Shown: one piece after another, positions 1 through 64,000 of the stretch | Layout: the number at the start of each line of letters is the position of its first letter | Numbering within the stretch: position 1 is the stretch's first letter | Source of the DNA: a virus | Reading direction: 5' to 3' (one strand) | DNA: 64,000 nt | Virus record (IMG/VR): IMGVR_UViG_3300025158_000018 | The notes under the pieces: generated by a model | The model's input: the letters and a program-made list of their open reading frames with translations, nothing else | Databases searched by the model: none | Told to the model about the DNA's origin: nothing | Program-made: the position numbers and the translations under genes

Positions 1-185
1 TCAAAAATATCCAGAGAATAAACAGGAAAATATTAATGAAAATGAGAGCCAGAAAGATATTGAACCACCAAAACAAGAATGACAACATTATATGGAGACG
101 AATAAAAGCGACAGCAGTAATGCTGTCGTTAGTGTATTGTATCTATCTGTTGACAAGCGGACAACTTATGTGGTAGTATTATCAC

Positions 186-356
186 ATGGAAAACGAAAAC
201 ACACCAAATCTTAACCGGATTCTCAATACCGGAGACAACCTGTTGGGTGTCGGGATGAGCGGCCTCGGCTGTTTCACGGTAATGTTTTTTCTTGTATGGC
301 CGTTTCTGGCTGTTGTTTATCTGATTGGCACTAAATTTTTCGGACTACCGGGGTAA
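186..356 (+). CDS. small hydrophobic (membrane) protein, 56 aa
   Basis: ATG..TAA ORF with TTGACA-17-TAGTAT-like promoter upstream; hydrophobic core; below the six-frame track length cutoff. Confidence 0.3.
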   Translation: MENENTPNLNRILNTGDNLLGVGMSGLGCFTVMFFLVWPFLAVVYLIGTKFFGLPG

Positions 357-362
357 TAAAAA

Positions 363-1559
363 ATGGCAACATTTGAAGTCAGAGTTGTACAAGTCACGAT
401 CCAGCCGCACAATAATGCGGATGCACTTGAAATTGCAAACATCAAAGGGTACCAGTCTATCGTCCGCAAGGGGCAATTTCAGACCGGTGACCTAGCCGTG
501 TATATCCCAGAACAATCTATCGTCCCCGAGTGGCTCCTACGCCGTCTCAACCTATGGGATGATGAGAAGGGTAAGGGTAAGCTTGCAGGATCAAATGGAG
601 ATCGTGTCAAGGCCGTGAAGCTCAGGGGAATTGTAAGCCAAGGTCTCCTATACGGTTTGGATTACCTCTATGACGGTCTGGTAGACCTTCCATATTGGGG
701 AATGACTCTCGAAGATGATTCAATACTCAAGGTAGAATTGAGTTCTGAAGTTAGCTCTGATCTTGGTATCACCAAATGGGAACCACCCATTCCTACTCAA
801 ATGGCTGGGGAAGTTTGCAATCTCCATGGTTATACCTTGAAATACGACATAGAAAACATCAAAAACCATCCGGAAGTCGTTGATTATCTTATAAAAAACG
901 ACGTAAAAGTCCAGATTACAGAAAAGCTGCATGGAACTTGGGCCTGTATTGGATTCTACCCAGAAACCATTCACCCTGAAATATTCGGTAACGGTAATGT
1001 TGTTATTACCTCGAAGGGTCTTTCTGGTAAAGGTTTAGCTTTCAAAAATGTACCAAACAACGGCTCCAATCTGTATGTTCGAGCATATCGAGATATCTTT
1101 GCCGACAACCTTGATGGAGTTGGCCTTGATTGTCTGGTTGGTCATCCGGGCGAACCAGTATTCTTTCTTGGAGAGATTTTCGGTAAGGGGGTTCAAGACC
1201 TGACGTATGGTTTCAATGAGGTTCAATATAGACTGTTCGATATCTTCGTGGGTGGTCCCCGTGGAATCGATGGTGGTAGATACCTTTCACCAATGGAAAT
1301 CGAAAATCTTACAGAACTGTTCGCGAAACTTCCGAAACTGTCTAACGTTCCTGTTCTATATGAAGGACCGTTGACCTGTGAAGTCATTGCAGAGTACACT
1401 GACGGAATGGACACTCTGAATGGTCAAAATATTCGAGAAGGGATTATTATCAAACCGCATGATGATCCGTTTCTTTCTTTTGTAGAAGTGGGTCGTCCTA
1501 TTCTGAAGTCTGTGTCTGAAGCGTATCTTCTTCGAAAGAGTGGCACGGAATATAATTGA
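363..1559 (+). CDS. RNA ligase: N-terminal tRNA-binding OB-fold (Myf/Trbp111/CsaA-like) fused to a covalent nucleotidyltransferase ligase domain (Rnl2/Rnl5-like)
   Basis: N-term VRVVQV..HNNADAL..VKAVKLRGIVSQGLL matches tRNA_bind OB-fold signature; C-term ligase motifs I KLHGT, III FFLGEIFG, IV LFDI, V EGIIIKP. Confidence 0.75.
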   Translation: MATFEVRVVQVTIQPHNNADALEIANIKGYQSIVRKGQFQTGDLAVYIPEQSIVPEWLLRRLNLWDDEKGKGKLAGSNGDRVKAVKLRGIVSQGLLYGLDYLYDGLVDLPYWGMTLEDDSILKVELSSEVSSDLGITKWEPPIPTQMAGEVCNLHGYTLKYDIENIKNHPEVVDYLIKNDVKVQITEKLHGTWACIGFYPETIHPEIFGNGNVVITSKGLSGKGLAFKNVPNNGSNLYVRAYRDIFADNLDGVGLDCLVGHPGEPVFFLGEIFGKGVQDLTYGFNEVQYRLFDIFVGGPRGIDGGRYLSPMEIENLTELFAKLPKLSNVPVLYEGPLTCEVIAEYTDGMDTLNGQNIREGIIIKPHDDPFLSFVEVGRPILKSVSEAYLLRKSGTEYN

Positions 1560-1561
1560 TT

Positions 1562-1852
1562 ATGAAAGCACCTCCTACATTCACATGCATGCATAAACAA
1601 TGGGAAATTCGTTATAAAAAAATACCAGACGAGGGGTGGTACTTTTTTGTGTATTATACCAAAAGGTCTAGCTATGGCGCATCCAAAAAAGTAGAAATTA
1701 TGAAAATTCCTTCGAGATTGGCCGTCGGGAATGTAACTCTGTTTCCCCCGTATTGGATACTCAAGGACATCGAAGATTTTCAATCTGTTGACAGATTGTA
1801 CGAATTTGTAGATAAATGTCGGAAATACGATTGCTGGTTGGACTCGAAATGA
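1562..1852 (+). CDS. hypothetical protein
   Basis: ORF between the two ligase genes; ATG 4 nt after upstream stop. Confidence 0.35.
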   Translation: MKAPPTFTCMHKQWEIRYKKIPDEGWYFFVYYTKRSSYGASKKVEIMKIPSRLAVGNVTLFPPYWILKDIEDFQSVDRLYEFVDKCRKYDCWLDSK

Positions 1853-2118
1853 ACCTCCTACCACGCTCGCCGGTCTGGGTCATTGTCGAAGCGCTCGGTG
1901 ATCATAGAACAGAGCGCTCCTTTATTCGGATTACCCAAAGCAGTGGTTATGTAAACGGTCAAACTTTTCTTGACTGCTCTAAATGGGATAGTTTAGAAAA
2001 AGCTAAGACCGCACTTAACAGCCTCAAGAAAGAAAAACTGGTGCTCTATAGAGTTGATGAAATGGAAAATGGCTCTGATCGTCTATTCTTGAAATTGACA
2101 AGAGACCCTTCTACTTGA
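1816..2118 (+). CDS. hypothetical protein
   Basis: six-frame ORF, same strand as flanking genes. Confidence 0.35.
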   Translation: MSEIRLLVGLEMNLLPRSPVWVIVEALGDHRTERSFIRITQSSGYVNGQTFLDCSKWDSLEKAKTALNSLKKEKLVLYRVDEMENGSDRLFLKLTRDPST

Positions 2119-2149
2119 CTTTAATTTTTCCCGATGGTACAATTCTCCA

Positions 2150-3301
2150 ATGAAAAATCTATATGAACAACTAAATTGTTTGGCCCACGACGAAAATTCC
2201 CCATTCTATCGCGTGACCCACGTTGGTCCGCATGATGGGGCAGAATATCATGTCTTCTCGTATCATATTGGCTCCTATCAAGATTTTTGTCAAGATGGGG
2301 CACTGGAATGTCGTGGAACCATGTTCCGAATCGAAGAAAATGGTCCGGTACTGGTGTCTCTGCCGTTTTCCAAGTTCTTCAATTATAAAGAAAATCCTTT
2401 CACTATGGATTTGAATCTGTCAGCAGAAAATGTTGATTATGTGACAACCAAAGAAGACGGTTCACTGATTTCAACGTATCTGACTGCGGATGGGCGTCTA
2501 GCCCTGAAGTCCAAAACATCATTGACTTCTTCAATGGCGGTAGAAGCAGAAGCATTGCTTAAAACTATCGAACCTGTAGTCGGTTCTGAATTGGCTCTGT
2601 GTGATGCATGTTGCCTACTCGAACTACAAGGGTTCACTGTCATTATGGAGTATGTGTCCCCAGCCAACCGTATTGTCTTGCCGTACGATGCTTCAAACCT
2701 TGTTGTGCTTGGAGTACGGAAGCGGAACACTGGTGAACTTATGTCGTTCGAGGAAATGAATCATTACCTCGGTCCTTACCTTGTCAAGAATCATGTTCCA
2801 GACATCTACGATTTTGACGAGTTCTTTTCTTCAGTTCCACGAATGAAAGGAATCGAAGGATTTGTTGTACGTTTGAAAGATGGAATTATGTTCAAAATGA
2901 AGACCGACGAATACGTGGCTTTGCATCATGCCAAGGATTCTGTTCGTTCACCACGCAGGTTGATGGAAGTGGTTCTCGAAGAAGCTTCTGATGATATCCG
3001 ACAGATGTTCGCAGATGATCCTCAAGCTTTGGCAGAAATCGACAACATGGAACGATATGTAACTCATCTTGTGGCTCATTTGACTAAACCTGTTGATGAG
3101 TTCTGGGAAGCTAATCAGCATTTGGAGCGTAAAGACTTCGCTATCAAAGCACAGCAGGAACTTGATCGTAAACAGTTCTCGATTGCAATGGGTCGATACT
3201 GTGGCAAGGAGATCGACTACAAAGCTCTTGTGAAGAAGAACCATCAAGAGTTCTTGAGAGATTATCAAACAACTCTGGTGGAGTCCACAGAACAAAACTG
3301 A
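2150..3301 (+). CDS. rnlA: RNA ligase 1 (T4 RnlA family)
   Basis: Collinear similarity to T4 Rnl1 as recalled: ALECRG.MF, KFFN..ENPFTM, motif I TKEDGSLIS, NRIVL, EGFVV. Confidence 0.9.
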   Translation: MKNLYEQLNCLAHDENSPFYRVTHVGPHDGAEYHVFSYHIGSYQDFCQDGALECRGTMFRIEENGPVLVSLPFSKFFNYKENPFTMDLNLSAENVDYVTTKEDGSLISTYLTADGRLALKSKTSLTSSMAVEAEALLKTIEPVVGSELALCDACCLLELQGFTVIMEYVSPANRIVLPYDASNLVVLGVRKRNTGELMSFEEMNHYLGPYLVKNHVPDIYDFDEFFSSVPRMKGIEGFVVRLKDGIMFKMKTDEYVALHHAKDSVRSPRRLMEVVLEEASDDIRQMFADDPQALAEIDNMERYVTHLVAHLTKPVDEFWEANQHLERKDFAIKAQQELDRKQFSIAMGRYCGKEIDYKALVKKNHQEFLRDYQTTLVESTEQN

Positions 3302-3317
3302 TTAGCGATGATAAAAA

Positions 3318-3346
3318 TAAACCCCTTCAATTGAAGGGGTTTTTGT
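3318..3346 (+). terminator. rho-independent terminator after rnlA
   Basis: hairpin aaccccttcaa/ttgaaggggtt followed by TTTTTG. Confidence 0.6.
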
Positions 3347-3377
3347 TGGGCCTTTCTTTGTAAGGCTTTTTTGTTGT

Positions 3378-3455
3378 TGGGGTGATCGACGGGACTTGAA
3401 CCCGCAAGTACCTGATTCACAGTCAGGCGTGTCTACCAATTCCACCACGACCACC
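3378..3455 (-). tRNA. tRNA-His (anticodon GTG), with extra 5' G pairing discriminator C
   Basis: hand-folded cloverleaf: 8-bp acceptor incl. G-1:C73, GTG anticodon, TTCAAGT T-loop, encoded CCA. Confidence 0.8.
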
Positions 3456-3619
3456 ATAGGTGAAGATCTATCGCGACATAAATGGCGACATGATGTCGCG
3501 ATCCGCGAAACTCTTCAAAACCCAGTTACAAAGTCTGGGGACTGCATCTCGTTCAGTCTGCTCAACTTCACGTGCTCCGTTGTTTTAAGACGCTTTGCAT
3601 CCCTTCTATATCGTTGATT

Positions 3620-3694
3620 TGGTAGCGAAGAGCGGAATCGAACCGCTGACCGAAGGGTTATGAGCCGATCCATCTACCACTGATTGTACTTCGC
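3620..3694 (-). tRNA. tRNA-Met-like (anticodon CAT), possibly degenerate
   Basis: 76-nt cloverleaf frame with CTCATAA loop, canonical T-arm and CCA, but 1-72 T.T mismatch and two mismatches in anticodon stem. Confidence 0.5.
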
Positions 3695-3740
3695 AATAGT
3701 TCAGTTTATTTATTTATTATAGAGCTTTATTTTTATTATG

Positions 3741-4370
3741 TCAAGCGTTTTTTCTTCCGAACGTTGAAGTCTGTGAATGACAGTTAGGGCACAACAATCT
3801 AAGATTTTCTAACCTGTTGTCGTTTCTAATTCCATTAATATGATCTACCTGAAAAACTATTTTTTCTTGATTCCAAGAAGTTATGCCACACCCAGAACAT
3901 TCATTTTTTACTTTCTTTTTGAACCTAGTGCGTAATGTCGCTTGAGACACGTCTGATTCCTCACAAAAAACATCTTCATCAGTCCTCGTCACGCGACCTC
4001 TTTTTCGTGCGCTCCTAGTAAAATGAGAGACATCTATTTGATAATGGTCTAATAACTTTTTTATTGACTTGTAATTTCCACCTCTGTCAGCCAACCCTAG
4101 GCCTCGTAGTACATCCCTGAGAGAATCAGATTCAAATACTATATCTTCGACCATATCTTTTCCATATTTTTTTATGGTAGAATAGCCGAACTTAAAATGA
4201 GAGACGTTTAACTTTGTATCCTCTATGAAAGAGGTTAAATAATGTTTAGCGTGAGAATTTTTAGAAGAAATTTTCAGTCTCCTTAACACCTCAGACTTTG
4301 AGTTAGATTTTTTTATAATTTCTCTTAAAGCATCTTCATTCAACATTCTCAATTCTTTAATACCGGCCAT
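3741..4370 (-). CDS. HNH homing-type endonuclease with tandem N-terminal helical DNA-binding repeats
   Basis: C-term CSGCG..QVDHINGIRNDNRLENLRLLCPNCH HNH motif; repeated ..VSHF modules N-terminal; TATAAATA 18 nt upstream. Confidence 0.7.
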   Translation of the reverse strand: MAGIKELRMLNEDALREIIKKSNSKSEVLRRLKISSKNSHAKHYLTSFIEDTKLNVSHFKFGYSTIKKYGKDMVEDIVFESDSLRDVLRGLGLADRGGNYKSIKKLLDHYQIDVSHFTRSARKRGRVTRTDEDVFCEESDVSQATLRTRFKKKVKNECSGCGITSWNQEKIVFQVDHINGIRNDNRLENLRLLCPNCHSQTSTFGRKNA

Positions 4371-4441
4371 ACTTTCAAATTTATTTACTACTATTTATAT
4401 GAAATAAATCGGTCTGTAAATAAATCAAATGGTCGGTAGTT

Positions 4442-4480
4442 AATGATAAAAATAGACCCCACGTTTTGCAGGGTCTATTA
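4442..4480 (-). terminator. hairpin terminator downstream of tRNA-Pro
   Basis: tagaccc..gggtcta stem followed by T-run on minus strand. Confidence 0.5.
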
Positions 4481-4485
4481 AATAT

Positions 4486-4561
4486 TGGTCGGGGTTGCAG
4501 GATTTGAACCTACGTCTCCGCCTCCCAAAGGCGGTGCTAAACCAAGCTCAGCTAAACCCCG
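4486..4561 (-). tRNA. tRNA-Pro (TGG)
   Basis: perfect acceptor cggggtt/aaccccg, anticodon stem ccgcc/ggcgg, loop ttTGGga, T-loop TTCAAAT, CCA. Confidence 0.85.
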
Positions 4562-4686
4562 TATATTTAAAAATTAGTGATCTACGGAACTTGTAAGGCG
4601 ATCAACCCTTACCTCTATGCGTTCCATACACGCCGCTGTCAATATTATTGTGAAGGCGTCAGACAGCGAATTAAGCTTTCACAATT

Positions 4687-4772
4687 TGGTGGGTGTAGCT
4701 GGATTCGAACCAACACGCACAAAGGCACCGGGGTTACAGTCCGGGGGGGATACCAGTTTCCCCATTACACCC
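4687..4772 (-). tRNA. tRNA-Tyr (GTA), type II with long variable arm
   Basis: acceptor gggtgta/tacaccc, loop ctGTAac, 14-nt variable arm, T-loop TTCGAAT, CCA; palindromic TATAAATA 17 nt upstream. Confidence 0.7.
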
Positions 4773-4942
4773 AAATCTTCAACTTACGATAATTGTACAG
4801 CTATTTATAGCTAATGTCAAGTCCAGAGCATACATTTGCATCTCTGTAGTAGATTTAATTAATTCTCGGAAATGTCTGGCCCTGCTACAACATCTTGAGT
4901 AATACTCATTACCCAGCCCTCCGATGAATCACGATAAATCTA

Positions 4943-5335
4943 TTACGAGCGTGTCTGGTTACAGCAATTTTGTTTGGCTTGGGTATCTCGTAGTACATTT
5001 TTTCTCCTACCACTATATTCTGGAATGTATTTTCTAAATCTAAGAGATGCCGTCATTGGAACAATGTTGTTCTCACGACAGAAGTGCCTCAAAGAAGTGT
5101 ATTTACCCGAAGTAAATTCAGTATACCACTCTCTGGTCTCTTCATCCAGACCTTCAGTTTTCAATTTTGAAAAAATTGAAGACAAATGCTCAGATTTGCA
5201 TCTCATCCTACAGAACTTGGATTGTGGGCCTAGCCAATCATCCTTCTTGCGAACAATGGGAGACCCGCAACGGATGCAAGATTTGTATCTAGCACCCATT
5301 AAGATTCTTCCACGGATTGTTTTTTCAAAACCCAC
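4943..5335 (-). CDS. hypothetical Cys-rich (zinc-finger-like) protein
   Basis: CIRCGSP..CRMRC motifs; overlaps next gene by 37 nt. Confidence 0.35.
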   Translation of the reverse strand: MGFEKTIRGRILMGARYKSCIRCGSPIVRKKDDWLGPQSKFCRMRCKSEHLSSIFSKLKTEGLDEETREWYTEFTSGKYTSLRHFCRENNIVPMTASLRFRKYIPEYSGRRKNVLRDTQAKQNCCNQTRS

Positions 5336-5883
5336 TGTTCCATGTATTCAGTCAAACAATAATCAGATTCATATCCAATGATGTCGTCTTCAACCCAATT
5401 ACGCTTTCCCCTGAGGCGGTTGATTGCTCGATACGCAATGTTCGGAGTAAGACCGGTGTCATTGGGAGTGTGAACAAAATTTTCTCTCTGCCAATACAAC
5501 ATGTCAGAGTCATCGTCCAAAATCAAATATTCATTGAACCACAGGCCATGATCCTTGTTGGTGTCAATCCATTTCGAGATTTCTTGACCCCGAACACCAG
5601 AATCTAGCACTGGAGTATAATCCAGAATAGGATACCTAAGACCCTTGTTTTGAAGGATAACAGTCAATTCCTCAATGGAAAAACACATCCTCCAAGAAGA
5701 ACTGACAACCACCTGCGCACCAGATACTTCTAGCATCTTGTTCAATATGCTGACAGAAACCGGGTTGATGGCATCCATACGTTCTTCTGATTGGATAGCG
5801 TATTGTGGGGTGTTCAACACCCCATCAATGTCAAGAAAAATGATCTTGCTGTCAATGTTTAACTTGTGTTTAGATGGATTCAT
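5299..5883 (-). CDS. HAD-superfamily phosphatase
   Basis: motif I FLDIDGVLN, motif II SSSW, motif IV LDDDSD. Confidence 0.6.
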   Translation of the reverse strand: MNPSKHKLNIDSKIIFLDIDGVLNTPQYAIQSEERMDAINPVSVSILNKMLEVSGAQVVVSSSWRMCFSIEELTVILQNKGLRYPILDYTPVLDSGVRGQEISKWIDTNKDHGLWFNEYLILDDDSDMLYWQRENFVHTPNDTGLTPNIAYRAINRLRGKRNWVEDDIIGYESDYCLTEYMEQWVLKKQSVEES

Positions 5884-5884
5884 T

Positions 5885-6235
5885 TTACCAATCCATCTTC
5901 TTGAAATTTGGAAAAGTTAATTCAGCTTCAACTGTTTCCACTTCCCCATTTTGGATTCGAGCCTTCCACATGTCCCCATTCTCTTCACCCTCACCATGGA
6001 TTTCGATACGAAGATGGGGAAATGTACGACTGAATTCAATCAACTCAGATTCCCACATATACCACATAATATCGTCCGTTTCAAAAGCCAATAACTTCTT
6101 TCCAGTACGACCAGAAAGAGTAATATCGACGGGATAGCAGCTGACTGCCTTTTTAAGCTTAAATTGAGCAAACTCTGCCTCGTCAGCGTCATTAAATCCA
6201 GTAACTGTTACTTCGTATGAGGTGTAATATCCCAC
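5885..6235 (-). CDS. hypothetical protein
   Basis: ORF abutting upstream gene. Confidence 0.45.
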   Translation of the reverse strand: MGYYTSYEVTVTGFNDADEAEFAQFKLKKAVSCYPVDITLSGRTGKKLLAFETDDIMWYMWESELIEFSRTFPHLRIEIHGEGEENGDMWKARIQNGEVETVEAELTFPNFKKMDW

Positions 6236-6343
6236 AATAACTCTCCTTAATGTTGTTATACGATCAATATACCACAGATAAACAGGTTTGTAAAGATAAA
6301 GAATTGTTGTTTGTTTGTAAATGTAAGAATTGTAAAGAAAAAT

Positions 6344-6565
6344 TTACCTTTTTTCGGCTTTTTCGAGTCTGTCATAGTAATCGGGGAATTCGTTGAGATG
6401 GTCCAGAGCAATCTCTCTAGCGACTTGTTTGTCTGTGGTATGCTCTAGCTCTACTTTAATTCCCTTGACAAGCTGAGATTCGATCTTAGACAGAGCTACG
6501 CCATGTTTTGTTGCGATATCTTTGGGTGAAGGGGTTTTAACGTCTAGGAGTTTTTCTAAAAGCAT
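6344..6565 (-). CDS. hypothetical protein
   Basis: ORF with TATAAATA late-promoter motif ~22 nt upstream (6590-6597, minus). Confidence 0.45.
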   Translation of the reverse strand: MLLEKLLDVKTPSPKDIATKHGVALSKIESQLVKGIKVELEHTTDKQVAREIALDHLNEFPDYYDRLEKAEKR

Positions 6566-6600
6566 GACAGGATAGTGTTTGTTGTATCCTATTTATAGTT

Positions 6601-6685
6601 TGGTACCCGAGGTGGGACTCGAACCCACAACCCTTAAAGGGAGCAGATTTTAAGTCTGCCGCGTATGCCGTTCCGCCACTCGGGC
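6601..6685 (-). tRNA. tRNA-Leu (TAA)
   Basis: anticodon stem gcaga/tctgc, loop ctTAAaa, long variable arm, T-loop TTCGAGT, CCA. Confidence 0.85.
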
Positions 6686-6789
6686 CATAAAACGAAAGAG
6701 TCTCAAACGCATACCTAACTCCTCATGCCGCGACACCCTCGGCGGTTTTCTCGCCGAATGAAACGGCGAAGACTGCGTTTTTTGTCAAA

Positions 6790-6993
6790 TTACTCGTTAT
6801 ACTCTGTTCCGTATTTATCAAGAAGCTTTTTGAGAAGTTCTCGTTCTTCCTGTTCTTTCAATTCTGCTTCCGCTTTTTTCCTCTCCGCTTCTTTGAGTTT
6901 ACGCGCTTCAGCCTTTCTTTTACGTTCTCCAGCCTTTCTTTTACGTTCTTCATCTTTCATCTTTCTAGCTTGAAACTCTTCATCAGTTTCCAA
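6790..6993 (-). CDS. hypothetical K/E-rich coiled-coil protein
   Basis: ORF; underlying DNA has a 24-nt tandem duplication. Confidence 0.35.
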   Translation of the reverse strand: METDEEFQARKMKDEERKRKAGERKRKAEARKLKEAERKKAEAELKEQEERELLKKLLDKYGTEYNE

Positions 6994-7249
6994 GCGTTCA
7001 TATTCTATCGTAAAAGTATAATAATATCCGTCATAATCATCAACAACGACAACAGATAGAAAAGCAGACTCCCCATAATTTTCAATCAGATCATCTATAT
7101 TTTTTCTTAATTCCGAAAGAGTATTATACTCAATCAGACTCGAACAAATGTCCTTTTTTCCTTAACGATGATCTTTTTCATTTATAGGACTCCGGTTTGA
7201 TTTAACGCTAATGTACCAAAAGAACGATATGATGTCAAGTTTTAAATTT

Positions 7250-7335
7250 GGTGCCCCCGGTAGGACTCGAACCTACACACTGTTTCCAGCAAGAGCTTTT
7301 GAGACTCCCGTGTCTACCAATTCCACCACAAGGGC
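7250..7335 (-). tRNA. tRNA-Leu (CAA)
   Basis: acceptor gcccttg/cgggggc (2 GU), loop ctCAAaa, long variable arm, T-loop TTCGAGT, CCA. Confidence 0.75.
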
Positions 7336-7604
7336 AATGTTCGTGAGTTCCGCAGCTAGTATCCCCACTAGGACTAATTTCGCTTTCAACTCTAGCACTG
7401 TCGTTTTTTACCATCAAACGATTAGGTCATGTTAAACAAGGCAACACATGAATTGCACCTTTATTCGACAGCTTTTTCTTTCTTCGAATGTACCCGGCCT
7501 AGTCCTGTACACTCAAGAGTAGCTTACACTCTTTCCAGTCTTCTGGCGACTGGTCTGCCAAATCACCACACCTAAAATATAAGTGCTGAGCTAGGTTTTT
7601 AATT

Positions 7605-7689
7605 TGGTGCCCCCGGTAGGACTCGAACCTACACGCCTCTCGGCAATAGCTTCTAAGGCTATCGTGTCTACCAATTCCACCACAGGGGC
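7605..7689 (-). tRNA. tRNA-Leu (TAG)
   Basis: anticodon stem atagc/gctat, loop ctTAGaa, long variable arm, T-loop TTCGAGT, CCA. Confidence 0.8.
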
Positions 7690-7728
7690 TTTGATTTCAA
7701 ACAATTATATCAGTATATATCACAGTTG

Positions 7729-8109
7729 TCAAGTTTTATTTCGGAATCGAAGCTCATTTAACATAGCCTCTCTCACAATCTCTCCCATGTAGAAACATTC
7801 TTCCAGACATGCTCTAATATGTTCTGAAGACATATCTTTCAACTTCACATAAGTTAAGGGTTGGTCCCCATTCTTACCGTAAGTTCCCCATGTCAATGCC
7901 TCTCTGATTACCTCGTGAGGTTCGTCAGAATAAACATTGAGGTCTATTTCATCACCGTTGGCGCTTCTTCTAGCATAATCCAAACCACCATCAACAATAT
8001 ATGTTTTACCATTGGTTGAGTCCACATACTCGATATAGTCGTGTACATGTCGGCTTTCGAGCACCATGCCATCCGGGGTTTGAATCGCGTTTCGAATAAG
8101 TGTTCTCAT
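7729..8109 (-). CDS. hypothetical protein
   Basis: ORF; 4-nt overlap with next gene. Confidence 0.45.
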   Translation of the reverse strand: MRTLIRNAIQTPDGMVLESRHVHDYIEYVDSTNGKTYIVDGGLDYARRSANGDEIDLNVYSDEPHEVIREALTWGTYGKNGDQPLTYVKLKDMSSEHIRACLEECFYMGEIVREAMLNELRFRNKT

Positions 8110-9131
8110 ATTTCCATCAGCCTTGACATGAATCCTTTCATGGGCCGCTCAGACCCAAAGAAGAAACTACGTCCCTTGTGGGAGCCTTGTCGGAGTCTGG
8201 TATATACGCTGGATAGCTTGTCTATGTTTATTCTGTTGAAAGACATGATTTCATTCCCAGAAGAATCATAAACGCCAGCAGGACCATCCGAAGATTTGAA
8301 CAAAAATCCATCTTGTTCATATTTCCTCGATTCCGACTTCAATAGAGTAAACATCTTGTCGTCATCACCTTCATTTCCCACCACCATGATAGAAGTTTCT
8401 TCTTCATGTGATTCTTTGTCTGTGCCTTGATTTTCAACCCAAGCACCATCAACCCACACAAACCCGAACCCTGCATTACGCAACGACGAAGCCAATTTCT
8501 GATTGGCCGAAATGTTATCTTTCATCGTTCTTTCGCCACGAAACGCAGTAATAATACCAACAGGTTTATTGCTGGTAAAATGATTGTAAACGCGAGACAA
8601 TTTGACCTCGTTGATCATTTCCAAATCTGGTTGTTCTTGAATTGTGGATTCTTTAAGAAATTCTAATGTCATCGCCTCGTCTCCATGACTTTCGTCCAAC
8701 CGATCATTAAGTATATCAGGTGGTTCAACAGTTTGCAAGCGATCTGATTTAATTTCCAGAATTTTCAAATCTACATACGTTCCCATTGTGTTATTGCTGG
8801 TAAAAGTATGGACCCAATTCTTCAAAATTTGTTTGGTTTTTGGTGTTAGAGACCAAAGAGTGACAGACCAGTAGTTCCTATAGTTTCTGACTCGAATCCA
8901 TCCACGCTGTAAGACCAGAGTGATAAGCTCTTCCCGAGCATTGCCCTCTTGATTGTAATTCTCCCCGTGTTTATCATACAAATTCTTAACAAACTCGGAA
9001 GAAACCCCAAATTTGGTTGGGTTTTCAATGACAGTGTGGGAATGCCTTCCGGTTTTGATGATGTCTCCTGTAGGACCTATCCAAAGACCAAGGTTTATAG
9101 GATTCATTTGTTTCAGTTCGGCAAGTTTCAT
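8106..9131 (-). CDS. hypothetical protein (341 aa)
   Basis: long ORF, no motif recognised. Confidence 0.5.
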   Translation of the reverse strand: MKLAELKQMNPINLGLWIGPTGDIIKTGRHSHTVIENPTKFGVSSEFVKNLYDKHGENYNQEGNAREELITLVLQRGWIRVRNYRNYWSVTLWSLTPKTKQILKNWVHTFTSNNTMGTYVDLKILEIKSDRLQTVEPPDILNDRLDESHGDEAMTLEFLKESTIQEQPDLEMINEVKLSRVYNHFTSNKPVGIITAFRGERTMKDNISANQKLASSLRNAGFGFVWVDGAWVENQGTDKESHEEETSIMVVGNEGDDDKMFTLLKSESRKYEQDGFLFKSSDGPAGVYDSSGNEIMSFNRINIDKLSSVYTRLRQGSHKGRSFFFGSERPMKGFMSRLMEI

Positions 9132-9192
9132 GGAAGTGATATACTCGTATTGATCAATTTATTTATACAGTCTTCCTCGGCGTTCCACCTCA

Positions 9193-9639
9193 TTAACAGT
9201 CGAACTTCTCCAAATATTCATTAATCGTTACGAATGCCGTACTGTACTTCTTCATTCTCTCGAAATCCTTTCCACGCAATCCTTTCAGCCGTGTTATGTC
9301 GGAATTATCTCTCAAGTCTTCTCGCTTTACCCTGAGCGCATCTTTATTGTGTTGCATGTCGGAGATATACTCTGAATAAGACTGACCCTCTTTGTGAGTC
9401 AACAGTCTCAGAGCATTGACAACCCTTGAACTGAAGCCTTCTCTTTCCAAGTCCTCAAAGGTCAAATCAGAATCTTCGACTGCATCGTGTAAAATAGCAA
9501 TGCACATTAGCTCTTCGTCATCTGTGCGAAGCCTCATGGCGATTCTCATTGGATGGAGAATGTATGCCTTGCCACCTTTGTCTCTTTGCCCTAGATGTGC
9601 CTGTGAGGCGAGCAGAACAGCCTTATCAAACATCATCAT
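9193..9639 (-). CDS. HD-domain hydrolase resembling RelA/SpoT-type (p)ppGpp hydrolase domain (small alarmone hydrolase-like)
   Basis: LASQAHLGQRDKGGKAYILHP .. AILHDAVED pattern typical of RSH hydrolase HD domain. Confidence 0.55.
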   Translation of the reverse strand: MMMFDKAVLLASQAHLGQRDKGGKAYILHPMRIAMRLRTDDEELMCIAILHDAVEDSDLTFEDLEREGFSSRVVNALRLLTHKEGQSYSEYISDMQHNKDALRVKREDLRDNSDITRLKGLRGKDFERMKKYSTAFVTINEYLEKFDC

Positions 9640-9808
9640 CTCCTACTGAAATGGTATAAACCCGATAGGTAATGTGCGGACCATGTTTAAGACTTTGGGC
9701 ATATTTTTCAGCCTTTATTCCATCGAAAAACGCCCTAGAATGTATATTGAGAACATCGTCGCCTTTGTACTCGTAATTGGGACAAACTATGTAGATTTCT
9801 TGTGTCAT
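9626..9808 (-). CDS. hypothetical small protein
   Basis: ORF. Confidence 0.3.
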   Translation of the reverse strand: MTQEIYIVCPNYEYKGDDVLNIHSRAFFDGIKAEKYAQSLKHGPHITYRVYTISVGDDDV

Positions 9809-9837
9809 GATATTTCTCCTTATTTACAGGTCCCCTT

Positions 9838-10126
9838 GACTTCTCCTCTTCCTTTAGGAAGAGGATTCTTGTTTCACAGTCCACTACATTGTTCTCTACA
9901 AGAACTTTAGATTTATGTCGGACTCCGCAAGCTATCCCCGTATGCCCCACGGTTCTTTTTTCTACCACTTTTAAGGCAGATGTTTTTTTACAATATTATT
10001 CAGCACTTGGTTCTCGATACTGAATATTTTATATTGTACCACTATCTAGTGTTTATGCCAAGTGGTGAAATTTTTAGAATTTGTCCCCTCCCTGAAGGAA
10101 GGGGTCTTCTTTGTTTTCTTGATAAA
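9838..10126. repeat. copy A of ~300-bp inverted repeat (partner at 49681..49986)
   Basis: reverse complement aligns at roughly 90-95% identity by eye to 49681..49986; includes hairpin cctcttcc-ttta-ggaagagg and 3' end of CDS 10074..10715. Confidence 0.75.
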
Positions 10127-10715
10127 CCATTTTGATTTTCTTCTTCAGTTCTGGAATGGTAATGCCCCGTTCGGCTCCTTTAAAGAAGAACCCGCGAAAG
10201 TCAGATTCGACAAACGATCCAATAGGTTTGACCGAATCTTCAACAACTACCCTACCATTAGCTACAGTGAACAACAGGATCGGCTTGGCGTCTTCTTCGC
10301 AGGTCTCCCCGTCAAACAGTTGGCAACGGAGATTTAGGAAAGGAAAAGCTTCAGCGATCAGTCCCCACTCGGCGGCAACAGCTTCTACATCAGGCCATTT
10401 TCCGATGTTCTTGTTGTTACAACCAATTGTACCATCCCAATCACACCAACCATTCGGACCGCCTATCCAACAACTCATGATACGTTCATTTGTCAGATAG
10501 TAGAGGTCGAGAACCTTGTAGGTTTCTCGATTCTTCTCGGATGCTTCGATCCATGAAATGCCATCATCACTTTCTTTTACAAGGGGGGAACAGACTCTGA
10601 ACTTGTTCCGAAAACTCTTGATCGTTACAACTCCATCGAAAGTTAGGAAGATTGGAATCGGTACGCAGAAGGATTTCCGCAGCCTGTTCTTCAGTAACGT
10701 TGTCACCCTGAACAA
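10074..10715 (-). CDS. hypothetical protein
   Basis: ORF; C-terminus lies inside repeat copy A. Confidence 0.5.
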   Translation of the reverse strand: MFRVTTLLKNRLRKSFCVPIPIFLTFDGVVTIKSFRNKFRVCSPLVKESDDGISWIEASEKNRETYKVLDLYYLTNERIMSCWIGGPNGWCDWDGTIGCNNKNIGKWPDVEAVAAEWGLIAEAFPFLNLRCQLFDGETCEEDAKPILLFTVANGRVVVEDSVKPIGSFVESDFRGFFFKGAERGITIPELKKKIKMVYQENKEDPFLQGGDKF

Positions 10716-10769
10716 TCATTCCGGGCCATTTGTTGGTAATCTCACGGGTATTCTTGAATGTCACGTTGT

Positions 10770-11069
10770 TCATATTTGTTCCTCATTATTCTCGAAAAAA
10801 GGCTTCTCCTTATCAATCATATCACCAATCAAAGAAATTTTTTCCTGATCAGAGTATGATTGTTCTGACAAAATTTGTTTTACGTTTTTCAGAACAGAGT
10901 TATATTGAGCCATTGTATCCTTGAGAGCAGCATTAAACAAAATCTCGGAAATCAATGAATTTAAAGTCATTCCCCTTCTGTCTGCTTCTTTCGCCAGCGT
11001 CAGAACGTCTTTGTCCTCAAGTTCAACTTCAATGTTGACATACCCGTCCGATTCATTTTGTATGCCCAT
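10770..11069 (-). CDS. ribbon-helix-helix (CopG/Arc-like) DNA-binding protein, putative
   Basis: N-terminal beta-strand plus helices VELEDKDVLTLAKEADRRGMTLNSLISEIL. Confidence 0.4.
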   Translation of the reverse strand: MGIQNESDGYVNIEVELEDKDVLTLAKEADRRGMTLNSLISEILFNAALKDTMAQYNSVLKNVKQILSEQSYSDQEKISLIGDMIDKEKPFFENNEEQI

Positions 11070-11217
11070 GTGTCTGTTCCTTTCGCATTACCTGATACTA
11101 ATTATACATTAACCCCGGAAGGTTCGTCAAGTCCTTCTACCCTATTTCCAACCACTTGCGGTGGATCATTACGGACCGTGGGCTAATACGGGCATAGTGA
11201 CGCGGGGTAAAATTTTA

Positions 11218-11400
11218 CTATGTGTTAACAAATGCTTCATGCAATACGACTGAATCCATTGAAGCAATAATTGCGCCTTTGTTGAATGCTTCGATCATTG
11301 CGTTATGAATATCGTCAAAATTCATATTGTCTTCTGAAATACCCCACTCCTTGAGTATTTCATCTACTGTCGTCACACACATTTTCATAATCTTCTCCAA
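11218..11400 (-). CDS. hypothetical small protein
   Basis: ORF. Confidence 0.3.
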   Translation of the reverse strand: MEKIMKMCVTTVDEILKEWGISEDNMNFDDIHNAMIEAFNKGAIIASMDSVVLHEAFVNT

Positions 11401-11411
11401 TGTATTTGAAA

Positions 11412-11488
11412 TGGTGGGACCGGGAGGACTCGAACCTCCAACCTGCCGATTATGAGTCGGACGCTCTAACCGATTGAGCTACGGTCCC
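11412..11488 (-). tRNA. tRNA with CAT anticodon; features favour tRNA-Ile2 (lysidine) over Met
   Basis: perfect acceptor gggaccg/cggtccc, D-arm like E. coli Ile2 as recalled, loop ctCATaa with A31-T39; TilS gene encoded at 14734..15378. Confidence 0.8.
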
Positions 11489-11608
11489 AAATCTTATCCA
11501 CCCACCCCAAATCCTGTTTTTGAATTATTCTCAAAGTAAAACATACACTCTTCCGTATGCCGGTCTTGACTTTGAGACAATGTTACTTTAGACCATCAAC
11601 ATGAGATC

Positions 11609-11636
11609 ATTATACCCTATTTATTACCCTTGTCAA
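11609..11636 (-). promoter_or_regulatory. sigma70-like promoter (TTGACA-16-TATAAT), ~115 nt upstream of tRNA 11412..11488
   Basis: minus strand ttgacaagggtaataaatagggtataat. Confidence 0.4.
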
Positions 11637-11654
11637 GAAGGAATCACTCAGCAA

Positions 11655-12062
11655 TTAATACGCTGCTAGACCCACTTTAAGTGAACCACCTGCCATCTTA
11701 GCCGCAACCTGATAAATTTGATCTAGGTTGATAAACTCCATTTGTTTACTGGTAATTGCGCAAGACCAACCAGTAAGATAACGAAAATTTTCATTACCGA
11801 CCTCTATTAAAACACAACAAGTGTCATCTGTCAAGTGCTTCTGAATAATATCTTGAATATCTACATCTACATAATCACCCAAGTCATCGTCGAAGTAATT
11901 GGCAGGAAAGTTCCCGTCTCCTGAAGAAAAAATCTTGACTTCGTTAGTTTCCTCGTCAACAACATGCAATTCAATGTCAAGAGAACCCATATCTTCAAAA
12001 AACTTATCTAGGTCTTTGACTTTGAACACATTACTACGACCCGTACCTTGCCAGTATGCCAT
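11655..12062 (-). CDS. hypothetical protein
   Basis: ORF. Confidence 0.45.
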   Translation of the reverse strand: MAYWQGTGRSNVFKVKDLDKFFEDMGSLDIELHVVDEETNEVKIFSSGDGNFPANYFDDDLGDYVDVDIQDIIQKHLTDDTCCVLIEVGNENFRYLTGWSCAITSKQMEFINLDQIYQVAAKMAGGSLKVGLAAY

Positions 12063-12096
12063 TGTTTTTCTCCTTTAAGTTGAAAATCTTCAAAGC

Positions 12097-12552
12097 TCAA
12101 TCATCCCCAGACTTGCAGAATTCGACAAATTCTGCAAGAGTTCCACTCCACTTGTTGCAAGTGATTTCCTCGACTCCCGCAACGAGAGCATTGTCTGGTT
12201 CCCGAAAATATACAGTATAGTCATAAGCTTGTGAGTCGCCCTCGTCAGTCATATACAAACCTCCGACACGATCCTTATTCTGGGCGATGAACTGGGCAAC
12301 CAAGCAGCCCGGTCCGTTCGCATGGGTTCCGAGGCGAGCATCTGAACCAATACCATGGATAATTTTGATACCAGACAAAAACTCTGCCAAAGTCACACCC
12401 ACACTATCGGGGTAACCATCATACTGCTGATAGACACTGGCAATATGGCGCACTTGGTATTCACTACGTTCTTTGAAATGAATTACACTAGGGGTTCCCA
12501 TTGTTTTCTCCTTTAATTTCGGGTTCATCCTTCTCAGTGTTGATTTCTTCAA
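12097..12552 (-). CDS. hypothetical protein
   Basis: ORF. Confidence 0.45.
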   Translation of the reverse strand: MKKSTLRRMNPKLKEKTMGTPSVIHFKERSEYQVRHIASVYQQYDGYPDSVGVTLAEFLSGIKIIHGIGSDARLGTHANGPGCLVAQFIAQNKDRVGGLYMTDEGDSQAYDYTVYFREPDNALVAGVEEITCNKWSGTLAEFVEFCKSGDD

Positions 12553-12892
12553 TCTGTTGATTCAACCATGATTCCAATAGTTCGAAACTCTTGCTACCAA
12601 CAGACTGTACATGTTCGCTGTTAACCATGTTGAGCGCACCTTCATAACCAAGCGCACCAGCAACAATAATAACGACACCTTCGCGGTCTGGTACGAATGT
12701 TTTTACCATAAGGCCACCAATCAAGAAAAATGAAAGAATGATCAGAGCACCCTTTTCCCACAAAGTTTTCATGAAAGTACGGCCCTTAAGATCACTAAAG
12801 ATAAGACTAAAAAGCAACAACGAAAGCAACGAAAACCCAGACACAGCAATCACGCCCGTTGCGACAGAACGAAAATTATCTACCATCGTCAA
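12488..12892 (-). CDS. hypothetical membrane protein
   Basis: two hydrophobic segments. Confidence 0.4.
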   Translation of the reverse strand: MTMVDNFRSVATGVIAVSGFSLLSLLLFSLIFSDLKGRTFMKTLWEKGALIILSFFLIGGLMVKTFVPDREGVVIIVAGALGYEGALNMVNSEHVQSVGSKSFELLESWLNQQIEEINTEKDEPEIKGENNGNP

Positions 12893-12967
12893 AATATATA
12901 AAGAAGAAATACTACAGAACCTGTGCTCATTTTTTATTACTCCTGTTTGGTTTGAGATTACAGTATA

Positions 12968-13414
12968 TCAGGAATTTTCCAGACTTTCAAGCTGTTTAAT
13001 CTTGAGAGCGAAAAGTTCTCGATACGATTCGGCTAAATGGTCCCATTCGGGCTTGTAATCCTCATGAATAATAGAATCCTGAGTAAAGAATTGACTGTGT
13101 GAATTATGCCATTCCCACTTGTAGTTATCCACATCAAGAACTTTTAACTGTTCCGGAACCTCACCAGTCCCCTTGTAATGTTCCAGATCGGAAAGAGTTG
13201 GCTGATAGTGAATGGCTGAAATCAGTTTGACAGCAGACGTTAGAAGGTCTGCGGTATCACGAAAAACCTTATCAGAGCAACCACAATCACCAAAAGCCCT
13301 ACGCGAATAGATACTTTCTGGCAACCATGTTGCGAGATCCAATCCTAAATTAGAAATGTCATCCATCTCCCGGACGATATCTCTCATTTGGTCGATGATG
13401 CTTAAATTAAACAT
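12968..13414 (-). CDS. hypothetical protein
   Basis: ORF. Confidence 0.45.
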   Translation of the reverse strand: MFNLSIIDQMRDIVREMDDISNLGLDLATWLPESIYSRRAFGDCGCSDKVFRDTADLLTSAVKLISAIHYQPTLSDLEHYKGTGEVPEQLKVLDVDNYKWEWHNSHSQFFTQDSIIHEDYKPEWDHLAESYRELFALKIKQLESLENS

Positions 13415-14049
13415 TACATTGTTCCTTGAATTTGACTTAGTAAAAGTTTTAATCTTCCAGATTCATCTTGAGACAATTCTTTGTTCTTTGCCCAATAGCC
13501 AACCGGAGGTTTAATGATTCCGTGTTTTTTACAATATTTACCTATGGCTGAATCTGATATACCCATAATACTAGCAAGATTTGAGGTGGATGTCAACCAA
13601 ATAAGTTCTTTCAAAACTTCAGGCTTTATACTTATTTTCCTTGAGGATTCTGCGGCACATCTTTTACTACAATATTTTTTTCTTTTTCTGGAATTTCTTT
13701 TAAATTTATTCCCACACATCTGACACACTGAGTGCTTTTCATTATCAGACATAAGTTCATATCCGTTTAGTGTAACGCCACGTTCTTCTATATGCCCTCT
13801 AGCATGCACCGAAATATCTGTTATTTCTAAATTATTGAGGCTGTTATTTTTCCTATTTCCGTCTTTGTGATGAACTACCTCTGTTGGTAGTAGATTTCTT
13901 TGAAGGCTTTCTGCAACAACATAGCGGTGATAATATAATTTTCCAGATTTGTTCGACATCGGGTGATAGGGAGCATACACCACCATGTACCCCAAATGTT
14001 TATCCTCCCAAACCCTAGTACTCTTTTCAAGTGCGATAAATTTCTTCAT
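13414..14049 (-). CDS. HNH endonuclease (HNH_3-type) with C-terminal Zn-ribbon/HTH region
   Basis: VVHHKDGNRKNNSLNNLE HNH motif; CQMCG..C..C; sits between tRNA-Arg and upstream genes. Confidence 0.7.
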   Translation of the reverse strand: MKKFIALEKSTRVWEDKHLGYMVVYAPYHPMSNKSGKLYYHRYVVAESLQRNLLPTEVVHHKDGNRKNNSLNNLEITDISVHARGHIEERGVTLNGYELMSDNEKHSVCQMCGNKFKRNSRKRKKYCSKRCAAESSRKISIKPEVLKELIWLTSTSNLASIMGISDSAIGKYCKKHGIIKPPVGYWAKNKELSQDESGRLKLLLSQIQGTM

Positions 14050-14106
14050 GAAGCCCTCTCGACTAACATACTTTTTATTTATATGTTAGTCGAGAGTTTG
14101 TAATAA

Positions 14107-14182
14107 TGGCACCCTCTACAGGACTCGAACCCATACTAAGGGAGTAGAAATCCCTTGTGCTATCCAGTTACACCAAAAGGGC
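14107..14182 (-). tRNA. tRNA-Arg (TCT)
   Basis: anticodon stem aggga/tccct, loop ttTCTac, T-loop TTCGAGT, CCA; TTGACA-17-TAGTAT promoter at 14193..14221 (minus). Confidence 0.85.
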
Positions 14183-14263
14183 TATTATTTTTATACTACC
14201 ACCAAGATCAAAACCTGTCAACTACTTAACGTTCTTCCATCAAAGAACAAAGTAGTAATCGTT

Positions 14264-14674
14264 TTAATTGTTTCTATCAACCCAATTTACAGTTGGACAA
14301 TACTTATTCTTCCAACCACTAATAGTTTCCCGGATGATTCCCGGTTCCGAATTAGTAGATTTTTCCCAAAGTTGGATACTGTACGCAAACCCCACACATG
14401 CCGCCATTGTTGTAATAATTATCCAGACAATTAACGCCCAAAGAGCGAACGTAAAGAAAATAAACGGGCCACCAAATAAAACCACCACCAACTGAATTGT
14501 TCCTAGGACGAACATTCCCGCCAATGTCCCAAATGCAATTAGACAGAAGGTTAATATGGCTAGGCGAGTCCATAGTTGGCAAAGATTGTTGATATAGTAC
14601 GGGTTGGCCGGTTCCCAGAACTCCCCATACCGATGCAAAAAAGAATAAACTTGGCTGTTCTTTGAAATGTTCAT
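14264..14674 (-). CDS. hypothetical membrane protein
   Basis: multiple hydrophobic helices. Confidence 0.45.
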   Translation of the reverse strand: MNISKNSQVYSFLHRYGEFWEPANPYYINNLCQLWTRLAILTFCLIAFGTLAGMFVLGTIQLVVVLFGGPFIFFTFALWALIVWIIITTMAACVGFAYSIQLWEKSTNSEPGIIRETISGWKNKYCPTVNWVDRNN

Positions 14675-14733
14675 TGTGTGTTCTCCTGTTAGTTTAATCG
14701 TATGGTTGATTGTGTCACGCTTTTATATTCTTG

Positions 14734-15378
14734 TCAACCACTTAACTGTATCAGTGAATTATACTGCTCTTGTACCTTCTTTGCAAGAACTTTATGAATT
14801 CCCGGATTGACTTCGAGAACCTTGGGGACAAGCTCATGACGAATCTTGTTTCGCATGAATCCAGTATTCTCGTTTGAAGGATCATTGATATAAGGAACAG
14901 AATTACGCTCTGCCCATTCCAAAATTTCTTCTTTCTTAGCCATCAACATAGGCCGAAAACAATTTCCCCGCATGTACGGAACGATCTTAGGTGTTCCGTG
15001 AAAACTGGAAAACAGCCAAGTTTCTAAAACATCATCAAGATGATGCGCCAGTAAAATAGGTTCCGGATATCCGTGTTTTTCTGCCCTGTCGAAAAATGAA
15101 TATCGACGTTCACGCCAGAAATCTTCTTTGGACCTCTTTTCGGGAACGGGATCACGAAGTTCATCAGAAATAAACCCCACGCCCAAGGATTCAGAAACAT
15201 TTTTGACGAAAGAAAAAGCGTCGTCGGCGTGTTCCGTCCCATGATGATAGTGCAACACATTGATCTTCCTACGACCGTTGATTAAAAAGTCAAGAAGGAC
15301 CATAGAATCTACCCCACCAGAAACCGCCACATTGACCCGTTCTGGGATTTCTCCCAACATTCTCATCACGGGAACCAC
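14734..15378 (-). CDS. tilS: tRNA(Ile)-lysidine synthetase, catalytic N-terminal PP-loop domain
   Basis: PP-loop VAVSGGVDSMVLL, LHYHHG, RRYSFF, LAHHLDDVLETWLF, FRPML..EIL.WA...VPYINDPSN...RNKIR collinear with E. coli TilS as recalled. Confidence 0.8.
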   Translation of the reverse strand: MVPVMRMLGEIPERVNVAVSGGVDSMVLLDFLINGRRKINVLHYHHGTEHADDAFSFVKNVSESLGVGFISDELRDPVPEKRSKEDFWRERRYSFFDRAEKHGYPEPILLAHHLDDVLETWLFSSFHGTPKIVPYMRGNCFRPMLMAKKEEILEWAERNSVPYINDPSNENTGFMRNKIRHELVPKVLEVNPGIHKVLAKKVQEQYNSLIQLSG

Positions 15379-15608
15379 TCGAACAAGATCATTCCCAGCA
15401 TGTGAAACCCCGAAAGAATGACAAAAACTACCGCGATGGTGCCCAAAATGCCAATGAGAACGCAGTATGCAAAGACGAAAAGAATTCCAATGTAGAACCG
15501 AAAAGTATCCGGGTCATCACCAAAGATAGCAATAACAATATCCACCGGCAACATGAATACAGTGATGAGGATTGAGGTCAAAGTGTAGGACACGCTGCTG
15601 TTTTCCAT
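15366..15608 (-). CDS. hypothetical membrane protein
   Basis: hydrophobic ORF. Confidence 0.4.
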   Translation of the reverse strand: MENSSVSYTLTSILITVFMLPVDIVIAIFGDDPDTFRFYIGILFVFAYCVLIGILGTIAVVFVILSGFHMLGMILFEWFP

Positions 15609-15669
15609 TTTAGTTCCTGTGAGTGAATTCTATAAGAGCATACTACCATGAAAAAATCGATATGTCAAA

Positions 15670-16245
15670 TTATAGAAGTGAACGGTTTTTGAATAGTCGT
15701 TGGAATTGTTGGAAATTTTCTTCTGTAATCATGTGAATTCTGGGGGGCTTGAACCAATAATCGAGACTGGATAGTGCAGCTTCATCATCTGCATAGTATT
15801 CTGACAGCCAGTTGTATACTGTAGAAGCGAACAAAATGCCGTGTCCCTCTTCTCGAATCTTACTCTTGCCCTTTAGGTCATAGTCAATAAAACATTCTAC
15901 CACGACATGAGCCAACTCGTGGAAGACGTATGACGGATACATCATGTTATGTTCCACCCAGATCAATCCATGTCTGGGTCCCAACGTCTTTCCCCAAGAA
16001 TAACTCATGGCAGACCGTGCTTCTGGGTATAACTGTTCGACTCTAACCCCACACTTTTGAGAGATAGAGCGAACAAGCTTAGAGGCTTCAGCTTGATTGA
16101 TCTCATACTCCCTCTTGTAGAAGGAGTCATGAAACCTAGTAAAGATGTCTTCCTGCCAGTCTATCTCTCGTGGAAACTTTGTTTTTTTCTGCGGATGGGA
16201 TTGATTCACGCTTTGTACAAACTTGAGTTGGTCAATCCACTGCAT
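15670..16245 (-). CDS. putative Zn-metallopeptidase-like protein (HExxH)
   Basis: YVFHELAHVV motif. Confidence 0.4.
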   Translation of the reverse strand: MQWIDQLKFVQSVNQSHPQKKTKFPREIDWQEDIFTRFHDSFYKREYEINQAEASKLVRSISQKCGVRVEQLYPEARSAMSYSWGKTLGPRHGLIWVEHNMMYPSYVFHELAHVVVECFIDYDLKGKSKIREEGHGILFASTVYNWLSEYYADDEAALSSLDYWFKPPRIHMITEENFQQFQRLFKNRSLL

Positions 16246-16726
16246 CTTTCGGTCGATATTCCTCTATAGTTTTCTCACAGAAGCCATACACATCCCGCGA
16301 GTACTTGATAATGGTACTGATATGTGTCCAATCATCATGCAAATGATCGATGTTCATATACGCCAACCGTGTCAGTGTCAGACAGGACCTCCACTTAAGA
16401 ACATCCACAGGATTGTCCCCGAAGATGTACTCAAGGTCCATATGAACGCTGGTGCGATACGCAGTGTCCACCGCCTTGATCATCGTGAAGATGTTCCGCC
16501 GAAAATTCTGGTTCTGTAGGAACAACATGTAGGTGTCCAGATCGATAGCGTAGTGCTTCGCCCTTTCACTGCTCCCCAATCCGGGAATGTTAGGAAAAAA
16601 ATACCAACACCAATGGGTTTCCTTTCGACCTTGAACTGAAATCTCGAATAGAGCATTGGTAAGATGTTTTTTCTGCATTCTAGTGTAATCATCTAGAAGT
16701 CTTGCTTTGTCACCATTCTGGATCAT
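16232..16726 (-). CDS. DUF1810-like protein
   Basis: HWCWYFFPNIPGLGSSERAKHYAI resembles DUF1810 signature as recalled. Confidence 0.45.
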   Translation of the reverse strand: MIQNGDKARLLDDYTRMQKKHLTNALFEISVQGRKETHWCWYFFPNIPGLGSSERAKHYAIDLDTYMLFLQNQNFRRNIFTMIKAVDTAYRTSVHMDLEYIFGDNPVDVLKWRSCLTLTRLAYMNIDHLHDDWTHISTIIKYSRDVYGFCEKTIEEYRPKDAVD

Positions 16727-17363
16727 ACGTATAACCTCGGTTGATAATTTTTTCGAAACAATCTTTTAGTGAAGTCGGAGGACAGTCCTGAGACATAGAA
16801 CTGTAACTTAGTTTACCTAGCATCCACTCGTCTTTATCACGATCCAGCATGATCAGGTAATTCACTCCGGAAGCAAATCCGTCGTTCGTATACAATGTGA
16901 TCCCAACACCTTTACGATTTTTACACCCAACCTTGTGGGTAAGTTCGTAGTTGTCGAGAAGCATATTCAACGATTTTTCGAATTCTTCAAAACTGGTATT
17001 CTTTCTTACACGAATTTCCATCCCGTATGTTTTTTGTTGATTCATGTGGTCATAATACGACACAAAGTCGTTAAAGACCGTAGAAGGTAAATTGTACTTG
17101 GCATTTGGCCACGAATTATAAACCTTTTGTGTTACTGCCGCATCGTTGTCTTTTTTCTTACACCACCACAACCAATCCAAAACATCTTTGGTGGTATGTA
17201 CGTCAGGGTCAAACATGACGTTGTGCTTGCGATCCACCAGAGCAACCACGTTACCGGGCATCCCTTCGTCCAAATACTTTTGAAATTTTTCACGCAACGC
17301 ATCCAGATTTTTCCTGTCAGAACTTTGAATCTTTCTGGATCGGGAATATTTCCCGAAATCCAT
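16710..17363 (-). CDS. hypothetical protein
   Basis: ORF. Confidence 0.5.
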   Translation of the reverse strand: MDFGKYSRSRKIQSSDRKNLDALREKFQKYLDEGMPGNVVALVDRKHNVMFDPDVHTTKDVLDWLWWCKKKDNDAAVTQKVYNSWPNAKYNLPSTVFNDFVSYYDHMNQQKTYGMEIRVRKNTSFEEFEKSLNMLLDNYELTHKVGCKNRKGVGITLYTNDGFASGVNYLIMLDRDKDEWMLGKLSYSSMSQDCPPTSLKDCFEKIINRGYTYDPEW

Positions 17364-17548
17364 TCTCGTGCTTCCTTCGCACTAGGGAATTCCGTAGCAG
17401 AATTCAACAAAAAAAACATAATTTGCGCCGTTTTTGGTTAGTCGAATGAACATGCCAAATTTTGTAAGACCATCTACTTGAATGATTGCTTTCATGTGAG
17501 TATTCTATCCTATGGAAAGGGTCTTGTCAACCCCCATGTTAGAAAATT

Positions 17549-17622
17549 TGGTACCTCGTGACAGAATCGAACTGCCGTCATCGCTGTGTAAGAGCGTGGT
17601 TCTTCCATTGAACTAACGAGGC
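17549..17622 (-). tRNA. tRNA-Val (TAC)
   Basis: acceptor gcctcgt/acgaggt, D-stem gttc/gaac, loop ctTACac, T-arm ggcag-TTCGATT-ctgtc, CCA; missed by my first pass, found by T-loop scan. Confidence 0.75.
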
Positions 17623-17629
17623 ATTGTTT

Positions 17630-17714
17630 TGGTGCCGAGGGTAGGATTTGAACCTACGGTGTGGAATACTGGGTTACAAAGCCAGTGCAATCGACCAGAC
17701 TATGCGACCTCGGC
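17630..17714 (-). tRNA. tRNA, probably Thr (TGT); unusual 10-11 nt variable region or 9-nt anticodon loop
   Basis: acceptor gccgagg/cctcggc, T-arm gtagg-TTCAAAT-cctac, CCA; anticodon arm folds as ctggc-tttgtaa-cccag (one mismatch) or actgg-9nt-ccagt; TATAAATA 13 nt upstream. Confidence 0.6.
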
Positions 17715-17904
17715 GTATAACATTTTTATTTATAGGGTGAAGTATAAACGACCTATCGCCCAGAGACTACCTAGCATAAGCAATAAGAACAATCCTGGTA
17801 CCCAATTGTCTGTTACAGATTGAATCATAGCTTTCATGTGACTTCCTTTAGTGTGTAAGCACCTATTTATTATACTCAAAAAATTAGAGCGGTCACACTA
17901 AGTT

Positions 17905-18066
17905 TCAGTCCCAATTAGTATCGTGTCTGGATTCAAATTGTTCTTCCATCTCAAGCTCAATCTGATCGATTTGATCTTCCAGAGCTTCGATTGCTTCTTC
18001 GTCACCGTCCCTACGGGCATTTGCCAATTGACGGGTGAGGGAAGCGAGACGTTGTTCAAGCTTCAT
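17905..18066 (-). CDS. hypothetical small acidic protein (53 aa)
   Basis: ATG..TGA ORF MKLEQRLASLTRQLANARRDGDEEAIEALEDQIDQIELEMEEQFESRHDTNWD; below track cutoff. Confidence 0.3.
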   Translation of the reverse strand: MKLEQRLASLTRQLANARRDGDEEAIEALEDQIDQIELEMEEQFESRHDTNWD

Positions 18067-18177
18067 GATTTTCCTTTCCTTGGTTCATATTAGTATAGTA
18101 TACACTTTTTGCCGTCATGTCAAGAGAAAAAGGGCGGGATGACCCGCCCAAATCTCTGTCTCACGACACACAGGAAC

Positions 18178-19278
18178 TTATCGTCCAGTAACGTGGGTCC
18201 AGATCAAACCATCGCGAATCTTGCGAATGGTCGATTCGTTGACGTTGTAGAGACGACCGATGGAAGCGATAGACATTTCACCATCGAGCAGCAGACGGTC
18301 AATATCGCGAACCTGATGCTTCGTCAGCTTCCCGGTGACTGCGGGGCGACTTGGGGTATTACTAGTGACAATAACGTCCTCAGCTTCTTCCTCAGCTTCT
18401 TCCCCGGTTTCTTCCCCAATGCCGCTCCAATCTTCTTCGAATTCTTCGAATGAATCATCTACGGAGTCATCATCACACCCATCCTCAAAATCTTCATCAA
18501 GTGCGCCGTAACTGTCGATGACGTAGCCAGACATCCGAAGATCGGTCATTACTTCATCGTAAGGAATTTCATCCACGACCTCATAGCGGCAAACACGCAT
18601 TTTGGCGTTATTGTAATCCATCGGAACCGCAACCACGTCACGAGGATGAACCTTAGCAACCATGATTCTGGTATCGGAACTTTTACCGAAGAATCCACCA
18701 TATTGCGGGAGATACCTCTTAGAACAAACGTGCAAACCAGAAGAACAAGTCTGATTAGAATCAGGATTGACCCTGTTGCGGTCCATGGTCGGAATCTGAC
18801 CCACGTGGTTGTCGAACTGACCACTGTAAATGTCCATATAGTCTTGACGAACGATCTTGTAAGCGAGGAAATGACCATCGGGGGTGATGGGAAGATCACA
18901 CGCTTCGATGAAGCGATACAATTCATTCACCGCACGATAGTCCGGGTTTTCCATCAAATTGTCAAGGAATCGAAGAAGGTTCTTGATTGGCAGACGTTCT
19001 TCGAACAACGCACACAAACGATCAATGATCGCATTATGCAGCGGCTCACCCTTGAAAGTCAGGGTCCGAGTCATCGGATCAAATTTGATGCGACCTTCCG
19101 AGACATTCGCTACAGTCTGCTTGAAGTTGATCAGTTGCCGGATAGCCTGTTCATCATCATTGCGGATCGCTTCAAGAACATCCTCAATACGATGGTCTGT
19201 CAGCGGAAACGTGATCGGACGACCGTCGATAAACACGGTAAGGTTCTGTCCGGTCTTGATAAAGTTGATACCACTCAT
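18178..19278 (-). CDS. rIIB: rIIB-like protein with C-terminal acidic tract and HTH
   Basis: SGLHVCSKRYL..VHPRDVVAVPMDYNNAKMRVCRYEVVDEI matches T4 rIIB C-terminal block as recalled; adjacent to rIIA. Confidence 0.8.
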   Translation of the reverse strand: MSGINFIKTGQNLTVFIDGRPITFPLTDHRIEDVLEAIRNDDEQAIRQLINFKQTVANVSEGRIKFDPMTRTLTFKGEPLHNAIIDRLCALFEERLPIKNLLRFLDNLMENPDYRAVNELYRFIEACDLPITPDGHFLAYKIVRQDYMDIYSGQFDNHVGQIPTMDRNRVNPDSNQTCSSGLHVCSKRYLPQYGGFFGKSSDTRIMVAKVHPRDVVAVPMDYNNAKMRVCRYEVVDEIPYDEVMTDLRMSGYVIDSYGALDEDFEDGCDDDSVDDSFEEFEEDWSGIGEETGEEAEEEAEDVIVTSNTPSRPAVTGKLTKHQVRDIDRLLLDGEMSIASIGRLYNVNESTIRKIRDGLIWTHVTGR

Positions 19279-19359
19279 TTCACTTCTCCTATGTAGTTGT
19301 GGAAATTACATTCTATCAGGTATCAGGGACTTGGTCAAGCCCCTTCACCACTTTTCATC

Positions 19360-21660
19360 TTACTTTTCTACCAATTCCAGAATTTTAGGTTTGAAATCAA
19401 TAGAAAAAGTCTCATCTACCATCGGATAACCCTTGCTGATGAAAATTGCCTCGACAATGTAGTTGTTTCTATTAAAATATTCCATCATAATAGTCTGCAA
19501 CGAAACTTCATTTTCGATTTTTTCCAACATTTTGGAAGGAACATAATCAATTCCAGTCATCTTATTCGCGACTTCGAAGAGTTCGTCCATGTTCTGGTAT
19601 TTTGTAGCTGAACCAACAATAGCCTCGACAATTTCCAAATCCCCATGTCTCCGCATAGGATTCATCATCGGTAATGAGTCCTGAGCTTTACGGAACGCTT
19701 CATCATCAAACCCGTAATCCTCGACCGTGCCTTTCAACCACTTTCGATCTACCATACTTCGAACCGATGCGTTGAATGAACAAACGAAGTCGATACAAAC
19801 ATTCAAGGCTTGCGCGCCCTGAATTTCTGTCAGCCGGTCACGCAGAATCCGGTGATGATCGTCGGTCAATTCCTCAATTTCACACAGGTTTTCGTTATCG
19901 TATTTCACACTTTTCGGGATCGCAATGATCTTATAGCCAGCATCCCCAAGCATAGCGGCAAGGGAAAGTTTGTTATAGACATCATCGCAATCATATACTA
20001 ATGAATTGTTATGAGTACGAAGCACTACAGTAGGTTCAGTAATGTCATTCAGATTCGCATCGAATACCGACTGGACATTGTGAGCATACAAAGAACGTTT
20101 GTGGCTAAATTGAGAAACGTAATTGGTGTCCAACCACTTTCCCAAATCAAACCACGCACGAACCTTACCACCTGTAATGCTGGTTCTGGAACGAGAAACG
20201 TTTTTGTCCAAACTGCTAACCCGCACAACCTCGAAAAACTTTTCAAAATATGCTACCAGATCATCAACAGATTGTCCGTCAGCCGGTTCAATGAAGTACA
20301 ACACGAGAGAATCATTATCATGATTATGCATACGAGACTTGTATGCAAACGCCTCATCCTTGATATAAACCCGATCTGCCCTAAACAATTCAATGCCTCC
20401 ATATCTGACAGTCTTGTTATTCTTATAGTCGTACTCGGACCAAACCAGCGGAGTTCTAACAACACTGCCCCGTTCGTCGCCGAAATCAATCTTGCCAAGG
20501 GTACAAGAGGAAACAATATTGGTATCCCACACAACCTTCAAATTACCACTCGGGTCAACGAAGAACGGCTCGTAGTTCTTTTTAAAATCAGTAATATTAG
20601 TCAACGTCCCACGCAAAAACTGTGGCATTTGATTTACAGTATCAAAGAAAGTCTTACACCCCGTAGCATAAGCACTATCTAGACGCTGAACCATTTCATC
20701 GGCAACCTTCTGTTCGGCAGAGCCAATAGCATCAAGAATGTTCTGACAGGTTTCGTCAGTATAGTGCAAACCTTCACGGCTAGGCTGAACTTCAACTGTG
20801 CCAATCGGCATGTCCAACATGGCGCTATGGCGCTCGGGGTGGTAGTACCCTCGTTCAACAGACATTTCTAACAAATGCTTAGTCATTGGAGACAAGGAAA
20901 TACCCTTGTTCTGAGCGTATTCAGTAATCATGCCTTTGTCGATGCGATATCCGACCGGACCGATCTGAACAAAAAAGCCCCGCATGACAGCATTCTGACT
21001 CTTGAAAAACTGGACAGAACCAAAATCCATCGCGACTTCCCAATCAGCCCAATCCCATTGCCTATTCGATACAGGCTTCACTGGGAAAAACCGCAGTTCA
21101 CGAATGACAGCATTGTGGAAAGAGCTGATATCCTTGCCCTGAACCGGGATGGAAACTTCCAGACCTGATTCCTCGTCCGTTTCCATTTCGGCCATCAACT
21201 TGAGATTCGGCATCCCTTCATCCTTGAAGGCAGTGTAGATGCGCTTCACGCCCTTGTGGATCGAAGTGACGGCGAAGGTATCAGTATACGCAAACGGGGT
21301 CTTAGAACCCAACCCAAAAGCCCCCACGGTGTTATTGTCTTGATCCTTGGTCGATTCAAAGAACCGGCAGTACACGCCGCTAATGTCGTCGGGAGAAATA
21401 CCGGGGCCAAAATCACGGATGACCAATTCAGAATCAATACGGTCGGGAAAAGTAAGTACGAAAGGACGCTCAGGCGTACCGACCATCAAATGAGCATCGT
21501 AAGCATTGGAGCAAATTTCACGAATAATAGCCCCAAACTTGTCCTTATAGAGGGTAGACGAAAGAGTATGAAAAGCCTTGGCATTCATTGCCATCGAAAA
21601 TTGCTGCGATCCCGCAACAGCAGAGCCAGTAGCCTTCGAACCGGCGACATTCAATTTCAT
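19360..21660 (-). CDS. rIIA: rIIA-like protein with N-terminal GHKL (HATPase_c) ATPase domain
   Basis: N-box EICSNAYDAH, G1 RDFGPGIS, G2 GAFGLGSKT; size and adjacency to rIIB. Confidence 0.8.
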   Translation of the reverse strand: MKLNVAGSKATGSAVAGSQQFSMAMNAKAFHTLSSTLYKDKFGAIIREICSNAYDAHLMVGTPERPFVLTFPDRIDSELVIRDFGPGISPDDISGVYCRFFESTKDQDNNTVGAFGLGSKTPFAYTDTFAVTSIHKGVKRIYTAFKDEGMPNLKLMAEMETDEESGLEVSIPVQGKDISSFHNAVIRELRFFPVKPVSNRQWDWADWEVAMDFGSVQFFKSQNAVMRGFFVQIGPVGYRIDKGMITEYAQNKGISLSPMTKHLLEMSVERGYYHPERHSAMLDMPIGTVEVQPSREGLHYTDETCQNILDAIGSAEQKVADEMVQRLDSAYATGCKTFFDTVNQMPQFLRGTLTNITDFKKNYEPFFVDPSGNLKVVWDTNIVSSCTLGKIDFGDERGSVVRTPLVWSEYDYKNNKTVRYGGIELFRADRVYIKDEAFAYKSRMHNHDNDSLVLYFIEPADGQSVDDLVAYFEKFFEVVRVSSLDKNVSRSRTSITGGKVRAWFDLGKWLDTNYVSQFSHKRSLYAHNVQSVFDANLNDITEPTVVLRTHNNSLVYDCDDVYNKLSLAAMLGDAGYKIIAIPKSVKYDNENLCEIEELTDDHHRILRDRLTEIQGAQALNVCIDFVCSFNASVRSMVDRKWLKGTVEDYGFDDEAFRKAQDSLPMMNPMRRHGDLEIVEAIVGSATKYQNMDELFEVANKMTGIDYVPSKMLEKIENEVSLQTIMMEYFNRNNYIVEAIFISKGYPMVDETFSIDFKPKILELVEK

Positions 21661-21863
21661 GTATGTATTCTCCTGTGTGTGAGTGATTTGACAAGAGACA
21701 TGTTAGCGCAGAAACACCCGCATGTCAAGCAGAATGTAAAACTAATTCAAACAAAATGCAGGATGGTCAAAGACGAACCACCTCTTGACAAGAGAGGGTG
21801 AGTGTGTTAAATGGGAGAAAAAAGGGGGCTATTGTAAGAACACACCCCAAAAGTTTTACCAAA

Positions 21864-22385
21864 CTACTGTCGCTTGCTCTCCTCATTCATACAAATATCC
21901 ATCACCCTCTCCATCCCTTCAAGGTAGGACATAGAATGGTCTTCTTCGTCCATAACCTGAAGGAATTCAGAAAGGAATTGATAAATGATCCGGGGCCTGT
22001 TCTCGCTCATATCAATGTACTTGGACAAAAGCTTCATGTCCTCGGTTTCTTCTGTTTCCAATCCACGAATGTTATCCGCGTCCTGATGCTTGTCCCACCA
22101 GTTCGCTAGTCTGCGAGCTACAGGATTTCGACCATTGTAAATGACCCGATCCTTCATGGATTCATTCATGTGATTGCACAATGAACACAAGAATGCCGTC
22201 ATCTCGTCGAGGAGTTCCGTCTCACCGTACTGTTTATCAGCAACAGCAGTGTACTTAGAAATCTTTACAGGATCATACCATCCTTCTAACTCTTTGGTAT
22301 CGACCACATACTTGATCAGAGTAGCAACCTCTTTACTGTTTTCCTCAGCTTCAATGGGGTCCATATAACTTGCATCACATGGCAT
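21864..22385 (-). CDS. hypothetical protein
   Basis: ORF. Confidence 0.45.
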   Translation of the reverse strand: MPCDASYMDPIEAEENSKEVATLIKYVVDTKELEGWYDPVKISKYTAVADKQYGETELLDEMTAFLCSLCNHMNESMKDRVIYNGRNPVARRLANWWDKHQDADNIRGLETEETEDMKLLSKYIDMSENRPRIIYQFLSEFLQVMDEEDHSMSYLEGMERVMDICMNEESKRQ

Positions 22386-22386
22386 A

Positions 22387-22755
22387 TCAATTCTCCTTTA
22401 AATTAGAATCATACCATAGACAATGTGTTTTTGTCAAACGCTTCCGGTCCCTGTGTCGTCGAACCGCATCGTTGTGCATGTCCAGAATTCTCTGCGCCCT
22501 AGAACCGTAGGGAAGAAAAGGCTTCTCCCCACGGTTTACCCTAACACGCTGACGAAAGAACTCTGAGGCCAGCAGATTGAACAAAGCCCAATCACCCGAG
22601 TCAACGAACGCGAAGAACTCGATGCCATACCGCTCACCCCTCGATCCTTCAACCCAGATAATTCTAGTGAATCTTAGGGGCGGATGCATCGTCATCTTGT
22701 TCACTCTCGTGTTGTTCATCTTCCCAATCAGCTTGGCATTCCTGAATATATTCAT
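22387..22755 (-). CDS. hypothetical protein
   Basis: ORF. Confidence 0.4.
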   Translation of the reverse strand: MNIFRNAKLIGKMNNTRVNKMTMHPPLRFTRIIWVEGSRGERYGIEFFAFVDSGDWALFNLLASEFFRQRVRVNRGEKPFLPYGSRAQRILDMHNDAVRRHRDRKRLTKTHCLWYDSNLKEN

Positions 22756-23359
22756 TCAAATAGGGAAAAGCGTCGAAGATTTTGGCCGGAATAATACCCT
22801 CATAAAACTTGATTGGACCCAATTCATCGTAAAGATCAAAATCATCCGGTGAACCTTCTTCACATTCACCATTATCATAAAAACCCCAAGATTGAATACC
22901 TTCCTCAAACCAGACTGCTTCTACTTCAAAACCCATCTCGTGGAGTTTTTCAAAAATCGGAATGGGTGCAGACCAAGCTGTGTCAAAGCTAAGAATCAAT
23001 TCACCATCAGAAAGAGTCACTTCTCCCACACTGTAAGCATCCCACTTGGTACCCCACCGGGAACAATTAAATTCATACCACGTAGGATAACCATGTTTCT
23101 CAATATTTGCAAGTTCGCGTTCTTCTTGAACTTTTTGCTTGTCCGGATCTCCATACCATACCCGCTGTATCATAAGATCATCGGGGCATGGAATAAGATA
23201 ATGGAATAGACTGGTTTCTCGCCCTTCGTCTTCCATGATATCAGCCATGGTTTTAAGAACCTCTTGATCACTTCCACGGATGATCAGACGGTTGGTTACA
23301 TGATTTGGCATACATTTCTCCTTTGTTGAAATTGTATCAGTCGTTCGGGACAATGTCAA
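22664..23359 (-). CDS. hypothetical protein (possible DUF1281-like, WGTKWDAY motif)
   Basis: ORF; motif recollection only. Confidence 0.45.
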   Translation of the reverse strand: MTLSRTTDTISTKEKCMPNHVTNRLIIRGSDQEVLKTMADIMEDEGRETSLFHYLIPCPDDLMIQRVWYGDPDKQKVQEERELANIEKHGYPTWYEFNCSRWGTKWDAYSVGEVTLSDGELILSFDTAWSAPIPIFEKLHEMGFEVEAVWFEEGIQSWGFYDNGECEEGSPDDFDLYDELGPIKFYEGIIPAKIFDAFPYLNEYIQECQADWEDEQHESEQDDDASAPKIH

Positions 23360-23573
23360 GGCAACGAGAAGCCCTGTCTGCGAACTCTTCCAGAATTCGA
23401 GCTACAATATCTTCTGAAGGACGAAAGAATTCAGAAGCCTCTAACAGGACCTGAGACCGAATCGCTCTAACTTCATCTTCATCTATTTCGGTTGTTTTCT
23501 CAACCATTGTGTTTCTCCTTGAGTGAAGACCCCCATGAGACAATCTCAGGGGACCATATGTTTATTGCAACGC

Positions 23574-24134
23574 TTACCAGCTTGCGCGGTATACGTAGTA
23601 CCACCCGGAATATTCTTTCTCGTGAGCTTTGGCTTCTGCCTCATCCCACTCGATCAGTCTACTCAACTCTTCATGCATTCGAACTACAGTTCGATAGTAC
23701 CATAGCTCAAATTCAGTACTACCGAAAAAGTACGCATTTGAAGGTGGAAGCTTTTCCCCAATAGCATTAATCAGATTCTCAGAAAGTTCTGGGATATACT
23801 TTTCATCATCCCCGTATCCCTCCGGAAACATCGACGCCACCTCACCACAAAAATCTCGAAGCTTTTTAAGATCATCGATACTTACCTCGATATCTTGGCA
23901 TTCATCTGTACCATATGCACAATTGTCAATAAACCAATTGTGGATTTGAATAGAATTACGCCAATACATTACATTGAATAGTACCTCAACCGATTTGACG
24001 GACGGCATAGACGCATGACACAGATGCCCTTGAACACTTTCTACTAGTGCCCTGTAAAGCGCGTTGTGTTCTTCAGTATTATGGTCTAAACCACTTACAT
24101 ATTTTCGGGCTTCCAAATACATATCAAGACCCAT
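23574..24134 (-). CDS. hypothetical protein
   Basis: ORF. Confidence 0.45.
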   Translation of the reverse strand: MGLDMYLEARKYVSGLDHNTEEHNALYRALVESVQGHLCHASMPSVKSVEVLFNVMYWRNSIQIHNWFIDNCAYGTDECQDIEVSIDDLKKLRDFCGEVASMFPEGYGDDEKYIPELSENLINAIGEKLPPSNAYFFGSTEFELWYYRTVVRMHEELSRLIEWDEAEAKAHEKEYSGWYYVYRASW

Positions 24135-24203
24135 TACTATTCTCCTTCAGTTAAATAATTATGCTTCCAATAAAGACTATGATTACTCATAATCCCACAA
24201 ATA

Positions 24204-24512
24204 TCAAACAGCCTTACAAATGTTTTCCCAGTGTCTAAGAATGTTAGCAAGTTCTTCTACACGATTCGGGCGATTTTCGAATCGTTTCGATTCTTCAATC
24301 AATGCTTCCTGTAAGTTTGTGTAGTCACATGAGAATTTTGCAACAGCTTCCATATTACTGTAATGTGTGGTAAGGACAACAGTAAGAGCCGCAACAGGGC
24401 TTACGCAAACCGCAAATGGAACTATATCAAAGTCGGCAACCAACATGGAACCTATCAAGACCATAACTGCCAAGACCAAAACATAAACAATAACGAAAAT
24501 TCCAACAGTCAT
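24204..24512 (-). CDS. hypothetical membrane protein
   Basis: hydrophobic N-terminal two-thirds. Confidence 0.4.
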   Translation of the reverse strand: MTVGIFVIVYVLVLAVMVLIGSMLVADFDIVPFAVCVSPVAALTVVLTTHYSNMEAVAKFSCDYTNLQEALIEESKRFENRPNRVEELANILRHWENICKAV

Positions 24513-24574
24513 TCAATTTCTCTTATGTATGAATGATTAATGATCCACCATGATAACACAGTGGATCATCTAAG

Positions 24575-25321
24575 TCAAACAACGTCTGGCCAACCTCGCT
24601 CAAAATCATTCCAAAAAATCTCCATAAGCATAACCGCAGCACCCTTACGACCAGAATCCGCCAATTGATAGTCTTCACTCCAAAGTTGTTCAAATTGTGA
24701 AAGAACATCATCACTCATACGTCGCTTGTAAAAATTCAACAATGCACCCAGCGCAGACTCGAAATTTTGCCGGAACTCAGACAAATCGTCAGAATGATAG
24801 ATGTTATTAAAAAGTTCCTTGTGTCGAGTATTTGACCGATAATTGTCCAATACTGAACCAGCCATTTCTTGAAATGACTCACACGACTCCAACTCACCAT
24901 GAGAGGCCAATAGTCTTACTATCGGGTCAGACTCTAAATTCAAGTTAATGCTGATTGCACCACCATTAACAAAAGTCAAAAAATATCGAAACATCGAAGA
25001 ATTTTTACTTTGAAGATCGAATTCGTATGCAATTGCACTAAAATGATTTAACATCACCGATAACCCAATCGTGCTATCAGTAAAAGGTGCGCTTACATCA
25101 ATCACCGAATGGGTCTTACAATATTTAAACAAATTTTTCCACGCTACTGAAACTTCCTTAACGATAGGCAATTCCTCAACCCGCCCAACCATAACATAAA
25201 AATCAATATCCCCCAAAACTATCCCCAACAGCGGCAACATTGTTACCACCATAAAGTTGTCTGAACAAAATTTCTCCATTGCCATCCCTGATTTCCAAAG
25301 TCTTACCACCAGATAGGTCAA
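24575..25321 (-). CDS. hypothetical protein
   Basis: ORF; last gene of the leftward block. Confidence 0.45.
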   Translation of the reverse strand: MTYLVVRLWKSGMAMEKFCSDNFMVVTMLPLLGIVLGDIDFYVMVGRVEELPIVKEVSVAWKNLFKYCKTHSVIDVSAPFTDSTIGLSVMLNHFSAIAYEFDLQSKNSSMFRYFLTFVNGGAISINLNLESDPIVRLLASHGELESCESFQEMAGSVLDNYRSNTRHKELFNNIYHSDDLSEFRQNFESALGALLNFYKRRMSDDVLSQFEQLWSEDYQLADSGRKGAAVMLMEIFWNDFERGWPDVV

Positions 25322-25403
25322 TGTCGTGCTTCATCAACACGTTTCCCTCTCCATCACGAACTTCGAAAATACTATCCTTGTGACGATCCATACGATTTTT
25401 CAT

Positions 25404-26445
25404 TTCTGTTATCCTCGGTTCTTCTCAACTAATTTCGAGCCGCTGTGTGAATGAATGAGCCACCATACTATCACAGGGTCTCAACCATGTCAACTTCCCG
25501 TAGACGATGAGCGAAACCACCACCCACAAGAAAATAGTATTACAGACATATCAAAAATGTAAAGCATACTTTACATTCTCCCTATAAAGAAAACAATGAG
25601 ACACACTTTCACCCATTTAGCATAACTCTAACCCATTGTCAAGAAAAATTGTATCATCCCATTTCACCCATTTACCACATTTTTTAATAGTTGTCAACCC
25701 TTGCAAATCATCAATATTCATGCTATGATAGTGGTATGAAACTGTATCCAAAAAAGGAAATAAGAATGATTCTCGATTCTACTTGACAACCATTCGCATT
25801 CTCATGTAGCATGAGAACACAATTGATAATCATTCCCATTCGCAAAAGTGAATGAGAATCGTTCGCATTTACACAGATGAGAATGAGAATCATTCGTATT
25901 ACCATTCTCATCAGCATTCAAAGCCCACTTTTCAAGGCTAAAAAATGCTTGACAAGGATCATAACATTTGATAAAATCATTAAGCCTATAGGCAAAATTA
26001 TAATACTTTAGGAAACTCTAATGTAACATTCCCATAAAAATCAAAGACTTACATGAGATAGGGGTCTGGAAAATTTTTCGAAATGTATGCAGAGTTCGGT
26101 CCATGCAATTAGTGTTTAAACATTGATCACTTTACACCATTGAAAAAGTTGTTATTTTTCATATGTTTATGTAGTGTTCTTAGAAGTGCTGGAAATACTG
26201 TGTTCTAAGTATTTTCATATGTTCTACGGGCAGAATGTAAAGTATACTTTACAAAGTAGTATAATAGCTGTTCACCAAATGTGGTAGAAAGTGGAATATT
26301 GTGGTATTATGTGGTAAAAAATGGAAAACCCCTAACGCACGCGTTAGCCCTTAATGGTATCGTGTTGTATAAAAGACACTTAACGGTTTAGTTAATAGTT
26401 CACTTAACTGAATATTACGAGGTTCACTTAACAGGAGTTTAGTTT
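25404..26445. promoter_or_regulatory. 1-kb AT-rich non-coding hub between divergent gene blocks: palindromes, iterons, sigma70-like promoters; candidate early-promoter cluster and/or replication origin
   Basis: TGTAAAG-N4-CTTTACA palindromes at ~25559 and ~26237; TGTGGTA x3 at 10-bp spacing 26280-26316 with inverted copy at ~25665; GAGAATCATTCG-type repeats 25765-25900; TCACTTAAC x3 26378-26432; TTGACA-17-TAAAAT at 25948-25976. Confidence 0.5.
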
Positions 26446-26805
26446 TTGACTAATAAGGTTTTACTTCCATTGATTCGAAGGACTTCATCGGATGATGATT
26501 TGAATAATCCATTTATTATATCGATTTCGTTTGATCATTTCATGGATTGTTTGGATGCTATTATATCGCGTGGGACTGAATGTATGTTTTGTATTCAGCA
26601 TTCATTACGAAGTATGGAATACAGTGAGAAGGATGAATGGTTAATTCTTCGAATGGACTTTGAAGATATGGCGTCGGAAGTTGATAAGACGTTTCGTGTG
26701 ATTTGTAGGGAACATGAAGACGGGATGTTGCGTAAGGTTGATCGGTGTTCACTGACGAATTATGTGAGCCGACAAGATTTTGTGAAGATGTATTTCGTAG
26801 TATGA
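26446..26805 (+). CDS. small DCL-motif paralog family protein (member F)
   Basis: FDHFMDCLDAIISRG aligns with VVDCLDAIFS of 30007..30525. Confidence 0.5.
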   Translation: MTNKVLLPLIRRTSSDDDLNNPFIISISFDHFMDCLDAIISRGTECMFCIQHSLRSMEYSEKDEWLILRMDFEDMASEVDKTFRVICREHEDGMLRKVDRCSLTNYVSRQDFVKMYFVV

Positions 26806-27077
26806 TTGATATTGGTAATTTTATGAAAGAGATGGAACAGGTTGTCTGTATACGAGAACGGGAACGGGAACGTATTATTTCTGATTTAGAAGATTGTATA
26901 GATTGTGTACACAGTCACGGGACGTTTGATAGTCTCGGGAACTTTTTACGTAGTACTAGGTTTTCATTTTTGCTAAGCGATTCTGTTGTTGTTTTTGAGA
27001 AATATTCTATATCTCCTCTTACTTACACTTTGAGCGGTCAGCGTATAGGGGGGGATTTACAAATTTATTTTAGATGA
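26745..27077 (+). CDS. hypothetical protein
   Basis: ORF overlapping previous by 61 nt in another frame. Confidence 0.35.
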   Translation: MFTDELCEPTRFCEDVFRSMIDIGNFMKEMEQVVCIRERERERIISDLEDCIDCVHSHGTFDSLGNFLRSTRFSFLLSDSVVVFEKYSISPLTYTLSGQRIGGDLQIYFR

Positions 27078-27232
27078 CACGACTGGGTCATTTTCTTTTT
27101 CTATAATTAGGCCCAATGGTGCCATTCATGGTAATACTGAAATAATTGAGAATTTGTTTTTTTGAATGATATAAAAAATCAACTGAGTTTATTGGTATTG
27201 GAGTTAAAGAAAAGGTATCCGGGGTATTGGTG

Positions 27233-27742
27233 ATGAAACATGAAACCCATTGTAACTGGGAAATTCTTGAACCTTCAAAGGTATGGGGGATGTACTATCA
27301 ATGCTCCGAGTGTGATAAAATTTTACGTCTGTTCGATCCTAGCGTTAATCCGGATGGTTTAACAAAATTGTGTATTGTCCGAGAAATAGAAGTTATAAAA
27401 GAGAAAATACTTGACATTTACGATTGCCTGAAGTATGCTGTTCTAATTGAAAGCAACCCTTATTCGATTAGTCAAATAAATGTTGGTGGGGAAGATATAA
27501 AAACAGACGTTTATTTGGGAAAAAATGTTTTAGAAATATACACAGTACTTAATTCAAGAATCACGATACTGCTGTGGAAGTTTGAGTGGGACGAGAATGG
27601 TTTATTTGTTGTGACCGGGGACGCCAAAGAACCGAGACAACAATTAACACAAAAATACATCACTCGTGTTGGGGATAATTTGGAAAATTGTCTAGACGAT
27701 ATTCAAAGAGAGTTGCGGGATAACGTAAAGGGTTATTGGTAA
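27233..27742 (+). CDS. small DCL-motif paralog family protein (member A), ends GYW
   Basis: ILDIYDCLKYAVL; C-terminal ..KGYW; ATG at 27233 (track start 27227 is TTG). Confidence 0.55.
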   Translation: MKHETHCNWEILEPSKVWGMYYQCSECDKILRLFDPSVNPDGLTKLCIVREIEVIKEKILDIYDCLKYAVLIESNPYSISQINVGGEDIKTDVYLGKNVLEIYTVLNSRITILLWKFEWDENGLFVVTGDAKEPRQQLTQKYITRVGDNLENCLDDIQRELRDNVKGYW

Positions 27743-27763
27743 AAAGGAAAATACGGAAAAATT

Positions 27764-28216
27764 ATGAAAAATATTTCGAGTCACATTATGGGTATATCGG
27801 CATGTGTTCTGCTACTGGCAACATACATGGTGGTAGACAACACATTTATTCATATAATCGTAACAATATCTACGATTTATTTGTTATTCAATTCTGTTTT
27901 TGGTTCTATTGGTTTGTGGATCATGTATAAAAGCATCTCAAAATATAATTTGGAATTGTTAGACGATAACAGTTTCAAAGCTAATTTTGATGGTGGTGCA
28001 TCTATTGAAATAAACACAGATTTGGCTAATGATTTTTGGGGTTCAGTCTCATACGGTTTTCTGGTATTATCGACCTCTTGGTGGCTTTTTTCTGCTGGGT
28101 GGACCGTAGAATCATTGTGTATGATCGCGTTCAATATAATTTTTTGGATTATGTTGAAGACAATGTATGAATACTCTAAAAGCATTTTAAAACATCTCAA
28201 GGAGTCAAAAAGATGA
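27764..28216 (+). CDS. hypothetical multi-pass membrane protein
   Basis: four hydrophobic helices. Confidence 0.5.
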   Translation: MKNISSHIMGISACVLLLATYMVVDNTFIHIIVTISTIYLLFNSVFGSIGLWIMYKSISKYNLELLDDNSFKANFDGGASIEINTDLANDFWGSVSYGFLVLSTSWWLFSAGWTVESLCMIAFNIIFWIMLKTMYEYSKSILKHLKESKR

Positions 28217-28620
28217 AAAACAGCCGTGATATTTCTGGAGTTAGAAAAGATTATCTTCTTCGTCTGATTAGATCACTTCGAAGGAACATTGAAGCAGACC
28301 CGGAAGTGATTCAAACAAAAGAAGAGTGTGGTGAAGATGCCATTATAGTTGGATGGATGTCGGATGCGATTGCCCTGTGTAATGTTGTGGAGAGGGAAGT
28401 TATTCTCAACGATAACGTCCCTAGTATTACACAAGAGGATTTTAGGTCACAATTTGCTGATCCATATGAAAAGGAATTGATTGAACTTTTAGGTCACATA
28501 GATACCTTGTTGCGTATAGCATCAGACAAATCTGGTATTGTCACTCCAGAAGAACAAAAATGCATCGAAGAGGCACAAATTTTATTGTGGAGCTATGATT
28601 ATGATGATTATGAAAAATGA
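28213..28620 (+). CDS. hypothetical protein
   Basis: ORF, 4-nt overlap with neighbours. Confidence 0.45.
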   Translation: MKNSRDISGVRKDYLLRLIRSLRRNIEADPEVIQTKEECGEDAIIVGWMSDAIALCNVVEREVILNDNVPSITQEDFRSQFADPYEKELIELLGHIDTLLRIASDKSGIVTPEEQKCIEEAQILLWSYDYDDYEK

Positions 28621-28644
28621 AATCACTGGTCCCGAACGGAGTAT

Positions 28645-29118
28645 TTGGTTATGGGACTAAGAGCTTATGGAATGATTTCCAACACAAAAGAAATTGGTGG
28701 CCGTGAGATATCGGTGGTAAAATCTTGCAACAGTTTTTTTATTCAGCAAGAAGGATTGAAGGGAACGCTGCTTCTTCCTTCTGCCTTGGATGAACAACTT
28801 GAACTTGTAGCTTATCTGGAAGATGAAATATATAACCATCAAACCAACAACAACATTAACAAGACGGCTACCGGTGCCTCGATTGAGTCGAGTATCATGT
28901 ACCTCACCACCGACCGAAAATTTAAATATTTTTGTGGATATTCGGCCCAGAATGATGTTTACCGTTTAATATTGACAACACATTTTGGTTCAACCTCCAA
29001 GGAAGAAAACAGTGTTAGAATTATAACATTTTCTGCTGGTGAAATTGAAAACTTTTTAGAGTTTCTCAAAGAATCATTTTCTGAATTGTCTAGGTTCAGA
29101 GACGAGGACTTGCTATGA
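28645..29118 (+). CDS. hypothetical protein
   Basis: ORF. Confidence 0.45.
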   Translation: MVMGLRAYGMISNTKEIGGREISVVKSCNSFFIQQEGLKGTLLLPSALDEQLELVAYLEDEIYNHQTNNNINKTATGASIESSIMYLTTDRKFKYFCGYSAQNDVYRLILTTHFGSTSKEENSVRIITFSAGEIENFLEFLKESFSELSRFRDEDLL

Positions 29119-29600
29119 AAAAAGATAAATTCAAAGAACACCAATACGAAATGGACACACACAAACTTCTAACAAGGTTTGAAGATATTATGGATTGTTT
29201 GTCTTCTCATCATATTGAATATTATCAATATAGCGACTTTTCGAGGACCATTTTAGGGGGTGTGTTCGGAGAATTGATTGTTGTTGATGGGCGTATACTT
29301 AAAACAAGAACCAACGACTCGGTATACGACGTAGAAAAATTATGTGAATATAGTATTGTAGAAGATGATATGATCATAATTAAACATCAACACGAAAATT
29401 TGGAAACCAATCGTAAATCCCAAAATCAATATTATGTTTTAAAAGAAGGTGCAATTGAAGGTGAAGCCGTAATCGTGTCTGCGGGTGACTATTATTCATC
29501 TGTTCCGGTCATTTCGTCATCCATGGCTACCTATTTTTGGTCAGAGTTAAATGTGATAGAACGGGCATTGAAGAAAGATTTCCCGGAATATTGGAAATGA
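29115..29600 (+). CDS. small DCL-motif paralog family protein (member B), ends EYWK
   Basis: FEDIMDCLSSHH; C-terminal DFPEYWK. Confidence 0.55.
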   Translation: MKKDKFKEHQYEMDTHKLLTRFEDIMDCLSSHHIEYYQYSDFSRTILGGVFGELIVVDGRILKTRTNDSVYDVEKLCEYSIVEDDMIIIKHQHENLETNRKSQNQYYVLKEGAIEGEAVIVSAGDYYSSVPVISSSMATYFWSELNVIERALKKDFPEYWK

Positions 29601-30007
29601 CAGAAGAAGAAAATAAAAAATTGAATATAGAGTTGTGCGAACTATTCCAAGACATTTGGGATTGTCTTAGAACTTCTAATAAATTTGATGAACTCTATTA
29701 TTTAATTGAGTCTACCAGAAATCCCGTGTACCAACTTAGAGAAGAACATCTTGACATTTCGACCGATTACGTTTATAGGATAACAATAATTGATGAAAAC
29801 ATTATACACTTTGTAATATCTATGGCTAGTGGATACATGAGTTTTACGGTAGACCAAGAACTAGAAACTGCCCAACAGACAGTGAACGATCCGGATAGAA
29901 ACACGGATTTTAAATTTTCTGAAGGATTACGTATGAATGAACATGATATTTGTGTTTTAGAAAACGTTTTAGATTGGTGTGAAAAAATCAACCCGGATTA
30001 TTGGTAA
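29597..30007 (+). CDS. small DCL-motif paralog family protein (member C), ends DYW
   Basis: FQDIWDCLRTSN; C-term NPDYW; ATGA start/stop overlap with member B. Confidence 0.55.
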   Translation: MTEEENKKLNIELCELFQDIWDCLRTSNKFDELYYLIESTRNPVYQLREEHLDISTDYVYRITIIDENIIHFVISMASGYMSFTVDQELETAQQTVNDPDRNTDFKFSEGLRMNEHDICVLENVLDWCEKINPDYW

Positions 30008-30525
30008 TGAATATTATAAACAGAATAAAATCTATGATGAATTTTCGCACCCGAGACGAGCCTAAAAACGAAGAACTTGGGAACGAAATCGAGTTTGTTG
30101 GAATAAGTAATGTTATTGGAAAGGACCAGATTCGGTTTATAATTTTTTATGAATTCGGGCATGTGGTTGATTGTTTAGATGCTATTTTTTCCAACAATAT
30201 GGAACAACAGGTTTGCAAAAATATTTCAAGGTCAGATTTGTGTATTACTGAATTGGGTGTGGGGGATTATGTAGATGAATACGGGGATACATGGGTTAAT
30301 GTGTTATTAATAACACCAACACATTTCTCACATAAAAAACCTCTTTTCCATGAATTTTTGTTCGCGTTTCGAGAGACTGACAATATAGACTTAAAAGATT
30401 CCATAACAGTCAAGCTTATGCATAAAACTAAAACTGATCTCAATGTGACAGAATGGCAAGATCTTGTTGAAAGAACTTTTATTCAAATAATTCAGGTTGG
30501 TAAAAAAATTGAAGGATATTGGTAA
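30007..30525 (+). CDS. small DCL-motif paralog family protein (member D), ends GYW
   Basis: FGHVVDCLDAIFSNN; C-term KIEGYW; TAATG overlap with member C. Confidence 0.55.
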   Translation: MNIINRIKSMMNFRTRDEPKNEELGNEIEFVGISNVIGKDQIRFIIFYEFGHVVDCLDAIFSNNMEQQVCKNISRSDLCITELGVGDYVDEYGDTWVNVLLITPTHFSHKKPLFHEFLFAFRETDNIDLKDSITVKLMHKTKTDLNVTEWQDLVERTFIQIIQVGKKIEGYW

Positions 30526-30926
30526 TCATGCTGCCCCATAATAACGACAATCGTTTTTTTGATGACATAAAAAGACTTTGTTCAGGTGTTAGTAACTGTA
30601 CAGTTCATACAGATTGTCTATCGCTTTACACCAAAGTCCATATTAAATTTACAATGGACGTAGATTTTATTTCTGATTGCGTGTATTGTTTTCTCAATTC
30701 TACACATGGAAGACTTTTTATGGAAGAACACGAATTTGAATTCGATTCTAATGAAGAGTGTTTTAGCAAAAATTGTCATTATGCGATGAATGAAATGGAA
30801 ATAGCTTCGGAAATTTTATGTCTCTTTAGTAGCATAGAAAATGCAATCCAGAAGGACAAATCTTATTTCTCAGAAGAAGAAAGACCTGACGTATTAGAAA
30901 AACTGAAAAAATCACTAAGAGGATAA
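30519..30926 (+). CDS. small Cys-rich protein, probable divergent member of DCL family (member E)
   Basis: VHTDCLSLY, FISDCVYCF. Confidence 0.45.
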   Translation: MVIMLPHNNDNRFFDDIKRLCSGVSNCTVHTDCLSLYTKVHIKFTMDVDFISDCVYCFLNSTHGRLFMEEHEFEFDSNEECFSKNCHYAMNEMEIASEILCLFSSIENAIQKDKSYFSEEERPDVLEKLKKSLRG

Positions 30927-30929
30927 AAA

Positions 30930-31469
30930 ATGACAACATATGCAATGATTGATATAGAAACAACAGATACGAGCGCGAGGACATGCATCCTCAGTATAGG
31001 TATTGTGTTTTTTGACAATGAAGAAATAACCAAACAATTGTATATACTACCGGAACTCCAACCGCAGATTGATGCGGGAAGGCGTTTAAGTGTATCTACA
31101 CTGAATTTCTGGATGACACAAAGCTCAGAGGCCAAGAGAGACGTTTTTAGTCAAGAGTCACGCGTTAGTATAGATTATGCAATAGAACAGCTTAGGAGAC
31201 TCGACAAGGCCGACATCATCCTCTCACACGACTTGGACTTGGACTTGGCAGCAATCATAGACTTTTACAATCAGTTTGCTGAAGATAATACAATCCCACT
31301 ATTTCATTATCGAAAGAAAAGATGTTTTAGAACCATTGGGCGAATCTATGACCCACGGTGCAAGTATCAACCGGAACGAACCGTGTATCACAACGCCTTA
31401 GACGACGCACTTGTACAAGCCAAACATTTCATGAGACTTCGTGAAGAGTTTGACATAAACATAGAATAA
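30930..31469 (+). CDS. DEDDh-family 3'-5' exonuclease (DnaQ-like)
   Basis: Exo I MIDIETTD, Exo III YHNALDDA. Confidence 0.75.
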   Translation: MTTYAMIDIETTDTSARTCILSIGIVFFDNEEITKQLYILPELQPQIDAGRRLSVSTLNFWMTQSSEAKRDVFSQESRVSIDYAIEQLRRLDKADIILSHDLDLDLAAIIDFYNQFAEDNTIPLFHYRKKRCFRTIGRIYDPRCKYQPERTVYHNALDDALVQAKHFMRLREEFDINIE

Positions 31470-31486
31470 CGAAAGAGAATCAAACT

Positions 31487-31807
31487 ATGAATATATTTTA
31501 CGTTGACGATCCGATATCGTCTTTTTTACAACATTGTTCCAACAACAGAAACCCAATACCGGGGGTGCAGGTCAATACAACCCCAAGAATGATAATGTTT
31601 AGCTACGTGGATGGCAACAAAGAAAATAGATCTTTTACCTTCCATACTGAAGAAAAATCATTCTCTGTTCGTTCAAATGGTCACTTCATAGGAAAATTTT
31701 CCTATGAAGGCGACAAGATCTTGGCGGATTGGTCTAATCGATTGACAAAATCTGAAAAACGTGTCATGATGGAAAATATCCAAGAGTTCTTTAGGAAGAT
31801 ACAATGA
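31487..31807 (+). CDS. hypothetical protein
   Basis: ORF. Confidence 0.45.
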   Translation: MNIFYVDDPISSFLQHCSNNRNPIPGVQVNTTPRMIMFSYVDGNKENRSFTFHTEEKSFSVRSNGHFIGKFSYEGDKILADWSNRLTKSEKRVMMENIQEFFRKIQ

Positions 31808-32337
31808 ACCTAGAAGACAACAAATGGTTGTACCGTCATCTTAAATTAGCTGAAGAAATTTCGGGATGGTCAAAAGACCAATCCACGAAGGTGGGGGCCT
31901 TGATAGTGACTCCGGAAGGTAAACCCGTTTCATGGGGATACAATGGAATTCCTATGGGCGTCAATGAATCTGATTCGAATGGCTCTTTGAATAGAAACTA
32001 TGCCCCCACGAAATACCATTATTATGCTCATGCGGAAAGAAATGCTCTTGATTTGAGTAGAAGTTCTGTTCAAGACTGTTGGCTATTCACGACACACCCA
32101 CCATGTTCTGACTGTGCTAGAGGTATCATCCAAACTGGAATATCTACCGTGGTGGTTAATGTAAAAGGGCTACATGATTTTCTATCTAGGAGAAGTTCGG
32201 ATTGGTGTGAATCGGCGTTTCATTCGGTTACAATGTTTGGGGAAGCCGGTGTTGGTGTCGTTTACTTTGACATGATTAAAGGTATTAGAGTAGAACCAGA
32301 AGCAATAACAATAACAAAGGAGCAGGTATGTTTGTAA
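31804..32337 (+). CDS. cd: dCMP (deoxycytidylate) deaminase
   Basis: zinc motifs HAERNAL and PCSDCA. Confidence 0.85.
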   Translation: MNLEDNKWLYRHLKLAEEISGWSKDQSTKVGALIVTPEGKPVSWGYNGIPMGVNESDSNGSLNRNYAPTKYHYYAHAERNALDLSRSSVQDCWLFTTHPPCSDCARGIIQTGISTVVVNVKGLHDFLSRRSSDWCESAFHSVTMFGEAGVGVVYFDMIKGIRVEPEAITITKEQVCL

Positions 32338-32729
32338 AACACATAGAAGAACAAAATTTCATTGATGCTGGGTTTTCAATAAACCCCCTATCTAGAGAAA
32401 CCTTCTCTAAGCAGATAATAGACTCTGACACGATATCGACATATGTCCAAGTATGGATAGATGTCAATACCTATCGGTTCAAAGCCGTTACTGATAAGGA
32501 AGGTACTGTAGAATATGGTAGTATCCGAAACAAAGAAGACCTTGCTGAAGTCAATCGAAGATTTTTCGAAGATCATAAAAAAGAGTTTCTTGTTCGTCAG
32601 CTGATACCATTGGTGGACGAAAAAATCCAAATGGACAGTATTCAAAGAGCAATTCTGTTGAACATCATAGAAATGTTTGACGATGGACAAGTTGACGATC
32701 TGATTAAAACCCATTTTGGAGATGTATGA
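32328..32729 (+). CDS. hypothetical protein
   Basis: ORF. Confidence 0.45.
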   Translation: MFVKHIEEQNFIDAGFSINPLSRETFSKQIIDSDTISTYVQVWIDVNTYRFKAVTDKEGTVEYGSIRNKEDLAEVNRRFFEDHKKEFLVRQLIPLVDEKIQMDSIQRAILLNIIEMFDDGQVDDLIKTHFGDV

Positions 32730-33337
32730 TGAAAAAACCCACTTCTCATATTATTTTAACAAACAACGTCTCCGAAATTATTTCCCTGTCTAGGAACATG
32801 AAACGTGAAAGTGGTGGGATGAAATTTTCTACCGTTAAAGGAAACAAACGCACTCTTTCTCTTGAAGATATTTTTACCAAGAGGGAAATTCATTTGAAAT
32901 GTTTGAAAACCGACACGACGCCACCGCTAAAATATATATGCACGTTTGAAAAAGCGTTTGATCTGGGTCCCCTAGTTCAATATTTTTCTTGGAATGACCA
33001 AACTAAATCTAGTCTATATCTGGGAGATTTTGATTTCCCCCAGCTTATAGACATTCTAAAAGTAATGGACAATCGGGATAAGCTTAATCTTTGTTTAATA
33101 GTTTCCGAGAACATAAACACAAAAAGTATTGGTTTTTTGATTGAATCAGAAAACCAAAACATAGGCATCATTATAGATTATTCCAGAGATTCCAATGGAG
33201 TGACACCATTTAAGATATTCGGAATTAGCAGCACTTCAGACGGTGTATTAGAGCTTTTTTACACGAGTCCACAGGAAGGACAGGAAGGTTTCAAATTGGC
33301 GATATCTCTAATAGAAAAATATTCGGTGAAAGCTTGA
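32726..33337 (+). CDS. hypothetical protein
   Basis: ORF. Confidence 0.45.
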   Translation: MMKKPTSHIILTNNVSEIISLSRNMKRESGGMKFSTVKGNKRTLSLEDIFTKREIHLKCLKTDTTPPLKYICTFEKAFDLGPLVQYFSWNDQTKSSLYLGDFDFPQLIDILKVMDNRDKLNLCLIVSENINTKSIGFLIESENQNIGIIIDYSRDSNGVTPFKIFGISSTSDGVLELFYTSPQEGQEGFKLAISLIEKYSVKA

Positions 33338-33531
33338 TGAGTGATTCAGTCGTAATAGAGTGTATCAAAGAAAAGATCGCAGAAGAGAAAAAAGCCAATC
33401 CAATGCTTCTCGATAAATTTACAGACACAGTGGAATTTGAGATGGGACTCAAGATAGGAATGGAGGCCATCTACGAATACCTGTCAAATCGCTACGAATT
33501 CGTAGAGAAGAAAGCTGTTGAAGATAAATAG
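33334..33531 (+). CDS. hypothetical protein
   Basis: ORF. Confidence 0.35.
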   Translation: MMSDSVVIECIKEKIAEEKKANPMLLDKFTDTVEFEMGLKIGMEAIYEYLSNRYEFVEKKAVEDK

Positions 33532-33553
33532 TAATAGCATTCAAAAAATAACC

Positions 33554-33868
33554 ATGAAAATATTCCTATTTGTTCTTCTGTTTTTAGTGGCCGGGTGTAC
33601 ACCCCCCACAACAAATGATATACTAGATAATCAATGGACTTGTAAACACTTGTACGATAGAGAACGTACATACATTTTCGATGCTAATAACATAAAAAAA
33701 ATTCAACCACAACAATGCTCTGCTATCATCATGAGAGACGGAGCATGCCCTGTTTACATTCGAATCGTCCTAGACTCTGGTGAAACTATCTGGTTTACTG
33801 AAGCCGAATGGGAAAATTATACTTGTAATTTCGAAGGGGAAAACCATGAAACTAGAAAAGATATTTGA
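33554..33868 (+). CDS. putative lipoprotein
   Basis: signal peptide MKIFLFVLLFLVAGC with lipobox Cys. Confidence 0.5.
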   Translation: MKIFLFVLLFLVAGCTPPTTNDILDNQWTCKHLYDRERTYIFDANNIKKIQPQQCSAIIMRDGACPVYIRIVLDSGETIWFTEAEWENYTCNFEGENHETRKDI

Positions 33869-34124
33869 AGAAATACACTCCAATGAAGCAGAAACGGTCC
33901 GCAAAGCATCTGCACCGGGTAAATTGGGTGGTTTTATAACCAGTGCGCAAGCCGCCAAGCTGTTGGGCGTGGAAATGTCCAGAATCCGTCAACTAGTCGG
34001 AGAAGGCAAGTTGAAGTCATACAAACCGGAGGCCGGTCGTAGAGACCATATACTCAAGCGCTCGGAAGTAGAAAAACTCAGAGGTAAGAAAAAAGACAAA
34101 GGCGGAAGACCAGAAGGGTCTTGA
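33846..34124 (+). CDS. HTH DNA-binding protein
   Basis: AAKLLGVEMSRIRQLVGEGKL helix-turn-helix; basic C-terminus. Confidence 0.45.
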   Translation: MKLEKIFEEIHSNEAETVRKASAPGKLGGFITSAQAAKLLGVEMSRIRQLVGEGKLKSYKPEAGRRDHILKRSEVEKLRGKKKDKGGRPEGS

Positions 34125-34173
34125 CCCATAACGCCCAAGCTTTTATAATTAAAATCTTACATGAGGAAAAACT

Positions 34174-34464
34174 ATGAACCAAAACATTGTAGCAGAAATT
34201 TACACTAAACCATCTTGCCCCTACTGTGTCAAAGCAAAAAAAGTTCTGGAGCGACATGGAATTGAGGTTGAAGAACGAATCGTTGGACAAGATGCTACCA
34301 AAGAAGACATTCAAGCAATTGTAGACCGCTTGGGGGTTGATGCTACCGTTAAAACTGTACCACAAATATTCTTCCACACCACCACTAATGCTGGTAGTAT
34401 AGAATATATTGGTGGCTGTGACGATCTTATTAAATACCTTGGGGGCGATGGGCGCTCCCAATAA
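34174..34464 (+). CDS. nrdC: glutaredoxin (NrdC/NrdH-like)
   Basis: CPYC active site, Y.K..CPYC.KAK..L pattern, TVPQIF. Confidence 0.85.
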   Translation: MNQNIVAEIYTKPSCPYCVKAKKVLERHGIEVEERIVGQDATKEDIQAIVDRLGVDATVKTVPQIFFHTTTNAGSIEYIGGCDDLIKYLGGDGRSQ

Positions 34465-34488
34465 TCCAACACAATAAGGAGATTTATA

Positions 34489-34656
34489 ATGGAAGACCAA
34501 ACAGTACAAGTGATGCTTATACTAGCTGGACTCGCCGTTCTAGTTTGGGCTGTTTTGAAATGGCGAAAAAGAGACGACGATGACAACAACGGAGGAGGGG
34601 GAAACCCACCTAGACCACCGGGTGGTGGTGGAACACCTCCACAGCAGATGAAATAA
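34489..34656 (+). CDS. small membrane protein with G/P-rich tail (55 aa)
   Basis: perfect AAGGAG RBS 8 nt upstream of ATG; TM helix; weak hairpin+T-run after stop. Confidence 0.5.
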   Translation: MEDQTVQVMLILAGLAVLVWAVLKWRKRDDDDNNGGGGNPPRPPGGGGTPPQQMK

Positions 34657-34739
34657 ACATCTAAAAATATAAAACCCTCGCCCTGCGGGGGTTTTTCATT
34701 TGACAGTACAAGAAGTTTCTGCTATCATATTCTCTCAGA

Positions 34740-35291
34740 ATGAGGAAATTTAGAATGAAATTTTTCAAATTTTTAACTGCCCAATTTGGACTAGCAGAAG
34801 CAGATTTAGATTATTATCTAATGCAACTTTTTATGGTACCGATGATACACATTTTTGCTATTATCCCGTGGTTGTTTGGTCCCACCATAGGGCAAAGTTT
34901 TCCTACTACACCTATTATCTTAGTCTTTTCGGGCGCAATAGTATCTTTTTCTTTGGCCGCAATTGATAATATAATAGAGCTTATCTCGGATTATCTAACT
35001 AGATCCCGTAGCACAATCAGAAAATTCTTTGCGAAAAATTTTGTTCCAGATCATTTGTTAGAATATTATAGAGAACCGGTTCTACCTCCGGGATATTTTT
35101 TTCCAAGACCCATGCCTTTTGTTGCGTTAATGTCTTTTTGGGCATCAACGATGGGCTTGATAGGGGCAATTCTACACTTTCCATGGATAACATTGGGAAC
35201 AATACTAGTATTGTTACTAGTAACAATCGGATTTATAATTCTCAGAAAAAAATTCGACGAATACTATAACAAGATTGGGGACAAAAAATGA
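34740..35291 (+). CDS. hypothetical multi-pass membrane protein
   Basis: hydrophobic helices. Confidence 0.5.
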   Translation: MRKFRMKFFKFLTAQFGLAEADLDYYLMQLFMVPMIHIFAIIPWLFGPTIGQSFPTTPIILVFSGAIVSFSLAAIDNIIELISDYLTRSRSTIRKFFAKNFVPDHLLEYYREPVLPPGYFFPRPMPFVALMSFWASTMGLIGAILHFPWITLGTILVLLLVTIGFIILRKKFDEYYNKIGDKK

Positions 35292-35713
35292 TCAAAGAAA
35301 TTATCTTAGCCGGAAATGTAATCGCATCTTCCGCAGAAAATTTAGTTGAATTAAATGGTTATTGGGAGAATTCGCAACACGCAGTATCAATCAATATTAC
35401 CAACACCAGCGGTGAAATTATATGGTATACAACCGGATTTACTGTCGGAGAAGATGTTTGGTACAATGGGGAACTTTATTACTCTGAATATATCAGCGCC
35501 TATTGTGCCGATCTAACTCCCGGAAACACCATTCTACCAACTGTACTGTACCCCGTTCCACCTCTAGGAACCATCTGTATGGATGTTATTGATGAAACTT
35601 TGATCATTGGTTACTCTGTTGAAATGAGGGATTTTGGGAATTGCTTGTTCATGACTTGGAATTCGCATATCCCCCGGAAATGCGGCGGTAATATGGACAT
35701 GTTTAGAAAATGA
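35288..35713 (+). CDS. hypothetical protein
   Basis: ORF. Confidence 0.45.
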   Translation: MIKEIILAGNVIASSAENLVELNGYWENSQHAVSINITNTSGEIIWYTTGFTVGEDVWYNGELYYSEYISAYCADLTPGNTILPTVLYPVPPLGTICMDVIDETLIIGYSVEMRDFGNCLFMTWNSHIPRKCGGNMDMFRK

Positions 35714-36183
35714 AATTGATTAAAGGTGATTTATTGAAAAATACCAGTGGACTTCTATTGCATGGAGTCAACTGTCAACAAAAAATGAATTCTGGGATAG
35801 CAAAAGCAATAAGAGCAAAATGGCCTATAGTGTTTCAAGAATACTACAAGTTGGGAAAAGGAAAGCACTTGCTTGGAACTTTTCAACCAGTCGTCATTAG
35901 TAATTATCTGGTTATTGGAAATTGTTTTACTCAGGAATTTTATGGTCACACTGGTGGGCCATACGCTGACCTTGGGGCCATACGTAAGTCCTTGACAACT
36001 GCCGCAGAGTGGGCTAAAATTGAAGACATGGAACTGAAGATGCCGAAAATTGGAGCCGGTCTGGGCGGATTGGATTGGGTTGATGTAGCTATGGTAGTGG
36101 AAGAAGTAGAAGAATCGGTGGGCATAGAAATTAGTGTTTATCAAATTTCCCCCGGTACACAAAAAGCTGTGCTTTTTCGTTAG
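35710..36183 (+). CDS. macrodomain protein, TARG1/OARD1/DarG-like
   Basis: GDLL..LLHGVNCQQKMNSGIAKAIRAKWP and KIGAGLGGLDWVDV match TARG1-type macrodomain pattern as recalled. Confidence 0.65.
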   Translation: MKLIKGDLLKNTSGLLLHGVNCQQKMNSGIAKAIRAKWPIVFQEYYKLGKGKHLLGTFQPVVISNYLVIGNCFTQEFYGHTGGPYADLGAIRKSLTTAAEWAKIEDMELKMPKIGAGLGGLDWVDVAMVVEEVEESVGIEISVYQISPGTQKAVLFR

Positions 36184-36229
36184 TATTTGAATTCTATAAA
36201 TAGTATTCAGAACAGCTATACAAATTATC

Positions 36230-36424
36230 ATGACAAAGAAAACACTAACTGATTCGACAAACGACTTACGCTACAAGGTTATCGGAGAAAACGGCAGAGT
36301 TCTGACCGTTGAATCTTCTAAACTCATGGCAGACGTATTTGTAAGTAATCTTACAGAGGACCAAAAAAGTAAATGTATTATAGTTCCTGTCATGGAAGAC
36401 AACCGAGAAGTTTTATTGGGTTAA
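36230..36424 (+). CDS. hypothetical small protein
   Basis: ORF. Confidence 0.35.
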   Translation: MTKKTLTDSTNDLRYKVIGENGRVLTVESSKLMADVFVSNLTEDQKSKCIIVPVMEDNREVLLG

Positions 36425-36687
36425 ACTGGAGACGAGTCTCCCATCAAATTCAAATCAATTTGAGCCAACGCTTCACTAGCAGTGGCAAACAAATTTTCTG
36501 GTAACACAAAATCGGTTTTTTCTTCATTTTCGTATTTAACTACATATTCCCCAATAGAAGCGGGGATGGAAGATGTTAGATAAGTTTCAAACGTATATTG
36601 AAGGACCAATACCTTTTTCACACAATCATTGTTAATGACTGCATATGCTGTATCTCCGGGAACAAAATCATAGGTGTGAGTAGCCAT
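36421..36687 (-). CDS. hypothetical protein
   Basis: ORF. Confidence 0.4.
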   Translation of the reverse strand: MATHTYDFVPGDTAYAVINNDCVKKVLVLQYTFETYLTSSIPASIGEYVVKYENEEKTDFVLPENLFATASEALAQIDLNLMGDSSPV

Positions 36688-36780
36688 TGTTAGTTACTTT
36701 CTTGTTTATTATATTTAGCTTGCCCGTGTAACGAAAAAGGATGTTCCTCTTGTCCTAAAGATGTTAACAGAGTCTAACAT

Positions 36781-37116
36781 TTAATCATCGGGTGTGTTTT
36801 TTGTCTTCCATGCCCAACAGGACCAATATCCCGGTGTCGTTTTATCTTTTTTTTCACTACACTTGTGTCTTGCCATAAACGATTTTCGTCTTTCAGGATT
36901 GTGTTTCTTTATAGAAAGGTTGGGATCACCGAAGTTTACTTTAACAACATTGCCCCTATCATTCTTGACATAGACCGAAAATTTCTTGGGACCATCACCA
37001 TTTCGAAATGGCTTGTTGAGCGTTACCTTTTTACCTTGGTATTCGGCGCTTTCTTCTATTAAATCAAGGCTATCGTCTTGTCCACGCTCTTGTAGAAAAT
37101 TTAAAAAAGACATCAT
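36781..37116 (-). CDS. hypothetical basic protein
   Basis: ORF. Confidence 0.4.
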   Translation of the reverse strand: MMSFLNFLQERGQDDSLDLIEESAEYQGKKVTLNKPFRNGDGPKKFSVYVKNDRGNVVKVNFGDPNLSIKKHNPERRKSFMARHKCSEKKDKTTPGYWSCWAWKTKNTPDD

Positions 37117-37344
37117 TGTTTTCCAGCATTTCTGTTTTTATTTATCCAGATAGATATATAAACTAGAAAGATCAATTAGGAGCAAAAAATGCTTGAAGAC
37201 TTAGCTAAAAACATATCCGATCTTATAGAGAATCTTGAAACTCTAAACGAAGAGATTATAAACGATTCTTCCAAAGAAGACCTTATATACGAACTTGAGA
37301 GCATCATAAAAAATATTGAGAATTATCTCAATGACGACGACTGA

Positions 37345-38190
37345 TCACATTATAAAGATACTACCCTCGTAATTGTCTAACATCTTTTGAAGTTCTGATT
37401 TGTAATAGTACCCAATGGCATCCAAGGCGCTTTCCGCTTCACTATATTCTACGTCTCCTTGAGCGCAATAATTCCTTCGGCCCGATTTTACACATCTTGG
37501 AAGCTCTTTGAATTTTATGTTTCCAGTGATCATGTATTGAGCACCTAATTCATTGAAAACTTCGAACCAGTCTCTAATCTTTCTGTCTCTGGCCGACTTA
37601 AATGTACCCACCTCTTGAAAAAAATTCTTCATGAATAACTGGAAATTCCTTCCAGTATTATAAGTTGTTTCATATCGAACATCACGGTCACCATGGTCTA
37701 TGACACCATACAACTTTGTGATGTATGAAAAGTAGCGTAGTAATTCATCAGCAGGTTTGGTGTATTCTTTTTGGAAGCCGACGCCCCCTTTTCTAGCAAA
37801 AGCATGCATCATCCTGTGTGCAATAATCCAAGGAGTCATATGAAATCTCTGGTCTGCCGAGTTATTGGTCATAACAACGGTGATGTCGTTTGAGCCATGG
37901 ACCTTTTGGACAGTAGAGGCTACTTCATCCCCCAGATATTTCCTGACTTCCTCTATATCGACTTTTCCGTGTTCTGTGATTCTGCCACCCTGTGGGGTGT
38001 TGACAAACACGAGGTTGATGTTTTGTTTGGTTTTTCCAAATTTTTTCTTGATGTTTTCAATTGACGCTGGATGTGTTATAATATTTCTATCTCGTTCATG
38101 GCGAAACGAAGAATTTTTGGAGAAATTGCCGACATGTTCGATATCCCGTATAGGGGCTTCTTTCAATACATCTAATATTTTCATAACCAA
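37345..38190 (-). CDS. hypothetical protein (281 aa)
   Basis: ORF. Confidence 0.5.
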   Translation of the reverse strand: MVMKILDVLKEAPIRDIEHVGNFSKNSSFRHERDRNIITHPASIENIKKKFGKTKQNINLVFVNTPQGGRITEHGKVDIEEVRKYLGDEVASTVQKVHGSNDITVVMTNNSADQRFHMTPWIIAHRMMHAFARKGGVGFQKEYTKPADELLRYFSYITKLYGVIDHGDRDVRYETTYNTGRNFQLFMKNFFQEVGTFKSARDRKIRDWFEVFNELGAQYMITGNIKFKELPRCVKSGRRNYCAQGDVEYSEAESALDAIGYYYKSELQKMLDNYEGSIFIM

Positions 38191-38297
38191 GTATATTTGT
38201 ATTTCTAATATTTACTGAAATAAATAGAATTATATCAAAATTCGCAATTGGCCCGAAACCAATAATAAACAATTTAGAGAGAATATGGAAAATTGAA

Positions 38298-39485
38298 ATG
38301 AAGATAATTAAGCTATTCGAGGCGAAAGAACCAGACCTTTCATCCATCATCGGCCCGGATGTTAAAAAATTAGGTCGTATATTCAAAAATAATGGATACG
38401 AAATACGAATCGTAGGTGGTGCTGTGCGTGATGCTTTACTCGGAAAAACCCCCAAAGACATCGACCTAGCAACAACCGCTACCCCGGAAGAGATGGAAAA
38501 GATTGGGCGTGTAAACAACCTTAGAGTTGTTGATACCGGATCAGAACATGGAACATTAACTTTTGTTATAAATGATGAACCTTATGAAATAACCACTTTA
38601 AGAATTGACAAAGATACTGACGGTAGACATGCTGAAGTGGAATGGACTCGCGATTTTAAGGAAGACGCCAGAAGAAGGGATTTGACCTATAACGCTATGT
38701 CGGTGGATATGGACGGAAAACTTCATGATTACTTTGGTGGCCATGAAGACTTGAAGAACAAGCAAACCCGCTTTGTCGGCGACCCAGATGAAAGAATTCA
38801 AGAAGATTATCTCCGGATTCTTCGTTATTTCAGATTCTTGGCCAAACAAGAAGGACGAGCGTCAGACGAACAAACTTTACAATCTATTTCAAGAAATGTT
38901 GGAGGATTACGTAAAATATCGGCGGAAAGAATTTGGTCAGAGTTAAGTAAAATGGTAATACAACCAAATATGAAACAAGCATTCAAAGAAATGAAAAAAT
39001 GTGGCGTCCTAGGGGCCATTTCTATGCCAACAAGCAGTTCAGCAATACGGCACGGAGCCGAAGCTGCAAAACTGCCTGAGATTCGCCCAGAGGCGGTCAT
39101 AGCCACAATGTTGGACGCAACACCGTCGGAGACAATGAATTTCGTGTCGAGAATGAAAATGTCTAGACCAGAAGCCAATTTGATAAACTACATAGTGGCG
39201 CGGGAAAACGTAAAAGGTGTTTCTTTTCTTGATGAAATCTTTTTCAATGGAATTAAACCCGAAACTGTTCGTCAATATGGGTTGGCAGTTGGTGACAGTT
39301 CTGCTGTATCAGCGGCAAAAGCAGCAGAAAATGCTCCACCATTCCCCGTTTCTGGTGGAGATTTATTGAAACGGGGTTTTACACCCGGACCAGAATTAGG
39401 TAAAATGATCAATTCACTCAAAAAACAATGGGTGGACAGTGGATTCAAACTGAACAAAGAACAACTTTTAGGAAAATTGAAATGA
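38298..39485 (+). CDS. cca: tRNA nucleotidyltransferase (CCA-adding enzyme), class II head domain
   Basis: GGAVRD, DIDLAT, RRDLTYNAM motifs. Confidence 0.85.
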   Translation: MKIIKLFEAKEPDLSSIIGPDVKKLGRIFKNNGYEIRIVGGAVRDALLGKTPKDIDLATTATPEEMEKIGRVNNLRVVDTGSEHGTLTFVINDEPYEITTLRIDKDTDGRHAEVEWTRDFKEDARRRDLTYNAMSVDMDGKLHDYFGGHEDLKNKQTRFVGDPDERIQEDYLRILRYFRFLAKQEGRASDEQTLQSISRNVGGLRKISAERIWSELSKMVIQPNMKQAFKEMKKCGVLGAISMPTSSSAIRHGAEAAKLPEIRPEAVIATMLDATPSETMNFVSRMKMSRPEANLINYIVARENVKGVSFLDEIFFNGIKPETVRQYGLAVGDSSAVSAAKAAENAPPFPVSGGDLLKRGFTPGPELGKMINSLKKQWVDSGFKLNKEQLLGKLK

Positions 39486-40012
39486 TTTTAAAAGAAATAT
39501 TTTTACAAGAATCAGTAAACGCTACTGATAAGTACACCATAGCAGTAGATATGGACGGGGTTTTGGCCGATTTCTCTGCGGGGGCCAGAGAAATGTTGGG
39601 TTTAGACAAAGATACTACACCTTCTAAAAAATTTTGGTCTACCTTGAGTAGATATGATAAAGAAGTTAAGCCATTTTTTCTCAATTTGCCCGTTATGGAT
39701 GATGCTTTTGAGTTGATGAGATTCGTCCATTCAAACTTTAAAAATTATTATATATTGACCGCTTCCGGGTATACTCCAAAAGACGGGGCGGAACAAAAGA
39801 AAGAGTGGGTTAAAAAAGTGTTTGGTCCGCAAATTAGAGTGGAAGTGGTAAAGAAATCTTCAGACAAGGCCAACTACGCCACAAACAACAGTATTTTAAT
39901 TGATGACAGGATGCATTCCATAGGCCCATGGAGAGATGCTGGCGGAATAGGTATTGTTCACGTTACAGCACAGCAATCTATTACAGAACTAAAATCTTTT
40001 TTGGGCCGTTAA
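39482..40012 (+). CDS. 5'(3')-deoxyribonucleotidase (NT5C-like HAD)
   Basis: AVDMDGVLADF motif; ATGA overlap with cca stop. Confidence 0.7.
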   Translation: MILKEIFLQESVNATDKYTIAVDMDGVLADFSAGAREMLGLDKDTTPSKKFWSTLSRYDKEVKPFFLNLPVMDDAFELMRFVHSNFKNYYILTASGYTPKDGAEQKKEWVKKVFGPQIRVEVVKKSSDKANYATNNSILIDDRMHSIGPWRDAGGIGIVHVTAQQSITELKSFLGR

Positions 40013-40827
40013 TCTAAAAGTTCGACCGGGGCATCAACCATACTAAAGTCGGACGGTATGTGTTTGCCCCAAGCTTTTTTTCCGGCCAAATCTATTATCC
40101 CGACGATTTTGTTAGAACCCCTGAATCCTACATTTGATGGAATAGAAAAAGTTTTAGAAATCTTGTCACTTTCTGTTCCAACATATTTCCTGACTATATT
40201 TTTAAAAATCTTTCTGAGACCGTCTTGTTCGTCTCTTATATCCGTACTGCCCGTAATACGTCCATCAACCAATTTACTAGCAAGAGATTTTATGTGAAGG
40301 GTAGAACGTTTGATAATGTTTTCAACCGTTACCGGATTTAAGTTATAAAACTCTTTCAAGTTTTTAGAAAGAGTTTTTGTGGTTTCTTTAGTTATTGTTT
40401 CAACCATTTGATCAATTTCTTCAAACATTTCGTCAGAGTCGTCATGGTTGTATTTGTCTAGGATATGTAAAACTTCGCCATAAATCTTACTGTCGATTTT
40501 ATCTAATATCTGAAATAAATCATCTTCGTCTAAATAAGAAGATTTCGGCTGAACCTCGGCAATTATTATTGCGGGCTCACTACTATCTATCCAACGAGCA
40601 AAATTTTTTGCTTTTCCAAAATTGGTAGTAAAATACACCCCCTCGTGTGGCTCATAGCCAAACCCGAAATCGGTGTTCATCTCATCATCACCCAAGCCCC
40701 CGCCCCTGTAGTTCATTATCAACCCATTTTTGATAATAGAGCGGAGATTCTTTTTACTGGTAGCATGATACGCTATAACCTTTTCTTTGGAAAATTTGGC
40801 CTTTTCCAAAACTATTCCTATTTTCAA
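40009..40827 (-). CDS. PARP-like (ARTD-clade, H-Y-E type) ADP-ribosyltransferase fold protein, putative
   Basis: AYHATSKKNLRSIIKNGL (PARP LWHGSRTTNFAGILSQGL), GVYFTTNFGKAKNFA (PARP GIYFADMVSKSANY), hydrophobic AIIIAEV strand, candidate catalytic E in YGEVLHI; recollection-based. Confidence 0.4.
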   Translation of the reverse strand: MKIGIVLEKAKFSKEKVIAYHATSKKNLRSIIKNGLIMNYRGGGLGDDEMNTDFGFGYEPHEGVYFTTNFGKAKNFARWIDSSEPAIIIAEVQPKSSYLDEDDLFQILDKIDSKIYGEVLHILDKYNHDDSDEMFEEIDQMVETITKETTKTLSKNLKEFYNLNPVTVENIIKRSTLHIKSLASKLVDGRITGSTDIRDEQDGLRKIFKNIVRKYVGTESDKISKTFSIPSNVGFRGSNKIVGIIDLAGKKAWGKHIPSDFSMVDAPVELLD

Positions 40828-40830
40828 AGA

Positions 40831-41313
40831 TTATTGTCCCATTGCTAATCGAGGTCTAGTTTCCATTCTACGTTGAGTCTGAATGGTGTTAGGATCTCTG
40901 TTATCGCTCGGTTCTTCATCTTCCACTTCTCTAGTTAGCTGCATCATCAACTTGTTCATCACCACTCGTATTTGATTCATCGCAGTAATAACTATTCTTC
41001 GGTGTTTCTTTTTGTCGCTTGGATTTTTTAGTTTATTTGTTAAACCAAACGCCCACTTAGCCGTATTAAATCTACGCTGGGCTTCGTCGAAAATTTCTCC
41101 CACTGACATGTTTGGGCCAAAATCTGTAATGCCCTCACTTATAGCTTCTACCGCATCTTCACTAATCTGGATGTCATGTTCAGATACCAATGCACAAAAC
41201 TCTTCAAACAAGTTATTATATTCTTCTTGGAAACTGCACAATTGTTCTTCGAATCTGTTCTCTTCTAGGATATTTTTTAAAAAGCTCATTACCCATTCTC
41301 CTTGTTGGGACAT
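40831..41313 (-). CDS. hypothetical protein
   Basis: ORF. Confidence 0.45.
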   Translation of the reverse strand: MSQQGEWVMSFLKNILEENRFEEQLCSFQEEYNNLFEEFCALVSEHDIQISEDAVEAISEGITDFGPNMSVGEIFDEAQRRFNTAKWAFGLTNKLKNPSDKKKHRRIVITAMNQIRVVMNKLMMQLTREVEDEEPSDNRDPNTIQTQRRMETRPRLAMGQ

Positions 41314-41344
41314 TACAAGAACTATTTATAGAATATTCAGATAC

Positions 41345-41380
41345 ACAAAAAAAATCAAAGACCCATTGTGGGTCTTTGAT
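41345..41380 (-). terminator. rho-independent terminator (minus strand)
   Basis: 11-bp stem tcaaagaccca/tgggtctttga followed by T8 on minus strand. Confidence 0.65.
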
Positions 41381-41482
41381 TTCGGGTTTGACAGCCTAAC
41401 AGCTTCACTGTGCGTTCACACTTCGGGTCTTTCAAGGTCACTGGGTTGCTGTCTGCTACTATTGACCTTTTTTCGCACCCGA

Positions 41483-42394
41483 TTACTGGGACTGTGGGGG
41501 ATTGTATACTCTCATATTGCCTCCCGGCGTATACAGGGCTTCAACCGGCATGAATGTGAAATTTCCATCCAACCCAGCCTGTTCCGCAAACGCTTGCTGA
41601 ACTTCCAATCTTCGGAATTCGAGTGGGGCGGGGCTTATACCTTCAGCAATAGTTCGATTCTCATCTCGAATTGTCTTTGCACGAGTCATACGAGTCTGAT
41701 ACTCCGCTTCCGCCAACCTACGGTCGTTTTCTTTACGAAGAAGGTCTATTTCGTTCTGGGCTCGCTCTCTCTGGATATCAAGCTCCCGTTCTTTAGCGAC
41801 TTCGATTGCGCGGGTCACGACATCCGGGAACGCAATGTTATTAATGATCACGTTTTCCAAAGAGAGGGGTGTTCCTCTCAACGCTGGACCTATCTCGGCC
41901 CCGAGTTCATCAGAAATAAGAGCGTAATTCTGATAAACCTCTTCGGAACTATAGCGATTAAGAACCACACGTGCCTTGTTCTGCACGATCATCTGTGCGT
42001 AGGTACGATAGGCTGTGTCAAGACCAAGATATGGATTATCGCGCTCAACCTTGATGTCATTGAACATCGCATTTATAATTTGGGGCTCGTTGCGCAGTCT
42101 GGCGCGAAAGCGAACATCGAAATCCAGTTCCAACCGGTCAGACAAAATGACAGTCATACTTTCGGTGAAAGTTTGAGTAGACATATCCAAAAGGACAAGT
42201 GTCTGGAACATATATACCGCCTTGCGTCCCGGTGGCAAAACTTCATCCTGATATCCCTGTGCTGTCAAAATCTTTCCTGATGCGCGGGTGGAATTCTCTC
42301 GTAGCTGCACCCACTCATTAGTAAAGCTCCAAGGGATATTACAACTGCTACTAATAGTTTTCTCATGGTTGATCGTCTCCTTTGTTAGTACCAT
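41483..42394 (-). CDS. SPFH/band-7 (HflC/stomatin-like) domain protein
   Basis: band-7-like core plus coiled-coil ..RERAQNEIDLLRKENDRRLAEAEYQTR. Confidence 0.5.
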   Translation of the reverse strand: MVLTKETINHEKTISSSCNIPWSFTNEWVQLRENSTRASGKILTAQGYQDEVLPPGRKAVYMFQTLVLLDMSTQTFTESMTVILSDRLELDFDVRFRARLRNEPQIINAMFNDIKVERDNPYLGLDTAYRTYAQMIVQNKARVVLNRYSSEEVYQNYALISDELGAEIGPALRGTPLSLENVIINNIAFPDVVTRAIEVAKERELDIQRERAQNEIDLLRKENDRRLAEAEYQTRMTRAKTIRDENRTIAEGISPAPLEFRRLEVQQAFAEQAGLDGNFTFMPVEALYTPGGNMRVYNPPQSQ

Positions 42395-42761
42395 CTTCTT
42401 GAGATTTTTTCAATTCTTCGTATTGATTTTCGACCTGTTCTTGAATAGTCTGGTTTTCTTCCCGAAGTTCTTTCAGTCTAGACTCTATCGCTTCTCTTGT
42501 CAAGTTATTCTCAATTCGAACTCGATGTTCCTCTGTTATTTCATTAAACTCGGTCTTCATAGAATCCCTTGCGGCCCCATCATTCAATTCTTGACGAACC
42601 GGCATAACAACAAACCAGAGGACTACGAGTACTACTGAAATTACAATTCTCTTAATAGATCGCCAGTCAGATATAAATTCATACGGCTCTTCTTCTCTAC
42701 TACTGATAGCCATATTTCTTTTAATAGAACTTCGAACCCACAGACCCAATAAAAACAACAC
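42363..42761 (-). CDS. membrane protein with coiled-coil, possible SPFH partner
   Basis: TM helix VISVVLVVLWFVVM plus coiled-coil. Confidence 0.4.
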   Translation of the reverse strand: MLFLLGLWVRSSIKRNMAISSREEEPYEFISDWRSIKRIVISVVLVVLWFVVMPVRQELNDGAARDSMKTEFNEITEEHRVRIENNLTREAIESRLKELREENQTIQEQVENQYEELKKSQEDGTNKGDDQP

Positions 42762-42821
42762 ACCTAGGAAAAATAATAGTTCCTAAACCCGATGTATCAA
42801 GTACCCACATGTATTTCTCCT

Positions 42822-43253
42822 TTAGTCAGTAAATACTTCGTTTTCTTTCTTGATCCTTTCCAAAATTCGACCAAGATGATTTTCCCCCTTCCCGCTTTCT
42901 ATATCAACCCCCCAAAAAGTATCTCCCCAACTGTTTCCTTCCACGATTGGCTCGTCTATTTGTGACAGTCTTTCGGCAAGTTCTGTATCAGAAAACTTGA
43001 TCTTGTTAAGATCATACATTATTTGTAGACTGATGTCAATCCAATCCGGGCGGACGTATTTACTGTACTTTCGAGATAGGCGTTTGGCCTTTCCCGGAGT
43101 ATTTGAATTAATTATCTTTTGCCGAATAGATGGGTCAGTAAACTTCAAAGCTTGGTAAGCATGCTCTGAGGTAAGATAGGTTACACCCTGAAATGTTATA
43201 GGATGCATATAAAAATTACTTAAAAAATCATATTTTCCCCTAAATTGCATCAT
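42822..43253 (-). CDS. NADAR (YbiA/DUF1768) domain protein
   Basis: FRGKYDFLSNFYMHPITFQGVTYLTSEHAYQALKF signature. Confidence 0.75.
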   Translation of the reverse strand: MMQFRGKYDFLSNFYMHPITFQGVTYLTSEHAYQALKFTDPSIRQKIINSNTPGKAKRLSRKYSKYVRPDWIDISLQIMYDLNKIKFSDTELAERLSQIDEPIVEGNSWGDTFWGVDIESGKGENHLGRILERIKKENEVFTD

Positions 43254-44002
43254 TCCATTAACTCCACAGTGATTTTACCGGTTGATAAAAAACTACCAGT
43301 GTCTATGTAACGAACGTTTCCAATATTGGTAACTTTTTCAACTATAGTGTGTCCGACGTAAATCCGGTCAACATTTAGAATTTTTTTAAGATCGGCTTGT
43401 AAATAGCTTCTGGAAGTAAAACGGCTTCTGCCCCAATACAAATTGTCCGCTAAATCTTTGCTCATCTGGTCTTCTGTCATTTTATACAATAACGACCAAT
43501 CGGTGAATTTGATTGGAAGCTCTGCATGTAGCACCCCAAATTTCTTACCATTTTTATGGTTTACCTCAATAATAGACGGAAGCTTTTCTATTATTTTTTT
43601 AAATCTAAGGTATGCTCCCCCATTGTCAATAATGGACCCACCGTTTTGCATAAAAATATGAAAATATGTTTTCAACTGAACGACATCATCAGTAGCAGGG
43701 TCGTAATCTTCCATCCAATACTTATGAGCAGCAAGCCACATTATTTCGTGATTTCCTAAAACGGGAAAAAACCATTCTTCTTCCATCAGTTTTAGACAAG
43801 AAAGGCTATCTGGTCCACGGTCCACAAGGTCTCCTACAGAAAAAACTCTGTCTACATTAGGATCGAATCTGTTGTCATAAAGAAGATTTTTGAAATCTTC
43901 ATAGCATCCGTGTAGATCGGATACTACGAAGTCTCTTCCTTCGGGGTTTGGTCCGTATGATTTAAAAAATTTCATTGATGTATTATAACTGGAACTATTC
44001 AA
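43250..44002 (-). CDS. calcineurin-like metallophosphoesterase (PP-lambda / ApaH-like)
   Basis: DLHG, GDLVDRG, GNHE motifs. Confidence 0.8.
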   Translation of the reverse strand: MNSSSYNTSMKFFKSYGPNPEGRDFVVSDLHGCYEDFKNLLYDNRFDPNVDRVFSVGDLVDRGPDSLSCLKLMEEEWFFPVLGNHEIMWLAAHKYWMEDYDPATDDVVQLKTYFHIFMQNGGSIIDNGGAYLRFKKIIEKLPSIIEVNHKNGKKFGVLHAELPIKFTDWSLLYKMTEDQMSKDLADNLYWGRSRFTSRSYLQADLKKILNVDRIYVGHTIVEKVTNIGNVRYIDTGSFLSTGKITVELME

Positions 44003-44034
44003 AAAGTCAAAAAATTTTACGGTTTAAAAACTTA

Positions 44035-45804
44035 TCAAACCAAACGTCTTAAAGTTCTTTGATCTGGTGGTTGACCGGTAATATTAAAGAGAATTTGTCC
44101 ATTTTCAACGCTGCCGGTACCGATTGAATTTATTTCAAAGTCAGATTTTATAGCAAACTGTCCACCATCTACCGAATATATTTTCAAATCATCTAATGGG
44201 CCTGACAACATCCGCCATAGTTTGTTTCCTTCGGTATCGTGCAAAAGCCAATACAATATGGCATGGCCTTTTGAGTCTACAGAAATTGTCATTCCTTCGT
44301 TGTTACCAATTCCATAGTATCCGTTCATTGAATGTTCCGAAGCTTGTGATATTCTCTGTAACGGCACGGCTATTGGGCCATATCCTTCTATTTCCCCCCG
44401 CATTATGCCGGTAGTGTCATTGTGCCAATAAACCATGATTTCCCCCAATTCCGATATTTCTCCCTCGGGGTTAGCAGTAACAATCGTACCCTTGGCGACA
44501 GTCCCTTCTACATCACAAACAGCCCAAAACCACTGGTGTTGGCTATGCTCCCGATCTTTCCACGTTAGCCAGTGCAAAACCACGCGATTGTCGTCGGTGA
44601 ACCCAACATGCACCCCTTGCACCGACCATTGTTTGTTGCCCCACTGTCCGGCCAAGTTTTTAGTTATTGGCGATGAATCCCCAATCCACCATATAGGTTC
44701 TGTTATCGTTGGTGTGGGTGCGGTACTGGTTTTATTAAAGACCCGCACTTTTGCGGAATATTTGTTAAGTTTTTCTACTCGCACCACAATGTCATCGAAT
44801 TCGTATTGCGTTTCAGTTTCAATATACCGCAACAGCCTAGTAATTACCCACCGCTTGGTACCCTCGAACCACGGTACATGGACGGCAACAACTCCATTGT
44901 AGAAACTAACACATACTGATTTGTTCGTGCTGTCTCCTGTGTTGCACATAACAGCTTTATTCTCGCCGGTGCGTAAGGACAAAGGATTTCTGGAACCTTG
45001 GACCAACCACGTTTCAACAGACTCTCCGGATTCAAGCCCAATGATGTTGTTGTCTTCTATCAACCCGGCTTCGATTAAGTGTGGGGTATTAAAATCATAT
45101 ACGACCCCCGGTAGTCGGTCGAGCCCCATCCACGTGGAATTTTCTGCATATTCGCGTTGTCCTTGGCCAGAATGACTAACTCCTAATAAGGAATGTCCTA
45201 GGGTTTCGTGTATATGCGTACTTTTTTTGTACACACACCACGACTTAGACCAGCTTTTCGGACCATTTAAATCGGCACGACCACACAAGCTAGAATTAGA
45301 AATACCGGAAGATGTTATACACCCGTAATGCGTGTCGCCGAGTCTTTTATTGGGATACGCCTGATCTGACATATACCGAAGCATAGGCCAATCTACACCA
45401 AAGTAGCCATCACTGGTTATAATCGTTGGAAAGTTTACCGGATATACCTCAATATCCACTCGACCCCCAGCTATTCTGAGGTATTCATTCTTGATATCTT
45501 TTGCAGTGCGTTTGACATAATCGTCGCTTTCAAGATCTGGAAAAACTTCCGGCGACACCCCGTACCCAAATGTCAGTCCGACTCGTCGAACATCATGCTC
45601 TGGTAGTGCGGTCAAATCATATTGCCAATCTTCCAAATTTAAGAGACCAGCAGATTCAGAAAAAAGAGCCTCTATCGTTTTACCCATAGGGGGATTTTTG
45701 GCCATAGAATGTGGTGTTAGTTCTAGTCCCAGTGGATATTCATCAGTTATGATGATAGGAACATGACGGTCGTTTAACGTTATATGTCCGCGCAATACTA
45801 GCAT
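44035..45804 (-). CDS. large paralog 2 (589 aa) with conserved HETLGHSLLGVSHSG metal-binding-like motif
   Basis: global similarity to 45878..47638, incl. shared C-terminus PD.R.LRRL. Confidence 0.5.
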   Translation of the reverse strand: MLVLRGHITLNDRHVPIIITDEYPLGLELTPHSMAKNPPMGKTIEALFSESAGLLNLEDWQYDLTALPEHDVRRVGLTFGYGVSPEVFPDLESDDYVKRTAKDIKNEYLRIAGGRVDIEVYPVNFPTIITSDGYFGVDWPMLRYMSDQAYPNKRLGDTHYGCITSSGISNSSLCGRADLNGPKSWSKSWCVYKKSTHIHETLGHSLLGVSHSGQGQREYAENSTWMGLDRLPGVVYDFNTPHLIEAGLIEDNNIIGLESGESVETWLVQGSRNPLSLRTGENKAVMCNTGDSTNKSVCVSFYNGVVAVHVPWFEGTKRWVITRLLRYIETETQYEFDDIVVRVEKLNKYSAKVRVFNKTSTAPTPTITEPIWWIGDSSPITKNLAGQWGNKQWSVQGVHVGFTDDNRVVLHWLTWKDREHSQHQWFWAVCDVEGTVAKGTIVTANPEGEISELGEIMVYWHNDTTGIMRGEIEGYGPIAVPLQRISQASEHSMNGYYGIGNNEGMTISVDSKGHAILYWLLHDTEGNKLWRMLSGPLDDLKIYSVDGGQFAIKSDFEINSIGTGSVENGQILFNITGQPPDQRTLRRLV

Positions 45805-45877
45805 TTTTCTTTCCTTTTATCATTTAATTTCTAATTGTATCTAATTTTCTTTTCACTTGATGGTTCATACCAAATAA

Positions 45878-47638
45878 TTAGGCTAGTCTTCGTAAACTAC
45901 GTTCATCAGGTTCCTTTCCGTCTAGATTAAAAGTTACCGTGTTGTTTGACACAGTCGCAGTACCGATTTTCTCTACAGTAAAATCGGACTTCACAGAAAA
46001 CTGACCACCTTCAACTTTATAAATGTCTAATTCACCACCATTTCCTTGCAGCATGTGCCATAATTTGTCGTTATTGTTGTGTCCTAACCAATAACATAAC
46101 ATGCGTCCGTTAGAACCGGTCGATATAGTTAGACCCTCGCCATTACCTATTCCATAATATCCTGCGATGTATGATGGATTAGCAGCAAACACACGAGTAA
46201 ACGGCATGGCGAATCTCAGTCCATGATTGAATGTTCCTCTTGCAATTCCTTGTTCTTCAGAATACCAAAAAACTTCTATATCTCCCACTTCTTCCGGTCT
46301 TCCATACTTATCAGCCGTTATTAACGTACCTTGGGCTAATCTTCCGTCGTTGGAAATATCGCATACTGCCCAATACCAAGCATGTGAATCAATTTCGTAT
46401 CTGTCCCATGTTAACCAATGTAAAACCAATTTCCCACTATCATTAAATCCGACATGCACCCCCTGCACAGACCATTTTCTGTTCCCCCACTGTCCCCTTG
46501 CCCAATCCCCTATTTGCGGAGAAGTGGCTGGGTCGGGTCTCCCCCTTTCGGGGATTCTTGCGGTTTCGGGTTCAGTCGTGGTTTGGTTGAACACTTGTAC
46601 TCTTGCACAATCGTTTTTCAATTCTAGTACTCTGACCCTGACCCCAGAAAATGTTCCCTCCAAATTCGCAGCCCTAAAAGTTCGTAAAAGTCCAGATCGT
46701 AGAAAATTAGTGGTCATCCTGTGTCCGGGCTCATGGACACGCACAGTTCCATTAAAAAAAGAAACCATCAAGCGGCGAGTGAGTCCAGTGTTGGCCACAT
46801 GACATAAAATCGCCTTGTTTTCTCCCAATTTTAAGCTGAGAGGGTCGTCGGAGCCCTGCACCAAATAAGTATCTATTGATTCTCCCGGAACCAAGTATCT
46901 TACGTTGTTTTCTTCTATCAAACCCCCATGGTACAAATGTGGAGTATTAAAATCAGCAAATATTCTATCACCGCCGTTTCCCATTATAGTATCACCCTCA
47001 CCGTATGGGTTTCCACCGTTCCCAGTGCCGGAATGTTCTACCGCCATGATAGAATGACCCACGGTCTCATGAAAATGCGTATTTTTTGCTCCAACACAAG
47101 TAGATTTGCTCCACGAAAGCGTTCCCCCCAAATCTGCTCGACCACACACCCCTACGGTGCTGGACGATGTTTGTGAAATGGCACACAGGTGTGTAAAACT
47201 AGGGGCGTCCGGATTGGCCAAACGGCAGGCAGCGCCTAGGTCTGACCACTTAACGGTATAAAAGTCTGAGGCCGCGCCCACGTAAGATGCCGGATACGCA
47301 TGTACCTCCCAGCGATCCCTCCCCACACGGCGGGCTTCATTTTCTAATTGTTTCGCCCAACGCGTTGCAGCCTCTACTGCATTAGAATTATTGTCTTCTT
47401 CAGTTGAAACCCCAAATCCAACTGCAATGTGTATTTGCCTGATCTCGTAATCCGGCAAATCCGTTAGATCATACTGCCAATCCAGAACCACTCCGTCGAT
47501 TATGAGAGCTTCAATGGTTTTTCCCAATTCGGGCAAAGGCTCTACTGGCTCTATAGATATTTGTTGTCCATTGATCGTGTGAAACTGAAAGTTTCCGGAT
47601 TCAGTGTCTACTAAAACTTTTCCTCTGTAGGCATTCAT
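45878..47638 (-). CDS. large paralog 1 (586 aa) with HETVGHSIMAVEHSG motif
   Basis: paralog of 44035..45804; TATAAATA late motif ~25 nt upstream. Confidence 0.5.
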   Translation of the reverse strand: MNAYRGKVLVDTESGNFQFHTINGQQISIEPVEPLPELGKTIEALIIDGVVLDWQYDLTDLPDYEIRQIHIAVGFGVSTEEDNNSNAVEAATRWAKQLENEARRVGRDRWEVHAYPASYVGAASDFYTVKWSDLGAACRLANPDAPSFTHLCAISQTSSSTVGVCGRADLGGTLSWSKSTCVGAKNTHFHETVGHSIMAVEHSGTGNGGNPYGEGDTIMGNGGDRIFADFNTPHLYHGGLIEENNVRYLVPGESIDTYLVQGSDDPLSLKLGENKAILCHVANTGLTRRLMVSFFNGTVRVHEPGHRMTTNFLRSGLLRTFRAANLEGTFSGVRVRVLELKNDCARVQVFNQTTTEPETARIPERGRPDPATSPQIGDWARGQWGNRKWSVQGVHVGFNDSGKLVLHWLTWDRYEIDSHAWYWAVCDISNDGRLAQGTLITADKYGRPEEVGDIEVFWYSEEQGIARGTFNHGLRFAMPFTRVFAANPSYIAGYYGIGNGEGLTISTGSNGRMLCYWLGHNNNDKLWHMLQGNGGELDIYKVEGGQFSVKSDFTVEKIGTATVSNNTVTFNLDGKEPDERSLRRLA

Positions 47639-47990
47639 ACTATTATCTGTATACTCTGTTCGTTATTTATAGGGATTGTAAATTCGTTTGTGTAGACGCC
47701 CATTGATCCTCAGGTAATAAGGAGAGCATCAATGGAAGCAATCATGAAGAACGAGAAAGTCAAGAAGTTGGTGGCCGATCCGCGACTGGAAAGCCGCACT
47801 GAATCAACTTATCATCCAGTTCGATGACCGGATTACCCGTCATCTTTGAGAGGGTGGTTACACAGAAAAATTTACAGGCTCTTTTTATATGATTAAACTT
47901 CATGTTGATATACCAACCATCGTAAAAGTTTAAGAAACGTTTTCTGTACAGATGACATACCTACTACATCAACGCGACCACAAACACTTA

Positions 47991-49652
47991 TTATTCTGTC
48001 AAGACTTCAATAGTACACAACTCTATAGAGTCCCCGACACCTTCTACTAAGAGAGTTGCGGGTTCCAAGCTGGAAACCCCGTCGAATACTCCAGAAGTAT
48101 TGTCTAGCTCGTATAGTACAGGGATGCCATCATTTGGAATATTCACAGTATCTGTAATTGAACCTGCGTTGGTAGTAATAGTAATATCTACTTGTATCGG
48201 ATTGATTGGTCCAGCGTAGGCGAGTGTAAACCTTATTCCGTGAACCGGGGTTAAAGTTGAACCGTATGTTAGGGCAACACCCGATCCGAACAAAGGATCA
48301 TCGATTCTCCAGCAACCGCCACCCAACGATGTTACATTGGCCCCATCAAATTCGGGAGACCAATCCGTGGACGTATCGGTCCACGATAAGGCAGCAGAAG
48401 CTGTTGGGCTCGGTGTTGGGCTCGGGCTGGACAACAAGCTGTCATCCACCCGTATAACTAATTTTTCCTCTAACATAGCATAAACGTGTGTGTCCTTCGG
48501 AAGAATACATTCTGGGTTTCCGTCATAGCCACCATTGAAAAAATAACCGTACATATTTAAAGTGTCTACTCCGGAAACATACGAGAAGGTACTCAAACTC
48601 TCTATGACTTCCCCAAATTCATCCAACACGATGTCACCGAAACTACCGTCAACATAAATTCGAGTGCGGTTAGGTGTTTTATTTAGATCTGTTTCACCCG
48701 GTGGTATGTATTCAGAATACAAAATATTATGGAACTCTGAACCCTCTGATAAGTCGATATCAATTTCTCTTGAATATTTGAAGGCCGTCCTGAATTGAAT
48801 TGAACCTTTCTGATATTCAGGCAAGGCAAGATCAGTAAAATCAAACTCTGAGCCCGCTCTGGTGGTTATAGTAGTGTTAGTTCCATCAAATGTTGAACTT
48901 TCTATTTCGTAAATACCCGTGTTGGGCTCGCTGTTCCGGAAATAAATATCTATACCCTGCAAATCATTTGTTGAAACGCTTTTGAATGAGTGGAACTCTA
49001 CAGTGGTTTGGTCGGCGTCAGCGTCATATGCCGCAGATCGAACTACGTACTTTCCATTGAAGTCACTTTCGGTCCCGGTTATCTGGAACTCGTTTTTGTT
49101 TGAAATAAAATTCTCGTGGTTTCCTTCCAAAATCAAAAATTTTTCTTCGTTAGAAATGACCTCGAACGGCAACATATTGACTACCAACATGATAGCATGG
49201 TTTGAAAGTATGGTAGAAGCATCACCCGAAACTACTACCTCGTTGTTTGAAGGGATGCTTAATATTTTAAATCTTGTGTCATCAGTATGGTTACCCTCTA
49301 CTTCAAACCATTCCTCTTTTGCATTTTGGGCGATGATTAATTCAGAAGCGACAAGGTCTGAGTTATCAAACACCACACCGTATCCACCGTTACAATCGAA
49401 TAAATCACAACAGTCAATAGCATCATAACCACAATTATCGTCGTAATCTAGGCCAAAACCCGTCTGTTTGCAAAGTGGCTCGTTGACAATAACCACACGT
49501 TTATTGACCCGTTCTATGAAATTTGCATCCATAGCCTCGAAGAAGCTATATTTTTCTACAACTTCTAAAAGTTTTGTATGGTAGGGCTTTGCTTCCCTAA
49601 AATATTCTAAAAAAGAATCAATGGCCTTGGAAGAAGAAGAATTTAATACCAT
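47991..49652 (-). CDS. hypothetical large protein (553 aa), Cys-rich N-terminal segment
   Basis: long ORF. Confidence 0.5.
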   Translation of the reverse strand: MVLNSSSSKAIDSFLEYFREAKPYHTKLLEVVEKYSFFEAMDANFIERVNKRVVIVNEPLCKQTGFGLDYDDNCGYDAIDCCDLFDCNGGYGVVFDNSDLVASELIIAQNAKEEWFEVEGNHTDDTRFKILSIPSNNEVVVSGDASTILSNHAIMLVVNMLPFEVISNEEKFLILEGNHENFISNKNEFQITGTESDFNGKYVVRSAAYDADADQTTVEFHSFKSVSTNDLQGIDIYFRNSEPNTGIYEIESSTFDGTNTTITTRAGSEFDFTDLALPEYQKGSIQFRTAFKYSREIDIDLSEGSEFHNILYSEYIPPGETDLNKTPNRTRIYVDGSFGDIVLDEFGEVIESLSTFSYVSGVDTLNMYGYFFNGGYDGNPECILPKDTHVYAMLEEKLVIRVDDSLLSSPSPTPSPTASAALSWTDTSTDWSPEFDGANVTSLGGGCWRIDDPLFGSGVALTYGSTLTPVHGIRFTLAYAGPINPIQVDITITTNAGSITDTVNIPNDGIPVLYELDNTSGVFDGVSSLEPATLLVEGVGDSIELCTIEVLTE

Positions 49653-49680
49653 GAATAACGAATTATTTTATATGGGTTAT

Positions 49681-49986
49681 TTATCAAGAAAGCAAAGAAG
49701 ACCCCCTTCCTTCAGGGAGGGGACAAACTCTAAGAACATTTAGCAAAAAACATTCACCACTTGACATTTTCACTAAATGCGATTACAATATTTCAGTATC
49801 GAGAACCAAGTGCTGAATAATATTGTAAATATCTACCTTAAAAGTGGTAGAAAAAGAACCGTAGGGCATACGGGAATAGCTTGTGGAGTCCGACATAAAT
49901 CTAAAGTTCTTGTAGAGAACAATGTAGTGGACTATGAAACAAGAATCCTCTTCCTAAAGGAAGAGGGGAAGCCAAAAACCCAAAAC
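49681..49986. repeat. copy B of ~300-bp inverted repeat (partner 9838..10126)
   Basis: aligns to reverse complement of copy A; carries frameshifted relic of the C-terminal codons of CDS 10074..10715. Confidence 0.75.
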
Positions 49987-50035
49987 AAAACAACATCGAA
50001 GAAAAGTGAAAGGGTGGCCTCAGCCACCCCATTTT

Positions 50036-50386
50036 TCATCTACAGCGGTACCTGTAATTTCCCGCGTATCGGGGATCATAATATCTATAACAGTCCCGGA
50101 ATCTGGGGGACAAAACGTCTCCATAATAAATACGTTCGTGCTCACACAGTCCACTTTGGCTCATCAACATGTAGCCGGGACGACATTGACCACTTCTTGC
50201 TTCTTCCAACGTTGGGACATACCGAGGGGCTGGTCCATGGCGAACCTCGTAATATACGGGACCGTTCCTTACGGTCACAGTTTCCCTAACGTAAACCCCA
50301 GAACCATAATAACCATCGGTATAGGCAATGCATCCTGTCATTAAAACAGAAAAGAAAAGAACAAAACCTATTTTAAAATGTTTCAT
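50036..50386 (-). CDS. putative lipoprotein
   Basis: MKHFKIGFVLFFSVLMTGC signal/lipobox; Y/R-rich mature part. Confidence 0.5.
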   Translation of the reverse strand: MKHFKIGFVLFFSVLMTGCIAYTDGYYGSGVYVRETVTVRNGPVYYEVRHGPAPRYVPTLEEARSGQCRPGYMLMSQSGLCEHERIYYGDVLSPRFRDCYRYYDPRYAGNYRYRCR

Positions 50387-50822
50387 TTTAACTCCTTTTG
50401 GAAAATTGAATCCAATCTGAAAGGGTATCATACCTCATTTTGGAGTCTTTGTCAAATACAGTTCCATCGTCATTCAAACTAATGTTGTAATTTCTTGAAA
50501 ACGTAAGGGGGTCGTCGGTTGTTCTGTATTCGGCGAAAACGTCAGAAATCCCTCTAGATCGAAGGGTCTGTATTTTTCTGGTTAGACGATAATTAAACTT
50601 TTGCGATTCTTTCATCAAACTTTTTGATGATTTCCAACATTGCAGCTTCGCTGTAATTTCCCTCTCGTCTCATTTGTTCTGCAAGATCGACGAGAGCACG
50701 AATGTCCGTCTCTTTGGATCGCATACTCGCGTTAGTTCCTATTTCATCAAGAGTCTTTTGGTATTTTTGTCTCAATGAGGACTCCACTAATTAAAAACCA
50801 TCTAAAGCATATTTATGTATTC

Positions 50823-51938
50823 TCAAACAAAATTTTTAAAAAACTTTGCCTCGTCTCCAATTTTTTTAGAATTTTGTATGTGATAACAAGTGAACAGCTT
50901 TCCGTATTTAACTATCGCTTCAGTTACATCTTTGCAATTATCAAGGGCTTTGGGTGCGCTAAAGCCCCAGCCTAGCTCCACCCCATGCTCCAACAGAGAG
51001 TTACTGTCCCCATTTCGGTCAGGAACAATTATCTTGGGCTTATCTATGGAATTAAGAACATCACGTTGTGTGGTATGGAGCTTGTTTGTTATCGTTGCAA
51101 CACCATTTAAATGATACGCGTCAAAGAACCCTTCAACCACATAAATTTGTTCGTGCGAAGGAGACAGGCGGTCCAATCCATATAAAGTTGTTGATATCTC
51201 TCCGATATTAATATATTTTCGTTTACTTTTTCCTGTCAAGTCTCTTCCTTGAAGCAATAAAAGTTTTTCTTTATAATAAATGGGAATTACCAGTCGATTG
51301 ACCATAATCTTAGCGTTTATTTTATCTTGTTGATGTTTGGATTCGGTTTTTCCACTGCTGACAAAAAACGGATAATCATCGGGCGACATACCTTTTTCCT
51401 TTAACAGTGACGTACACTTTTTCCCTATTGGGGCTTCGAGGACGCTGACCAAAGGAACCAGATAATCTGGAAATTCCATGGTGGATTGCGTCATAGATTG
51501 CAACGCTTTTTCACGACTCTGTTCCTCTTTAGACTTTATCTTGGGTACAAAATGTTTACCTTTTGAATTTCTAAGTCTGTAAAGAATCTTTCCATATTCT
51601 CTACTTTGTATCCCGAAAGCCTCGAAAATAACCTTCATGTTTTTAGACATAAAGATGTCGTTTTCTGGGGTAAATGCTCCCCCTATGCCACAATTGAAAC
51701 AATTGTAATAGCAGTCTTCTCCGTCGAATTTCCAACCCCCTCTAGGTCCTTGTGTTCGGGAACCGTCTCCGCATACTTGGCAGTATACTTTGTTCCATCC
51801 CACCACATCAATTTCTTCATATGACACCACAGCGTCAACAATATCTCGAATTGAGATATTGCTTAAAACGTTTTCGTCTTCAAGCTTTTTTCGTCTTTCA
51901 GCAATTTGCTGTTTTATTTCCCGTAGAGTCTTGGCCAT
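50823..51938 (-). CDS. DNA primase (gp61-like: Zn-ribbon + TOPRIM)
   Basis: CQVCGDG..CFNCG zinc ribbon; TOPRIM VVEGFFDA and PDRNGD. Confidence 0.6.
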   Translation of the reverse strand: MAKTLREIKQQIAERRKKLEDENVLSNISIRDIVDAVVSYEEIDVVGWNKVYCQVCGDGSRTQGPRGGWKFDGEDCYYNCFNCGIGGAFTPENDIFMSKNMKVIFEAFGIQSREYGKILYRLRNSKGKHFVPKIKSKEEQSREKALQSMTQSTMEFPDYLVPLVSVLEAPIGKKCTSLLKEKGMSPDDYPFFVSSGKTESKHQQDKINAKIMVNRLVIPIYYKEKLLLLQGRDLTGKSKRKYINIGEISTTLYGLDRLSPSHEQIYVVEGFFDAYHLNGVATITNKLHTTQRDVLNSIDKPKIIVPDRNGDSNSLLEHGVELGWGFSAPKALDNCKDVTEAIVKYGKLFTCYHIQNSKKIGDEAKFFKNFV

Positions 51939-52338
51939 TTGATCATTATATTGATATGAGACGGTATTTGCAATACTACTGGCAACAATTAAAATAGAGA
52001 AGGGGACAAGTTAGCTTGTCCCCTTCTGAGCTTTGGTTATACGGATATTGCTCTAACCCGCATTCGATCAAGCTGCTAGGGCGAAGCCGTTAGCGTTGCT
52101 GTCGAAGTCAGCGTCATTTGCTGCATTTATTTTACTATCATTTTTGCGTCTTTGTTGACGATTCTCCTCGATTCCTAATAACGCCCGGTCGATTTCCAGT
52201 TTCGCCCCCTCCAAAAGCGTCCACCATTTCCCGGATTTACCGGGTTTCTGACGCATTACCCAACTCGTCTAAGGCTTTTTTGTTTGCTACGCCGGGAGGA
52301 TGCCCTATCCTTCCTCTGTTGGCACTTGTAGACGCTTT

Positions 52339-52390
52339 TGGAGACGGCGGGAGTCGAACCCGCGTGTCGTTCGCTTTCAGTCTCGTCTCA
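52339..52390 (-). ncRNA. tRNA-like minihelix RNA (acceptor + T-arm only), candidate
   Basis: 6-bp acceptor gagacg/cgtctc contiguous with T-arm gcggg-TTCGACT-cccgc; only 20 nt where D and anticodon arms belong; TATAAATA plus TATAAT 23 nt upstream. Confidence 0.35.
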
Positions 52391-52428
52391 ACGAATGCTT
52401 ATTATTATACCTATTTATATCCAACCCG

Positions 52429-53133
52429 TCAAGTATCTTCGGACAATTTTATTTTAGTCTTTTTCTTAGTAGTTTTTTTTCTTCCACTGGATACCAATTT
52501 ACCATCCAAGGGGGTTTTGGGAGTAATGTCTTCTGTCTCAAGTAAAGAATTCTTCTCTCCAGCTTCTAAACGAGCAATAAGCTGGTCGGAATCCATCCAG
52601 ATATCTCGACCATCAACTACATGGTCGATCTCTTCTTCTGTAAGAATTTTCTCATAAAACTTTCTCATTATTTTTTCCACATAGCCGTTTACATGCTCTA
52701 CTCTCGTTCTAATTTCATGCCCCTTTCCGATTGCAAAACCGCCAGAATAGTTGTGTATCATAAAAGAACAATTCGGATTGATGATATACTCTTCCCCAGA
52801 TAAAAAAATCAAAGTCGCTGCAGAATGGGCATCTCCGTCTAAAGAAGTAATCACTTTGGCTCTAGATGCGACCATAGAGTTCACAATCTGTATTGCCATT
52901 CTAAGAGAACCGCCTTCACTGTTGATGTAAATTACTATAGTATCCTCTTCATTAGCGGTTTTTAACACATTGAGTAGGTCTGAATACTTGTTAATATCAT
53001 CCTCTATCTCTCCAGACAGATAAAAGTGGTGAACATTTAATTGCAAGCTTTGTACGTAATGCTTAATTTTTGGTGGATCAATCCTAAAAGAAGAACCATC
53101 CTCGAATCTTTCGTCAATTGCTTTATTTGACAT
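52429..53133 (-). CDS. ClpP-family (S14) serine protease homolog
   Basis: INSEGGSL and MIHNYSGG blocks; basic C-terminal tail. Confidence 0.65.
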   Translation of the reverse strand: MSNKAIDERFEDGSSFRIDPPKIKHYVQSLQLNVHHFYLSGEIEDDINKYSDLLNVLKTANEEDTIVIYINSEGGSLRMAIQIVNSMVASRAKVITSLDGDAHSAATLIFLSGEEYIINPNCSFMIHNYSGGFAIGKGHEIRTRVEHVNGYVEKIMRKFYEKILTEEEIDHVVDGRDIWMDSDQLIARLEAGEKNSLLETEDITPKTPLDGKLVSSGRKKTTKKKTKIKLSEDT

Positions 53134-53185
53134 GCATTGTTTCCTTTATTAAAAGAATCGTTTGTTCTATTTAGAACACGCGCTA

Positions 53186-55066
53186 TCAGATAACATCAAA
53201 ATCAGCAACATCGACCACAGGAATACCCAATTCTTTAGCTTTCTTCACTTTAGAGCTAGAAGACTTAACGCTTTTGGTAAGAACCATAGTTGTATTCTTA
53301 GAAACAGAAGTCGTGACCTTTCCACCGCGCTCCTCGATTTTTTCTTTCAATTCGTTATCCCTAAATCCTGTCATCACTATAGTTTGACCACCCATACTTT
53401 GCTCGGTCACCGACTTTTTTGTGAAAGTTATGTAGTCCTTGGTTCTATCCAAAAATATATTGAAGCGGCTTAATCCATCATAGATGCTTTCACATGTAGA
53501 ATTAAACCCTTCTAGTTTCTCGATATCTTCGAATGTAGCGTTTTTGAACTCTTCTAGGGTCATTTGTCCCAAAACCTTCTTCGCTTTTCGAACCCCGAAC
53601 CCTCTTCCAAAATAAGGGAGTGATCCCATTACCACTTCAGGTTTTACACTAGAGAGAATAGTATGTAAACTCAGAAACGCCTTTTTCCCATTTTCTCCCA
53701 ACGCTTGTCTCCACTCTTCATCCCATAACTCTATAATTGATACTACCAAATCGTCGAAGATTTTTTCACTCCATCCTTGATGTTCTATTAATTTTTCAAT
53801 AGAAGTTTCTTGTACGTTATCAACACCGAGAGTCTTAAAAAAGTGAACGGTCTCCATCAAAGTACGCTGGGAAGAGATTTCTTCCTTAGAGACAGCTTCA
53901 ACCCCGTTTTCATCCCAACTCCACGTGCCTTTGGGTGGCATGTCGGGGTGAACGGGTCTCGTTACCCCCATCACATACGGGATAACACTACCGGCGCGAG
54001 TGATTTTAATTTTGGCACCACTACCAATCCCATTGTCACGAATAAATCTTGCGTTGTGCCCCGTGGCGTAGGTTATAGTGGCCCCGTCTAACTCAACTTC
54101 TTCAAACTTGATTCTAGGTTTAAAAAAGTTAGACTTAGAAAGTTTCCAGATAACTTCTTTTACCTCTACTTCTTCAAACAGTGTTTGTACCTTAAACTTC
54201 ACAGAGTGTTCCGGGTTCAATGAATCTGAATCAGAGGTTTCCTTGAAATTAGAATAGTCATTGACTGTTACCACTACTCCGTCTAGTTCATACACGCCGG
54301 TTCTCTTGAATTCGGCCAACGTGTTTGCAAGTTTTTCGTCGGTCAGGTCACATCCTTTCATTTTCTCGTGACGAGCCACAGTGAAATCCATCTGCTTCAA
54401 ATGGTTTACGGTTTCTTCTTTCGTAAATACGTTACTAACTCCGGAAACATCGATAATCTCGTAGGCGACAAGATCAACATCTTGCACCATTTCCAGATTA
54501 GTTTCGTTTCTATTAAGAAAACCTGCAACTAAGTTTCTAGGATTCTTGTACTTTCTTTTATATTTGGCGTCAAATACCGAACGGCGCATTATTATTTCCG
54601 CCCGAACCGCCAGATAGTCACAACCGACGGTTTTGGGAATATCGACGATAGCTACAATATGACGAGTAACGTCATGGCCCAGAACACCATCACCCCGCGT
54701 GAACGCTTTGGACAGTTCGGCCTTGCCCCTCCCGTTGCTTTCGTACACCAAAAGAATGCTGGCCCCATCGAGCTTTTCTGTGACTACAACATCATTTTGA
54801 ATACAATCATACTTTTCAGCCCACTTTAACGCTTCACCCTCATAGACCTGATTTAAACTTCCCATAGAGTATGGGAGATGTACTTTCTCCAACGATGTTT
54901 CTTTAACGTGGGGGGCTTTTTTGAAATACTCATGTTCTGGAGAAATTTCCTCGGCTCTCCTACGAAGTGCGTCGTATTGGTCATCGGGGATCAGGGGTGA
55001 ACCCTTATAGTAAGCCTCGTCGAATTTTTGTAAATCTTGAATCGTTTTCTCGATATCGATAGTCAT
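53186..55066 (-). CDS. ligA: NAD+-dependent DNA ligase (LigA)
   Basis: N-terminal Ia YY..SP.I.D..YD, adenylation TEKLDGAS, C-terminal BRCT. Confidence 0.85.
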   Translation of the reverse strand: MTIDIEKTIQDLQKFDEAYYKGSPLIPDDQYDALRRRAEEISPEHEYFKKAPHVKETSLEKVHLPYSMGSLNQVYEGEALKWAEKYDCIQNDVVVTEKLDGASILLVYESNGRGKAELSKAFTRGDGVLGHDVTRHIVAIVDIPKTVGCDYLAVRAEIIMRRSVFDAKYKRKYKNPRNLVAGFLNRNETNLEMVQDVDLVAYEIIDVSGVSNVFTKEETVNHLKQMDFTVARHEKMKGCDLTDEKLANTLAEFKRTGVYELDGVVVTVNDYSNFKETSDSDSLNPEHSVKFKVQTLFEEVEVKEVIWKLSKSNFFKPRIKFEEVELDGATITYATGHNARFIRDNGIGSGAKIKITRAGSVIPYVMGVTRPVHPDMPPKGTWSWDENGVEAVSKEEISSQRTLMETVHFFKTLGVDNVQETSIEKLIEHQGWSEKIFDDLVVSIIELWDEEWRQALGENGKKAFLSLHTILSSVKPEVVMGSLPYFGRGFGVRKAKKVLGQMTLEEFKNATFEDIEKLEGFNSTCESIYDGLSRFNIFLDRTKDYITFTKKSVTEQSMGGQTIVMTGFRDNELKEKIEERGGKVTTSVSKNTTMVLTKSVKSSSSKVKKAKELGIPVVDVADFDVI

Positions 55067-55122
55067 TGTTAACCCTCAAGTAGATACGATATTATACAAC
55101 ATATCTACGTTAGAGTCAACGA

Positions 55123-55660
55123 TTATGAGCGCTTTTCTACCCAATTTGGATCAAGATCTTGCATATATTCTTTCGAAATTTTTAGTACAGTTCCGCCATA
55201 TTTGTTCGTCAACTTATCTAGATTTTCTTCGGACAAGTCGTCACCCACATTATAGGACAAAGTTACATGAGGGATGTACTCTGGAAAATCGTAAGTAGCG
55301 CCATGATCTAATGTGGTCTGGTGTTTATCTCTCAAGTAGTCTGAATCGAGGGCCGCTACCAAGCAGCGACCACCGTCTTTCGTATTAAAAATTTTAAATC
55401 CCTTGATTTTTTGCTTCTTTTGGTTCTTCGAGTTCTTCATCAGGCTGATAACCTTTAATGTCTGTTACACTATGGGCTATCGTAGAATGAAAATCTTCTG
55501 GGTTTGTTGGGTTCGGTATTTTGTCCCCGTCGATTATTTTTTTGATTTGTTCAACGGTTTCTGGGGTGAAATTTACCCCTACGTATTTCCCCACAGATAC
55601 ACCTAATTCTGAATCAGAACTAACTGGTCTCTTCGGATACTTCAATTCTCTCAATATCAT
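55123..55660 (-). pseudogene. 2H-phosphoesterase (LigT/ThpR-like) split by a +1 frameshift at an A6 run
   Basis: upstream ORF carries FHSTIAHS (H-x-T-x #1); downstream ORF in +1 frame carries PHVTLSY (H-x-T-x #2); frames meet at gcaaaaaatcaagg ~55395-55410; removing one A fuses them into ~170 aa. Confidence 0.5.
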
Positions 55661-55994
55661 TTGATTTCCTCGTATCTTTCATATGTTCGAGGTATTTATC
55701 AACCAATTCTCCGAGTATCTTTTTTATGTTAGTTTCTGATTCACTATGATGGATAATAGCTGATCGTTGTTCTCCATCATGATCAAACTTCATATACATC
55801 GAGCTGTGACAAGACACAGACACGTACCACTCTCCCCTACATAATGCAAACGATACAGTTAAATCTTCGTCGCCTAGTTTTTTAGCAAAATCCTCTAGGA
55901 TGTTATAAACGCTTTTAGTTTTCAATTTTATTCTCCCTGATCTCGATTTAAAATATACAATTCCACCATATGGGGGGTGCCATCTAACCCCCAT
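55620..55994 (-). CDS. hypothetical protein
   Basis: ORF; overlaps frd by 66 nt. Confidence 0.35.
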   Translation of the reverse strand: MGVRWHPPYGGIVYFKSRSGRIKLKTKSVYNILEDFAKKLGDEDLTVSFALCRGEWYVSVSCHSSMYMKFDHDGEQRSAIIHHSESETNIKKILGELVDKYLEHMKDTRKSNDIERIEVSEETS

Positions 55995-56494
55995 CCTGTT
56001 ACAACAGAAGCCTTTTCTGTATATGGTGTCATGTTAATGTGAACATCACAATCGTATGATCCCTTTACTCGCGTAACAACAATCTCGTCAAGAATATCGA
56101 AGAAAAGATCATACACACTCTTACCACCAATAACACAAACTTTGTCGAATTGGTGCAGTGGGGTGTAAGTAGAAGTAGAAGTAAGACGTATGATATCTTT
56201 TAATAAAACCCCATCCGACATGAAGTGAACTCCGGTGAAATTGCAATTATTTATGAGTTCATCGGGTCTTCGAGTCAAAACTATGCAAGTCCTTCCGGAC
56301 AAAAACGGTCCATCCTTGCTTTTTTTATGTAAACAGATATCGTTAAATGTGGTACTGCCCATTATGCACAAAGAATTCTTTGTGTATTCTCTAAAGTGTT
56401 TAAAGTCTTCTGGGATGTGCCAAGCCATTCTTCCATCTTTACCTATACCGTTTTCTTCATCTACGGCTACTATAGCCGCTATTCTTGGTTTCAT
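55928..56494 (-). CDS. frd: dihydrofolate reductase
   Basis: IAAIVAVDEENGIGKDGRMAWH, MGSTTF, VIGG. Confidence 0.85.
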   Translation of the reverse strand: MKPRIAAIVAVDEENGIGKDGRMAWHIPEDFKHFREYTKNSLCIMGSTTFNDICLHKKSKDGPFLSGRTCIVLTRRPDELINNCNFTGVHFMSDGVLLKDIIRLTSTSTYTPLHQFDKVCVIGGKSVYDLFFDILDEIVVTRVKGSYDCDVHINMTPYTEKASVVTGWGLDGTPHMVELYILNRDQGE

Positions 56495-56495
56495 A

Positions 56496-56753
56496 TTAGT
56501 TCTCTTCGTCCCTTGGTGTGCTTATCATGTACGTGTCTTGTGGAGAAACCCATCTATTGAACTCATCCCCAATGTTATACACTTCGCATATCTTTGGCTT
56601 GAGTTCAATCATAATAGAGCCTTTAGCATTTCGTGCTTCTCTTCCGGTGATTATAAATTCTTTACCGTCATAAACGCAATAGTCGTGGGGTTTGTTCATG
56701 TTTCCAAAGATACCTGTCGGGGTATGTATAAATATTCTCGAATAGCGATGCAA
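56496..56753 (-). CDS. hypothetical protein
   Basis: ORF directly upstream of frd. Confidence 0.4.
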   Translation of the reverse strand: MHRYSRIFIHTPTGIFGNMNKPHDYCVYDGKEFIITGREARNAKGSIMIELKPKICEVYNIGDEFNRWVSPQDTYMISTPRDEEN

Positions 56754-56865
56754 AAAACCACCGTATGGTAATTGCAGAAAAATCTTTTATTCAACTTTTC
56801 TACGAGGAATTCATCCTCAATCCTTTTTTTGACTCTAACCCATACCATCAGGAGATATCACAACG

Positions 56866-57603
56866 ATGAAAAAGTCTAAGAAAAAGAGCCTACATGTAGT
56901 TCAACACGACAACCTAGCTCGCCAAGAATATAACAACAACTGCAAATCACTCTCGTTCCACGACTTGAAGGCCATTAAACCCCTAACAACACCACAAAAA
57001 CAGATGATGGAATCTTATTTTTCCGGAAACTCTATCTTTGCATCCGGTTCTGCCGGGACGGGAAAAAGCTTGGTGGCGTTATATCTAGCATTGAACGATT
57101 TGTTGGACCGGGACCAACCTATTGAACACGTCAAGATAATTAGAAGTGTTGTACCGACCAGAGAAGTTGGATATTTGCCGGGTTCGATAGATGAAAAAAT
57201 TTCTGTATATGAAACCCCATATAGAGAATTGTTCTCGTTCTTGTTTGACATGCCAACGTCATACGACAAATTCAAGGAGAGTGGTAAAGTAGAATTCATG
57301 CCAACAAGTTTCTTGCGAGGACAAACGTGGGACAACTCTGTTATTGTTGTTGACGAAGTCCAAAACCTCAATTTCCACGAAGTCAATACTGTTATGACAC
57401 GAGTTGGTAGAAATAGTAAAATAATTCTGGTCGGCGACTCCAATCAATCTGATTTGTTCAAATCCAATAGGGATATATCATGTATTGAACGTCTAGACAA
57501 GGTTCTTTCTAATAACAACTTCTTTGACACCATATACTTCCAGAGACAAGACATAGTTCGAAGTGATTTTGTTAGAGCTTGGATTGAATGCATTGAAGAT
57601 TGA
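56866..57603 (+). CDS. phoH: PhoH-like ATPase
   Basis: Walker A GSAGTGKS, Walker B VVDEVQN, GD.NQ.D. Confidence 0.85.
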   Translation: MKKSKKKSLHVVQHDNLARQEYNNNCKSLSFHDLKAIKPLTTPQKQMMESYFSGNSIFASGSAGTGKSLVALYLALNDLLDRDQPIEHVKIIRSVVPTREVGYLPGSIDEKISVYETPYRELFSFLFDMPTSYDKFKESGKVEFMPTSFLRGQTWDNSVIVVDEVQNLNFHEVNTVMTRVGRNSKIILVGDSNQSDLFKSNRDISCIERLDKVLSNNNFFDTIYFQRQDIVRSDFVRAWIECIED

Positions 57604-57660
57604 CAAGTAGTCACAAAGTCTTGATAATGTCTCCTTAGTCTACAACTAAGGAGATTTATT
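57600..57660 (+). promoter_or_regulatory. sigma70-like promoter (TTGACA-17-GATAAT) plus 8-bp hairpin sequestering the mazG RBS
   Basis: ttgacaagtagtcacaaagtcttgataat; hairpin ctccttag-tctacaa-ctaaggag contains AAGGAG RBS 8 nt before ATG 57662. Confidence 0.4.
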
Positions 57661-57661
57661 T

Positions 57662-58246
57662 ATGGATTGGAAAGAATACATTGAGCAAGCAAAAATAACC
57701 GAATCACATATTGAAGAACTAAACATCAGTGCGGATTTTCTCGTAGCTGCGCTGACACTAAATCATATCAGTGCGGAAATACTGGATTGTGTAAAGAAAT
57801 TGGCATTTTACAACAACCCTAAAAAACTAGAAGAAAACATCAAAAATTTGTTGGTTCAATTGGAGTTAGAGCTATACACTCTTAAACATTATGAGTCAAC
57901 TCCTAGGTCCGCCTTATATGGAGAGGATGCAGTTAAGCCCGATGTTAATACTAGAATAGCACACTGTCTAATCGGGATGATCACAGAAGCCGGTGAGTTA
58001 TCAGAGGCTTTCGCAAAAGCAATTCATACCGGAGAGTTTGATGTGGTTAATCTTAAAGAAGAATTTTTTGACTCTGATTGGTATAAAGCTATTGGGTCTG
58101 ACGAAATGGGTATAGATTGGGGGGAGGGGTGGCAGAACAACATTGACAAACTGCGCTCCCGTTACAAGGGTTCTTACAGTGACGACGCCACAGCCAATAG
58201 AGATTTGAATGCCGAAAGACAAATCCTAGAAGGAAACAAACCATGA
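57662..58246 (+). CDS. mazG: MazG-like nucleoside triphosphate pyrophosphohydrolase
   Basis: AHCLIGMITEAGELSEAF, D..WY pattern. Confidence 0.7.
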   Translation: MDWKEYIEQAKITESHIEELNISADFLVAALTLNHISAEILDCVKKLAFYNNPKKLEENIKNLLVQLELELYTLKHYESTPRSALYGEDAVKPDVNTRIAHCLIGMITEAGELSEAFAKAIHTGEFDVVNLKEEFFDSDWYKAIGSDEMGIDWGEGWQNNIDKLRSRYKGSYSDDATANRDLNAERQILEGNKP

Positions 58247-58647
58247 ATGAGGCTCTTTTAATGCAAAAAATCCAAAATCCGGAAAGTAGGGTAAAATATT
58301 TAGAAGAAAAAATCAAACCCAACCGCCCGGTAGATAAATTTGGTAACAGAATGAGTTCTTACAATTTATCTAATACTGCTAAAATTTTAAAGATGACTTC
58401 GTGAGGTGATGAAATGAATAAAAACGAATACGAAACACTTAGCTACGATCCGGGAACCGGCAAATGGGAACCTGCTATCCCAGAGCCTTATTACTACGGT
58501 ATTTTTCCGTGGCTTTGGAAAAGAATCACGGGTTGGCGTGATGACTATGGGAGAAAAGCACAACTTTACTGGGACTGGTGGTGGTAAATAGTAGTTGACA
58601 CAATTCCTACGGTCTGTTAGAATACACACTCAAACAGGAGAATTACT

Positions 58648-58956
58648 ATGCAACACAATAGAATCAGAGACTTTTCTTTTTTGGAAAATCTAGTAGAGAA
58701 TAAGAAACACGCAGTAATCGACATAAGAAGTCCAGAAGACTATCGTTATGGAACTGTTCTAGAGGCCCCCAACGCCCCGCTGAGAGCTTTTCTTCGAGTT
58801 CTGGTAAAGGTACTCAAGAATACCAAGAAAGTAGTTCTTATTGCTTCTGAGAACGACACTGAGACGCTTGATGCATGTATTCGATATGCGACGCAAGCAG
58901 GTGGAATAGACTTGAATCTGAGCTATTTCTTTTACGAAGACGCACCGAAAGATTAA
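58648..58956 (+). CDS. hypothetical protein (weak rhodanese-like resemblance)
   Basis: ORF; AVIDIRSPEDYRYG. Confidence 0.35.
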   Translation: MQHNRIRDFSFLENLVENKKHAVIDIRSPEDYRYGTVLEAPNAPLRAFLRVLVKVLKNTKKVVLIASENDTETLDACIRYATQAGGIDLNLSYFFYEDAPKD

Positions 58957-58987
58957 GAAAAAGCCCCTTTCGGGGCTTTTCTTTTTA
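58957..58987. terminator. bidirectional rho-independent terminator
   Basis: aaaagcccc-tttc-ggggctttt flanked by T/A runs. Confidence 0.7.
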
Positions 58988-59332
58988 ATCTTCTTTATAA
59001 CCGGTTACTATCGTTGCCAACGGTGCGTTTAGCTTTACAGACAGAATTCCAATCAATCTACCCCACCTTGTTTTGTAACCTTCACTTTGGCCGATGACCT
59101 TGTTGTTCTTTGCCCTAAGCGTGAAGCGAAATTCTCCGGATTTGTCTCTAAATTTGACGAATGCTCCCTTTCTATCCGAATTAAACCTAACAGACTCAAT
59201 TCCTTTTTTAACAGATGCAGTAGATTTGTATAATTCCGAGAGCAATATCACTTTCCCGTTTCTAGCTTTCAACACGAAATATTCTTGACCATCTTTACTT
59301 CTTCTTATATCAAATTCTGGTTTTCTCAACAT
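58985..59332 (-). CDS. YegP/DUF1508 tandem-repeat protein
   Basis: two repeats GQEYFVLKARNGKVILLSELYKS and GEFRFTLRAKNNKVIGQSEGYKT; TATAAATA ~30 nt upstream. Confidence 0.6.
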   Translation of the reverse strand: MLRKPEFDIRRSKDGQEYFVLKARNGKVILLSELYKSTASVKKGIESVRFNSDRKGAFVKFRDKSGEFRFTLRAKNNKVIGQSEGYKTRWGRLIGILSVKLNAPLATIVTGYKED

Positions 59333-59387
59333 AACCTAACTAAACCTCGTGTTTACAAATAGTATTTATAGCTGATTTTGAAAAAAT

Positions 59388-59412
59388 GAAAGCCCCGCCT
59401 TGCGGGGCTTTC
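59388..59412 (-). terminator. rho-independent terminator after HNH gene
   Basis: gaaagccccgc-cttg-gcggggctttc with T-run on minus strand. Confidence 0.65.
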
Positions 59413-59530
59413 TAATTAAACCGGGTGATCAATCCCGGTCGCCTACGGCCTCGGAGGTTTCATAGGTCTTGCATCTGGATCACTACAAACGGAAGGTACC
59501 ATGTTCGTAGGAGAGCCAGTAAACTCAGTT

Positions 59531-60157
59531 CTAGTGTAAGAAGTAACCGTTTTCGATCATTTCATGGATACGACTATTCTTCGACACACCCTTGATCAAA
59601 TATTCCATCTGATCCGCTAGGATTCGGCGGTTCTGGAGAATAAGATGCTCGTTGTAATTTGGCACATATGGAACGTATACCAATGGCATTTTTGCTTCTC
59701 CGGGTGTTCTGTCGGCTTTCTTATGGTTACACTTCTTACAAGCAGTAACCAAGTTGGTCCAACTGTCTTCTCCACCCCGAGACTTAGGCACAACATGGTC
59801 ACGAGTTAAATCCGATCTAGGAAACAACTCTGAACAATAGCCACAAACATTACGGTCACGAATGAACAATGTCTTGTTGGTCAAAGGTGGTGTTCCTGAT
59901 CTCCACTTAGAAGGACTCATTTTAGCATCAACTGCTACAATAGTATCCATAACCAGTCTGGAACGCTGTCCCGTAACCGCATTAGTACCACCACGAAGAG
60001 TAACCTCGTGCTGTCCCAAACTCCACAATACTTTGTTCTTAGCGTAAAAGTATGCAGACTTTTCATAGTTGATCCAGCCCACGGGCTCACCACCCGCATT
60101 CAATTGTAGGATCAATGGTAACTGTTCAACGTTCAAAGCTTCAGTGTTCATATTCAA
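59531..60157 (-). CDS. HNH endonuclease
   Basis: CGYC..RDHVVPKSRGGEDSWTNLVTACKKCNHKK. Confidence 0.7.
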   Translation of the reverse strand: MNMNTEALNVEQLPLILQLNAGGEPVGWINYEKSAYFYAKNKVLWSLGQHEVTLRGGTNAVTGQRSRLVMDTIVAVDAKMSPSKWRSGTPPLTNKTLFIRDRNVCGYCSELFPRSDLTRDHVVPKSRGGEDSWTNLVTACKKCNHKKADRTPGEAKMPLVYVPYVPNYNEHLILQNRRILADQMEYLIKGVSKNSRIHEMIENGYFLH

Positions 60158-60663
60158 TTTCCTTTTATTACTTTATCAAAGCCTTCTTCTCTTGTCGGAT
60201 AAATGAAGCTATCCCTCATACTACTAAGTACATGTGGTGGGATGCTCTTCCCGGTTTCCTCTGCTCTTTTTGCCAAGCGTCTTTCAAGCTCCGCATCCTC
60301 TACATCAAAAACCACCGCCACTTTATAATATCTATCTGGAATCCCTTTAAGCTTCTTCTTTCTGCCTGTGGGCGCAACGTTGGTCTGATCCCAGACGATA
60401 TCTTTTCCACTCTCGATAGCCTTATTCAATTCTACATTCAAGTTTCTACTTGCATGCTTTATCTGCGACTGGAAAATTTCGTGATATGTCTTACCCATTT
60501 CGGAGGCTTTATCCTCAATATAATTGTCAGTACTAAGAATGACCGCATCTGGAGTGTTTTGTTTGATCCATGTACTTTTTCCAGCAGCGGGGAGCCCCAC
60601 CAACATAAACAAAATCGGTTGGTCACTGTAGTTCTCGTAAATTTGTCGCAGTTTCATTTCCAA
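60154..60663 (-). CDS. P-loop polynucleotide kinase-like protein (T4 Pnk kinase-domain-like, no phosphatase domain)
   Basis: Walker A LVGLPAAGKST, DQTN, basic lid RRLAKRAEETGKSIP. Confidence 0.6.
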   Translation of the reverse strand: MEMKLRQIYENYSDQPILFMLVGLPAAGKSTWIKQNTPDAVILSTDNYIEDKASEMGKTYHEIFQSQIKHASRNLNVELNKAIESGKDIVWDQTNVAPTGRKKKLKGIPDRYYKVAVVFDVEDAELERRLAKRAEETGKSIPPHVLSSMRDSFIYPTREEGFDKVIKGN

Positions 60664-60667
60664 TTCC

Positions 60668-60700
60668 TCAAATTAAAAGGGGAGCCGTATAGCTCCCCTC
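60668..60700 (-). terminator. rho-independent terminator after sHSP gene
   Basis: aggggagc-cgtat-agctcccct followed by TTTTAATTT on minus strand. Confidence 0.6.
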
Positions 60701-60716
60701 TAAGTTACACGAGAAA

Positions 60717-61223
60717 TTACCTAATGTCAAGTAATTTCGTTCGTTCTTCTTCGGGGATTTCTCGCCTGATACTAATCACTAGAAGGCCATCTCGCATTTC
60801 ACACGATTTTACCACAGAATACTGGGGGATGCTGAACGCCAATTTGAAGCCCCGCTTTCCAATACCCCTCTTCACGTATCTGTTTTTTGTGACTTCTGCG
60901 TCCTCTTTTTCCCCACCCTCGGTCTCACCGAACTTAGACCGAATCGTAAGTTTCTGATCTTTAAGGAATTCTACCTCTAGATCATCCTTACTGAATCCGG
61001 CTAGGGCAACTTCGATTCTGTAATCCCCGGTATTTTCACCATATTCGATATTATATGGAGGATAGCTTTGGCCGGAAAAAGGCTGATGGTCCCATAAATC
61101 ACTGATAAATCTCAGATTATTTGGATAATCTCTTGTGAAGCCATTGATCAGTTCTTGAAACGTCGAATCAATTGCGCTTCTTCTGGTTGCCAATTCATTT
61201 CGTCTGGTTGCTAATTTTGTCAT
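60717..61223 (-). CDS. small heat-shock protein (Hsp20/alpha-crystallin)
   Basis: YRIEVALAGFSKDDLEVEF..KLTIRSK; start taken at internal Met. Confidence 0.7.
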   Translation of the reverse strand: MTKLATRRNELATRRSAIDSTFQELINGFTRDYPNNLRFISDLWDHQPFSGQSYPPYNIEYGENTGDYRIEVALAGFSKDDLEVEFLKDQKLTIRSKFGETEGGEKEDAEVTKNRYVKRGIGKRGFKLAFSIPQYSVVKSCEMRDGLLVISIRREIPEEERTKLLDIR

Positions 61224-61330
61224 AATATTTCTCCTTTTTATAAGCAAGAATGTATAAAAGTGACCGACCTCACCATTGAGCATCGGTCACTCTTATTTAT
61301 AACAACTTAATTATTTTGTGTCAAGTCCTT

Positions 61331-62761
61331 TTACCAATTTGTTCGGGCGTTGGTGCGGACCTCTTCAAACGTCATATCCCGTACCAATTTTCCATTCAGG
61401 AATACCTCTTCCAGTAGTTCTATGTCTGTCGGAAGTTTCTCTTCCTCTCTAATGGTGATGGGTAGTCGGACACCGGATCGCTTAACTAATATAACCCGAC
61501 CCGCCTTAGAAGCCTTAGTGGGGTCAGTCTCAGTAGTTTTACATACTTCTCGAATTTCTCCATCAACTTCCACATACGAGCCCTTCATAGCAAAACGTAA
61601 CGTATCTCTCGTCAAATCTTGAAGCAAATATCCACCACACCCAAATGTAATATTATCTGCACTGAAGCCTGAGACCTTCATGGTCTTCAAAATATTTTCG
61701 ACTTCGGAGAGATTCACACCATCACCTTGAATGATTCTGACCGCTGGATTCAAAACTTTAAAACCCTTGTCATTTATAGTGTAGCCGTAAGAATCGGAAA
61801 GCTTGTTCAACGCAAGCATAACCATTTCTGTGGGATTTCCACTGTCTGGACGAATCACCACAGTACCACCCTTTTCTTCTATCTTTTCCCGAAGCTCTGC
61901 CCAAATATTAAGAGCGTTTTCGAACGAATAAGTGTCGCTAACTACAGAAACCATCTTACCCTCGCCACCGTATACATCAATGGCGCGCTCAAAAAACTTC
62001 TTCTCGTTGCCCGGACCTTCTGCAATAGTAACCGTGTGCTCCGTCGCCGGAATTGAAAACCCTGTTACAACCGGAGAATTATAGTACTCCATACAGGCGA
62101 GAATCCCAACAATATTGTCAGTTGCCATGAAATTGACCAAGTGTGCTGCACCAGCAATCTCACTCGACTGCTTAGAAGATGCCCCACGTGCCCCAAAATC
62201 AACAAACTTGAAGTCGATGAGGTCGGGGTCACCAGTTTCTTCCAAGTAACTGGAAATCAATTCCCGGAAACGATATGAGCGCGTTGCGACCGTAGTTCCG
62301 TACCACACGCCACGAAGCAAAGAGGTTTCCACATAGGAAGTGACCCACGCACAATTCTCATCGGTGTTCTCGACAACAACCATCACATTTCCTTCTGGTA
62401 CGTGCATTCCTTCTGGAACTGCGCGAATACTTAAAGGCAAAAACCCGTCACATTCGTTGACTATGTATTCCCAACCTTTCCGGTTGAATGGAAGACCGTG
62501 TGCTGTGATAACGGCTTCGGCCTGATTAACCATTTCCATCGTAACGGGCTTCATTAATGAGGTTTTGATTAAATGTTGAAGACCGAAGAATACTGAAGTG
62601 TCATACTCTCCACCCTTTCGAGCTTCAATATAAGAATACTGTCGGGTGGTTCCGGGTGCCATGAACCCAAAGTGGCTGGTCTTGTACGAGTCGCAATTCA
62701 ATATAGGATTGTTGCTTAATTTGTTCATGTTAAACTCCTTAATCATGTTTTTATAAAGCAA
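61331..62761 (-). CDS. nadV: nicotinamide phosphoribosyltransferase (NadV/NAMPT)
   Basis: N-terminal NCDSYKTSHF, size 476 aa, DFGARG, GDG family blocks. Confidence 0.8.
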   Translation of the reverse strand: MLYKNMIKEFNMNKLSNNPILNCDSYKTSHFGFMAPGTTRQYSYIEARKGGEYDTSVFFGLQHLIKTSLMKPVTMEMVNQAEAVITAHGLPFNRKGWEYIVNECDGFLPLSIRAVPEGMHVPEGNVMVVVENTDENCAWVTSYVETSLLRGVWYGTTVATRSYRFRELISSYLEETGDPDLIDFKFVDFGARGASSKQSSEIAGAAHLVNFMATDNIVGILACMEYYNSPVVTGFSIPATEHTVTIAEGPGNEKKFFERAIDVYGGEGKMVSVVSDTYSFENALNIWAELREKIEEKGGTVVIRPDSGNPTEMVMLALNKLSDSYGYTINDKGFKVLNPAVRIIQGDGVNLSEVENILKTMKVSGFSADNITFGCGGYLLQDLTRDTLRFAMKGSYVEVDGEIREVCKTTETDPTKASKAGRVILVKRSGVRLPITIREEEKLPTDIELLEEVFLNGKLVRDMTFEEVRTNARTNW

Positions 62762-62787
62762 AAGATTCTATGCCCATCATAAAATCT

Positions 62788-63513
62788 TTATTTCCAATAA
62801 TAATTGGAAAATTTTTTGGATGAAGATAACGCAACCCTGTAGTATAATTTGTGAACATTAATACCGAGTTGTCTGGATGCTTCTCGTAGTGATGGATATT
62901 CTTTACCATCTATAATCACTTTTTTTGACTTTCCATTTTTTTCGTTCATTTGTTTTCCTTTATGAGATTCACTCATTTTTTTTCTAGCTTCTTCTGTCGT
63001 TTTTCTTCCAACGAGGGCATCTCGTATTTTTTTCTTATGTTCTGGTGTTCTATTAAGGGCCATTGTTTTTAACCTTTTTCGTTCATGGGGTGTTTGACAT
63101 TTGGCTATAGCTATCCTAGACATTTTCTTTTTTGTTTCTTTTGTATGTTTTCTACCATGCCAATGATGGTTTTCACCCAACAGTAATCCCCCATCCCCAT
63201 ATAATATATTTTTTACCTTTTCATACATTTTACTGTTGGTTACTCTCTCTTCATGATATTTACTTTTAGCTCTCATAGGCATGAATGCTTGAAGTACTTT
63301 CGTGTAATTTTCTACATTATTTTTATGAATATCTATCAACAAGCGGTGACATATATAGTGTTCTCTTGCTGTTAAATAAACTAAATTTTCATTTACATCC
63401 AAACCTCCCAAACACTTTGGAATTATATGATGTTTTTCATAGTACGTGTTAACATCCAGTTTTCTTTCTAAAGCTTTATCAATAATTGAATCATAAACAT
63501 TTTTATAGTTCAT
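62788..63513 (-). mobile_element. free-standing HNH homing endonuclease with NUMOD3 repeats and C-terminal HTH, between nadV and the Nudix gene
   Basis: HHIIPKCLGG..NLVYLTAREH HNH; three HTKETKKKMS / TPEHKKKIRDA / TEEARKKMSESHKGK repeats; IIDGKEYPSLREASRQLGI. Confidence 0.7.
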
Positions 63514-63589
63514 GCGAAATACCTAATCATTTCTATCAGGTATTTATATTAGATACCTATCCGTGTTTAGATTTATATTAGTACTGGTC

Positions 63590-64000
63590 TCACTCCATTG
63601 AATCAATGAAATAATTTGCAATGTCATAATGGTCTTCAAACATTTGGTTCCTCATTACCTTAAATTCACTAATTGGGAACCACCATGCGGCACCACCCTT
63701 GACTTCACTAGCATCAGAGGCCCCAACGACCTTGGGCAGTTTATGGCCGTCGTTCAATGAAAAGCAATAAGCCATTGTAACTGTTCTACCACGCTTGGTA
63801 TGAACCCTGCCACGCAAAGAACGATCAGGGTGATCGAAGAACTTTGAATCGACCATACTCCCTCTAAGAACCTTTTCTGGAACCTTTAGAGAGGTCTCTT
63901 CCTTAAGCTCTCTGATCGCCGCGTCGAATGTTGTCTCGGTAGAGTTTACGTGGCCACCCGGAAGTGCCCAAAGCCCCTTACCGGGCCTCTCAGCCCGTCT
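63590..64000 (-). CDS. Nudix hydrolase, 5'-truncated by window edge
   Basis: Nudix box GGHVNSTETTFDAAIRELKEETSL in the frame extending past the listed ORF to the window end. Confidence 0.7.
   Translation of the reverse strand, partial: RRAERPGKGLWALPGGHVNSTETTFDAAIRELKEETSLKVPEKVLRGSMVDSKFFDHPDRSLRGRVHTKRGRTVTMAYCFSLNDGHKLPKVVGASDASEVKGGAAWWFPISEFKVMRNQMFEDHYDIANYFIDSME

Follow-up and report, generated by a model that had tools for sequence, protein, structure and literature searches.

Organization of the locus

The stretch of DNA analyzed here, referred to below as the window, comprises 64,000 nt of the IMG/VR virus record IMGVR_UViG_3300025158_000018. The 148-codon, ATG-initiated open reading frame that an earlier, sequence-only reading had described at 9193..9639 is present in this DNA and is located on the minus strand, which we add to that description. 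The frame opens with ATG-ATG-ATG, and a Shine-Dalgarno element, AGGAG (9644..9640, minus strand), which we identified from the sequence, touches the first of these codons and lies 6 nt ahead of the third (9633..9631). Among public gene calls, a product of 146 aa with the identical sequence (P0001) occurs on 47 metagenomic contigs of up to 256,834 bp, and close homologues have MFDKA as their N-terminus. Because of the Shine-Dalgarno spacing, the identical public calls and the MFDKA starts of the homologues, the true protein is most likely 146 aa in length, and not 148 aa as proposed earlier, with its start at the third ATG (9633) and its stop at 9195..9193. The coding sequence would then span 9193..9633 on the minus strand, within a mechanical ORF that runs to 9639. 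Residue numbers in this report follow the 146-aa protein unless stated otherwise, and the gene is called the SAH gene, for small alarmone hydrolase, the stand-alone kind of enzyme described below.

A 60-aa ORF to which no function is assigned (orf60; 9626..9808, minus strand) lies upstream of the SAH gene, and the last 8 nt of this ORF, including its TGA stop codon (9628..9626), lie within the SAH gene, an arrangement that suggests translational coupling; orf60 is not conserved beside the SAH gene in related phages. Downstream, a 341-aa gene (8106..9131, minus strand) begins 61 nt past the SAH stop codon and, because of the size of this gap, is probably co-transcribed with the SAH gene. It is followed by a 126-aa ORF (7729..8109, minus strand) that overlaps it by 4 nt and gives a weak, sub-threshold match to DUF7695; no other gene comes between this ORF and the next strong promoter (7732..7704) and a tRNA-Leu gene. 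A sigma-70-like promoter, TTGGCA-17-TACAAT with an extended -10 element (10033..10061, minus strand), which is found also in the second copy of a repeat discussed below, likely drives an operon with the order orf60, SAH, 341-aa gene and 126-aa ORF.

The 341-aa protein, one of a 28-member family, had no sequence match in the PDB or in the phage records. Its C-terminal half is predicted to adopt a fold resembling that of the T3 SAM lyase (target-normalised TM 0.62-0.69), and its N-terminal half gave no match. We considered this neighbor as a cognate toxin for the SAH and rejected it, as its C-terminal fold is SAM-lyase-like and it has no RelA/SpoT-homologue (RSH) synthetase fold. A conserved operon of the SAH and 341-aa genes was rejected also: in a related contig, L052, the 2 genes are 3 kb apart and in reversed order, and the 145-aa gene beside the SAH homologue there is unrelated to the SAH. 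As judged from the predicted fold of its neighbor, then, the SAH gene is an orphan paired with what appears to be another counter-defence-type enzyme. For a wider survey, we concatenated window ORFs into pseudo-proteins and ran Pfam over them; the scan covered most, though not all, ORFs of at least 130 aa and a minority of the shorter ones, and none of the approximately 65 ORFs scanned contained a RelA_SpoT synthetase, MuF or TnpB domain. The 64-kb window also showed no integrase.

A repeated RNA element upstream of the operon

The region upstream of the SAH operon is one arm of an inverted repeat that is present in 2 copies in the window. Copy 1 (about 9836..10117, minus strand) takes in the last approximately 40 nt of the upstream gene, together with a hairpin, the promoter and approximately 190 nt of homology to an omega-RNA scaffold; copy 2 (about 49676-49975, plus strand) has the same near-consensus sigma-70 promoter and structured RNA. 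The copies are 95% identical over 125 nt, and the similarity reaches approximately 280 nt when the alignment is extended. In each, the promoter is followed by approximately 190 nt of structured RNA (folding z-score -3.5), and the operon leader RNA had no Rfam match at gathering thresholds or at E ≤1. We observed that the core 20-mer of the element, ACCGTRGGRCATACGGGRAT, occurs in 27 IMG/VR contigs, mostly directly after a gene whose product ends in CPxCHxKHDRDxNAxxNI; the 2 such genes that we checked are tnpB genes, with OrfB_IS605, Cas12f1-like TNB and HTH_OrfB_IS605 domains. Because the 20-mer mostly follows TnpB-type genes, the repeat RNA is identified as the scaffold of a TnpB omega-RNA (right-end RNA). 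Compensatory changes were found in 13 of the 21 predicted base pairs of the scaffold. Both copies in the window are without tnpB and retain only a degenerate remnant of its 3' end, and a regular-expression search of the window for the TnpB C-terminal motif found none.

The similarity between the copies ends exactly at the junction of scaffold and guide (9836, the scaffold 3' end). Copy 2 ends in an intrinsic terminator (50013-50037) and for this reason looks like a stand-alone small RNA of approximately 240 nt; a search of the window for a trans target of its "guide" returned the self match only. The corresponding "guide" position of copy 1 is occupied by the ribosome-binding site and start of orf60, such that copy 1 is the 5' leader of the operon. 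On this basis, the SAH operon appears to be driven by the omega-RNA element, the source of both its promoter and its leader. The element adjoins the SAH gene only in this phage (contigs L001 and L002) and not in SAH-bearing relatives, and from these comparisons we take it to be a recent acquisition that is not part of the SAH system.

Assignment of the gene product to the RSH hydrolases

The HMM, sequence and fold evidence identifies the gene product as a single-domain, stand-alone RSH hydrolase (SAH) with no synthetase. It matched PHROG 990 ("metal-dependent phosphohydrolase") with E 8e-51, and its best PDB sequence match by phmmer was 7SMG, a "(p)ppApp hydrolase" (E 1.2e-31), aligned from residue 3 to residue 142 of the 148-residue mechanical ORF and over chain residues 7-144. 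TIGR00691 (spoT_relA) was matched in its N-terminal hydrolase region (E 4.6e-13), the match to Pfam HD_4 was marginal (27.3 bits against a cut-off of 27.2), and all other PDB sequence matches below E 0.1 were Rel, SpoT, RelA or SAH hydrolases. The HD-domain signature noticed in the sequence-only reading is thus real and not a chance resemblance, since PHROG 990, 7SMG, TIGR00691 and HD_4 all agree on it, and assignment by HMM to the RSH enzymes agrees with the fold presented below. The same reading's claim that there is no synthetase domain also holds: synthetase, TGS and ACT domains are absent, the 146 aa are fully covered by the hydrolase-domain alignment, and each match spans the hydrolase domain only.

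An AlphaFold2 model, built on 30 homologues, has a mean pLDDT of 95 and exactly eight helices. When it was compared with the PDB by Foldseek, the four chains of 7SMG ranked first (TM 0.86-0.91, rmsd 1.3-1.5 Å, 40% identity), with superposition over 136-138 columns, and Mesh1, PaSAH, RelH, Rel and SpoT came next. The best 45 matches were all RSH enzymes (Aph1, Mesh1, PaSAH, RelH, Rel, SpoT and RelA). Helices alpha0 and alpha9 of the (p)ppGpp hydrolases are missing from the model, which therefore predicts a compact, eight-helix fold of the Aph1 type.

One might still propose that the protein has nothing to do with alarmones and comes from some other group of HD phosphohydrolases, for example the dNTPases, YpgQ/YqeK or the HD domains of CCA-adding enzymes. 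The generic Pfam HD model does give a weak match (18.7 bits, under its cut-off), and many phage records name homologues merely as a "metal-dependent phosphohydrolase". However, each significant sequence and structure match is to an RSH hydrolase, and the non-RSH HD structures seen by Foldseek (a Pyrococcus HD protein, YpgQ and YqeK) first appear at E 0.35-0.74 with TM ≤0.45; the better match to some other HD family that the earlier reading had named as grounds for doubt was not found. Moreover, RSH-specific residues are kept beyond the HD pair, namely the E-D pair, N110 and K129-Y130. The 7SMG match, the Foldseek ranking and the residue alignment effectively refute membership in a non-RSH family, and we regard it as hardly credible.

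Active-site and specificity residues

The Aph1 family has been defined by an HD metal center, an eight-helix fold without alpha0 and alpha9, and six conserved residues, D24, R96, D116, R119, K133 and Y134, that are kept in Aph1-like enzymes and not in ppGpp-hydrolysing ones (PMC10083569). The query was aligned with Aph1, PVP-SE1 gp220 and SCTP-2 gp487, together with 122 representatives that an exhaustive HMMER search had returned. The metal ligands (H27, H49, D50 and D106), the catalytic pair E53-D54 and the ribose contact N110 are all kept, in alignment with Aph1 H33, H53-D54, D110, E57-D58 and N114, and these metal and catalytic positions are invariant or nearly so among the 122 representatives; with Aph1 H19 included, every residue of the set H19, H33, H53-D54, E57-D58, D110 and N114 is conserved. 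Five of the six signature residues are kept as well, Aph1 D24, D116, R119, K133 and Y134 corresponding to D18, D112, R115, K129 and Y130 of the query. These five are present also in PVP-SE1 gp220 and SCTP-2 gp487 and in 96-120 of the 122 family representatives, and they include the 2 residues (D18 and R115) whose Aph1 counterparts, D24 and R119, exclude ppGpp.

The sixth signature residue, Aph1 R96, is not kept, being replaced by D92 in the query, G in PVP-SE1 gp220 and N in SCTP-2 gp487. Arginine occupies this position, which is distal to the active site, in 57 of the 122 representatives, and so is not truly family-wide. The residues that contact guanine in Thermus thermophilus Rel (R43, R44 and S45) correspond to D18, K19 and G20 in the query, as they do in Aph1, and homology runs through the C-terminal 53 residues (Y90-E143), the segment that defines the Aph1 family. 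Two basic residues, R110 and K119 in the 148-aa numbering, are common to the query and PVP-SE1 gp220, where Aph1 has E and N. By sequence, residues and fold, the protein belongs to the Aph1-like branch of RSH hydrolases.

Distribution of homologues

The exhaustive HMMER search returned 18,530 cluster representatives at E ≤1e-3, 7,012 of them at E ≤1e-10, and homologues were found by tblastn in 434 phage records, including those of Pseudomonas, Aeromonas, Streptococcus, Klebsiella, Escherichia and Salmonella phages, among others. The best tblastn match was gp487 of Salicola phage SCTP-2 (440 kb), with 56% identity. In Salmonella phage PVP-SE1 the sole match was gp220, which is 46% identical to the query over 142 aa. 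Positions 8000-11000 of the window gave no match by megablast to 50,697 phage records; the phage is therefore without a close sequenced relative.

tRNA genes and RNA-repair genes around the SAH gene

The SAH gene is located within a same-strand array of 11 tRNA genes (3378-17714). Near it in the window are an RNA ligase (363-1559), a second RNA ligase that is T4 Rnl1-like (2150-3301), a HAD_SAK_2 RNA-repair phosphatase (5299-5883) and a TilS-like PP-loop ATPase (14734-15378), and HNH homing endonucleases are also among the surrounding genes. Farther off in the window we found a CCA-adding enzyme, a NADAR domain protein, a calcineurin-like phosphoesterase, NAMPT, an NAD-dependent DNA ligase, and a ClpP-like protease that adjoins a permuted tmRNA.

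Similar surroundings were seen in four independent jumbo-phage contigs whose SAH homologues are 57-66% identical: the region in L007 holds 13 tRNAs in approximately 16 kb, and those in L011, L012 and L018 hold 15, 15 and 17 tRNAs, respectively, in approximately 20 kb. In SCTP-2, two tRNA-Leu genes lie 2-4 kb from the SAH gene, and in related jumbo phages RNA ligases and a PP-loop ATPase are repeatedly found no more than 8 kb from theirs. Phages Hena1 and SSBI34 have RNA ligase 2 and a phosphatase near the SAH gene, and Aeromonas phage Aswh_1 has a CCA-adding enzyme and PseT. A general association of SAH genes with tRNA arrays was nonetheless rejected, since it holds in the jumbo-phage clade and fails in the Vequintavirinae and Straboviridae relatives: no tRNA gene was found within 4 kb of the SAH gene in PVP-SE1, nor within 10 kb in Hena1, SSBI34, AhFM11 or Aswh_1. 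Two further contigs, L009 and L005, have no tRNA within 8 kb and one tRNA near the SAH gene, respectively.

Proposed function and alternatives

From the gene, fold and residues observed above we infer, with reasonable confidence, that this is an Aph1-like (PbcSpo) SAH that serves the phage as a counter-defence enzyme and removes the products of host toxic small alarmone synthetases (toxSAS). By the precedent of the family, H27, H49, D50 and D106 would hold a Mn2+/Mg2+ ion that, together with E53-D54, would activate a water molecule such that the 3'-pyrophosphate is cleaved from an adenosine nucleotide; pApp, ppApp and pppApp would be converted to AMP, ADP and ATP with release of PPi. The base pocket may be shaped by D18 and R115 to accept adenine and reject guanine. 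The phage would express the SAH from a host-type promoter, together with the SAM-lyase-like gene, as an early counter-defence that erases what host toxSAS enzymes (abortive-infection or toxin-antitoxin effectors) produce, that is, (pp)pApp and plausibly also the 3'-pyrophosphate that enzymes of the CapRel, FaRel2 and PhRel types put on A76 of tRNA. The sequence-only reading had offered two roles, neutralization of alarmone-producing toxins or defence effectors and resetting of host stringent signaling; the first is now better supported than the second, because the Aph1-like branch has been published as hydrolysing (p)ppApp and not (p)ppGpp.

The protein is a member of the RSH hydrolase superfamily, and homologues are annotated "guanosine-3',5'-bis(diphosphate) 3'-pyrophosphohydrolase", as would be expected of a (p)ppGpp hydrolase that, like Mesh1, SpoT or RelH, switches off the host stringent response. 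These database names are automatic annotations, however. All 12 purified Aph1 homologues that have been assayed hydrolyse ppApp, and only two had modest ppGpp activity; in wild-type Aph1, where R119 blocks the guanine O6, ppGpp activity is undetectable, and the D24R/R119A double mutation was needed to gain it (PMC10083569). The query has R115 at the position of R119 and D18, K19 and G20 in place of the Rel guanine contacts, and its model is without the 2 helices typical of ppGpp hydrolases, all of which argues that a role in ppGpp turnover is unlikely. We consider it more improbable still that the phage makes a (p)ppApp synthetase toxin of its own and that the protein provides immunity to it, or acts as its type IV antitoxin, in the manner of Aph1 with the MuF toxin Apk2 or ATfaRel with FaRel. 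The two founding members, Aph1 and ATfaRel, do occur naturally in such a pairing, and the DNA inspected covers 64 kb out of a genome that is at least 257 kb long. Yet the known pairs are adjacent genes, whereas here the flanking genes are the 60-aa ORF and the SAM-lyase-fold protein; no synthetase or MuF protein is listed beside the homologues in six related contigs; and less than 2% of Aph1 homologues adjoin MuF or portal genes (PMC10083569). With neither a RelA_SpoT synthetase nor a MuF domain in any scanned window ORF, and with a 341-aa neighbor that is not a synthetase, a toxin-immunity function is unsupported.

A further explanation overlaps with the counter-defence function favored here and differs from it only in the substrate that matters in vivo: tRNA, and not a free nucleotide, could be the main physiological substrate, the enzyme belonging to a phage tRNA-maintenance island, stripping the 3'-pyrophosphate that CapRel, FaRel2 and PhRel/PhRel2 add to the CCA end and so restoring aminoacylation. 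We treat this as a tentative proposal. Pyrophosphorylated A76 of tRNA is chemically a pApp moiety and Aph1 hydrolyses pApp, so that removal of the tRNA 3'-pyrophosphate is chemically coherent, and the adenine-specific pocket fits A76. By this analogy, tRNA-3'-pyrophosphate may possibly be a second or alternative substrate. ATfaRel, a PbcSpo SAH, and human MESH1 restore aminoacylation of FaRel2-pyrophosphorylated tRNA in vitro (Kurata et al. 2021, bioRxiv 10.1101/2021.04.30.441581), and the SAH of Salmonella phage SSU5 was reported in a later preprint to remove the tRNA modification. Consistent with such a substrate are also the position of the SAH gene inside the 11-tRNA array, the arrays of 13-17 tRNAs around the jumbo-phage homologues, the RNA-repair and tRNA genes that recur nearby in the window and in relatives, and the basic R110 and K119 shared with PVP-SE1 gp220 and replaced by E and N in Aph1. 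On the other hand, accessory genes in general tend to accumulate in tRNA islands, and the SAM-lyase-domain gene, which is unlinked to tRNA, occupies the same islands with or without an SAH gene (L052 and L053). The jumbo phages are kin, such that the shared position may be inherited synteny, and few or no tRNAs lie near the SAH gene in L009, L005, PVP-SE1, Hena1, SSBI34, AhFM11 and Aswh_1. It is conceivable, if rather doubtful, that the jumbo-phage Aph1-type hydrolase is a dedicated tRNA 3'-end "de-pyrophosphorylase" and a module of the tRNA-maintenance island, whose other modules would perhaps be the phage tRNAs, the RNA ligases, the HAD repair phosphatase, the TilS-like enzyme and the CCA-adding enzyme. 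If so, the island would keep translation running when CapRel-type toxSAS block tRNA charging, and the adenine-specific pocket described for (p)ppApp would in fact read A76. The placement of the gene in a tRNA and RNA-repair island thus leads to a substrate hypothesis, tRNA-pp vs (pp)pApp in vivo, that is cheap to test.

Comparison with known systems

Phage SAHs, neutralization of toxSAS and the specificity code of Aph1 have all been published already, so that the idea of a phage SAH acting in this way is correct and is not new. The present gene adds a confident, well-modelled jumbo-phage member to the Aph1/PbcSpo hydrolases, and it lends weight to the idea that orphan hydrolases of adenosine 3'-pyrophosphates are carried by large lytic phages as broad-acting antidotes to toxSAS-based abortive infection; it opens no new kind of biology.

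Mesh1, PaSAH, RelH and the hydrolase domains of Rel and SpoT share with the query the superfamily fold and the HD/ED core (TM 0.7-0.79). Unlike the query, they have at least nine helices, are mostly dimers and hydrolyse (p)ppGpp, and they have R-R-S where the query has D-K-G. NADPH is also a substrate of Mesh1.

Aph1 (adenosine 3'-pyrophosphohydrolase 1; PDB 7SMG; Ahmad et al. 2023, PMC10083569) is the Bacteroides caccae hydrolase specific for (p)ppApp; it cleaves pApp, ppApp and pppApp and does not cleave ppGpp. It is like the query in length class (149 aa vs 146 aa), with approximately 40% identity over the whole chain, and the two have in common the eight-helix HD fold (TM 0.88, rmsd 1.3-1.5 Å), the residues for metal binding and catalysis, five of the six signature residues and their being phage-encoded. 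However, the Aph1 gene is directly downstream of its cognate toxin, a MuF-fused (p)ppApp synthetase, in a temperate phage, and its product is an immunity protein, whereas the query gene, from a large phage whose genome measures at least 257 kb, is an orphan near which we detected no toxin gene, and its product has D in place of R96. Aph1 is a homotetramer; the query was likened to it as a single-chain model.

Among phage enzymes, the SAHs designated "PVP-SE1 SAH (PbcSpo)" and "SSU5 SAH (PaSpo)" were tested by Jimmy et al. (2020; PMC7229694), who found that each neutralised all five toxSAS and put forward that SAHs allow phages to get around defences based on alarmones. The SSU5 enzyme, like the query, is a phage-encoded stand-alone SAH, and it has been used experimentally to detoxify toxSAS; it represents another SAH subfamily, PaSpo, and the likeness is one of description. 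"PbcSpo" is the name given in the same study to the branch that contains the PVP-SE1 SAH and ATfaRel of C. marina. As gp220 is the only match to the query in the PVP-SE1 genome, it is most likely the PVP-SE1 SAH that was tested. It differs from the query in a 20-aa N-terminal extension, in having H and not D at position 109, and in that this Vequintavirinae SAH gene lies outside tRNA arrays. Like the query, gp220 is a stand-alone phage SAH without an adjacent toxin and with the same specificity residues, and the activity reported for the PVP-SE1 SAH was directed against both (pp)pApp-producing and tRNA-pyrophosphorylating toxSAS.

Two copies of an omega-RNA-like element

The window contains an orphan TnpB omega-RNA-like element in two copies, at 9836-10117 (minus strand) and 49676-50037 (plus strand), which are ~95% identical to each other. 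Each copy consists of a near-consensus sigma-70 promoter and a scaffold of ~190 nt, and neither is accompanied by a tnpB gene in the window. TnpB genes precede homologous scaffolds in most of 27 IMG/VR contigs. Covariation was observed at 13 of the 21 base pairs of the scaffold; a search of Rfam with the element gave no match.

Copy 1 supplies both the promoter and the leader of the operon that encodes the small alarmone hydrolase (SAH), and its 'guide' position coincides with the ribosome-binding site of orf60, the 60-aa ORF to the 5' side of the SAH gene. Copy 2 ends in a terminator of its own and, for this reason, looks like a stand-alone small RNA of ~240 nt. The element might serve in trans as the guide of a TnpB or TldR protein that is encoded elsewhere; alternatively, it could be an IS-element right end that has decayed. 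Similar copies without tnpB are carried by the Enterocloster phages CB457P1 and CB473P3. A further tnpB-less setting is found in one IMG/VR contig (L030:9264-10512), where the scaffold is preceded by a 364-aa ORF that is not a TnpB gene and whose C-terminus, judged by eye only, looked RNA-ligase-like (...EGVVFR...FKAINPKF...).

Other genes of the window

A permuted, two-piece tmRNA (51977-52429; Rfam RF04321, 60.9 bits), which encodes the tag AANDADFDSNANGFALAA, adjoins a gene for a ClpP-like protease (52429-53133), both on the minus strand. That the tmRNA abuts the protease gene suggests a phage-borne module for trans-translation followed by breakdown of the tagged proteins. Also on the minus strand are a NADAR-domain protein followed directly by a calcineurin-like phosphoesterase (42822-44002) and, apart from this pair, a nicotinamide phosphoribosyltransferase (NAMPT, 61331-62761). 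Together, the three are candidates for a counter-defence through NAD+ salvage and reversal of ADP-ribosylation. Two tandem paralogous proteins of ~588 aa each (44035-45804 and 45878-47638, minus strand) share repeats at the DNA level, for example 45046-45097 and 46904-46955; a Pfam scan of the first paralogue alone gave no match.

tRNA array and RNA-end enzymes

Eleven tRNA genes (His, Met x2, Pro, Tyr, Leu x3, Arg, Val and Thr) are interspersed with HNH endonuclease genes in an array at 3378-17714 on the minus strand, which is flanked by two RNA ligases, one of the PHA02142 type (363-1559) and one of the T4 Rnl1 type (2150-3301). An RNA-repair phosphatase of the HAD_SAK_2 family (5299-5883) is also encoded within the array, as is a TilS-like PP-loop ATPase of 214 aa (14734-15378). 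Of the two 'tRNA-Met' genes, which both have the anticodon CAU, one may encode a tRNA-Ile2 that requires lysidine. Additional RNA-end enzymes in the window are a class II CCA-adding enzyme (38298-39485, plus strand; PolyA_pol head domain, 9e-33), an Rv2179c-like 3'-5' exoribonuclease (30930-31469, plus strand) and an AAA_33 kinase (60154-60663, minus strand).

The 341-aa protein downstream of SAH

Directly downstream of the SAH gene lies that of a 341-aa two-domain protein (8106-9131, minus strand), for which a search of 5.8 billion proteins found only 28 homologues; tRNA genes were found near the family member in all 4 loci inspected (the window, L001 from the same phage, and contigs L052 and L053). 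For the N-terminal ~170 aa, whose predicted fold is confident, no relative was detected. The C-terminal domain folds like the T3 SAM lyase (Pfam S-AdoMet_lyase, 32.6 bits; Foldseek matches 8BB1/7OCK, target TM 0.62-0.69). The protein may be a SAM lyase directed against restriction or BREX that carries a new module at its N-terminus.

Follow-up and report, generated by a model that had tools for sequence, protein, structure and literature searches.

The repeat pair and its phage setting

The window, that is, the whole 64,000-nt stretch of viral DNA analyzed here (IMG/VR record IMGVR_UViG_3300025158_000018), contains eleven tRNA genes and a permuted tmRNA, and it encodes a primase, a ClpP-like protease, an HD phosphohydrolase, and a SAM-lyase-like protein. 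Neighboring contig regions encode a T4-type rIIB protein, RNA ligases, and an NAD-dependent DNA ligase, and near-identical contigs were found in many metagenomes. The closest cultured relatives of the primase are those of 309–385-kb jumbo phages of Xanthomonas and Stenotrophomonas (35–38% identity), including the Xanthomonas phages Xoo-sp13 and XacN1. The window is part of a large (jumbo) phage, the genome of which is probably longer than 170 kb.

The initial annotation had proposed an inverted repeat pair at this locus, to be checked by comparing the window with itself. This comparison was performed using blastn and detected a single long pair of ~290 bp, in which 9836–10126 on the plus strand aligned with the reverse complement, 49975–49680 (E = 6e-92; 307 alignment columns with five gap openings), confirming the opposite orientation of the two copies (copy A and copy B). 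The coordinates first given were right to within ~10 nt, the end of the partner being at 49975 and not at 49986. An ungapped core of 125 nt (9836–9960 / 49851–49975), identified by a repeat search, is 95% identical. In a global alignment of the copies, 258 of the 307 columns match (84.0%), and the value is 92.1% over the 280 gap-free columns; the identity of 90–95% estimated at first is therefore correct for the aligned bases and for the core but too high once indels are included. No third, weaker copy was found in the 64-kb window by short-word blastn or by an unfiltered covariance-model scan.

The sole other long repeat in the window consists of two tRNA-Leu paralogues, which form a direct repeat (7239–7335 and 7595–7689, 85% identical). 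Two shorter direct matches of ~50 nt, each with partners ~1.85 kb apart (44600–44649 / 46446–46495 and 45046–45097 / 46904–46955), suggest tandem paralogous genes.

Read along the promoter-bearing strand, the repeat has the following order: a TTAT target, 17 nt, a left-end hairpin, a predicted sigma-70 promoter (consensus of both copies, TTGRCA-17-TACAAT), two small leader hairpins, an omegaRNA/reRNA scaffold of ~120 nt, a right-end hairpin, and 9 nt ending in TCAA. Hairpins had been noticed here before and are present, three in each copy, and the 286–291-nt element contains no protein gene. Its features, named according to the reading argued below, are as follows.

9836..10121, minus strand: copy A, the mini-element proper, 286 nt, from its left end at 10121 to its right end at 9836; delimited by five insertion contexts and the reconstruction of the empty site
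10122..10125, minus strand: TTAT target (transposon-adjacent motif) of copy A, lying within GTT TAT, the Val-Tyr codons of the gene that copy A interrupts
10085..10104, minus strand: left-end subterminal hairpin of copy A, CCCCTTCC-TTCA-GGGAGGGG, with one T.G pair
10074..10121, minus strand: tail that the element adds to the interrupted gene, QENKEDPFLQGGDKF and a stop, in place of the native GDL and stop (from the homologue alignment)
10033..10061, minus strand: sigma-70-type promoter of copy A, TTGGCA, 17 nt, TACAAT, with TG before the -10 box; predicted start near 10026
9836..9956, minus strand: omegaRNA (reRNA) scaffold and right end of copy A, matched by covariance model R1; TCAA at 9839–9836
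9845..9864, minus strand: right-end subterminal hairpin of copy A, CCTCTTCC-TAAA-GGAAGAGG
49685..49975, plus strand: copy B, the mini-element proper, 291 nt, from left end to right end; TTAT at 49681–49684
49702..49722, plus strand: left-end hairpin of copy B, with one extra C compared with copy A
49761..49789, plus strand: sigma-70-type promoter of copy B, TTGACA, 17 nt, TACAAT (11 of 12 matches)
49855..49975, plus strand: omegaRNA scaffold and right end of copy B, matched by covariance model R1; terminal CCAA, not TCAA, at 49972–49975
49947–49966, plus strand: right-end hairpin of copy B, within the scaffold/right-end region
50012..50029, no strand assigned: bidirectional terminator hairpin outside the element, 37 nt past the right end of copy B

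Element ends, insertion sites, and the interrupted gene

Using a subfamily-specific 22-mer, we located three additional insertion sites of the same element in JGI metagenomes, all on contigs of another phage, where it is 93% identical to copy A. This sister phage shows scattered tblastx matches to the window, with ~45–55% amino-acid identity where readable. Exact-piece scans of IMG/VR with two subfamily pieces, and of the species genome collection with a 22-mer, gave no matches. The sister-phage copies are as follows.

L040 2622–2829 and L044 297–584: on contigs Ga0100379_10000029 and Ga0210043_1000125
L039 747–1035: on the separate contig Ga0100403_1044465, whose membership in the same genome is assumed

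The five insertion contexts have exact common ends, TTAT/CAAG ... AAGTCAA/ (slashes mark the boundaries; CCAA in copy B), and the sequence outside them is unrelated. In each of the five contexts, the left end is directly preceded by TTAT, and TCAA is found 9 nt after the right hairpin in copy A and the three sister-phage copies, with CCAA in copy B; the right-end consensus of the RNA family described below is GUGUCAA. Imperfect subterminal palindromes at the left and right ends, which are similar to each other, are kept in 5/5 copies. In copy A, the left hairpin lies 17 nt from TTAT and has AAGA at its 5′ foot (10108–10105), and the right hairpin has GAAT at its 5′ foot (9868–9865), with TCAA ending 9 nt 3′ of the foot.

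The insertion of copy A hit a conserved phage gene three codons ahead of the stop. Deletion of 9836–10121 joins ...AAA ATG GTT TAT to GGG GAC CTG TAA, and the reconstructed empty site encodes ...KKKIKMVYGDL-stop, with the ribosome-binding site of the next gene directly after it. The 56 homologues of the interrupted protein that were found end with ...KIKMVYGW, ...MVYGNL, ...MVYGES, and similar residues before the stop (...MVYG-x-x-stop); the Val-Tyr codons are judged from them to be the gene's own, and the present tail QENKEDPFLQGGDKF occurs in none of them. Copy A had been described as including the last codons of CDS 10074..10715, and it does overlap the last 15 codons plus the stop. However, as the reconstructed empty site matches the conserved C-terminus, these codons belong to the element and not to the gene: judged from this reconstruction, they are read from the left end of the element, and the gene was hit by the element rather than copied. 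The insertion lies 3′ of the tetranucleotide without target duplication and is scarless on reconstruction of copy A. The inferred element-free junctions are ...AAAATGGTTTAT/GGGGACCTGTAAATAAGG for copy A and ...TATGGGTTATTTAT/AAACCCAAAACAAAAC for copy B; metagenome contigs of the same phage, which are 99.9–100% identical to the window, contained no empty sites or strain variants.

The initial annotation had read a frameshifted relic of the same codons in copy B, which would imply segmental duplication or recombination of the 3′ end of gene 10074..10715 together with the intergenic region. The overlap of copy A with 15 CDS codons and the one extra base at that place in copy B would fit such an event. 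It is nevertheless refuted by the occurrence of the same ends, including the left end, at three sites in another phage with unrelated flanks, and by the homologues, which lack the tail and end as the empty site predicts, the MVYG-x-x ending being restored by the empty site and absent from the QENKEDPFLQGGDKF tail. The core also belongs to a TnpB-linked RNA family, and we give the duplication of a gene end practically no credence. What had been proposed of a duplicative transposition of a non-coding cassette, and of an RNA element within it, is supported by the present data.

Since copies A and B differ by ~8% plus indels, the insertions are not recent. Copy A resembles the sister-phage copies (93%) more closely than it does copy B, which argues for two separate insertions and not for a functional inverted pair. 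The inverted orientation is simply that of two insertions on opposite strands, and the apparent 'regulatory inverted repeat' is explained as two insertions of a protein-less transposon. Inverted ~290-bp copies with 92% identity in a phage genome could otherwise be taken for a switch, in which homologous or site-specific recombination inverts the 40-kb segment between them, and T4-like phages are highly recombinogenic. We consider such a switch very unlikely, as the repeat is explained without an inversion function, its identity is broken by indels, and eight contigs from different samples, of which six cross copy B and two cross copy A, show the same linear order as the window. None of the eight, which are assemblies that minor isomers would escape, revealed an inversion isomer; segment inversion, as raised by the initial annotation, is possible in principle but found no support among them.

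The gene hit by copy A (window 10074–10773, minus strand) is also frameshifted. Its conserved N-terminus (...NTREITNKWPGMIVQGDNVTEEQAAEILLRTD...) is located in a 68-aa ORF (10773–10567) and the remainder in another frame (ORF 10715–10074), with a G6 run at 10583–10588; the homologues read ...LFPLVKE... across the C6 run, where C5 would be needed. The same split (68 + 134 aa) was called in independent ENA and JGI contigs, and the frameshift may mark a pseudogene, reflect programmed slippage, or stem from an assembly error common to these contigs.

The RNA family of the repeat core

The repeat gave a weak blastn match to two Enterocloster phages, and this match corresponds exactly to the best-conserved 95 nt of the element. 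The Enterocloster phage alignment lies in intergenic DNA and shows invariant linkers, with helices that differ by compensatory changes. In motif scans, the core was present on more than 24 IMG/VR viral contigs and in 69 stretches of bacterial and archaeal genomes, which include those of filamentous cyanobacteria, Poribacteria, Clostridia, and Bathyarchaeia. At least 10 loci have an ORF of 324–408 aa that ends 9–20 nt before the element on the same strand, and Pfam identified these upstream ORFs as TnpB (HTH_OrfB_IS605, OrfB_IS605, and the Cas12f1-like TNB domain; E ~1e-27 to 1e-29). In two of the loci (L010 and L020), a Y1 HUH transposase (HIDHVHIF ... SYFVSTAGN) is encoded directly upstream of tnpB. 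Over viral contigs and genomes, ~36–40 of ~70 assessable copies are tnpB-linked and ~40% are without tnpB; three of the tnpB-less loci (L017, L031, and L106) are independent deletion derivatives consisting of a left end and a right end. The two window copies have likewise lost the gene. The conserved core is the omegaRNA/reRNA scaffold plus the right end of an IS605-type TnpB element.

Both arrangements occur in related phages. In the cultured Enterocloster phage CB473P3 (L010 3101–4192, OP172757.1), the product WAX11681.1, a 'hypothetical protein' by annotation, is a full TnpB and is followed by the omegaRNA, and in the related phage CB457P1 (L009 2974–3092, OP172753.1), an unannotated gap contains the omegaRNA and the right end but no tnpB. 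The 220-kb viral contig IMGVR_UViG_3300037502_002993 (L015, L022, L023, and L029) carries at least six copies of the family on one strand, some with a full tnpB, one with a truncated one, and some with none.

Covariance model R1 was built from 27 members, many of them 9–20 nt downstream of tnpB, with the window sequences left out. It matched copy B with 74.3 bits (E = 1.6e-20) and copy A with 65.5 bits (E = 7.5e-18), in both cases over model positions 1–119 of 119, and the next-best match in the window had 8.8 bits. Covariation was evaluated on 110 matches from all loci, in an alignment that is itself fitted to the model: 95.3% of the cells are paired, compared with 34–47% with slid partners, double-sided changes occur in 16 of the 19 pairs, and none of 500 shuffles reached the observed covariation values. 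The helix of the right-end hairpin is among those that covary across the family. The predicted transcript of copy B alone folds into the consensus (z = -4.65), and a second fold stability value for the element RNA was z = -3.74.

The linkage to tnpB in the relatives places the RNA on the tnpB strand, which is the strand of the window promoters. The long-range helix CUUGU/RCAAG fixes the RNA on the same strand, as it has U.G in most sequences (19 of 27) and switches to U-A, G-C, or C-G elsewhere. An RNA on the window plus strand of copy A was favored at first, based on three T-run terminator-like hairpins and two G.U pairs in hairpin 1, and was rejected due to the tnpB linkage and the U.G pairs (19/27) of the long-range helix on the other strand. 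The sequence TTGACA at the element end, considered as a -35 box, is the reverse complement of the terminal GUGUCAA and is not followed by a -10 box. The long-range helix of copy A contains a C.A mismatch, and copy B ends in CCAA, so one or both copies may be decaying.

Features of the left end also recur in the family. The TTCA loop of the copy A left hairpin is the same, and the stems are similar, in the left ends of L019, L022, and L031, and TTAT is located 16–20 nt 5′ of the left hairpin in the relatives. The target covaries with the four nucleotides at the foot of this hairpin: TTAT is found with AAAA or AAGA, and TTAC with AAAG (TTAT with an AAAA foot in L017, L019, L029, L031, and L106; TTAC with AAAG in L022). 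By blastn, no homology of the left end or the promoter to other family loci was detected.

RAGATH-18, which forms the reRNA core of IS607 TnpB, has been validated as a guide core for TnpB (Ren et al. 2024, PMC11061315), and RAGATH-18 proper has been reported only with IS607 TnpB (PMC11061315). The present family resembles RAGATH-18 (RF03064) in its position downstream of tnpB without overlap and in a guide that would be taken from the flank, and the RAGATH-18 central domain matches in sequence and structure (cCUguGGAG ... GAUGAAgcAGgAA versus CUUGUGGAG ... CGUCGAAACAAGAA). The best relative (L014) scored 30.1 bits over the full RF03064 model and did not reach the gathering score of 44.9. The window copies had no match to RF03064 at E ≤ 10, and no Rfam family was assigned to them at gathering or E ≤ 10; RAGATH-9, PhrS, and the other Rfam matches listed were at chance level. 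Whereas RAGATH-18 is accompanied by a serine recombinase TnpA and an AGGAG/GAGGG TAM, the family described here has a Y1 (HUH) TnpA (L010 and L020), IS608-like hairpins, and TTAT/TTAC targets. Filing it under RF03064 was rejected based on the sub-threshold score and on the presence of Y1 TnpA and TTAT/TTAC targets instead of IS607 features. The family looks like a RAGATH-18-like sister group tied to Y1 TnpA and missed by the RF03064 threshold, and a RAGATH-18-like guide-RNA family is linked to Y1-transposase (IS605-type) elements.

Nature of the element and its possible roles

Based on its ends, its insertion sites, and its RNA, each repeat is in all likelihood a non-autonomous, protein-less miniature transposon of the IS200/IS605 family, PATE-like, with a TnpB-type guide RNA and its own promoter. 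PATEs were first named in Haloquadratum (PMC3119063), and PATEs encoding omegaRNAs that need TnpB in trans have been described (Meers et al. 2023, PMC10055086). The window element shares with the latter the lack of a protein gene, left and right ends with subterminal hairpins, multiple copies, a guide-RNA scaffold at the right end, and the need for TnpA and TnpB in trans. It differs from them in that it resides in jumbo-phage genomes, partly (the sister copies) inside tRNA arrays, has its left end and its scaffold separated by a consensus sigma-70 promoter, and carries a RAGATH-18-like RNA and not one of the Geobacillus ISGst families. The element is therefore of a known selfish kind, and what sets it apart is its presence in phage, the tRNA-array setting, and the built-in promoter. 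IS200/IS605 mini-elements with TnpB guide RNAs circulate between large phages, partly inside tRNA arrays.

The layout of the ends agrees with that of IS608, which together with ISDra2 is the paradigm of the IS200/IS605 family (PMC3201880). In IS608, the target is 19 nt 5′ of the left hairpin and TCAA is 10 nt 3′ of the right hairpin (PMC3201880), versus 17 and 9 nt in the window element. The IS608 target is TTAC and that of the window element TTAT, with insertion 3′ of the tetranucleotide and no target duplication in either. Both have 4-nt DNA guides at the hairpin feet (AAGA left and GAAT right in the window element), and the TTAC/AAAG pair of L022 is the pair of IS608. Unlike IS608 and ISDra2, the window element is only ~290 bp long, has no tnpA or tnpB, and its hairpin sequences are unrelated to theirs.

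A tblastn search found no tnpB or tnpA in the 64-kb window or in ~100 kb of loci of the phage and its sister, so mobility and any RNA-guided activity would need enzymes in trans. The copies may have arrived by single-strand 'peel-and-paste' transposition 3′ of TTAT, catalyzed by a Y1 TnpA that would be supplied in trans by the host, a co-resident element, or another part of the phage genome. The internal promoter would then transcribe the scaffold together with the adjacent flank as guide; for copy A, the putative guide is the flank from 9835 downward (GGGGACCUGUAAAUAAGGAG). The RNA of copy B would be ~235 nt long and end at the terminator 50012–50029, which is likely the 3′ end of the transcript predicted from the copy B promoter, and the RNA of copy A would read on into the 60-aa ORF and HD hydrolase operon. 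TnpB supplied in trans might, with this RNA, cleave the element-free allele (TTAT plus flank), which would favor retention or spread of the element; such use of the RNA has been described for PATEs and IS605 elements (PMC10055086). If solo guides are used in this way by trans-supplied TnpB, phages could gain RNA-guided homing for only 290 bp.

A more far-reaching proposal, which we regard as unlikely, is that jumbo phages harbor the mini-elements as active 'guide-only' parasites. OmegaRNAs made from the element's promoter would have the flanking phage sequence as guides, and the TnpB of the host or of a co-infecting element would cut element-free alleles of related phages at co-infection, resulting in marker exclusion similar to that of homing endonucleases with no nuclease encoded by the phage, and/or the elements would act as mobile early promoters that seed tRNA-gene expression in phage tRNA arrays.

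The promoter also bears on a different account, in which the transposon origin stands but the element has been domesticated as a mobile promoter or leader cassette: selection would keep the sigma-70 promoter, and perhaps a structured leader, for early and tRNA genes, and the omegaRNA would be vestigial. Copy B and sister-phage copies retain the hexamers and the 17-nt spacing, although the spacer sequence of copy B has diverged. The copy A promoter has the same direction as the flanking genes and points into the operon of the 60-aa ORF, HD hydrolase, and SAM-lyase-like protein, with tRNA genes further on. All three sister copies lie in dense tRNA arrays, with right ends 0–24 nt upstream of a same-strand tRNA gene, namely, tRNA-Lys(UUU), tRNA-Ala(UGC), and tRNA-Thr(CGU), and the failure to find TnpB in the window and the examined loci of both phages also fits this account. 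On the other hand, the copy B promoter is antisense to both flanking genes and runs into the terminator after ~235 nt, and the part that is best conserved is the RNA scaffold (95%) and not the promoter. One of the tRNA-adjacent sister copies is without the 76-bp promoter segment, indicating that the promoter is not essential to the element. We consider domestication possible but somewhat doubtful. The tRNA-array placement could reflect insertion preference or promoter exaptation, and because the right ends lie upstream of tRNA genes, the putative 'guide' in the sister phage would be the 5′ end of a tRNA.

T4-type phages have promoter-early stem-loop (PeSL) cassettes, which are short repeated intergenic modules with a sigma-70-type early promoter and stem-loops, scattered in variable regions of large phage genomes. 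A domesticated promoter cassette would be PeSL-like in this sense. No transposon ends or guide-RNA scaffold are known from PeSLs, and the likeness of the window element to them may be purely functional.

The predicted promoter, the stable fold given by both z values, and the terminator after copy B would also suit a stand-alone, trans-acting phage small RNA, descended from an omegaRNA and independent of TnpB. This is highly improbable in our view, since there is no evidence for any target and the transposon ends TTAT and TCAA, which a small RNA would not need, are retained.

Returning to the miniature transposon, its insertion may have had side effects on neighboring genes. Copy A would provide an early-type promoter for the downstream operon, and copy B would fire in the antisense direction and place three terminator-like hairpins between two genes. 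At copy B (window 49653–49700), three terminator-like hairpins lie between a 131-aa gene and a 553-aa gene. The short leftover upstream region of the 553-aa gene contains the motifs GATAAATA and TATAAAAT, which we take to resemble T4-type late promoters. The two-piece (permuted) tmRNA (window 51977–52429, minus strand; tag AANDADFDSNANGFALAA) is ~2 kb from copy B and adjoins the gene for the ClpP-like protease (52429–53133).

Follow-up and report, generated by a model that had tools for sequence, protein, structure and literature searches.

A phage TilS-like catalytic domain and a tRNA-Ile2-type tRNA as a probable AUA-decoding module

Introduction

The locus described here raises the question of whether a phage can supply AUA decoding by itself, by encoding both a tRNA with a CAT anticodon and the enzyme that would convert C34 of that tRNA to lysidine. 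In bacteria, the lysidine introduced by TilS changes the reading of the tRNA from AUG to AUA and its charging from MetRS to IleRS. We analysed a 64,000-nucleotide stretch of viral DNA (IMG/VR record IMGVR_UViG_3300025158_000018), referred to throughout as the window, which has a G+C content of 40.5% and is part of a large T4-like or jumbo phage. Its closest cultured relatives by DNA ligase, with XacN1, Xoo-sp13 and RAS14 among them, infect Xanthomonas, Stenotrophomonas, Sinorhizobium and Agrobacterium. A sequence-only reading of the window had proposed that a PP-loop protein and a CAT tRNA encoded nearby make the phage independent of host TilS in reading AUA.

The phage gene encodes the catalytic domain of TilS

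The two genes considered first overlap:

14734..15366, minus strand: TilS-like PP-loop gene encoding the N-terminal domain only (TIGR02432, PF01171, PDB matches, AF2/Foldseek, motifs)
15366..15608, minus strand: small hydrophobic ORF of 80 aa, whose stop overlaps the TilS start (TGATG)

The longest ORF at this position, 14734..15378 on the minus strand, starts with GTG at 15378 and encodes 214 aa. Translation probably begins at the ATG at 15366, for a protein of 210 aa, because this codon forms TGATG with the stop of the 80-aa ORF upstream, is the called start in an identical 27.6-kb JGI contig, and lines up in the alignment with the MIKLLG-type N-termini of homologues. The 80-aa ORF is 33-46% identical to ORFs at the same position in four related loci (L168-L171) and has no Pfam match.

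The proposal that the PP-loop protein is collinear with the N-terminal domain of TilS was borne out by an NCBIfam search, in which the ORF protein scored 123.4 bits (E 1e-35) against TIGR02432 (lysidine_TilS_N), above the curated cut-off of 93.6 bits, with a match that spans profile positions 2-189 of 189. The Pfam score for PF01171 was 118.8 bits. Among all PDB sequences, the matches were to three proteins, all of them TilS (A. aeolicus, E. coli and G. kaustophilus), and these alignments cover the whole N-domain, running through the SGGxDS, HHLDDxxET, RP, DxSN and RNxIRH motifs. SGGVDS lies at residues 20-25, and in an alignment of 25 homologues the SGGxDS, HHLDDxxE, RP, DxxN and RNxIRH motifs are invariant. 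An AF2 model built from 25 homologues (pLDDT 94.1, pTM 0.90) gave A. aeolicus and E. coli TilS as its best Foldseek matches (TMq 0.78-0.81), followed by the TtuA/TtcA thiolases (TMq 0.70-0.76). The product thus belongs to TilS by its catalytic domain.

Other PP-loop enzymes were considered as the best profile match, and TilS_N prevailed over each. QueC reached 13.7 bits (E 0.035) with TIGR00364 against a cut-off of 150.3, and 15.6 bits with PF06508 against a cut-off of 22, the match being restricted to the PP-loop region (residues 17-67). TtcA scored 42.1 bits (cut-off 272) and LarE 21 bits (cut-off 150). The TtuA/TtcA thiolases depend on an Fe-S cluster; the phage protein has one Cys, which falls in a variable alignment column, and an Fe-S thiolase of this kind is therefore excluded. 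TiaS is not known to be a PP-loop enzyme. A PHROGs search returned no family matching the protein, and none of 50,697 phage records matched the region by megablast.

The CAT tRNA is of the Ile2 type

By ARAGORN, the window encodes eleven tRNAs together with a permuted tmRNA, and every one of these genes is on the minus strand. A CAT anticodon is present in two of the tRNAs:

11412..11488, minus strand: tRNA-Ile2-type tRNA, anticodon CAU, proposed lysidine acceptor (ARAGORN 119.5, Rfam 73.8 bits; CCA end encoded)
3620..3695, minus strand: second CAT tRNA, initiator-like, given for context only and not a proposed substrate (Rfam 42.9 bits)

The first of these, which had been placed 3 kb from the gene, indeed sits 3246 nt downstream of it on the same strand, and its Rfam tRNA score is the highest in the window. 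It forms a canonical cloverleaf with the 7-nt loop CUCAUAA, carries G3-C70, C5-G68, U12-A23, C29-G41, A37, A38 and A73, and has a U27.C43 mismatch.

The tRNA could in principle be an ordinary elongator tRNA-Met whose proximity to the gene is coincidental. This would agree with the Met label given by ARAGORN, with the annotation of several closely similar phage tRNAs as tRNA-Met in public records, and with the A31-U39 pair and D-stem, which are common to E. coli tRNA-Met. The last point also bears on the sequence-only reading, which had taken the D-arm and A31-U39 as signs of tRNA-Ile2: both are present as described, but they do not discriminate, since E. coli elongator tRNA-Met has both. The call of Ile2 rather than elongator or initiator Met was nevertheless upheld on other grounds, namely G3-C70, the likeness to a tRNA-Ile(GAU) of a related phage, and ileX. 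The label given by ARAGORN follows the anticodon, and anticodon-based 'Met' is a known default mis-annotation (PMC1635315, PMC1524935). G3, A3, C70 or T70 were never seen in tRNA-Met or tRNA-fMet of 234 genomes and mark tRNA-Ile(CAT) (PMC1635315), and the G3-C70 pair of the phage tRNA argues against an elongator tRNA-Met; G3:C70 is also a TilS identity element in Burkholderia (PMC12514573). Initiator tRNAs are marked by A11-T24 (PMC1635315). Initiator features are absent from the phage tRNA, which has G1-C72 and C11-G24 instead.

The E. coli IleRS identity elements are reportedly A73, U12-A23, C29-G41, A37, A38 and C4-G69 (a set ascribed to Nureki et al. 1994). Five of these six E. coli-defined elements, which may not be those of the host, are present in the phage tRNA, and its 4-69 pair is A-U. 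For E. coli-type TilS, the determinants listed in PMC12069591, citing Ikeuchi 2005, are U33, C34, A37, G27.U43, C4-G69 and C5-G68, and these are not conserved outside gamma-proteobacteria (PMC12069591). The phage tRNA has the loop bases and C5-G68; it has U.C at 27-43 and lacks C4-G69.

Comparison with E. coli tRNAs pointed the same way as G3-C70. In all E. coli genomes the top match carries a tRNA-Ile annotation; in W3110 this match is ileX, located between mug and nfeF. Identity is 72% to ileX versus 66% to metT. The phage tRNA and ileX have in common the CUCAUAA loop, A31-U39, C29-G41, U12-A23, C5-G68 and A73, and in both the 27-43 pair is non-Watson-Crick; they differ in that ileX has C3-G70, C4-G69 and G27.U43, whereas the phage tRNA has G3-C70, A4-U69 and U27.C43.

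Comparison within the phage lineage was made with L170, a relative whose enzyme is 54% identical. It carries an orthologous CAT tRNA that is 88% identical to the phage tRNA, and a separate CAT tRNA with C3-G70 (elongator-Met type). With the anticodon excluded, the window tRNA is 80% identical to the tRNA-Ile(GAU) of L170, with which it shares the T-arm and variable region, versus 59% to the Met-type CAT tRNA of L170. By published rules and similarity, rather than by a trained isotype model, we therefore classify the tRNA at 11412..11488 as Ile2-type. Given G3-C70, the lineage comparison, the higher identity to ileX than to metT and the match to the consensus of TilS-linked CAT tRNAs described below, an elongator tRNA-Met is highly improbable.

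BLAST similarity was a poor classifier of these tRNAs, as the top phage match (in Xoo-sp13) is a tRNA-Lys(CTT) and many matches are tRNA-Asn; structural positions and within-lineage comparison were therefore used for tRNA identity. A 'tRNA-Ile' match in RAS14 has the anticodon GAU, not CAU, and served solely as an Ile-body comparator.

The second CAT tRNA, which was absent from the sequence-only reading, has a U1.U72 mismatch, C3-G70 and A11-U24, and its anticodon stem has G30-C40 and G31-C39 with two mismatches. It is 62% identical to E. coli tRNA-fMet, versus 49-54% to the Ile2 and Met types.

AUA is frequent in phage genes and would be read by the lysidinylated phage tRNA

Codon usage was counted in the 71 window ORFs that are 100 aa or longer. 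Of their 1129 Ile codons, 315 (28%) are ATA. The frequency of ATA, 19.5 per 1000 codons, comes close to that of ATG (23.4 per 1000). AUA is frequent, in line with the demand that had been supposed for this phage. The published AUA frequencies per 1000 codons are 4.9 in E. coli and 0.6 in B. cenocepacia (PMC12514573). The other window tRNAs read TTA, TTG, CTA, CCA, AGA, GTA and ACA, mostly A-ending codons.

The enzyme and the tRNA probably constitute a self-contained AUA-decoding module, in which the phage enzyme would modify C34 of the phage tRNA to lysidine. Two promoter-like sites lie upstream of the genes concerned:

11609..11636, minus strand: sigma-70 consensus promoter-like site TTGACA-16-TATAAT (12/12 consensus positions, pattern match only), about 120 nt upstream of the CAT tRNA
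15640..15668, minus strand: promoter-like site TTGACA-17-TAGTAT with TG, preceding the small ORF and the TilS gene (10/12 consensus, pattern only)

From these sigma-70-like patterns, both genes would be transcribed early from host-type promoters. Because the motifs and fold of TilS are conserved, the PP-loop enzyme would be expected to adenylate C2 of C34 in the phage tRNA and then to transfer lysine, yielding lysidine. Once modified, the tRNA would read AUA instead of AUG and be charged by IleRS instead of MetRS, and AUA decoding would be supplied without reliance on host tRNA-Ile2 or TilS. This independence from host TilS, which the sequence-only reading had put forward, can reasonably be inferred, and it is strengthened by the linkage of the two genes in other phages.

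TilS-like genes are linked to CAT tRNAs in other phages

Linkage was analysed in 80 viral loci, for which up to 10 kb either side of the TilS-like gene was fetched. A CAT tRNA was present within the fetched DNA in 49 loci and was not found there in the other 31. The TilS-like gene has a tRNA no more than 200 nt away in 31 of the 80 loci; the nearest tRNA is on the same strand as the gene in all 31, and it is a CAT tRNA in 26. CAT tRNAs make up 50 of the 341 tRNAs in the 80 loci (15%), and their enrichment within 200 nt is accordingly strong (binomial p ~2e-17). When the enzymes were collapsed at 90% identity, CAT accounted for 20 of 25 such tRNAs, and at 70% identity for 14 of 19. The distance between tRNA and gene is 18-62 nt in many other phages.

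The linked tRNAs resemble that of the window. Among 41 distinct TilS-linked CAT tRNAs, 39 are without C3-G70, all have A73 and A37, 40 have C32, 33 have U12-A23 and 31 have C5-G68. A 27-43 mismatch is present in 17 of the 41, versus 39 of 246 other tRNAs (p 4e-4, for sequences linked by phylogeny), and in the majority of the CAT tRNAs the 27-43 pair is Watson-Crick. As a candidate recognition signature, the mismatch is only a lead. The window tRNA agrees with the consensus of the linked CAT tRNAs at each listed position, including U27.C43.

In the window, the TilS gene and the CAT tRNA are 3.2 kb apart and not adjacent, and an additional gene lies between them:

13414..14049, minus strand: HNH endonuclease gene (PF13392 HNH_3, E 4.8e-6)

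The gene order in the window lineage is rIIA, rIIB, DUF1810, a 190-aa ORF, the small membrane ORF, TilS, a 136-aa ORF and tRNA-Arg(UCU), and the HNH gene sits between this block and the CAT tRNA. It is possible that the HNH gene is an insertion that separated the TilS gene from the CAT tRNA. In L169, a 74%-identical relative, no CAT tRNA was found in the 6.2 kb available downstream. Like the distance between the two genes in the window and the A4-U69 pair of the window tRNA, this speaks against a self-contained module.

The linkage bears on a second explanation, in which the enzyme mainly lysidinylates host tRNA-Ile2, and the phage CAT tRNA is modified by host TilS or is nearby only incidentally. 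Such a role would make sense where host TilS is limiting: TilS activity varies more than 1000-fold among bacteria and is very low in the high-GC B. cenocepacia (PMC12514573). It would also fit the 31 loci without a CAT tRNA in the fetched DNA, and the absence of XacN1, Xoo-sp13 and RAS14 from the 35 phage records that are TilS-positive. That the gene sits so close to a CAT tRNA, on the same strand, in many independent lineages is hard to explain in this way, however, and an enzyme without the domains that read the acceptor stem has no obvious way to prefer the host tRNA. We therefore consider it rather unlikely that the host tRNA is the main substrate, and favour the phage tRNA as the acceptor. 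The two roles are not mutually exclusive.

The window protein belongs to a viral family that consists of the N-domain only

Bacterial TilS of type II consists of the N-domain and CTD1, and type I has CTD1 plus CTD2 (PMC12514573, PMC11947777). The window protein has the same PP-loop domain and motifs as the bacterial enzymes of known structure (A. aeolicus type II, 1WY5, 2E21 and 2E89; E. coli 1NI5 and G. kaustophilus 3A2K, type I). Unlike these, which carry CTD1 and, in type I, also CTD2, it stops after the N-domain and the linker helix: in the AF2 model, the protein ends (residue 214) inside the helix by which TilS connects its N-domain to the C-terminal domains. CTD1 and CTD2 are both absent, leaving the catalytic domain alone, and the score with the full-length TilS model NF007942 (65.5 bits) is below the cut-off of 606.

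This form is not peculiar to the window. More than 1100 metagenomic homologues are about 200 aa long, more than 560 viral contigs encode a short TilS homologue, and in 80/80 viral loci fetched the ORF ends at a query-equivalent position of 201-225. As the N-domain-only form is a property of a large viral family, there is no truncation in the window. A scan of bacteria and archaea, with one genome per species for 185,579 species, gave a best identity of at most 38% to the TilS-like protein. The extent could be measured for 77 of the closest bacterial homologues fetched, and 76 of them reach ~254-458 residues in query coordinates, nine of them to ~254-301 (consistent with type II) and 67 to ~399-458 (consistent with type I); the remaining value, 31, is probably an artefact of a partial alignment. 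In a neighbour-joining tree of viral and bacterial sets that had both been chosen for their similarity to the query, the 69 distinct viral sequences, with the window protein and PA5oct TilS among them, all fall into one clade separate from 80 bacterial N-domains.

The C-terminal functions did not reappear in a neighbouring gene: beside the gene in the 80 viral loci there was neither a separately encoded C-terminal domain nor a conserved partner. The commonest neighbour clusters occur in at most 27 of these loci, and none occurs in the window; the two commonest are the ClpP protease and a protein without a significant Pfam match.

According to recent enzymology, the C-terminal domains are responsible for catalysis at a distance and for rejecting tRNA-Met, with CTD1 and CTD2 both contributing strongly (PMC11947777, PMC12514573). 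A protein without either domain might therefore be weak, unspecific or partner-dependent. A third explanation builds on this, and holds that the TilS fold has an altered or relaxed activity, acting on all CAU tRNAs, those for host tRNA-Met or tRNA-fMet included (host shut-off), or with another amine, or that the protein is a decayed remnant. It is consistent with the absence of CTD1 and CTD2, which are credited with discrimination against tRNA-Met (PMC11947777), and with the full-length TilS model not being passed. Moreover, two CAT tRNAs of the phage PA5oct have identical anticodon arms and different acceptor stems, and an enzyme that reads only the stem-loop could not separate them. However, the length is constant in more than 560 viral contigs and the catalytic motifs are invariant, so that a decayed remnant is ruled out. 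Conversion of Met tRNAs would harm translation of the phage too, it is non-C3-G70 tRNAs specifically that are linked to the gene, and the lone Cys in a variable column speaks against a thiolase of the TtcA/TtuA kind. An altered or relaxed activity is thus distinctly unlikely, and lysidine formation on the phage tRNA remains the preferred reading.

Lacking the C-terminal domains, the phage enzyme presumably reads only the anticodon stem-loop, and that it is tuned to its linked tRNA is speculative. A bolder reading, which we regard as evenly balanced between right and wrong, is that the ~200-aa phage proteins are a natural third type of lysidine synthetase, functional as a bare catalytic domain, that obtains its specificity through the anticodon stem-loop of a co-inherited and co-evolved phage tRNA, and that enzyme and tRNA make up a portable, orthogonal cassette for AUA decoding. 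Under this third-type reading, the frequent U27.C43 mismatch and the non-C3-G70 body may be the features recognised. If active and specific, the phage enzyme would be the smallest known lysidine synthetase. It would then make it tractable to study how C34 of tRNA-Ile2 is told from C34 of tRNA-Met, and the enzyme and its linked tRNA could be used as a compact orthogonal pair for codon engineering.

Relation to known systems

The nearest described counterparts are found in the Pseudomonas jumbo phages PA5oct (gp064) and MIJ3 (gp263), which differ from the window phage in lineage and host. Their TilS is ~200 aa long and, like the window protein, consists of the N-domain only, with 38% identity over 96% of the window protein; both are placed in the viral clade of the tree. 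PA5oct has three CAT tRNAs ~7-10 kb upstream of TilS, one of which has a GGGAC acceptor stem like the window tRNA. When the MIJ3 and PA5oct TilS were reported in 2019, the function was given as unknown; the authors speculated on upkeep of host viability and drew no link between TilS and a specific phage tRNA (PMC6892783). TilS has further been noted in pelagimyophages (PMC7029224), and a longer TilS of 349 aa in RsoM2USA (PMC8504454).

A putative lysidine synthase is encoded by 39/41 chloroviruses alongside tRNA clusters, and the same rationale was given there, in that a virus rich in AT needs to decode AUA when its host is GC-rich (PMC7589089); unlike the window phage, chloroviruses are viruses of eukaryotic algae. 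T4-like phages have been recognised since 2006 as carrying tRNA-Ile(CAU) genes; these tRNAs have IleRS signatures and are mis-called Met by tRNA finders (PMC1524935). On a tRNA(CAU) of a T4-like vibriophage, k2C34 has been measured, according to work cited in PMC13191261, which is a precedent for lysidine on a phage tRNA; modification by host enzymes has been suggested (PMC13191261). No phage TilS is reported for the T4-like phages and the vibriophage, whereas the window phage carries the enzyme too.

Phage TilS, phage tRNA-Ile(CAU) and the AUA rationale are thus already published (PMC6892783, PMC7589089, PMC7029224, PMC1524935), and the idea is therefore not new. In the searchable literature, we found no explicit statement that viral TilS enzymes lack both C-terminal domains, and no report of a statistical linkage of TilS to Ile2-type tRNA. 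The novelty of the window locus is low to moderate, and the interest that remains lies in the minimal architecture of the enzyme and in its dedicated tRNA.

For annotation, these results mean that the "tRNA-Met" at 11412..11488 becomes a tRNA-Ile2 and the PP-loop ORF a TilS-like lysidine synthetase. The window also encodes a CCA-adding enzyme and RNA ligases. With these, the tmRNA, the tRNAs for A-ending codons and the TilS/tRNA pair, the phage brings much of its own equipment for decoding and tRNA maintenance.

Genes upstream of the TilS-like gene

The block that carries the TilS-like gene is preceded by rIIB and a neighbouring gene, in an order that is shared with the relatives L168 and L170. 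The 766-aa product of the gene in rIIA position gave a weak HATPase_c_3 match.

18178..21660, minus strand: rIIB (Pfam Phage_T4_rIIB) and the adjoining 766-aa gene in rIIA position

Directly upstream of the TilS-like gene, a small hydrophobic ORF invariably abuts or overlaps the TilS start in this lineage (the window, L168, L169 and L170). The products are 69-80 aa long with 33-46% identity, and a search of Pfam returned no family match for this ORF.

Window 15366..15608, minus strand: small hydrophobic ORF
L168 9573..9803: small hydrophobic ORF
L169 1103..1312: small hydrophobic ORF
L170 9786..10001: small hydrophobic ORF

CAT tRNAs alongside short TilS genes in other viral loci

PA5oct (L082) carries two CAT tRNAs that share the same D-arm, anticodon arm and T-arm, including a C27.U43 mismatch in both.

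L082 10169..10245: CAT tRNA
L082 10650..10726: CAT tRNA

The sole difference is the acceptor stem, which is CCCTCGG (C3-G70) in one and GGGACTT (G3-C70) in the other. The two would be indistinguishable to an enzyme reading the anticodon arm only.

The 270-kb contig IMGVR_UViG_3300023283_000076 contains two paralogous short TilS genes (L003 and L006) about 30 kb apart, each with one G3-C70 CAT tRNA 1.6-3.3 kb downstream. The anticodon stems of these two tRNAs differ, and the genes with their own CAT tRNAs may represent two distinct enzyme-tRNA pairs on one contig.

At three further loci (L020, L021 and L025), the TilS-like gene is followed after ~40 nt by a CAT tRNA that has C3-G70 and a U1.U72 mismatch, yet also C4-G69 and C5-G68. 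This tRNA is an exception that does not obey the simple 3-70 rule.

Other tRNAs, tRNA repair genes and tmRNA of the window

The second CAT tRNA of the window is initiator-like, and its tRNA model score is low (42.9 bits, Rfam), with U.U and C.C mismatches midway along the anticodon stem. The tRNA-Thr(UGU) has a larger D-loop and variable region than its 74-75-nt orthologues in L168 and L170.

3620..3695, minus strand: initiator-like CAT tRNA, mismatched at U1.U72 and carrying A11-U24
17630..17714, minus strand: tRNA-Thr(UGU), 85 nt

Two RNA ligases and a nucleotidyltransferase constitute a tRNA repair and maturation gene set in the window.

363..1559, plus strand: RNA ligase containing a PHA02142 OB domain
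2150..3301, plus strand: T4 Rnl1-type RNA ligase
38298..39485, plus strand: CCA-adding/poly(A) polymerase-family nucleotidyltransferase

A tmRNA gene was also found, scoring 60.9 bits against its Rfam model (gathering score 47) and encoding the tag peptide AANDADFDSNANGFALAA.

51977..52429, minus strand: permuted (two-piece) tmRNA gene, Rfam tmRNA_permuted (RF04321)

NAD-dependent DNA ligase and related phages

The co-occurrence of an NAD-dependent DNA ligase and NAMPT in one phage suggests that NAD+ for the ligase is supplied by phage genes.

53186..55066, minus strand: BRCT-domain-containing NAD-dependent DNA ligase
61331..62761, minus strand: nicotinamide phosphoribosyltransferase (NAMPT)

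By its DNA ligase, the phage falls near XacN1, Xoo-sp13, Stenotrophomonas RAS14/CM1, Phosso and Atu_ph07.

Follow-up and report, generated by a model that had tools for sequence, protein, structure and literature searches.

The 1-kb hub between two gene blocks of the 64-kb stretch of viral DNA analysed here (hereafter, the window) is, in our assessment, reasonably likely to be a conserved, divergent control region for the early transcription of a large, rIIA/rIIB-encoding phage, equipped with an array of Fur boxes and with palindromes of the kind recognized by dimeric regulators. Since the main repeat of the hub matches the Fur binding site, the phage probably reads, or soaks up, the iron regulator of its host. 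Motifs, statistics, equivalence to the Fur and TyrR motifs of E. coli, placement relative to promoter-like hexamers and conservation were computed; we infer every protein-binding event, every transcription start and the direction of regulation. A first-pass annotation had described the region as densely regulated early promoters, a replication origin, or both. The first of these readings is supported by sigma-70-type promoters that run in both directions and are interleaved with operator-like sites, and most of the motifs on which it was built hold up, although the Fur-box identity of the main repeat and the match to the TyrR box had been missed.

The gap is indeed non-coding, with no credible ORF between the leftward ATG at 25403 and about 26446, and it does separate two diverging gene blocks, the GC skew switching from -0.31 to +0.30 at about 26000. 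The flanking genes scanned match no PHROGs family, and the nearest of them have just two weak Pfam matches, DUF1281_C (the fourth gene leftward) and ARMET_C (below threshold), a lack of recognizable families that we take to be characteristic of early genes. Most of the hub is kept by five diverged metagenome relatives (L108, L109, L104, L242 and L243), all of them large rIIA/rIIB phages with an rIIA 37-66% identical to that of the window. Their identity as large phages follows from contigs of up to 257-271 kb and from the nearest isolates, which are Xanthomonas and Stenotrophomonas jumbo phages. Across the six lineages the flanking proteins have diverged or been replaced while the hub has been conserved; in L108, for example, hub blocks are 88-97% identical, versus only 66% for the rIIA protein. 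In the 51-63 kb contigs that were read, the hub is internal rather than terminal. Nothing was found in viral contigs, either by protein-seeded searches (left neighbour gene; rIIA) or with the hub DNA pattern, or among isolated phages by megablast with the left block. In metagenome contigs, the hub DNA pattern retrieved only the L104 contig and two chance matches in ABC-transporter loci, and a scan of a genome collection for the host gave a single chance match, inside a GGDEF gene of a Colwellia MAG.

Table 1. Predicted elements of the hub, and one related box elsewhere in the window
Feature	Coordinates	Strand	Description
P_L1	25465..25493	-	TTGACA-17-TAGTAT, TG-extended -10; promoter scan 10/12; nearest to the first left-hand gene (ATG 25403)
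Palindrome 1	25558..25575		TGTAAAGCATACTTTACA; TyrR consensus 12/12; between P_L2/P_L3 and P_L1
P_L2	25614..25642	-	TTGACA-N14-TGC-TAAATG-GGTGAAA, read from the sequence
P_L3	25669..25697	-	P_L2 type; extended -10 TGTGGTAAATGGG is the inverted TGTGGTA copy
P_R1	25701..25729	+	TTGCAA-17-TATGAT, TG extension; scan 9/12 with TG; back-to-back with P_L3
Six Fur boxes	25759..25900		19-mers at 25759, 25782, 25822, 25851, 25876 and 25882
P_R2	25783..25812	+	TTGACA-18-TAGCAT inside the Fur array; scan 10/12
P_R3	25949..25977	+	Strongest consensus: TTGACA-17-TAAAAT, TG extension; scan 11/12
AT-rich non-coding block	25978..26235		Roughly 300 bp, patchy conservation at the DNA level
IHF core match	26039..26051	+	AATCAAAGACTTA (consensus WATCAANNNNTTR); one of only three matches in the window
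Palindrome 2	26236..26253		TGTAAAGTATACTTTACA; TyrR consensus 12/12; 6 bp upstream of TATAAT
P_R4 -10	26260..26265	+	TATAAT read from the sequence; no -35 match
C-free tract	26277..26328	+	Five 10-bp units WWGTGGWAWW, including three TGTGGTA copies
Palindrome/hairpin	26332..26347		CTAACGCACGCGTTAG; deepest-conserved element of the hub
Leader repeats	26376..26432	+	Three (T/A)CACTTAAC copies, 24 bp apart, in the leader of the first right-hand gene; weakly conserved
Third box	6331..6348		TGTAAAGAAAAATTTACC; TyrR consensus 11/12; gap with tandem leftward CTTTACA-type promoters

The hub is predicted to contain conserved promoters of the sigma-70 type (Table 1), of which three face left and three or four face right. 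They behave as a sigma-70 cluster should, in that the -35 and -10 hexamers are kept in the relatives while the spacers vary, the spacing is 16-18 bp, and the promoters are aimed at the flanking genes. Equivalents of P_L1 (TTGACA-17-TAnnnT) occupy the same place in L108, L109 and L104, and the pattern common to P_L2 and P_L3, TTGACA-N14/15-TGnTAAAnGRnTGAAA, occurs in two to three copies per related hub and once elsewhere in L110/L111. On the rightward side, the -10 region of P_R1 is invariant in four hubs, positions 25720-25757 are 97% identical to L108, and L242 has an equivalent reading TTGATT-17-TATAAT. The T-A-n-n-n-T of P_R2 is likewise retained (TACAGT in L108, TAGACT in L109), and in L242 and L243 a TTGACA-17-TACGAT promoter is embedded in the Fur array. 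L108 retains P_R3, L109 has a degenerate form of it, and L104 lacks it. Finally, the TATAAT hexamer following palindrome 2 is kept in L108, L104, L242 and L243, and we infer that it acts as a promoter, P_R4. Host sigma-70 RNA polymerase would thus start leftward transcripts from P_L1, P_L2 and P_L3, and rightward ones from P_R1, P_R2 and P_R3 together with the -35-less P_R4.

The repeat reported earlier as GAGAATCATTCG in both orientations does form a cluster, with a minus-strand copy at 25763, although the exact 12-mer occurs only once (25885, plus strand) and the other copies carry one or two mismatches. With a matrix built from the relatives only, the window being excluded, six 19-bp sites within 142 bp score 15.5-24.2 bits, and the same matrix finds no site above 13.4 bits in the rest of the 64 kb. 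The boxes at 25876 and 25882 overlap with an offset of 6 bp, and a 6-bp (or 3-bp) offset is typical of overlapping Fur sites in clusters (PMC2189734). A total of 21 sites from four hubs yields the consensus AATGAGAATCATTCTCATT. When a matrix made solely of phage sites was scanned over 150 kb (150,000 positions) of E. coli K-12, ranks 1-4 fell to the gpmA, fepB-entC, fhuA and fepA-fes regulatory regions, all of which contain documented Fur operators (PMC2189734), and seven of the eight top matches lay within about 1.1 kb of known Fur-controlled intergenic DNA. The phage array therefore consists of 19-bp, 9-1-9 inverted repeats with Fur specificity as defined by the E. coli motif, which may not be that of the host, and its sites are clustered and overlap a predicted sigma-70 promoter, P_R2, in the manner of a Fur operator. 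Such arrays are present in all six lineages (the window, L108, L109, L104, L242 and L243), and the array with its embedded TTGACA promoter is kept down to 37-38% rIIA identity.

From a point about 25 bp beyond the predicted P_R1 start, the array extends across P_R2 and for about 90 bp past it. No Fur homologue is encoded in the 64-kb window, as judged with an approximate E. coli Fur query. Iron-loaded host Fur would coat some 140 bp, occluding P_R2 and blocking transcripts from P_R1, so that part of rightward early transcription would be tied to the iron state of the host, with P_R3 and P_R4 being Fur-independent. The array would, in addition, sequester Fur as the number of phage genomes rises.

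Most of the Fur boxes do not cover a promoter but are located downstream of one, and the array is bypassed by P_R3 and P_R4; this makes the regulatory benefit doubtful, and the role may be purely in trans. We regard it as rather unlikely that the array is mainly a trans-acting sponge that derepresses the host's iron-uptake regulon, its effect in cis being secondary. Under such a scheme, six high-affinity sites per genome, multiplied by replication, would titrate Fur, which might serve to supply iron-dependent nucleotide synthesis, for instance, and by our own rough estimate the copy numbers of Fur and of phage genomes may be sufficient. Titration of Fur in vivo by multicopy Fur boxes is also well established, being the basis of the Fur titration assay (PMC2189734). 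Comparable arrays without an obvious regulated gene are found in the non-coding injection-stop region of T5 and AAS21, and more than 120 viral contigs possess a perfect 19-mer, with at least four sites within 300 bp at 15 of the 120 loci fetched. On the other hand, six of six related phages have one TTGACA promoter within the array and another just upstream, an arrangement that points to control in cis, and in L192 the array is situated directly upstream of strong promoters. Control of P_R1 and P_R2 by host Fur remains our preferred reading of the array.

The second operator-like element is the perfect palindrome TGTAAAG-N4-CTTTACA, found exactly twice, at 25558-25575 and 26236-26253, as had been claimed, but 678 bp apart rather than 680. 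Allowing up to two mismatches, there are three matches in the window versus 0.32 expected, a number reached in none of 100 shuffles. The third match, at 6331-6348, fits the full palindrome with two mismatches, and lies where the TGTAAAG half-site was said to recur three times (6281-6335); the copies at 6289 and 6331 are exact, but the remaining one, at 6317, is TGTAAAT. A strong TyrR box has been defined as at least 10 of 12 matches to TGTAAA-N6-TTTACA, with an invariant G-N14-C (PMC4374768). Both hub palindromes conform to this definition, including the invariant G-N14-C, with the proviso that the TyrR consensus may not apply to the host. In a control scan of 150 kb of E. coli, only three matches of at least 10/12 were seen, and two of these lie just upstream of aroP and aroG, both members of the TyrR regulon. 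We predict that the two palindromes are operators for a dimeric regulator, their sequence being exactly that of a strong box for TyrR, the host's regulator of aromatic amino acids. Box 2 would be placed as repressor sites typically are, across the -35 region and spacer of P_R4, and box 1 would sit downstream of P_L2 and P_L3.

The identity of the binding protein is made uncertain by the two most distant relatives, which lack these palindromes. Palindrome 1 is kept in L109 only, being absent from L108, L104, L242 and L243. Palindrome 2 is a 12/12 match in L108, is truncated in L109, where the contig ends within it, and has degenerated to 8/12 in L104; in L242 and L243, other palindromes take its place. 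The box is thus not kept wherever its promoter is, the TATAAT persisting in L104, L242 and L243. L108 and L109 preserve all twelve consensus positions and show variation at some N6 positions, but conservation also covers positions that the TyrR consensus does not specify (G7/C12 and the central ATA). Some 100 unrelated viral contigs of low GC content also carry the exact 18-mer, and one group among them has a Methylophilaceae phage as a relative.

A phage regulator specific to the lineage would explain this pattern no less well than TyrR. There is a substantial, if somewhat less than even, chance that the palindromes are operators of a phage-encoded dimeric regulator, or the -30 element of a phage-specific promoter class, and that the resemblance to TyrR is coincidental. 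Such a regulator would account for the palindromes upstream of the conserved TATAAT that differ between lineages, for the conservation that reaches past the TyrR consensus positions and for the recurrence of the same 18-mer in unrelated families of viral contigs. Moreover, a TAnnnT-like hexamer follows all three boxes of the window at a distance of 5-7 bp, and a small HTH_17-like protein is encoded 7.5 kb rightward. Against it stand the great specificity of the TyrR consensus, with three matches in 150 kb of E. coli, including two true targets, and the four independent 12/12 matches within the phage clade. In addition, the neighbouring Fur-type repeat is demonstrably a host-regulator motif, such that the use of host factors is already a theme of the hub. 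Two other roles for the palindromes were rejected. As intrinsic terminators, their stems are weak and AU-rich, with a T-run in only one of four orientations; as back-to-back -35 elements, they are contradicted by the relatives, which have no -10 at 16-18 bp.

The remaining repeats of the hub are less readily assigned. TGTGGTA, described earlier as repeated at a helical 10-bp spacing together with an inverted copy, occurs at 26279, 26299 and 26309, hence at spacings of 20 and 10 bp, but the inclusion of degenerate units at 26289 and 26319 gives five units with a 10-bp period. The inverted copy, at 25673, exists but is better explained as the extended -10 of the leftward P_L3. The 52-nt tract formed by the five units, the second-longest C-free run in the window, retains its 10-bp period in L108 and L104 while the unit sequence drifts, and is absent from L242 and L243. 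That ATGTGGTAR reads Met-Trp-stop, and that a 22-codon ORF with tandem Trp codons exists in L108, was put down to coincidence, because a ribosome-binding site is missing and the 10-bp period is not divisible by three. Further right, TCACTTAAC, reported to occur three times in front of the first paralog gene, has two exact copies (26400 and 26424) and a third (26376) with a mismatch, all 24 bp apart.

Such motifs could be chance products of AT-rich, low-complexity intergenic DNA, and their expected excess over background is borne out unevenly: the palindromes exceed expectation in the shuffles, TGTGGTA is marginally enriched in the window (62 matches versus 50.9 expected), and TCACTTAAC is not enriched (11 versus 17.9). 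For the hub as a whole, chance is nonetheless extremely improbable, and a chance origin of the palindromes and the Fur array is, on these sequence statistics, already refuted by the palindrome shuffles, the scores of the Fur cluster and the conservation of the hub across six lineages.

The palindrome at 26332-26347 is part of an element, AACCTCTAACGCGTGCGTTAGGGGTT, that is almost unchanged in L104, L242 and L243, with a close version in L108. It is the only structure that consensus folding predicts, and no covariation is seen; since the stem is invariant, covariation provides evidence neither for nor against a hairpin. A structured regulatory RNA was considered and rejected, with no Rfam match within the hub at gathering thresholds and weak consensus folds (-12 and -7.6 kcal/mol for the two strands, and an essentially zero -0.3 kcal/mol for six sequences). 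In the AT-rich block, sub-blocks are 88-95% identical to L108 and patches persist in L242 and L243; an 11-codon minus-strand ORF within it was dismissed because it is frame-shifted in L109. The IHF core match is kept in L108, L109 and L104 and lost in L242 and L243. The promoter/operator model leaves the AT-rich block, the tract with its 10-bp period and the conserved hairpin unexplained.

It is tempting to attribute these features to the replication origin suggested at the outset, specifically one activated by transcription, in which tandem promoters fire into the AT-rich block, or P_R4 into the C-free tract, and initiation proceeds through an R-loop or duplex opening, as at oriF/oriG of T4 or the primary origins of T7, with the regulator sites gating it. 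The 300-bp block is conserved as DNA without coding potential or conserved RNA structure, the lowest GC content (23-27%) and the minimum of the cumulative GC skew both fall inside it (about 26000-26200), an IHF-core match is present, and the C-free tract follows a TATAAT. However, the skew switch coincides with the change in gene orientation, by which it is confounded as evidence for an origin. The hub has neither conserved DnaA boxes nor classical direct iterons (three or more, of 17-22 bp), the supposed iterons being Fur boxes, a TyrR-type palindrome, an extended -10, promoter copies or 10-bp units. Likewise, no initiator gene was recognized beside the hub with PHROGs or Pfam, and L242 and L243 lack the C-free tract. 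A scan of the hub with consensuses for DnaA, LexA, CRP, FNR, ArgR, PurR, NrdR, MetJ, TrpR, Zur and sigma-54 revealed no conserved site. We consider an origin at this position rather unlikely, the evidence pointing clearly in neither direction, and favour a transcriptional control region.

Retention of the six-box array in phages whose proteins have diverged to 37% identity suggests that host iron status, or the capture of Fur, is a selected input to infection. Besides this clade of large phages, T5-like phages and numerous uncultured viral contigs have Fur arrays. We found no description of Fur-box arrays of virulent phages in the literature searched; most known cases in which host regulators control phage promoters come from temperate phages, as with LexA, IHF, and Fur at the stx1 promoter. 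We offer, as a tentative and rather speculative proposal, that arrays of host Fur boxes are a widespread device by which virulent phages capture the host's iron regulator. If so, the arrays might couple early transcription to iron status, titrate Fur and thereby open the host's iron-uptake regulon, or serve as a protein roadblock on incoming DNA. The mechanism of the T5 injection stop has been open for decades. The calculated shear point of T5, 9618, falls inside a 22.8-bit Fur-type box (9612-9630), and the injection-stop signal could, were the proposal true, be Fur-bound DNA, which is directly testable. Because the injection-stop repeats of T5 and many viral contigs carry the same boxes, these hypotheses extend well beyond the window. 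More generally, what look like phage "iterons" can be identified as sites of host regulators when a well-annotated host genome is scanned with the phage motif.

Among known systems, the multi-site Fur operators of enterobacteria (gpmA, fepB-entC, fepA-fes, fhuA and fhuF) share with the phage cluster the 9-1-9, 19-bp repeat, the clustering, the pair offset by 6 bp and the overlap with a sigma-70 promoter. The phage array differs in belonging to a lytic-type phage, in packing six strong sites into 142 bp mostly downstream of promoters, in preferring the arms GAGAAT/ATTCTC over GATAAT/ATTATC, and in having no recognizable iron-related gene downstream. The same type of array is seen in repeat region 3 of T5 and T5-like phages (the injection-stop region, with direct repeat C and palindromes E-I), like the hub a conserved non-coding region of a virulent phage. 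With the Fur matrix, the highest score is 23.3 bits in T5 (9473-9636) and 25.7 bits in AAS21, and window positions 25816-25900 show 77.6% identity to AAS21 and KEY when aligned. The shared repeats are limited to those of Fur type, however; by our reading, the T5 region has paired DnaA boxes in inverted repeats and a perfect LexA-type box, and it is situated in a terminal repeat at the first-step-transfer boundary, all of which the hub lacks, being instead promoter-rich. A preprint on T5 (10.1101/866236) makes no mention of Fur.

The hub palindromes, both of them 12/12 matches, resemble the strong boxes of TyrR promoters (aroG, aroP, tyrP and aroF, and akr-ipdC of Enterobacter), with a box over the -35/spacer region, as for a repressor, and a divergent intergenic setting, as at akr-ipdC (PMC4374768). 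They differ from these promoters in that box 2 has no adjacent weak box, 678 bp separate the two boxes, they reside in a phage, and the more distant relatives are without them. In common with the early clusters of T-even and T7-type phages, the hub has tandem strong host-type promoters heading blocks of small genes of unknown function, and a promoter followed by an AT-rich tract. T4-type late motifs (CTATAAATA) also occur elsewhere in the window. A MotA-box-type element or an origin function would be conjectural for the hub. To our knowledge, embedded host-regulator sites have not been described for T-even or T7-type early regions. Finally, a phage-borne Fur box, GATGATAATCATTATCAC, is found at the lambda-type cosQ site upstream of nohA in prophage Qin, and gel shifts have shown that it binds Fur (PMC2189734). 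This box stands alone at a packaging site, whereas the hub has an array at promoters. An insensitive blastn search of E. coli genomes with the array gave one marginal match, in a prophage cos region, and the variant of the cosQ box in a prophage of E. coli SCU-171 matches window positions 25816-25840 at 24 of 25 bases.

The hub is best interpreted as a control region for divergent early transcription, whose host RNA polymerase promoters would be gated by sites for host-type regulators; each protein-binding event, transcription start and regulatory direction discussed here is one that we infer from the DNA. The first-pass annotation had described a non-coding hub, dense in palindromes and iterons, at the divergence point of two gene blocks, and much of this holds. 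No credible ORF or Rfam match lies between the leftward ATG at 25403 and approximately 26446, and the GC skew changes sign at approximately 26000. The motifs are real and largely non-random, and the conserved promoter hexamers in both directions favor the reading as an early-promoter hub. The proposed iterons are genuine repeats, but they are better interpreted as Fur boxes, a TyrR-type operator and an extended -10 element.

The window encodes rIIA and rIIB homologues, an NAD-dependent ligase, NAMPT, RNA ligases, eleven tRNAs (3378-17714) and a permuted, two-piece tmRNA (52068-52396, minus strand; 60.9 bits against Rfam RF04321), for which ARAGORN predicts the tag AANDADFDSNANGFALAA. Its best isolate relatives are the Xanthomonas and Stenotrophomonas jumbo phages XacN1, Xoo-sp13 and CM1, at approximately 40% protein identity, and no isolated phage carries near-identical DNA. 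The metagenome collection has the exact sequence of the first left-hand protein in 108 blocks, and the rIIA protein's cluster occurs on contigs of up to 257 kb. Two further contigs add no comparative information because their hubs are 100% identical. Five diverged relatives were found through their rIIA homologues, namely the contigs L108, L109 and L104 (66, 60 and 54% identity) and L242, a 271-kb contig, and L243 (38 and 37%). Each has a non-coding gap at the equivalent divergence point, upstream of the rIIA-side block. Despite flanking genes that are poorly conserved or swapped in the relatives, the window and L108 share hub blocks at 88-97% identity, and the order of elements is still recognizable in L242 and L243, which argues that selection acts on the hub as DNA.

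Near-consensus promoters of the host type (TTGACA-17-TAnnnT) are numerous in the phage, often with a TG extension, e.g., tgTGgTAgtAT. The hub's promoter hexamers are retained across the relatives, with two to three copies of a TTGACA-N14-TGnTAAATGGGTGAAA unit per hub, and the TATAAT of P_R4 is present in every relative whose contig extends that far.

Features of the hub (P_L and P_R, leftward and rightward sigma-70-type promoters)
Feature	Window position	Direction	Remarks
P_L1	25493-25465	leftward	predicted, near-consensus
P_L2	25642-25614	leftward	predicted; copy of the TTGACA-N14-TGnTAAATGGGTGAAA unit
P_L3	25697-25669	leftward	predicted; copy of the TTGACA-N14-TGnTAAATGGGTGAAA unit
P_R1	25701-25729	rightward	predicted
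P_R2	25783-25812	rightward	predicted
P_R3	25949-25977	rightward	predicted; 11/12
P_R4	26260-65 (TATAAT)	rightward	inferred; perfect -10, without -35
Box 1	25558-25575		exact TGTAAAG-N4-CTTTACA
Box 2	26236-26253		exact TGTAAAG-N4-CTTTACA
Conserved AT-rich block	25978-26235		~260-300 bp; patchily conserved in all six lineages (window and five relatives)
IHF-core match	26039-51		one of three in the window
C-free tract	26277-26328		holds the TGTGGTA trio; 10-bp period
Palindrome/hairpin CTAACGC-N2-GCGTTAG, AACCTCTAACGCGTGCGTTAGGGGTT	26332-47		the hub's most deeply conserved element

Several other promoter-related features were observed. At window 17530-17494 (minus strand) and at positions 7793-7832 of contig L110, the next gene's ATG lies 6 nt past the -10 (TAGAAT-ACTCAC-ATG), a placement that points to leaderless mRNAs in this group of phages. 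Matches to the T4-type late-promoter motif CCTATAAATA exceed expectation in the window (12 with at most one mismatch versus 5 expected) and are mostly gene-oriented, e.g., at 17727-17736 and 47664-47673 (both minus strand). The first palindrome is followed on its right, after 5 bp, by a copy with one mismatch, CCTATAAAGA (25581-25590, plus strand), which is not kept in L109. Finally, a second intergenic gap (6284-6348) contains tandem leftward promoters with CTTTACA as the -35 (CTTTACA-17-TATATT, TGTGG), together with an 11/12 TyrR-type box and the window's longest C-free run (63 nt).

The GAGAATCATTCG repeats form a tight local cluster, and this main hub repeat is a box for Fur, the bacterial iron-sensing repressor, as judged by the specificity of E. 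coli Fur, which may differ from that of the host. The consensus of 21 sites from four hubs, AATGAGAATCATTCTCATT, differs from the classical Fur palindrome at two symmetric positions only. When 150 kb of annotated E. coli K-12 was scored with a matrix built from phage sites alone, seven of the eight best matches fell inside approximately 1.1 kb of intergenic sequence under known Fur control, the top four being just upstream of gpmA, in fepB-entC, upstream of fhuA and in fepA-fes, all documented Fur operators (PMC2189734). With a matrix built without the window, the six window sites reach 15.5-24.2 bits and the rest of the 64 kb stays at or below 13.4 bits; one pair is offset by 6 bp, as is typical of Fur clusters. 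The array begins approximately 25 bp past the predicted P_R1 start and overlaps P_R2. The equivalent place holds six Fur-type sites in L242 and four in L243, a TTGACA promoter being embedded in both, and no comparable array occurs elsewhere in 22 kb of these two contigs. No Fur homologue was found in the window. The triplicate TCACTTAAC reported previously comprises two exact copies and one near copy at 24-bp steps, without window-wide enrichment.

Both TGTAAAG-N4-CTTTACA palindromes are exact, although 678 rather than 680 bp apart, and at up to two mismatches the window has three matches versus 0.32 expected, far above chance. As TGTAAAGyATACTTTACA, they contain the TyrR-box consensus, TGTAAA-N6-TTTACA, with 12/12 matches at both sites, and appear to form an operator of the type bound by TyrR, a bacterial regulator of aromatic amino acid genes. 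A strong TyrR box has been defined by at least 10/12 matches plus G-N14-C (PMC4374768). In 150 kb of E. coli, only three matches reach at least 10/12, two of them just upstream of aroP and aroG. Both genes belong to the TyrR regulon. Box 2 ends 6 bp ahead of the TATAAT and therefore spans approximately -36 to -19 of the putative P_R4, a position that would be typical of a repressor. In the direction of leftward transcription, box 1 follows P_L2 and P_L3 and precedes P_L1, whose -35 it abuts in L109. That a host TyrR binds the palindromes is a tentative assignment, somewhat short of an even chance, and binding by a phage regulator instead is about equally likely: L108 and L104 lack box 1, L104 has a degenerate box 2, the box 2 position holds other palindromes in L242 and L243, conservation extends to positions outside the TyrR consensus, and unrelated families of low-GC viral contigs also carry the exact 18-mer. 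This 18-mer, TGTAAAGYATACTTTACA, occurs in approximately 100 IMG/VR viral contigs (L002-L101) of a few families, one related to the Methylophilaceae phage P19250A, often 12-15 bp after an ATCAAnGAyTTR motif similar to the IHF-like site of the hub.

Under the proposed mechanism, Fur-Fe would coat approximately 140 bp of the array, occluding P_R2 and blocking transcripts from P_R1, and a dimeric regulator (TyrR or a phage protein) would occupy P_R4, which lacks a -35, as well as a site downstream of both P_L2 and P_L3.

The remaining elements are less readily assigned. TGTGGTA repeats occur at 26279, 26299 and 26309, and the inverted copy at 25673 is the extended -10 of the predicted P_L3. The 10-bp period of their C-free tract persists in L108 and L104, with drifting unit sequence; the tract is absent from L242 and L243. 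In it, ATGTGGTAG and ATGTGGTAA (26279-26317) read Met-Trp-stop, and the equivalent L108 tract (1230-1285, minus strand) has a 22-codon ORF with tandem TGG TGG beside a TyrR-type box; these readings are probably coincidence because the tract has no ribosome-binding site for them. AACCTCTAACGCGTGCGTTAGGGGTT is almost identical in L104, L242 and L243, though their rIIA proteins share only 37-54% identity with that of the window. The element could either fold as a 9-bp stem, including one U-G pair and capped by a tetraloop, or serve as a 16-bp operator, and covariation cannot separate the RNA and DNA roles because the stem is invariant. The AT-rich block holds the cumulative GC-skew minimum and the hub's most AT-rich stretches, and a replication origin there is possible; against this, the hub has no DnaA boxes and no true iterons, and the skew switch is confounded by transcription direction. 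The block shows no conserved RNA structure and no recognized binding site except the IHF-core match, which is retained in L108, L109 and L104 and not in L242 or L243. A candidate 11-codon ORF in the block was rejected, being frame-shifted in L109.

The hub's sole DNA similarity to isolated phages is 83 bp at 77.6% identity in the T5-like AAS21 and KEY, where the matching stretch falls in non-coding DNA that also contains DnaA-type boxes and one LexA-type box. In T5, "direct repeat C" and palindromes E-I (9468-9637) constitute an array of Fur-type boxes of up to 23.3 bits, as in the hub (L115:374-537, i.e., AY587007 9473-9636; AAS21 counterpart, L001:3007-3303). The T5 array sits at the first-step-transfer boundary, adjoining a perfect LexA-type box (palindrome D, TACTGTATAAATATACAGTA) and DnaA-type boxes, and the calculated shear point, 9618, falls within the Fur-type box at 9612-9630. 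The T5 repeats were given as unexplained, without mention of Fur (10.1101/866236), and no link between them and Fur was found in the literature searched. More than 120 viral contigs carry the perfect Fur palindrome 19-mer, AATGAGAATNATTCTCATT (IMG/VR, L122-L241; e.g., L239:1483-1750); among the matches listed, 15 of 120 loci have at least four Fur-type sites within 300 bp, and many of the contigs measure 100-120 kb, the size of T5-like genomes. One such locus is L192:1810-1888, where three perfect 30-bp tandem units lie directly upstream of strong TTGACA-17-TATAAT promoters. A Fur site has been reported upstream of nohA in the E. coli K-12 Qin prophage; it is the lambda-type cosQ segment GATGATAATCATTATCAC (L117:1290-1330), and a variant at the same position in an E. 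coli SCU-171 prophage, CAATTGATAATCATTCTCATT (L116:2501-2525), shares 24 of 25 bases with window 25816-25840. The lack of an obvious regulated gene at T5-type arrays, together with the established Fur titration assay, suggests that the hub array may act in trans as a Fur sponge, an activity compatible with control in cis. Host-regulator control of phage promoters is a known kind of system, of which the hub, with its Fur-box array, would be a new variant, and Fur-box arrays in virulent phages, including the injection-stop region of T5, provide a testable lead.
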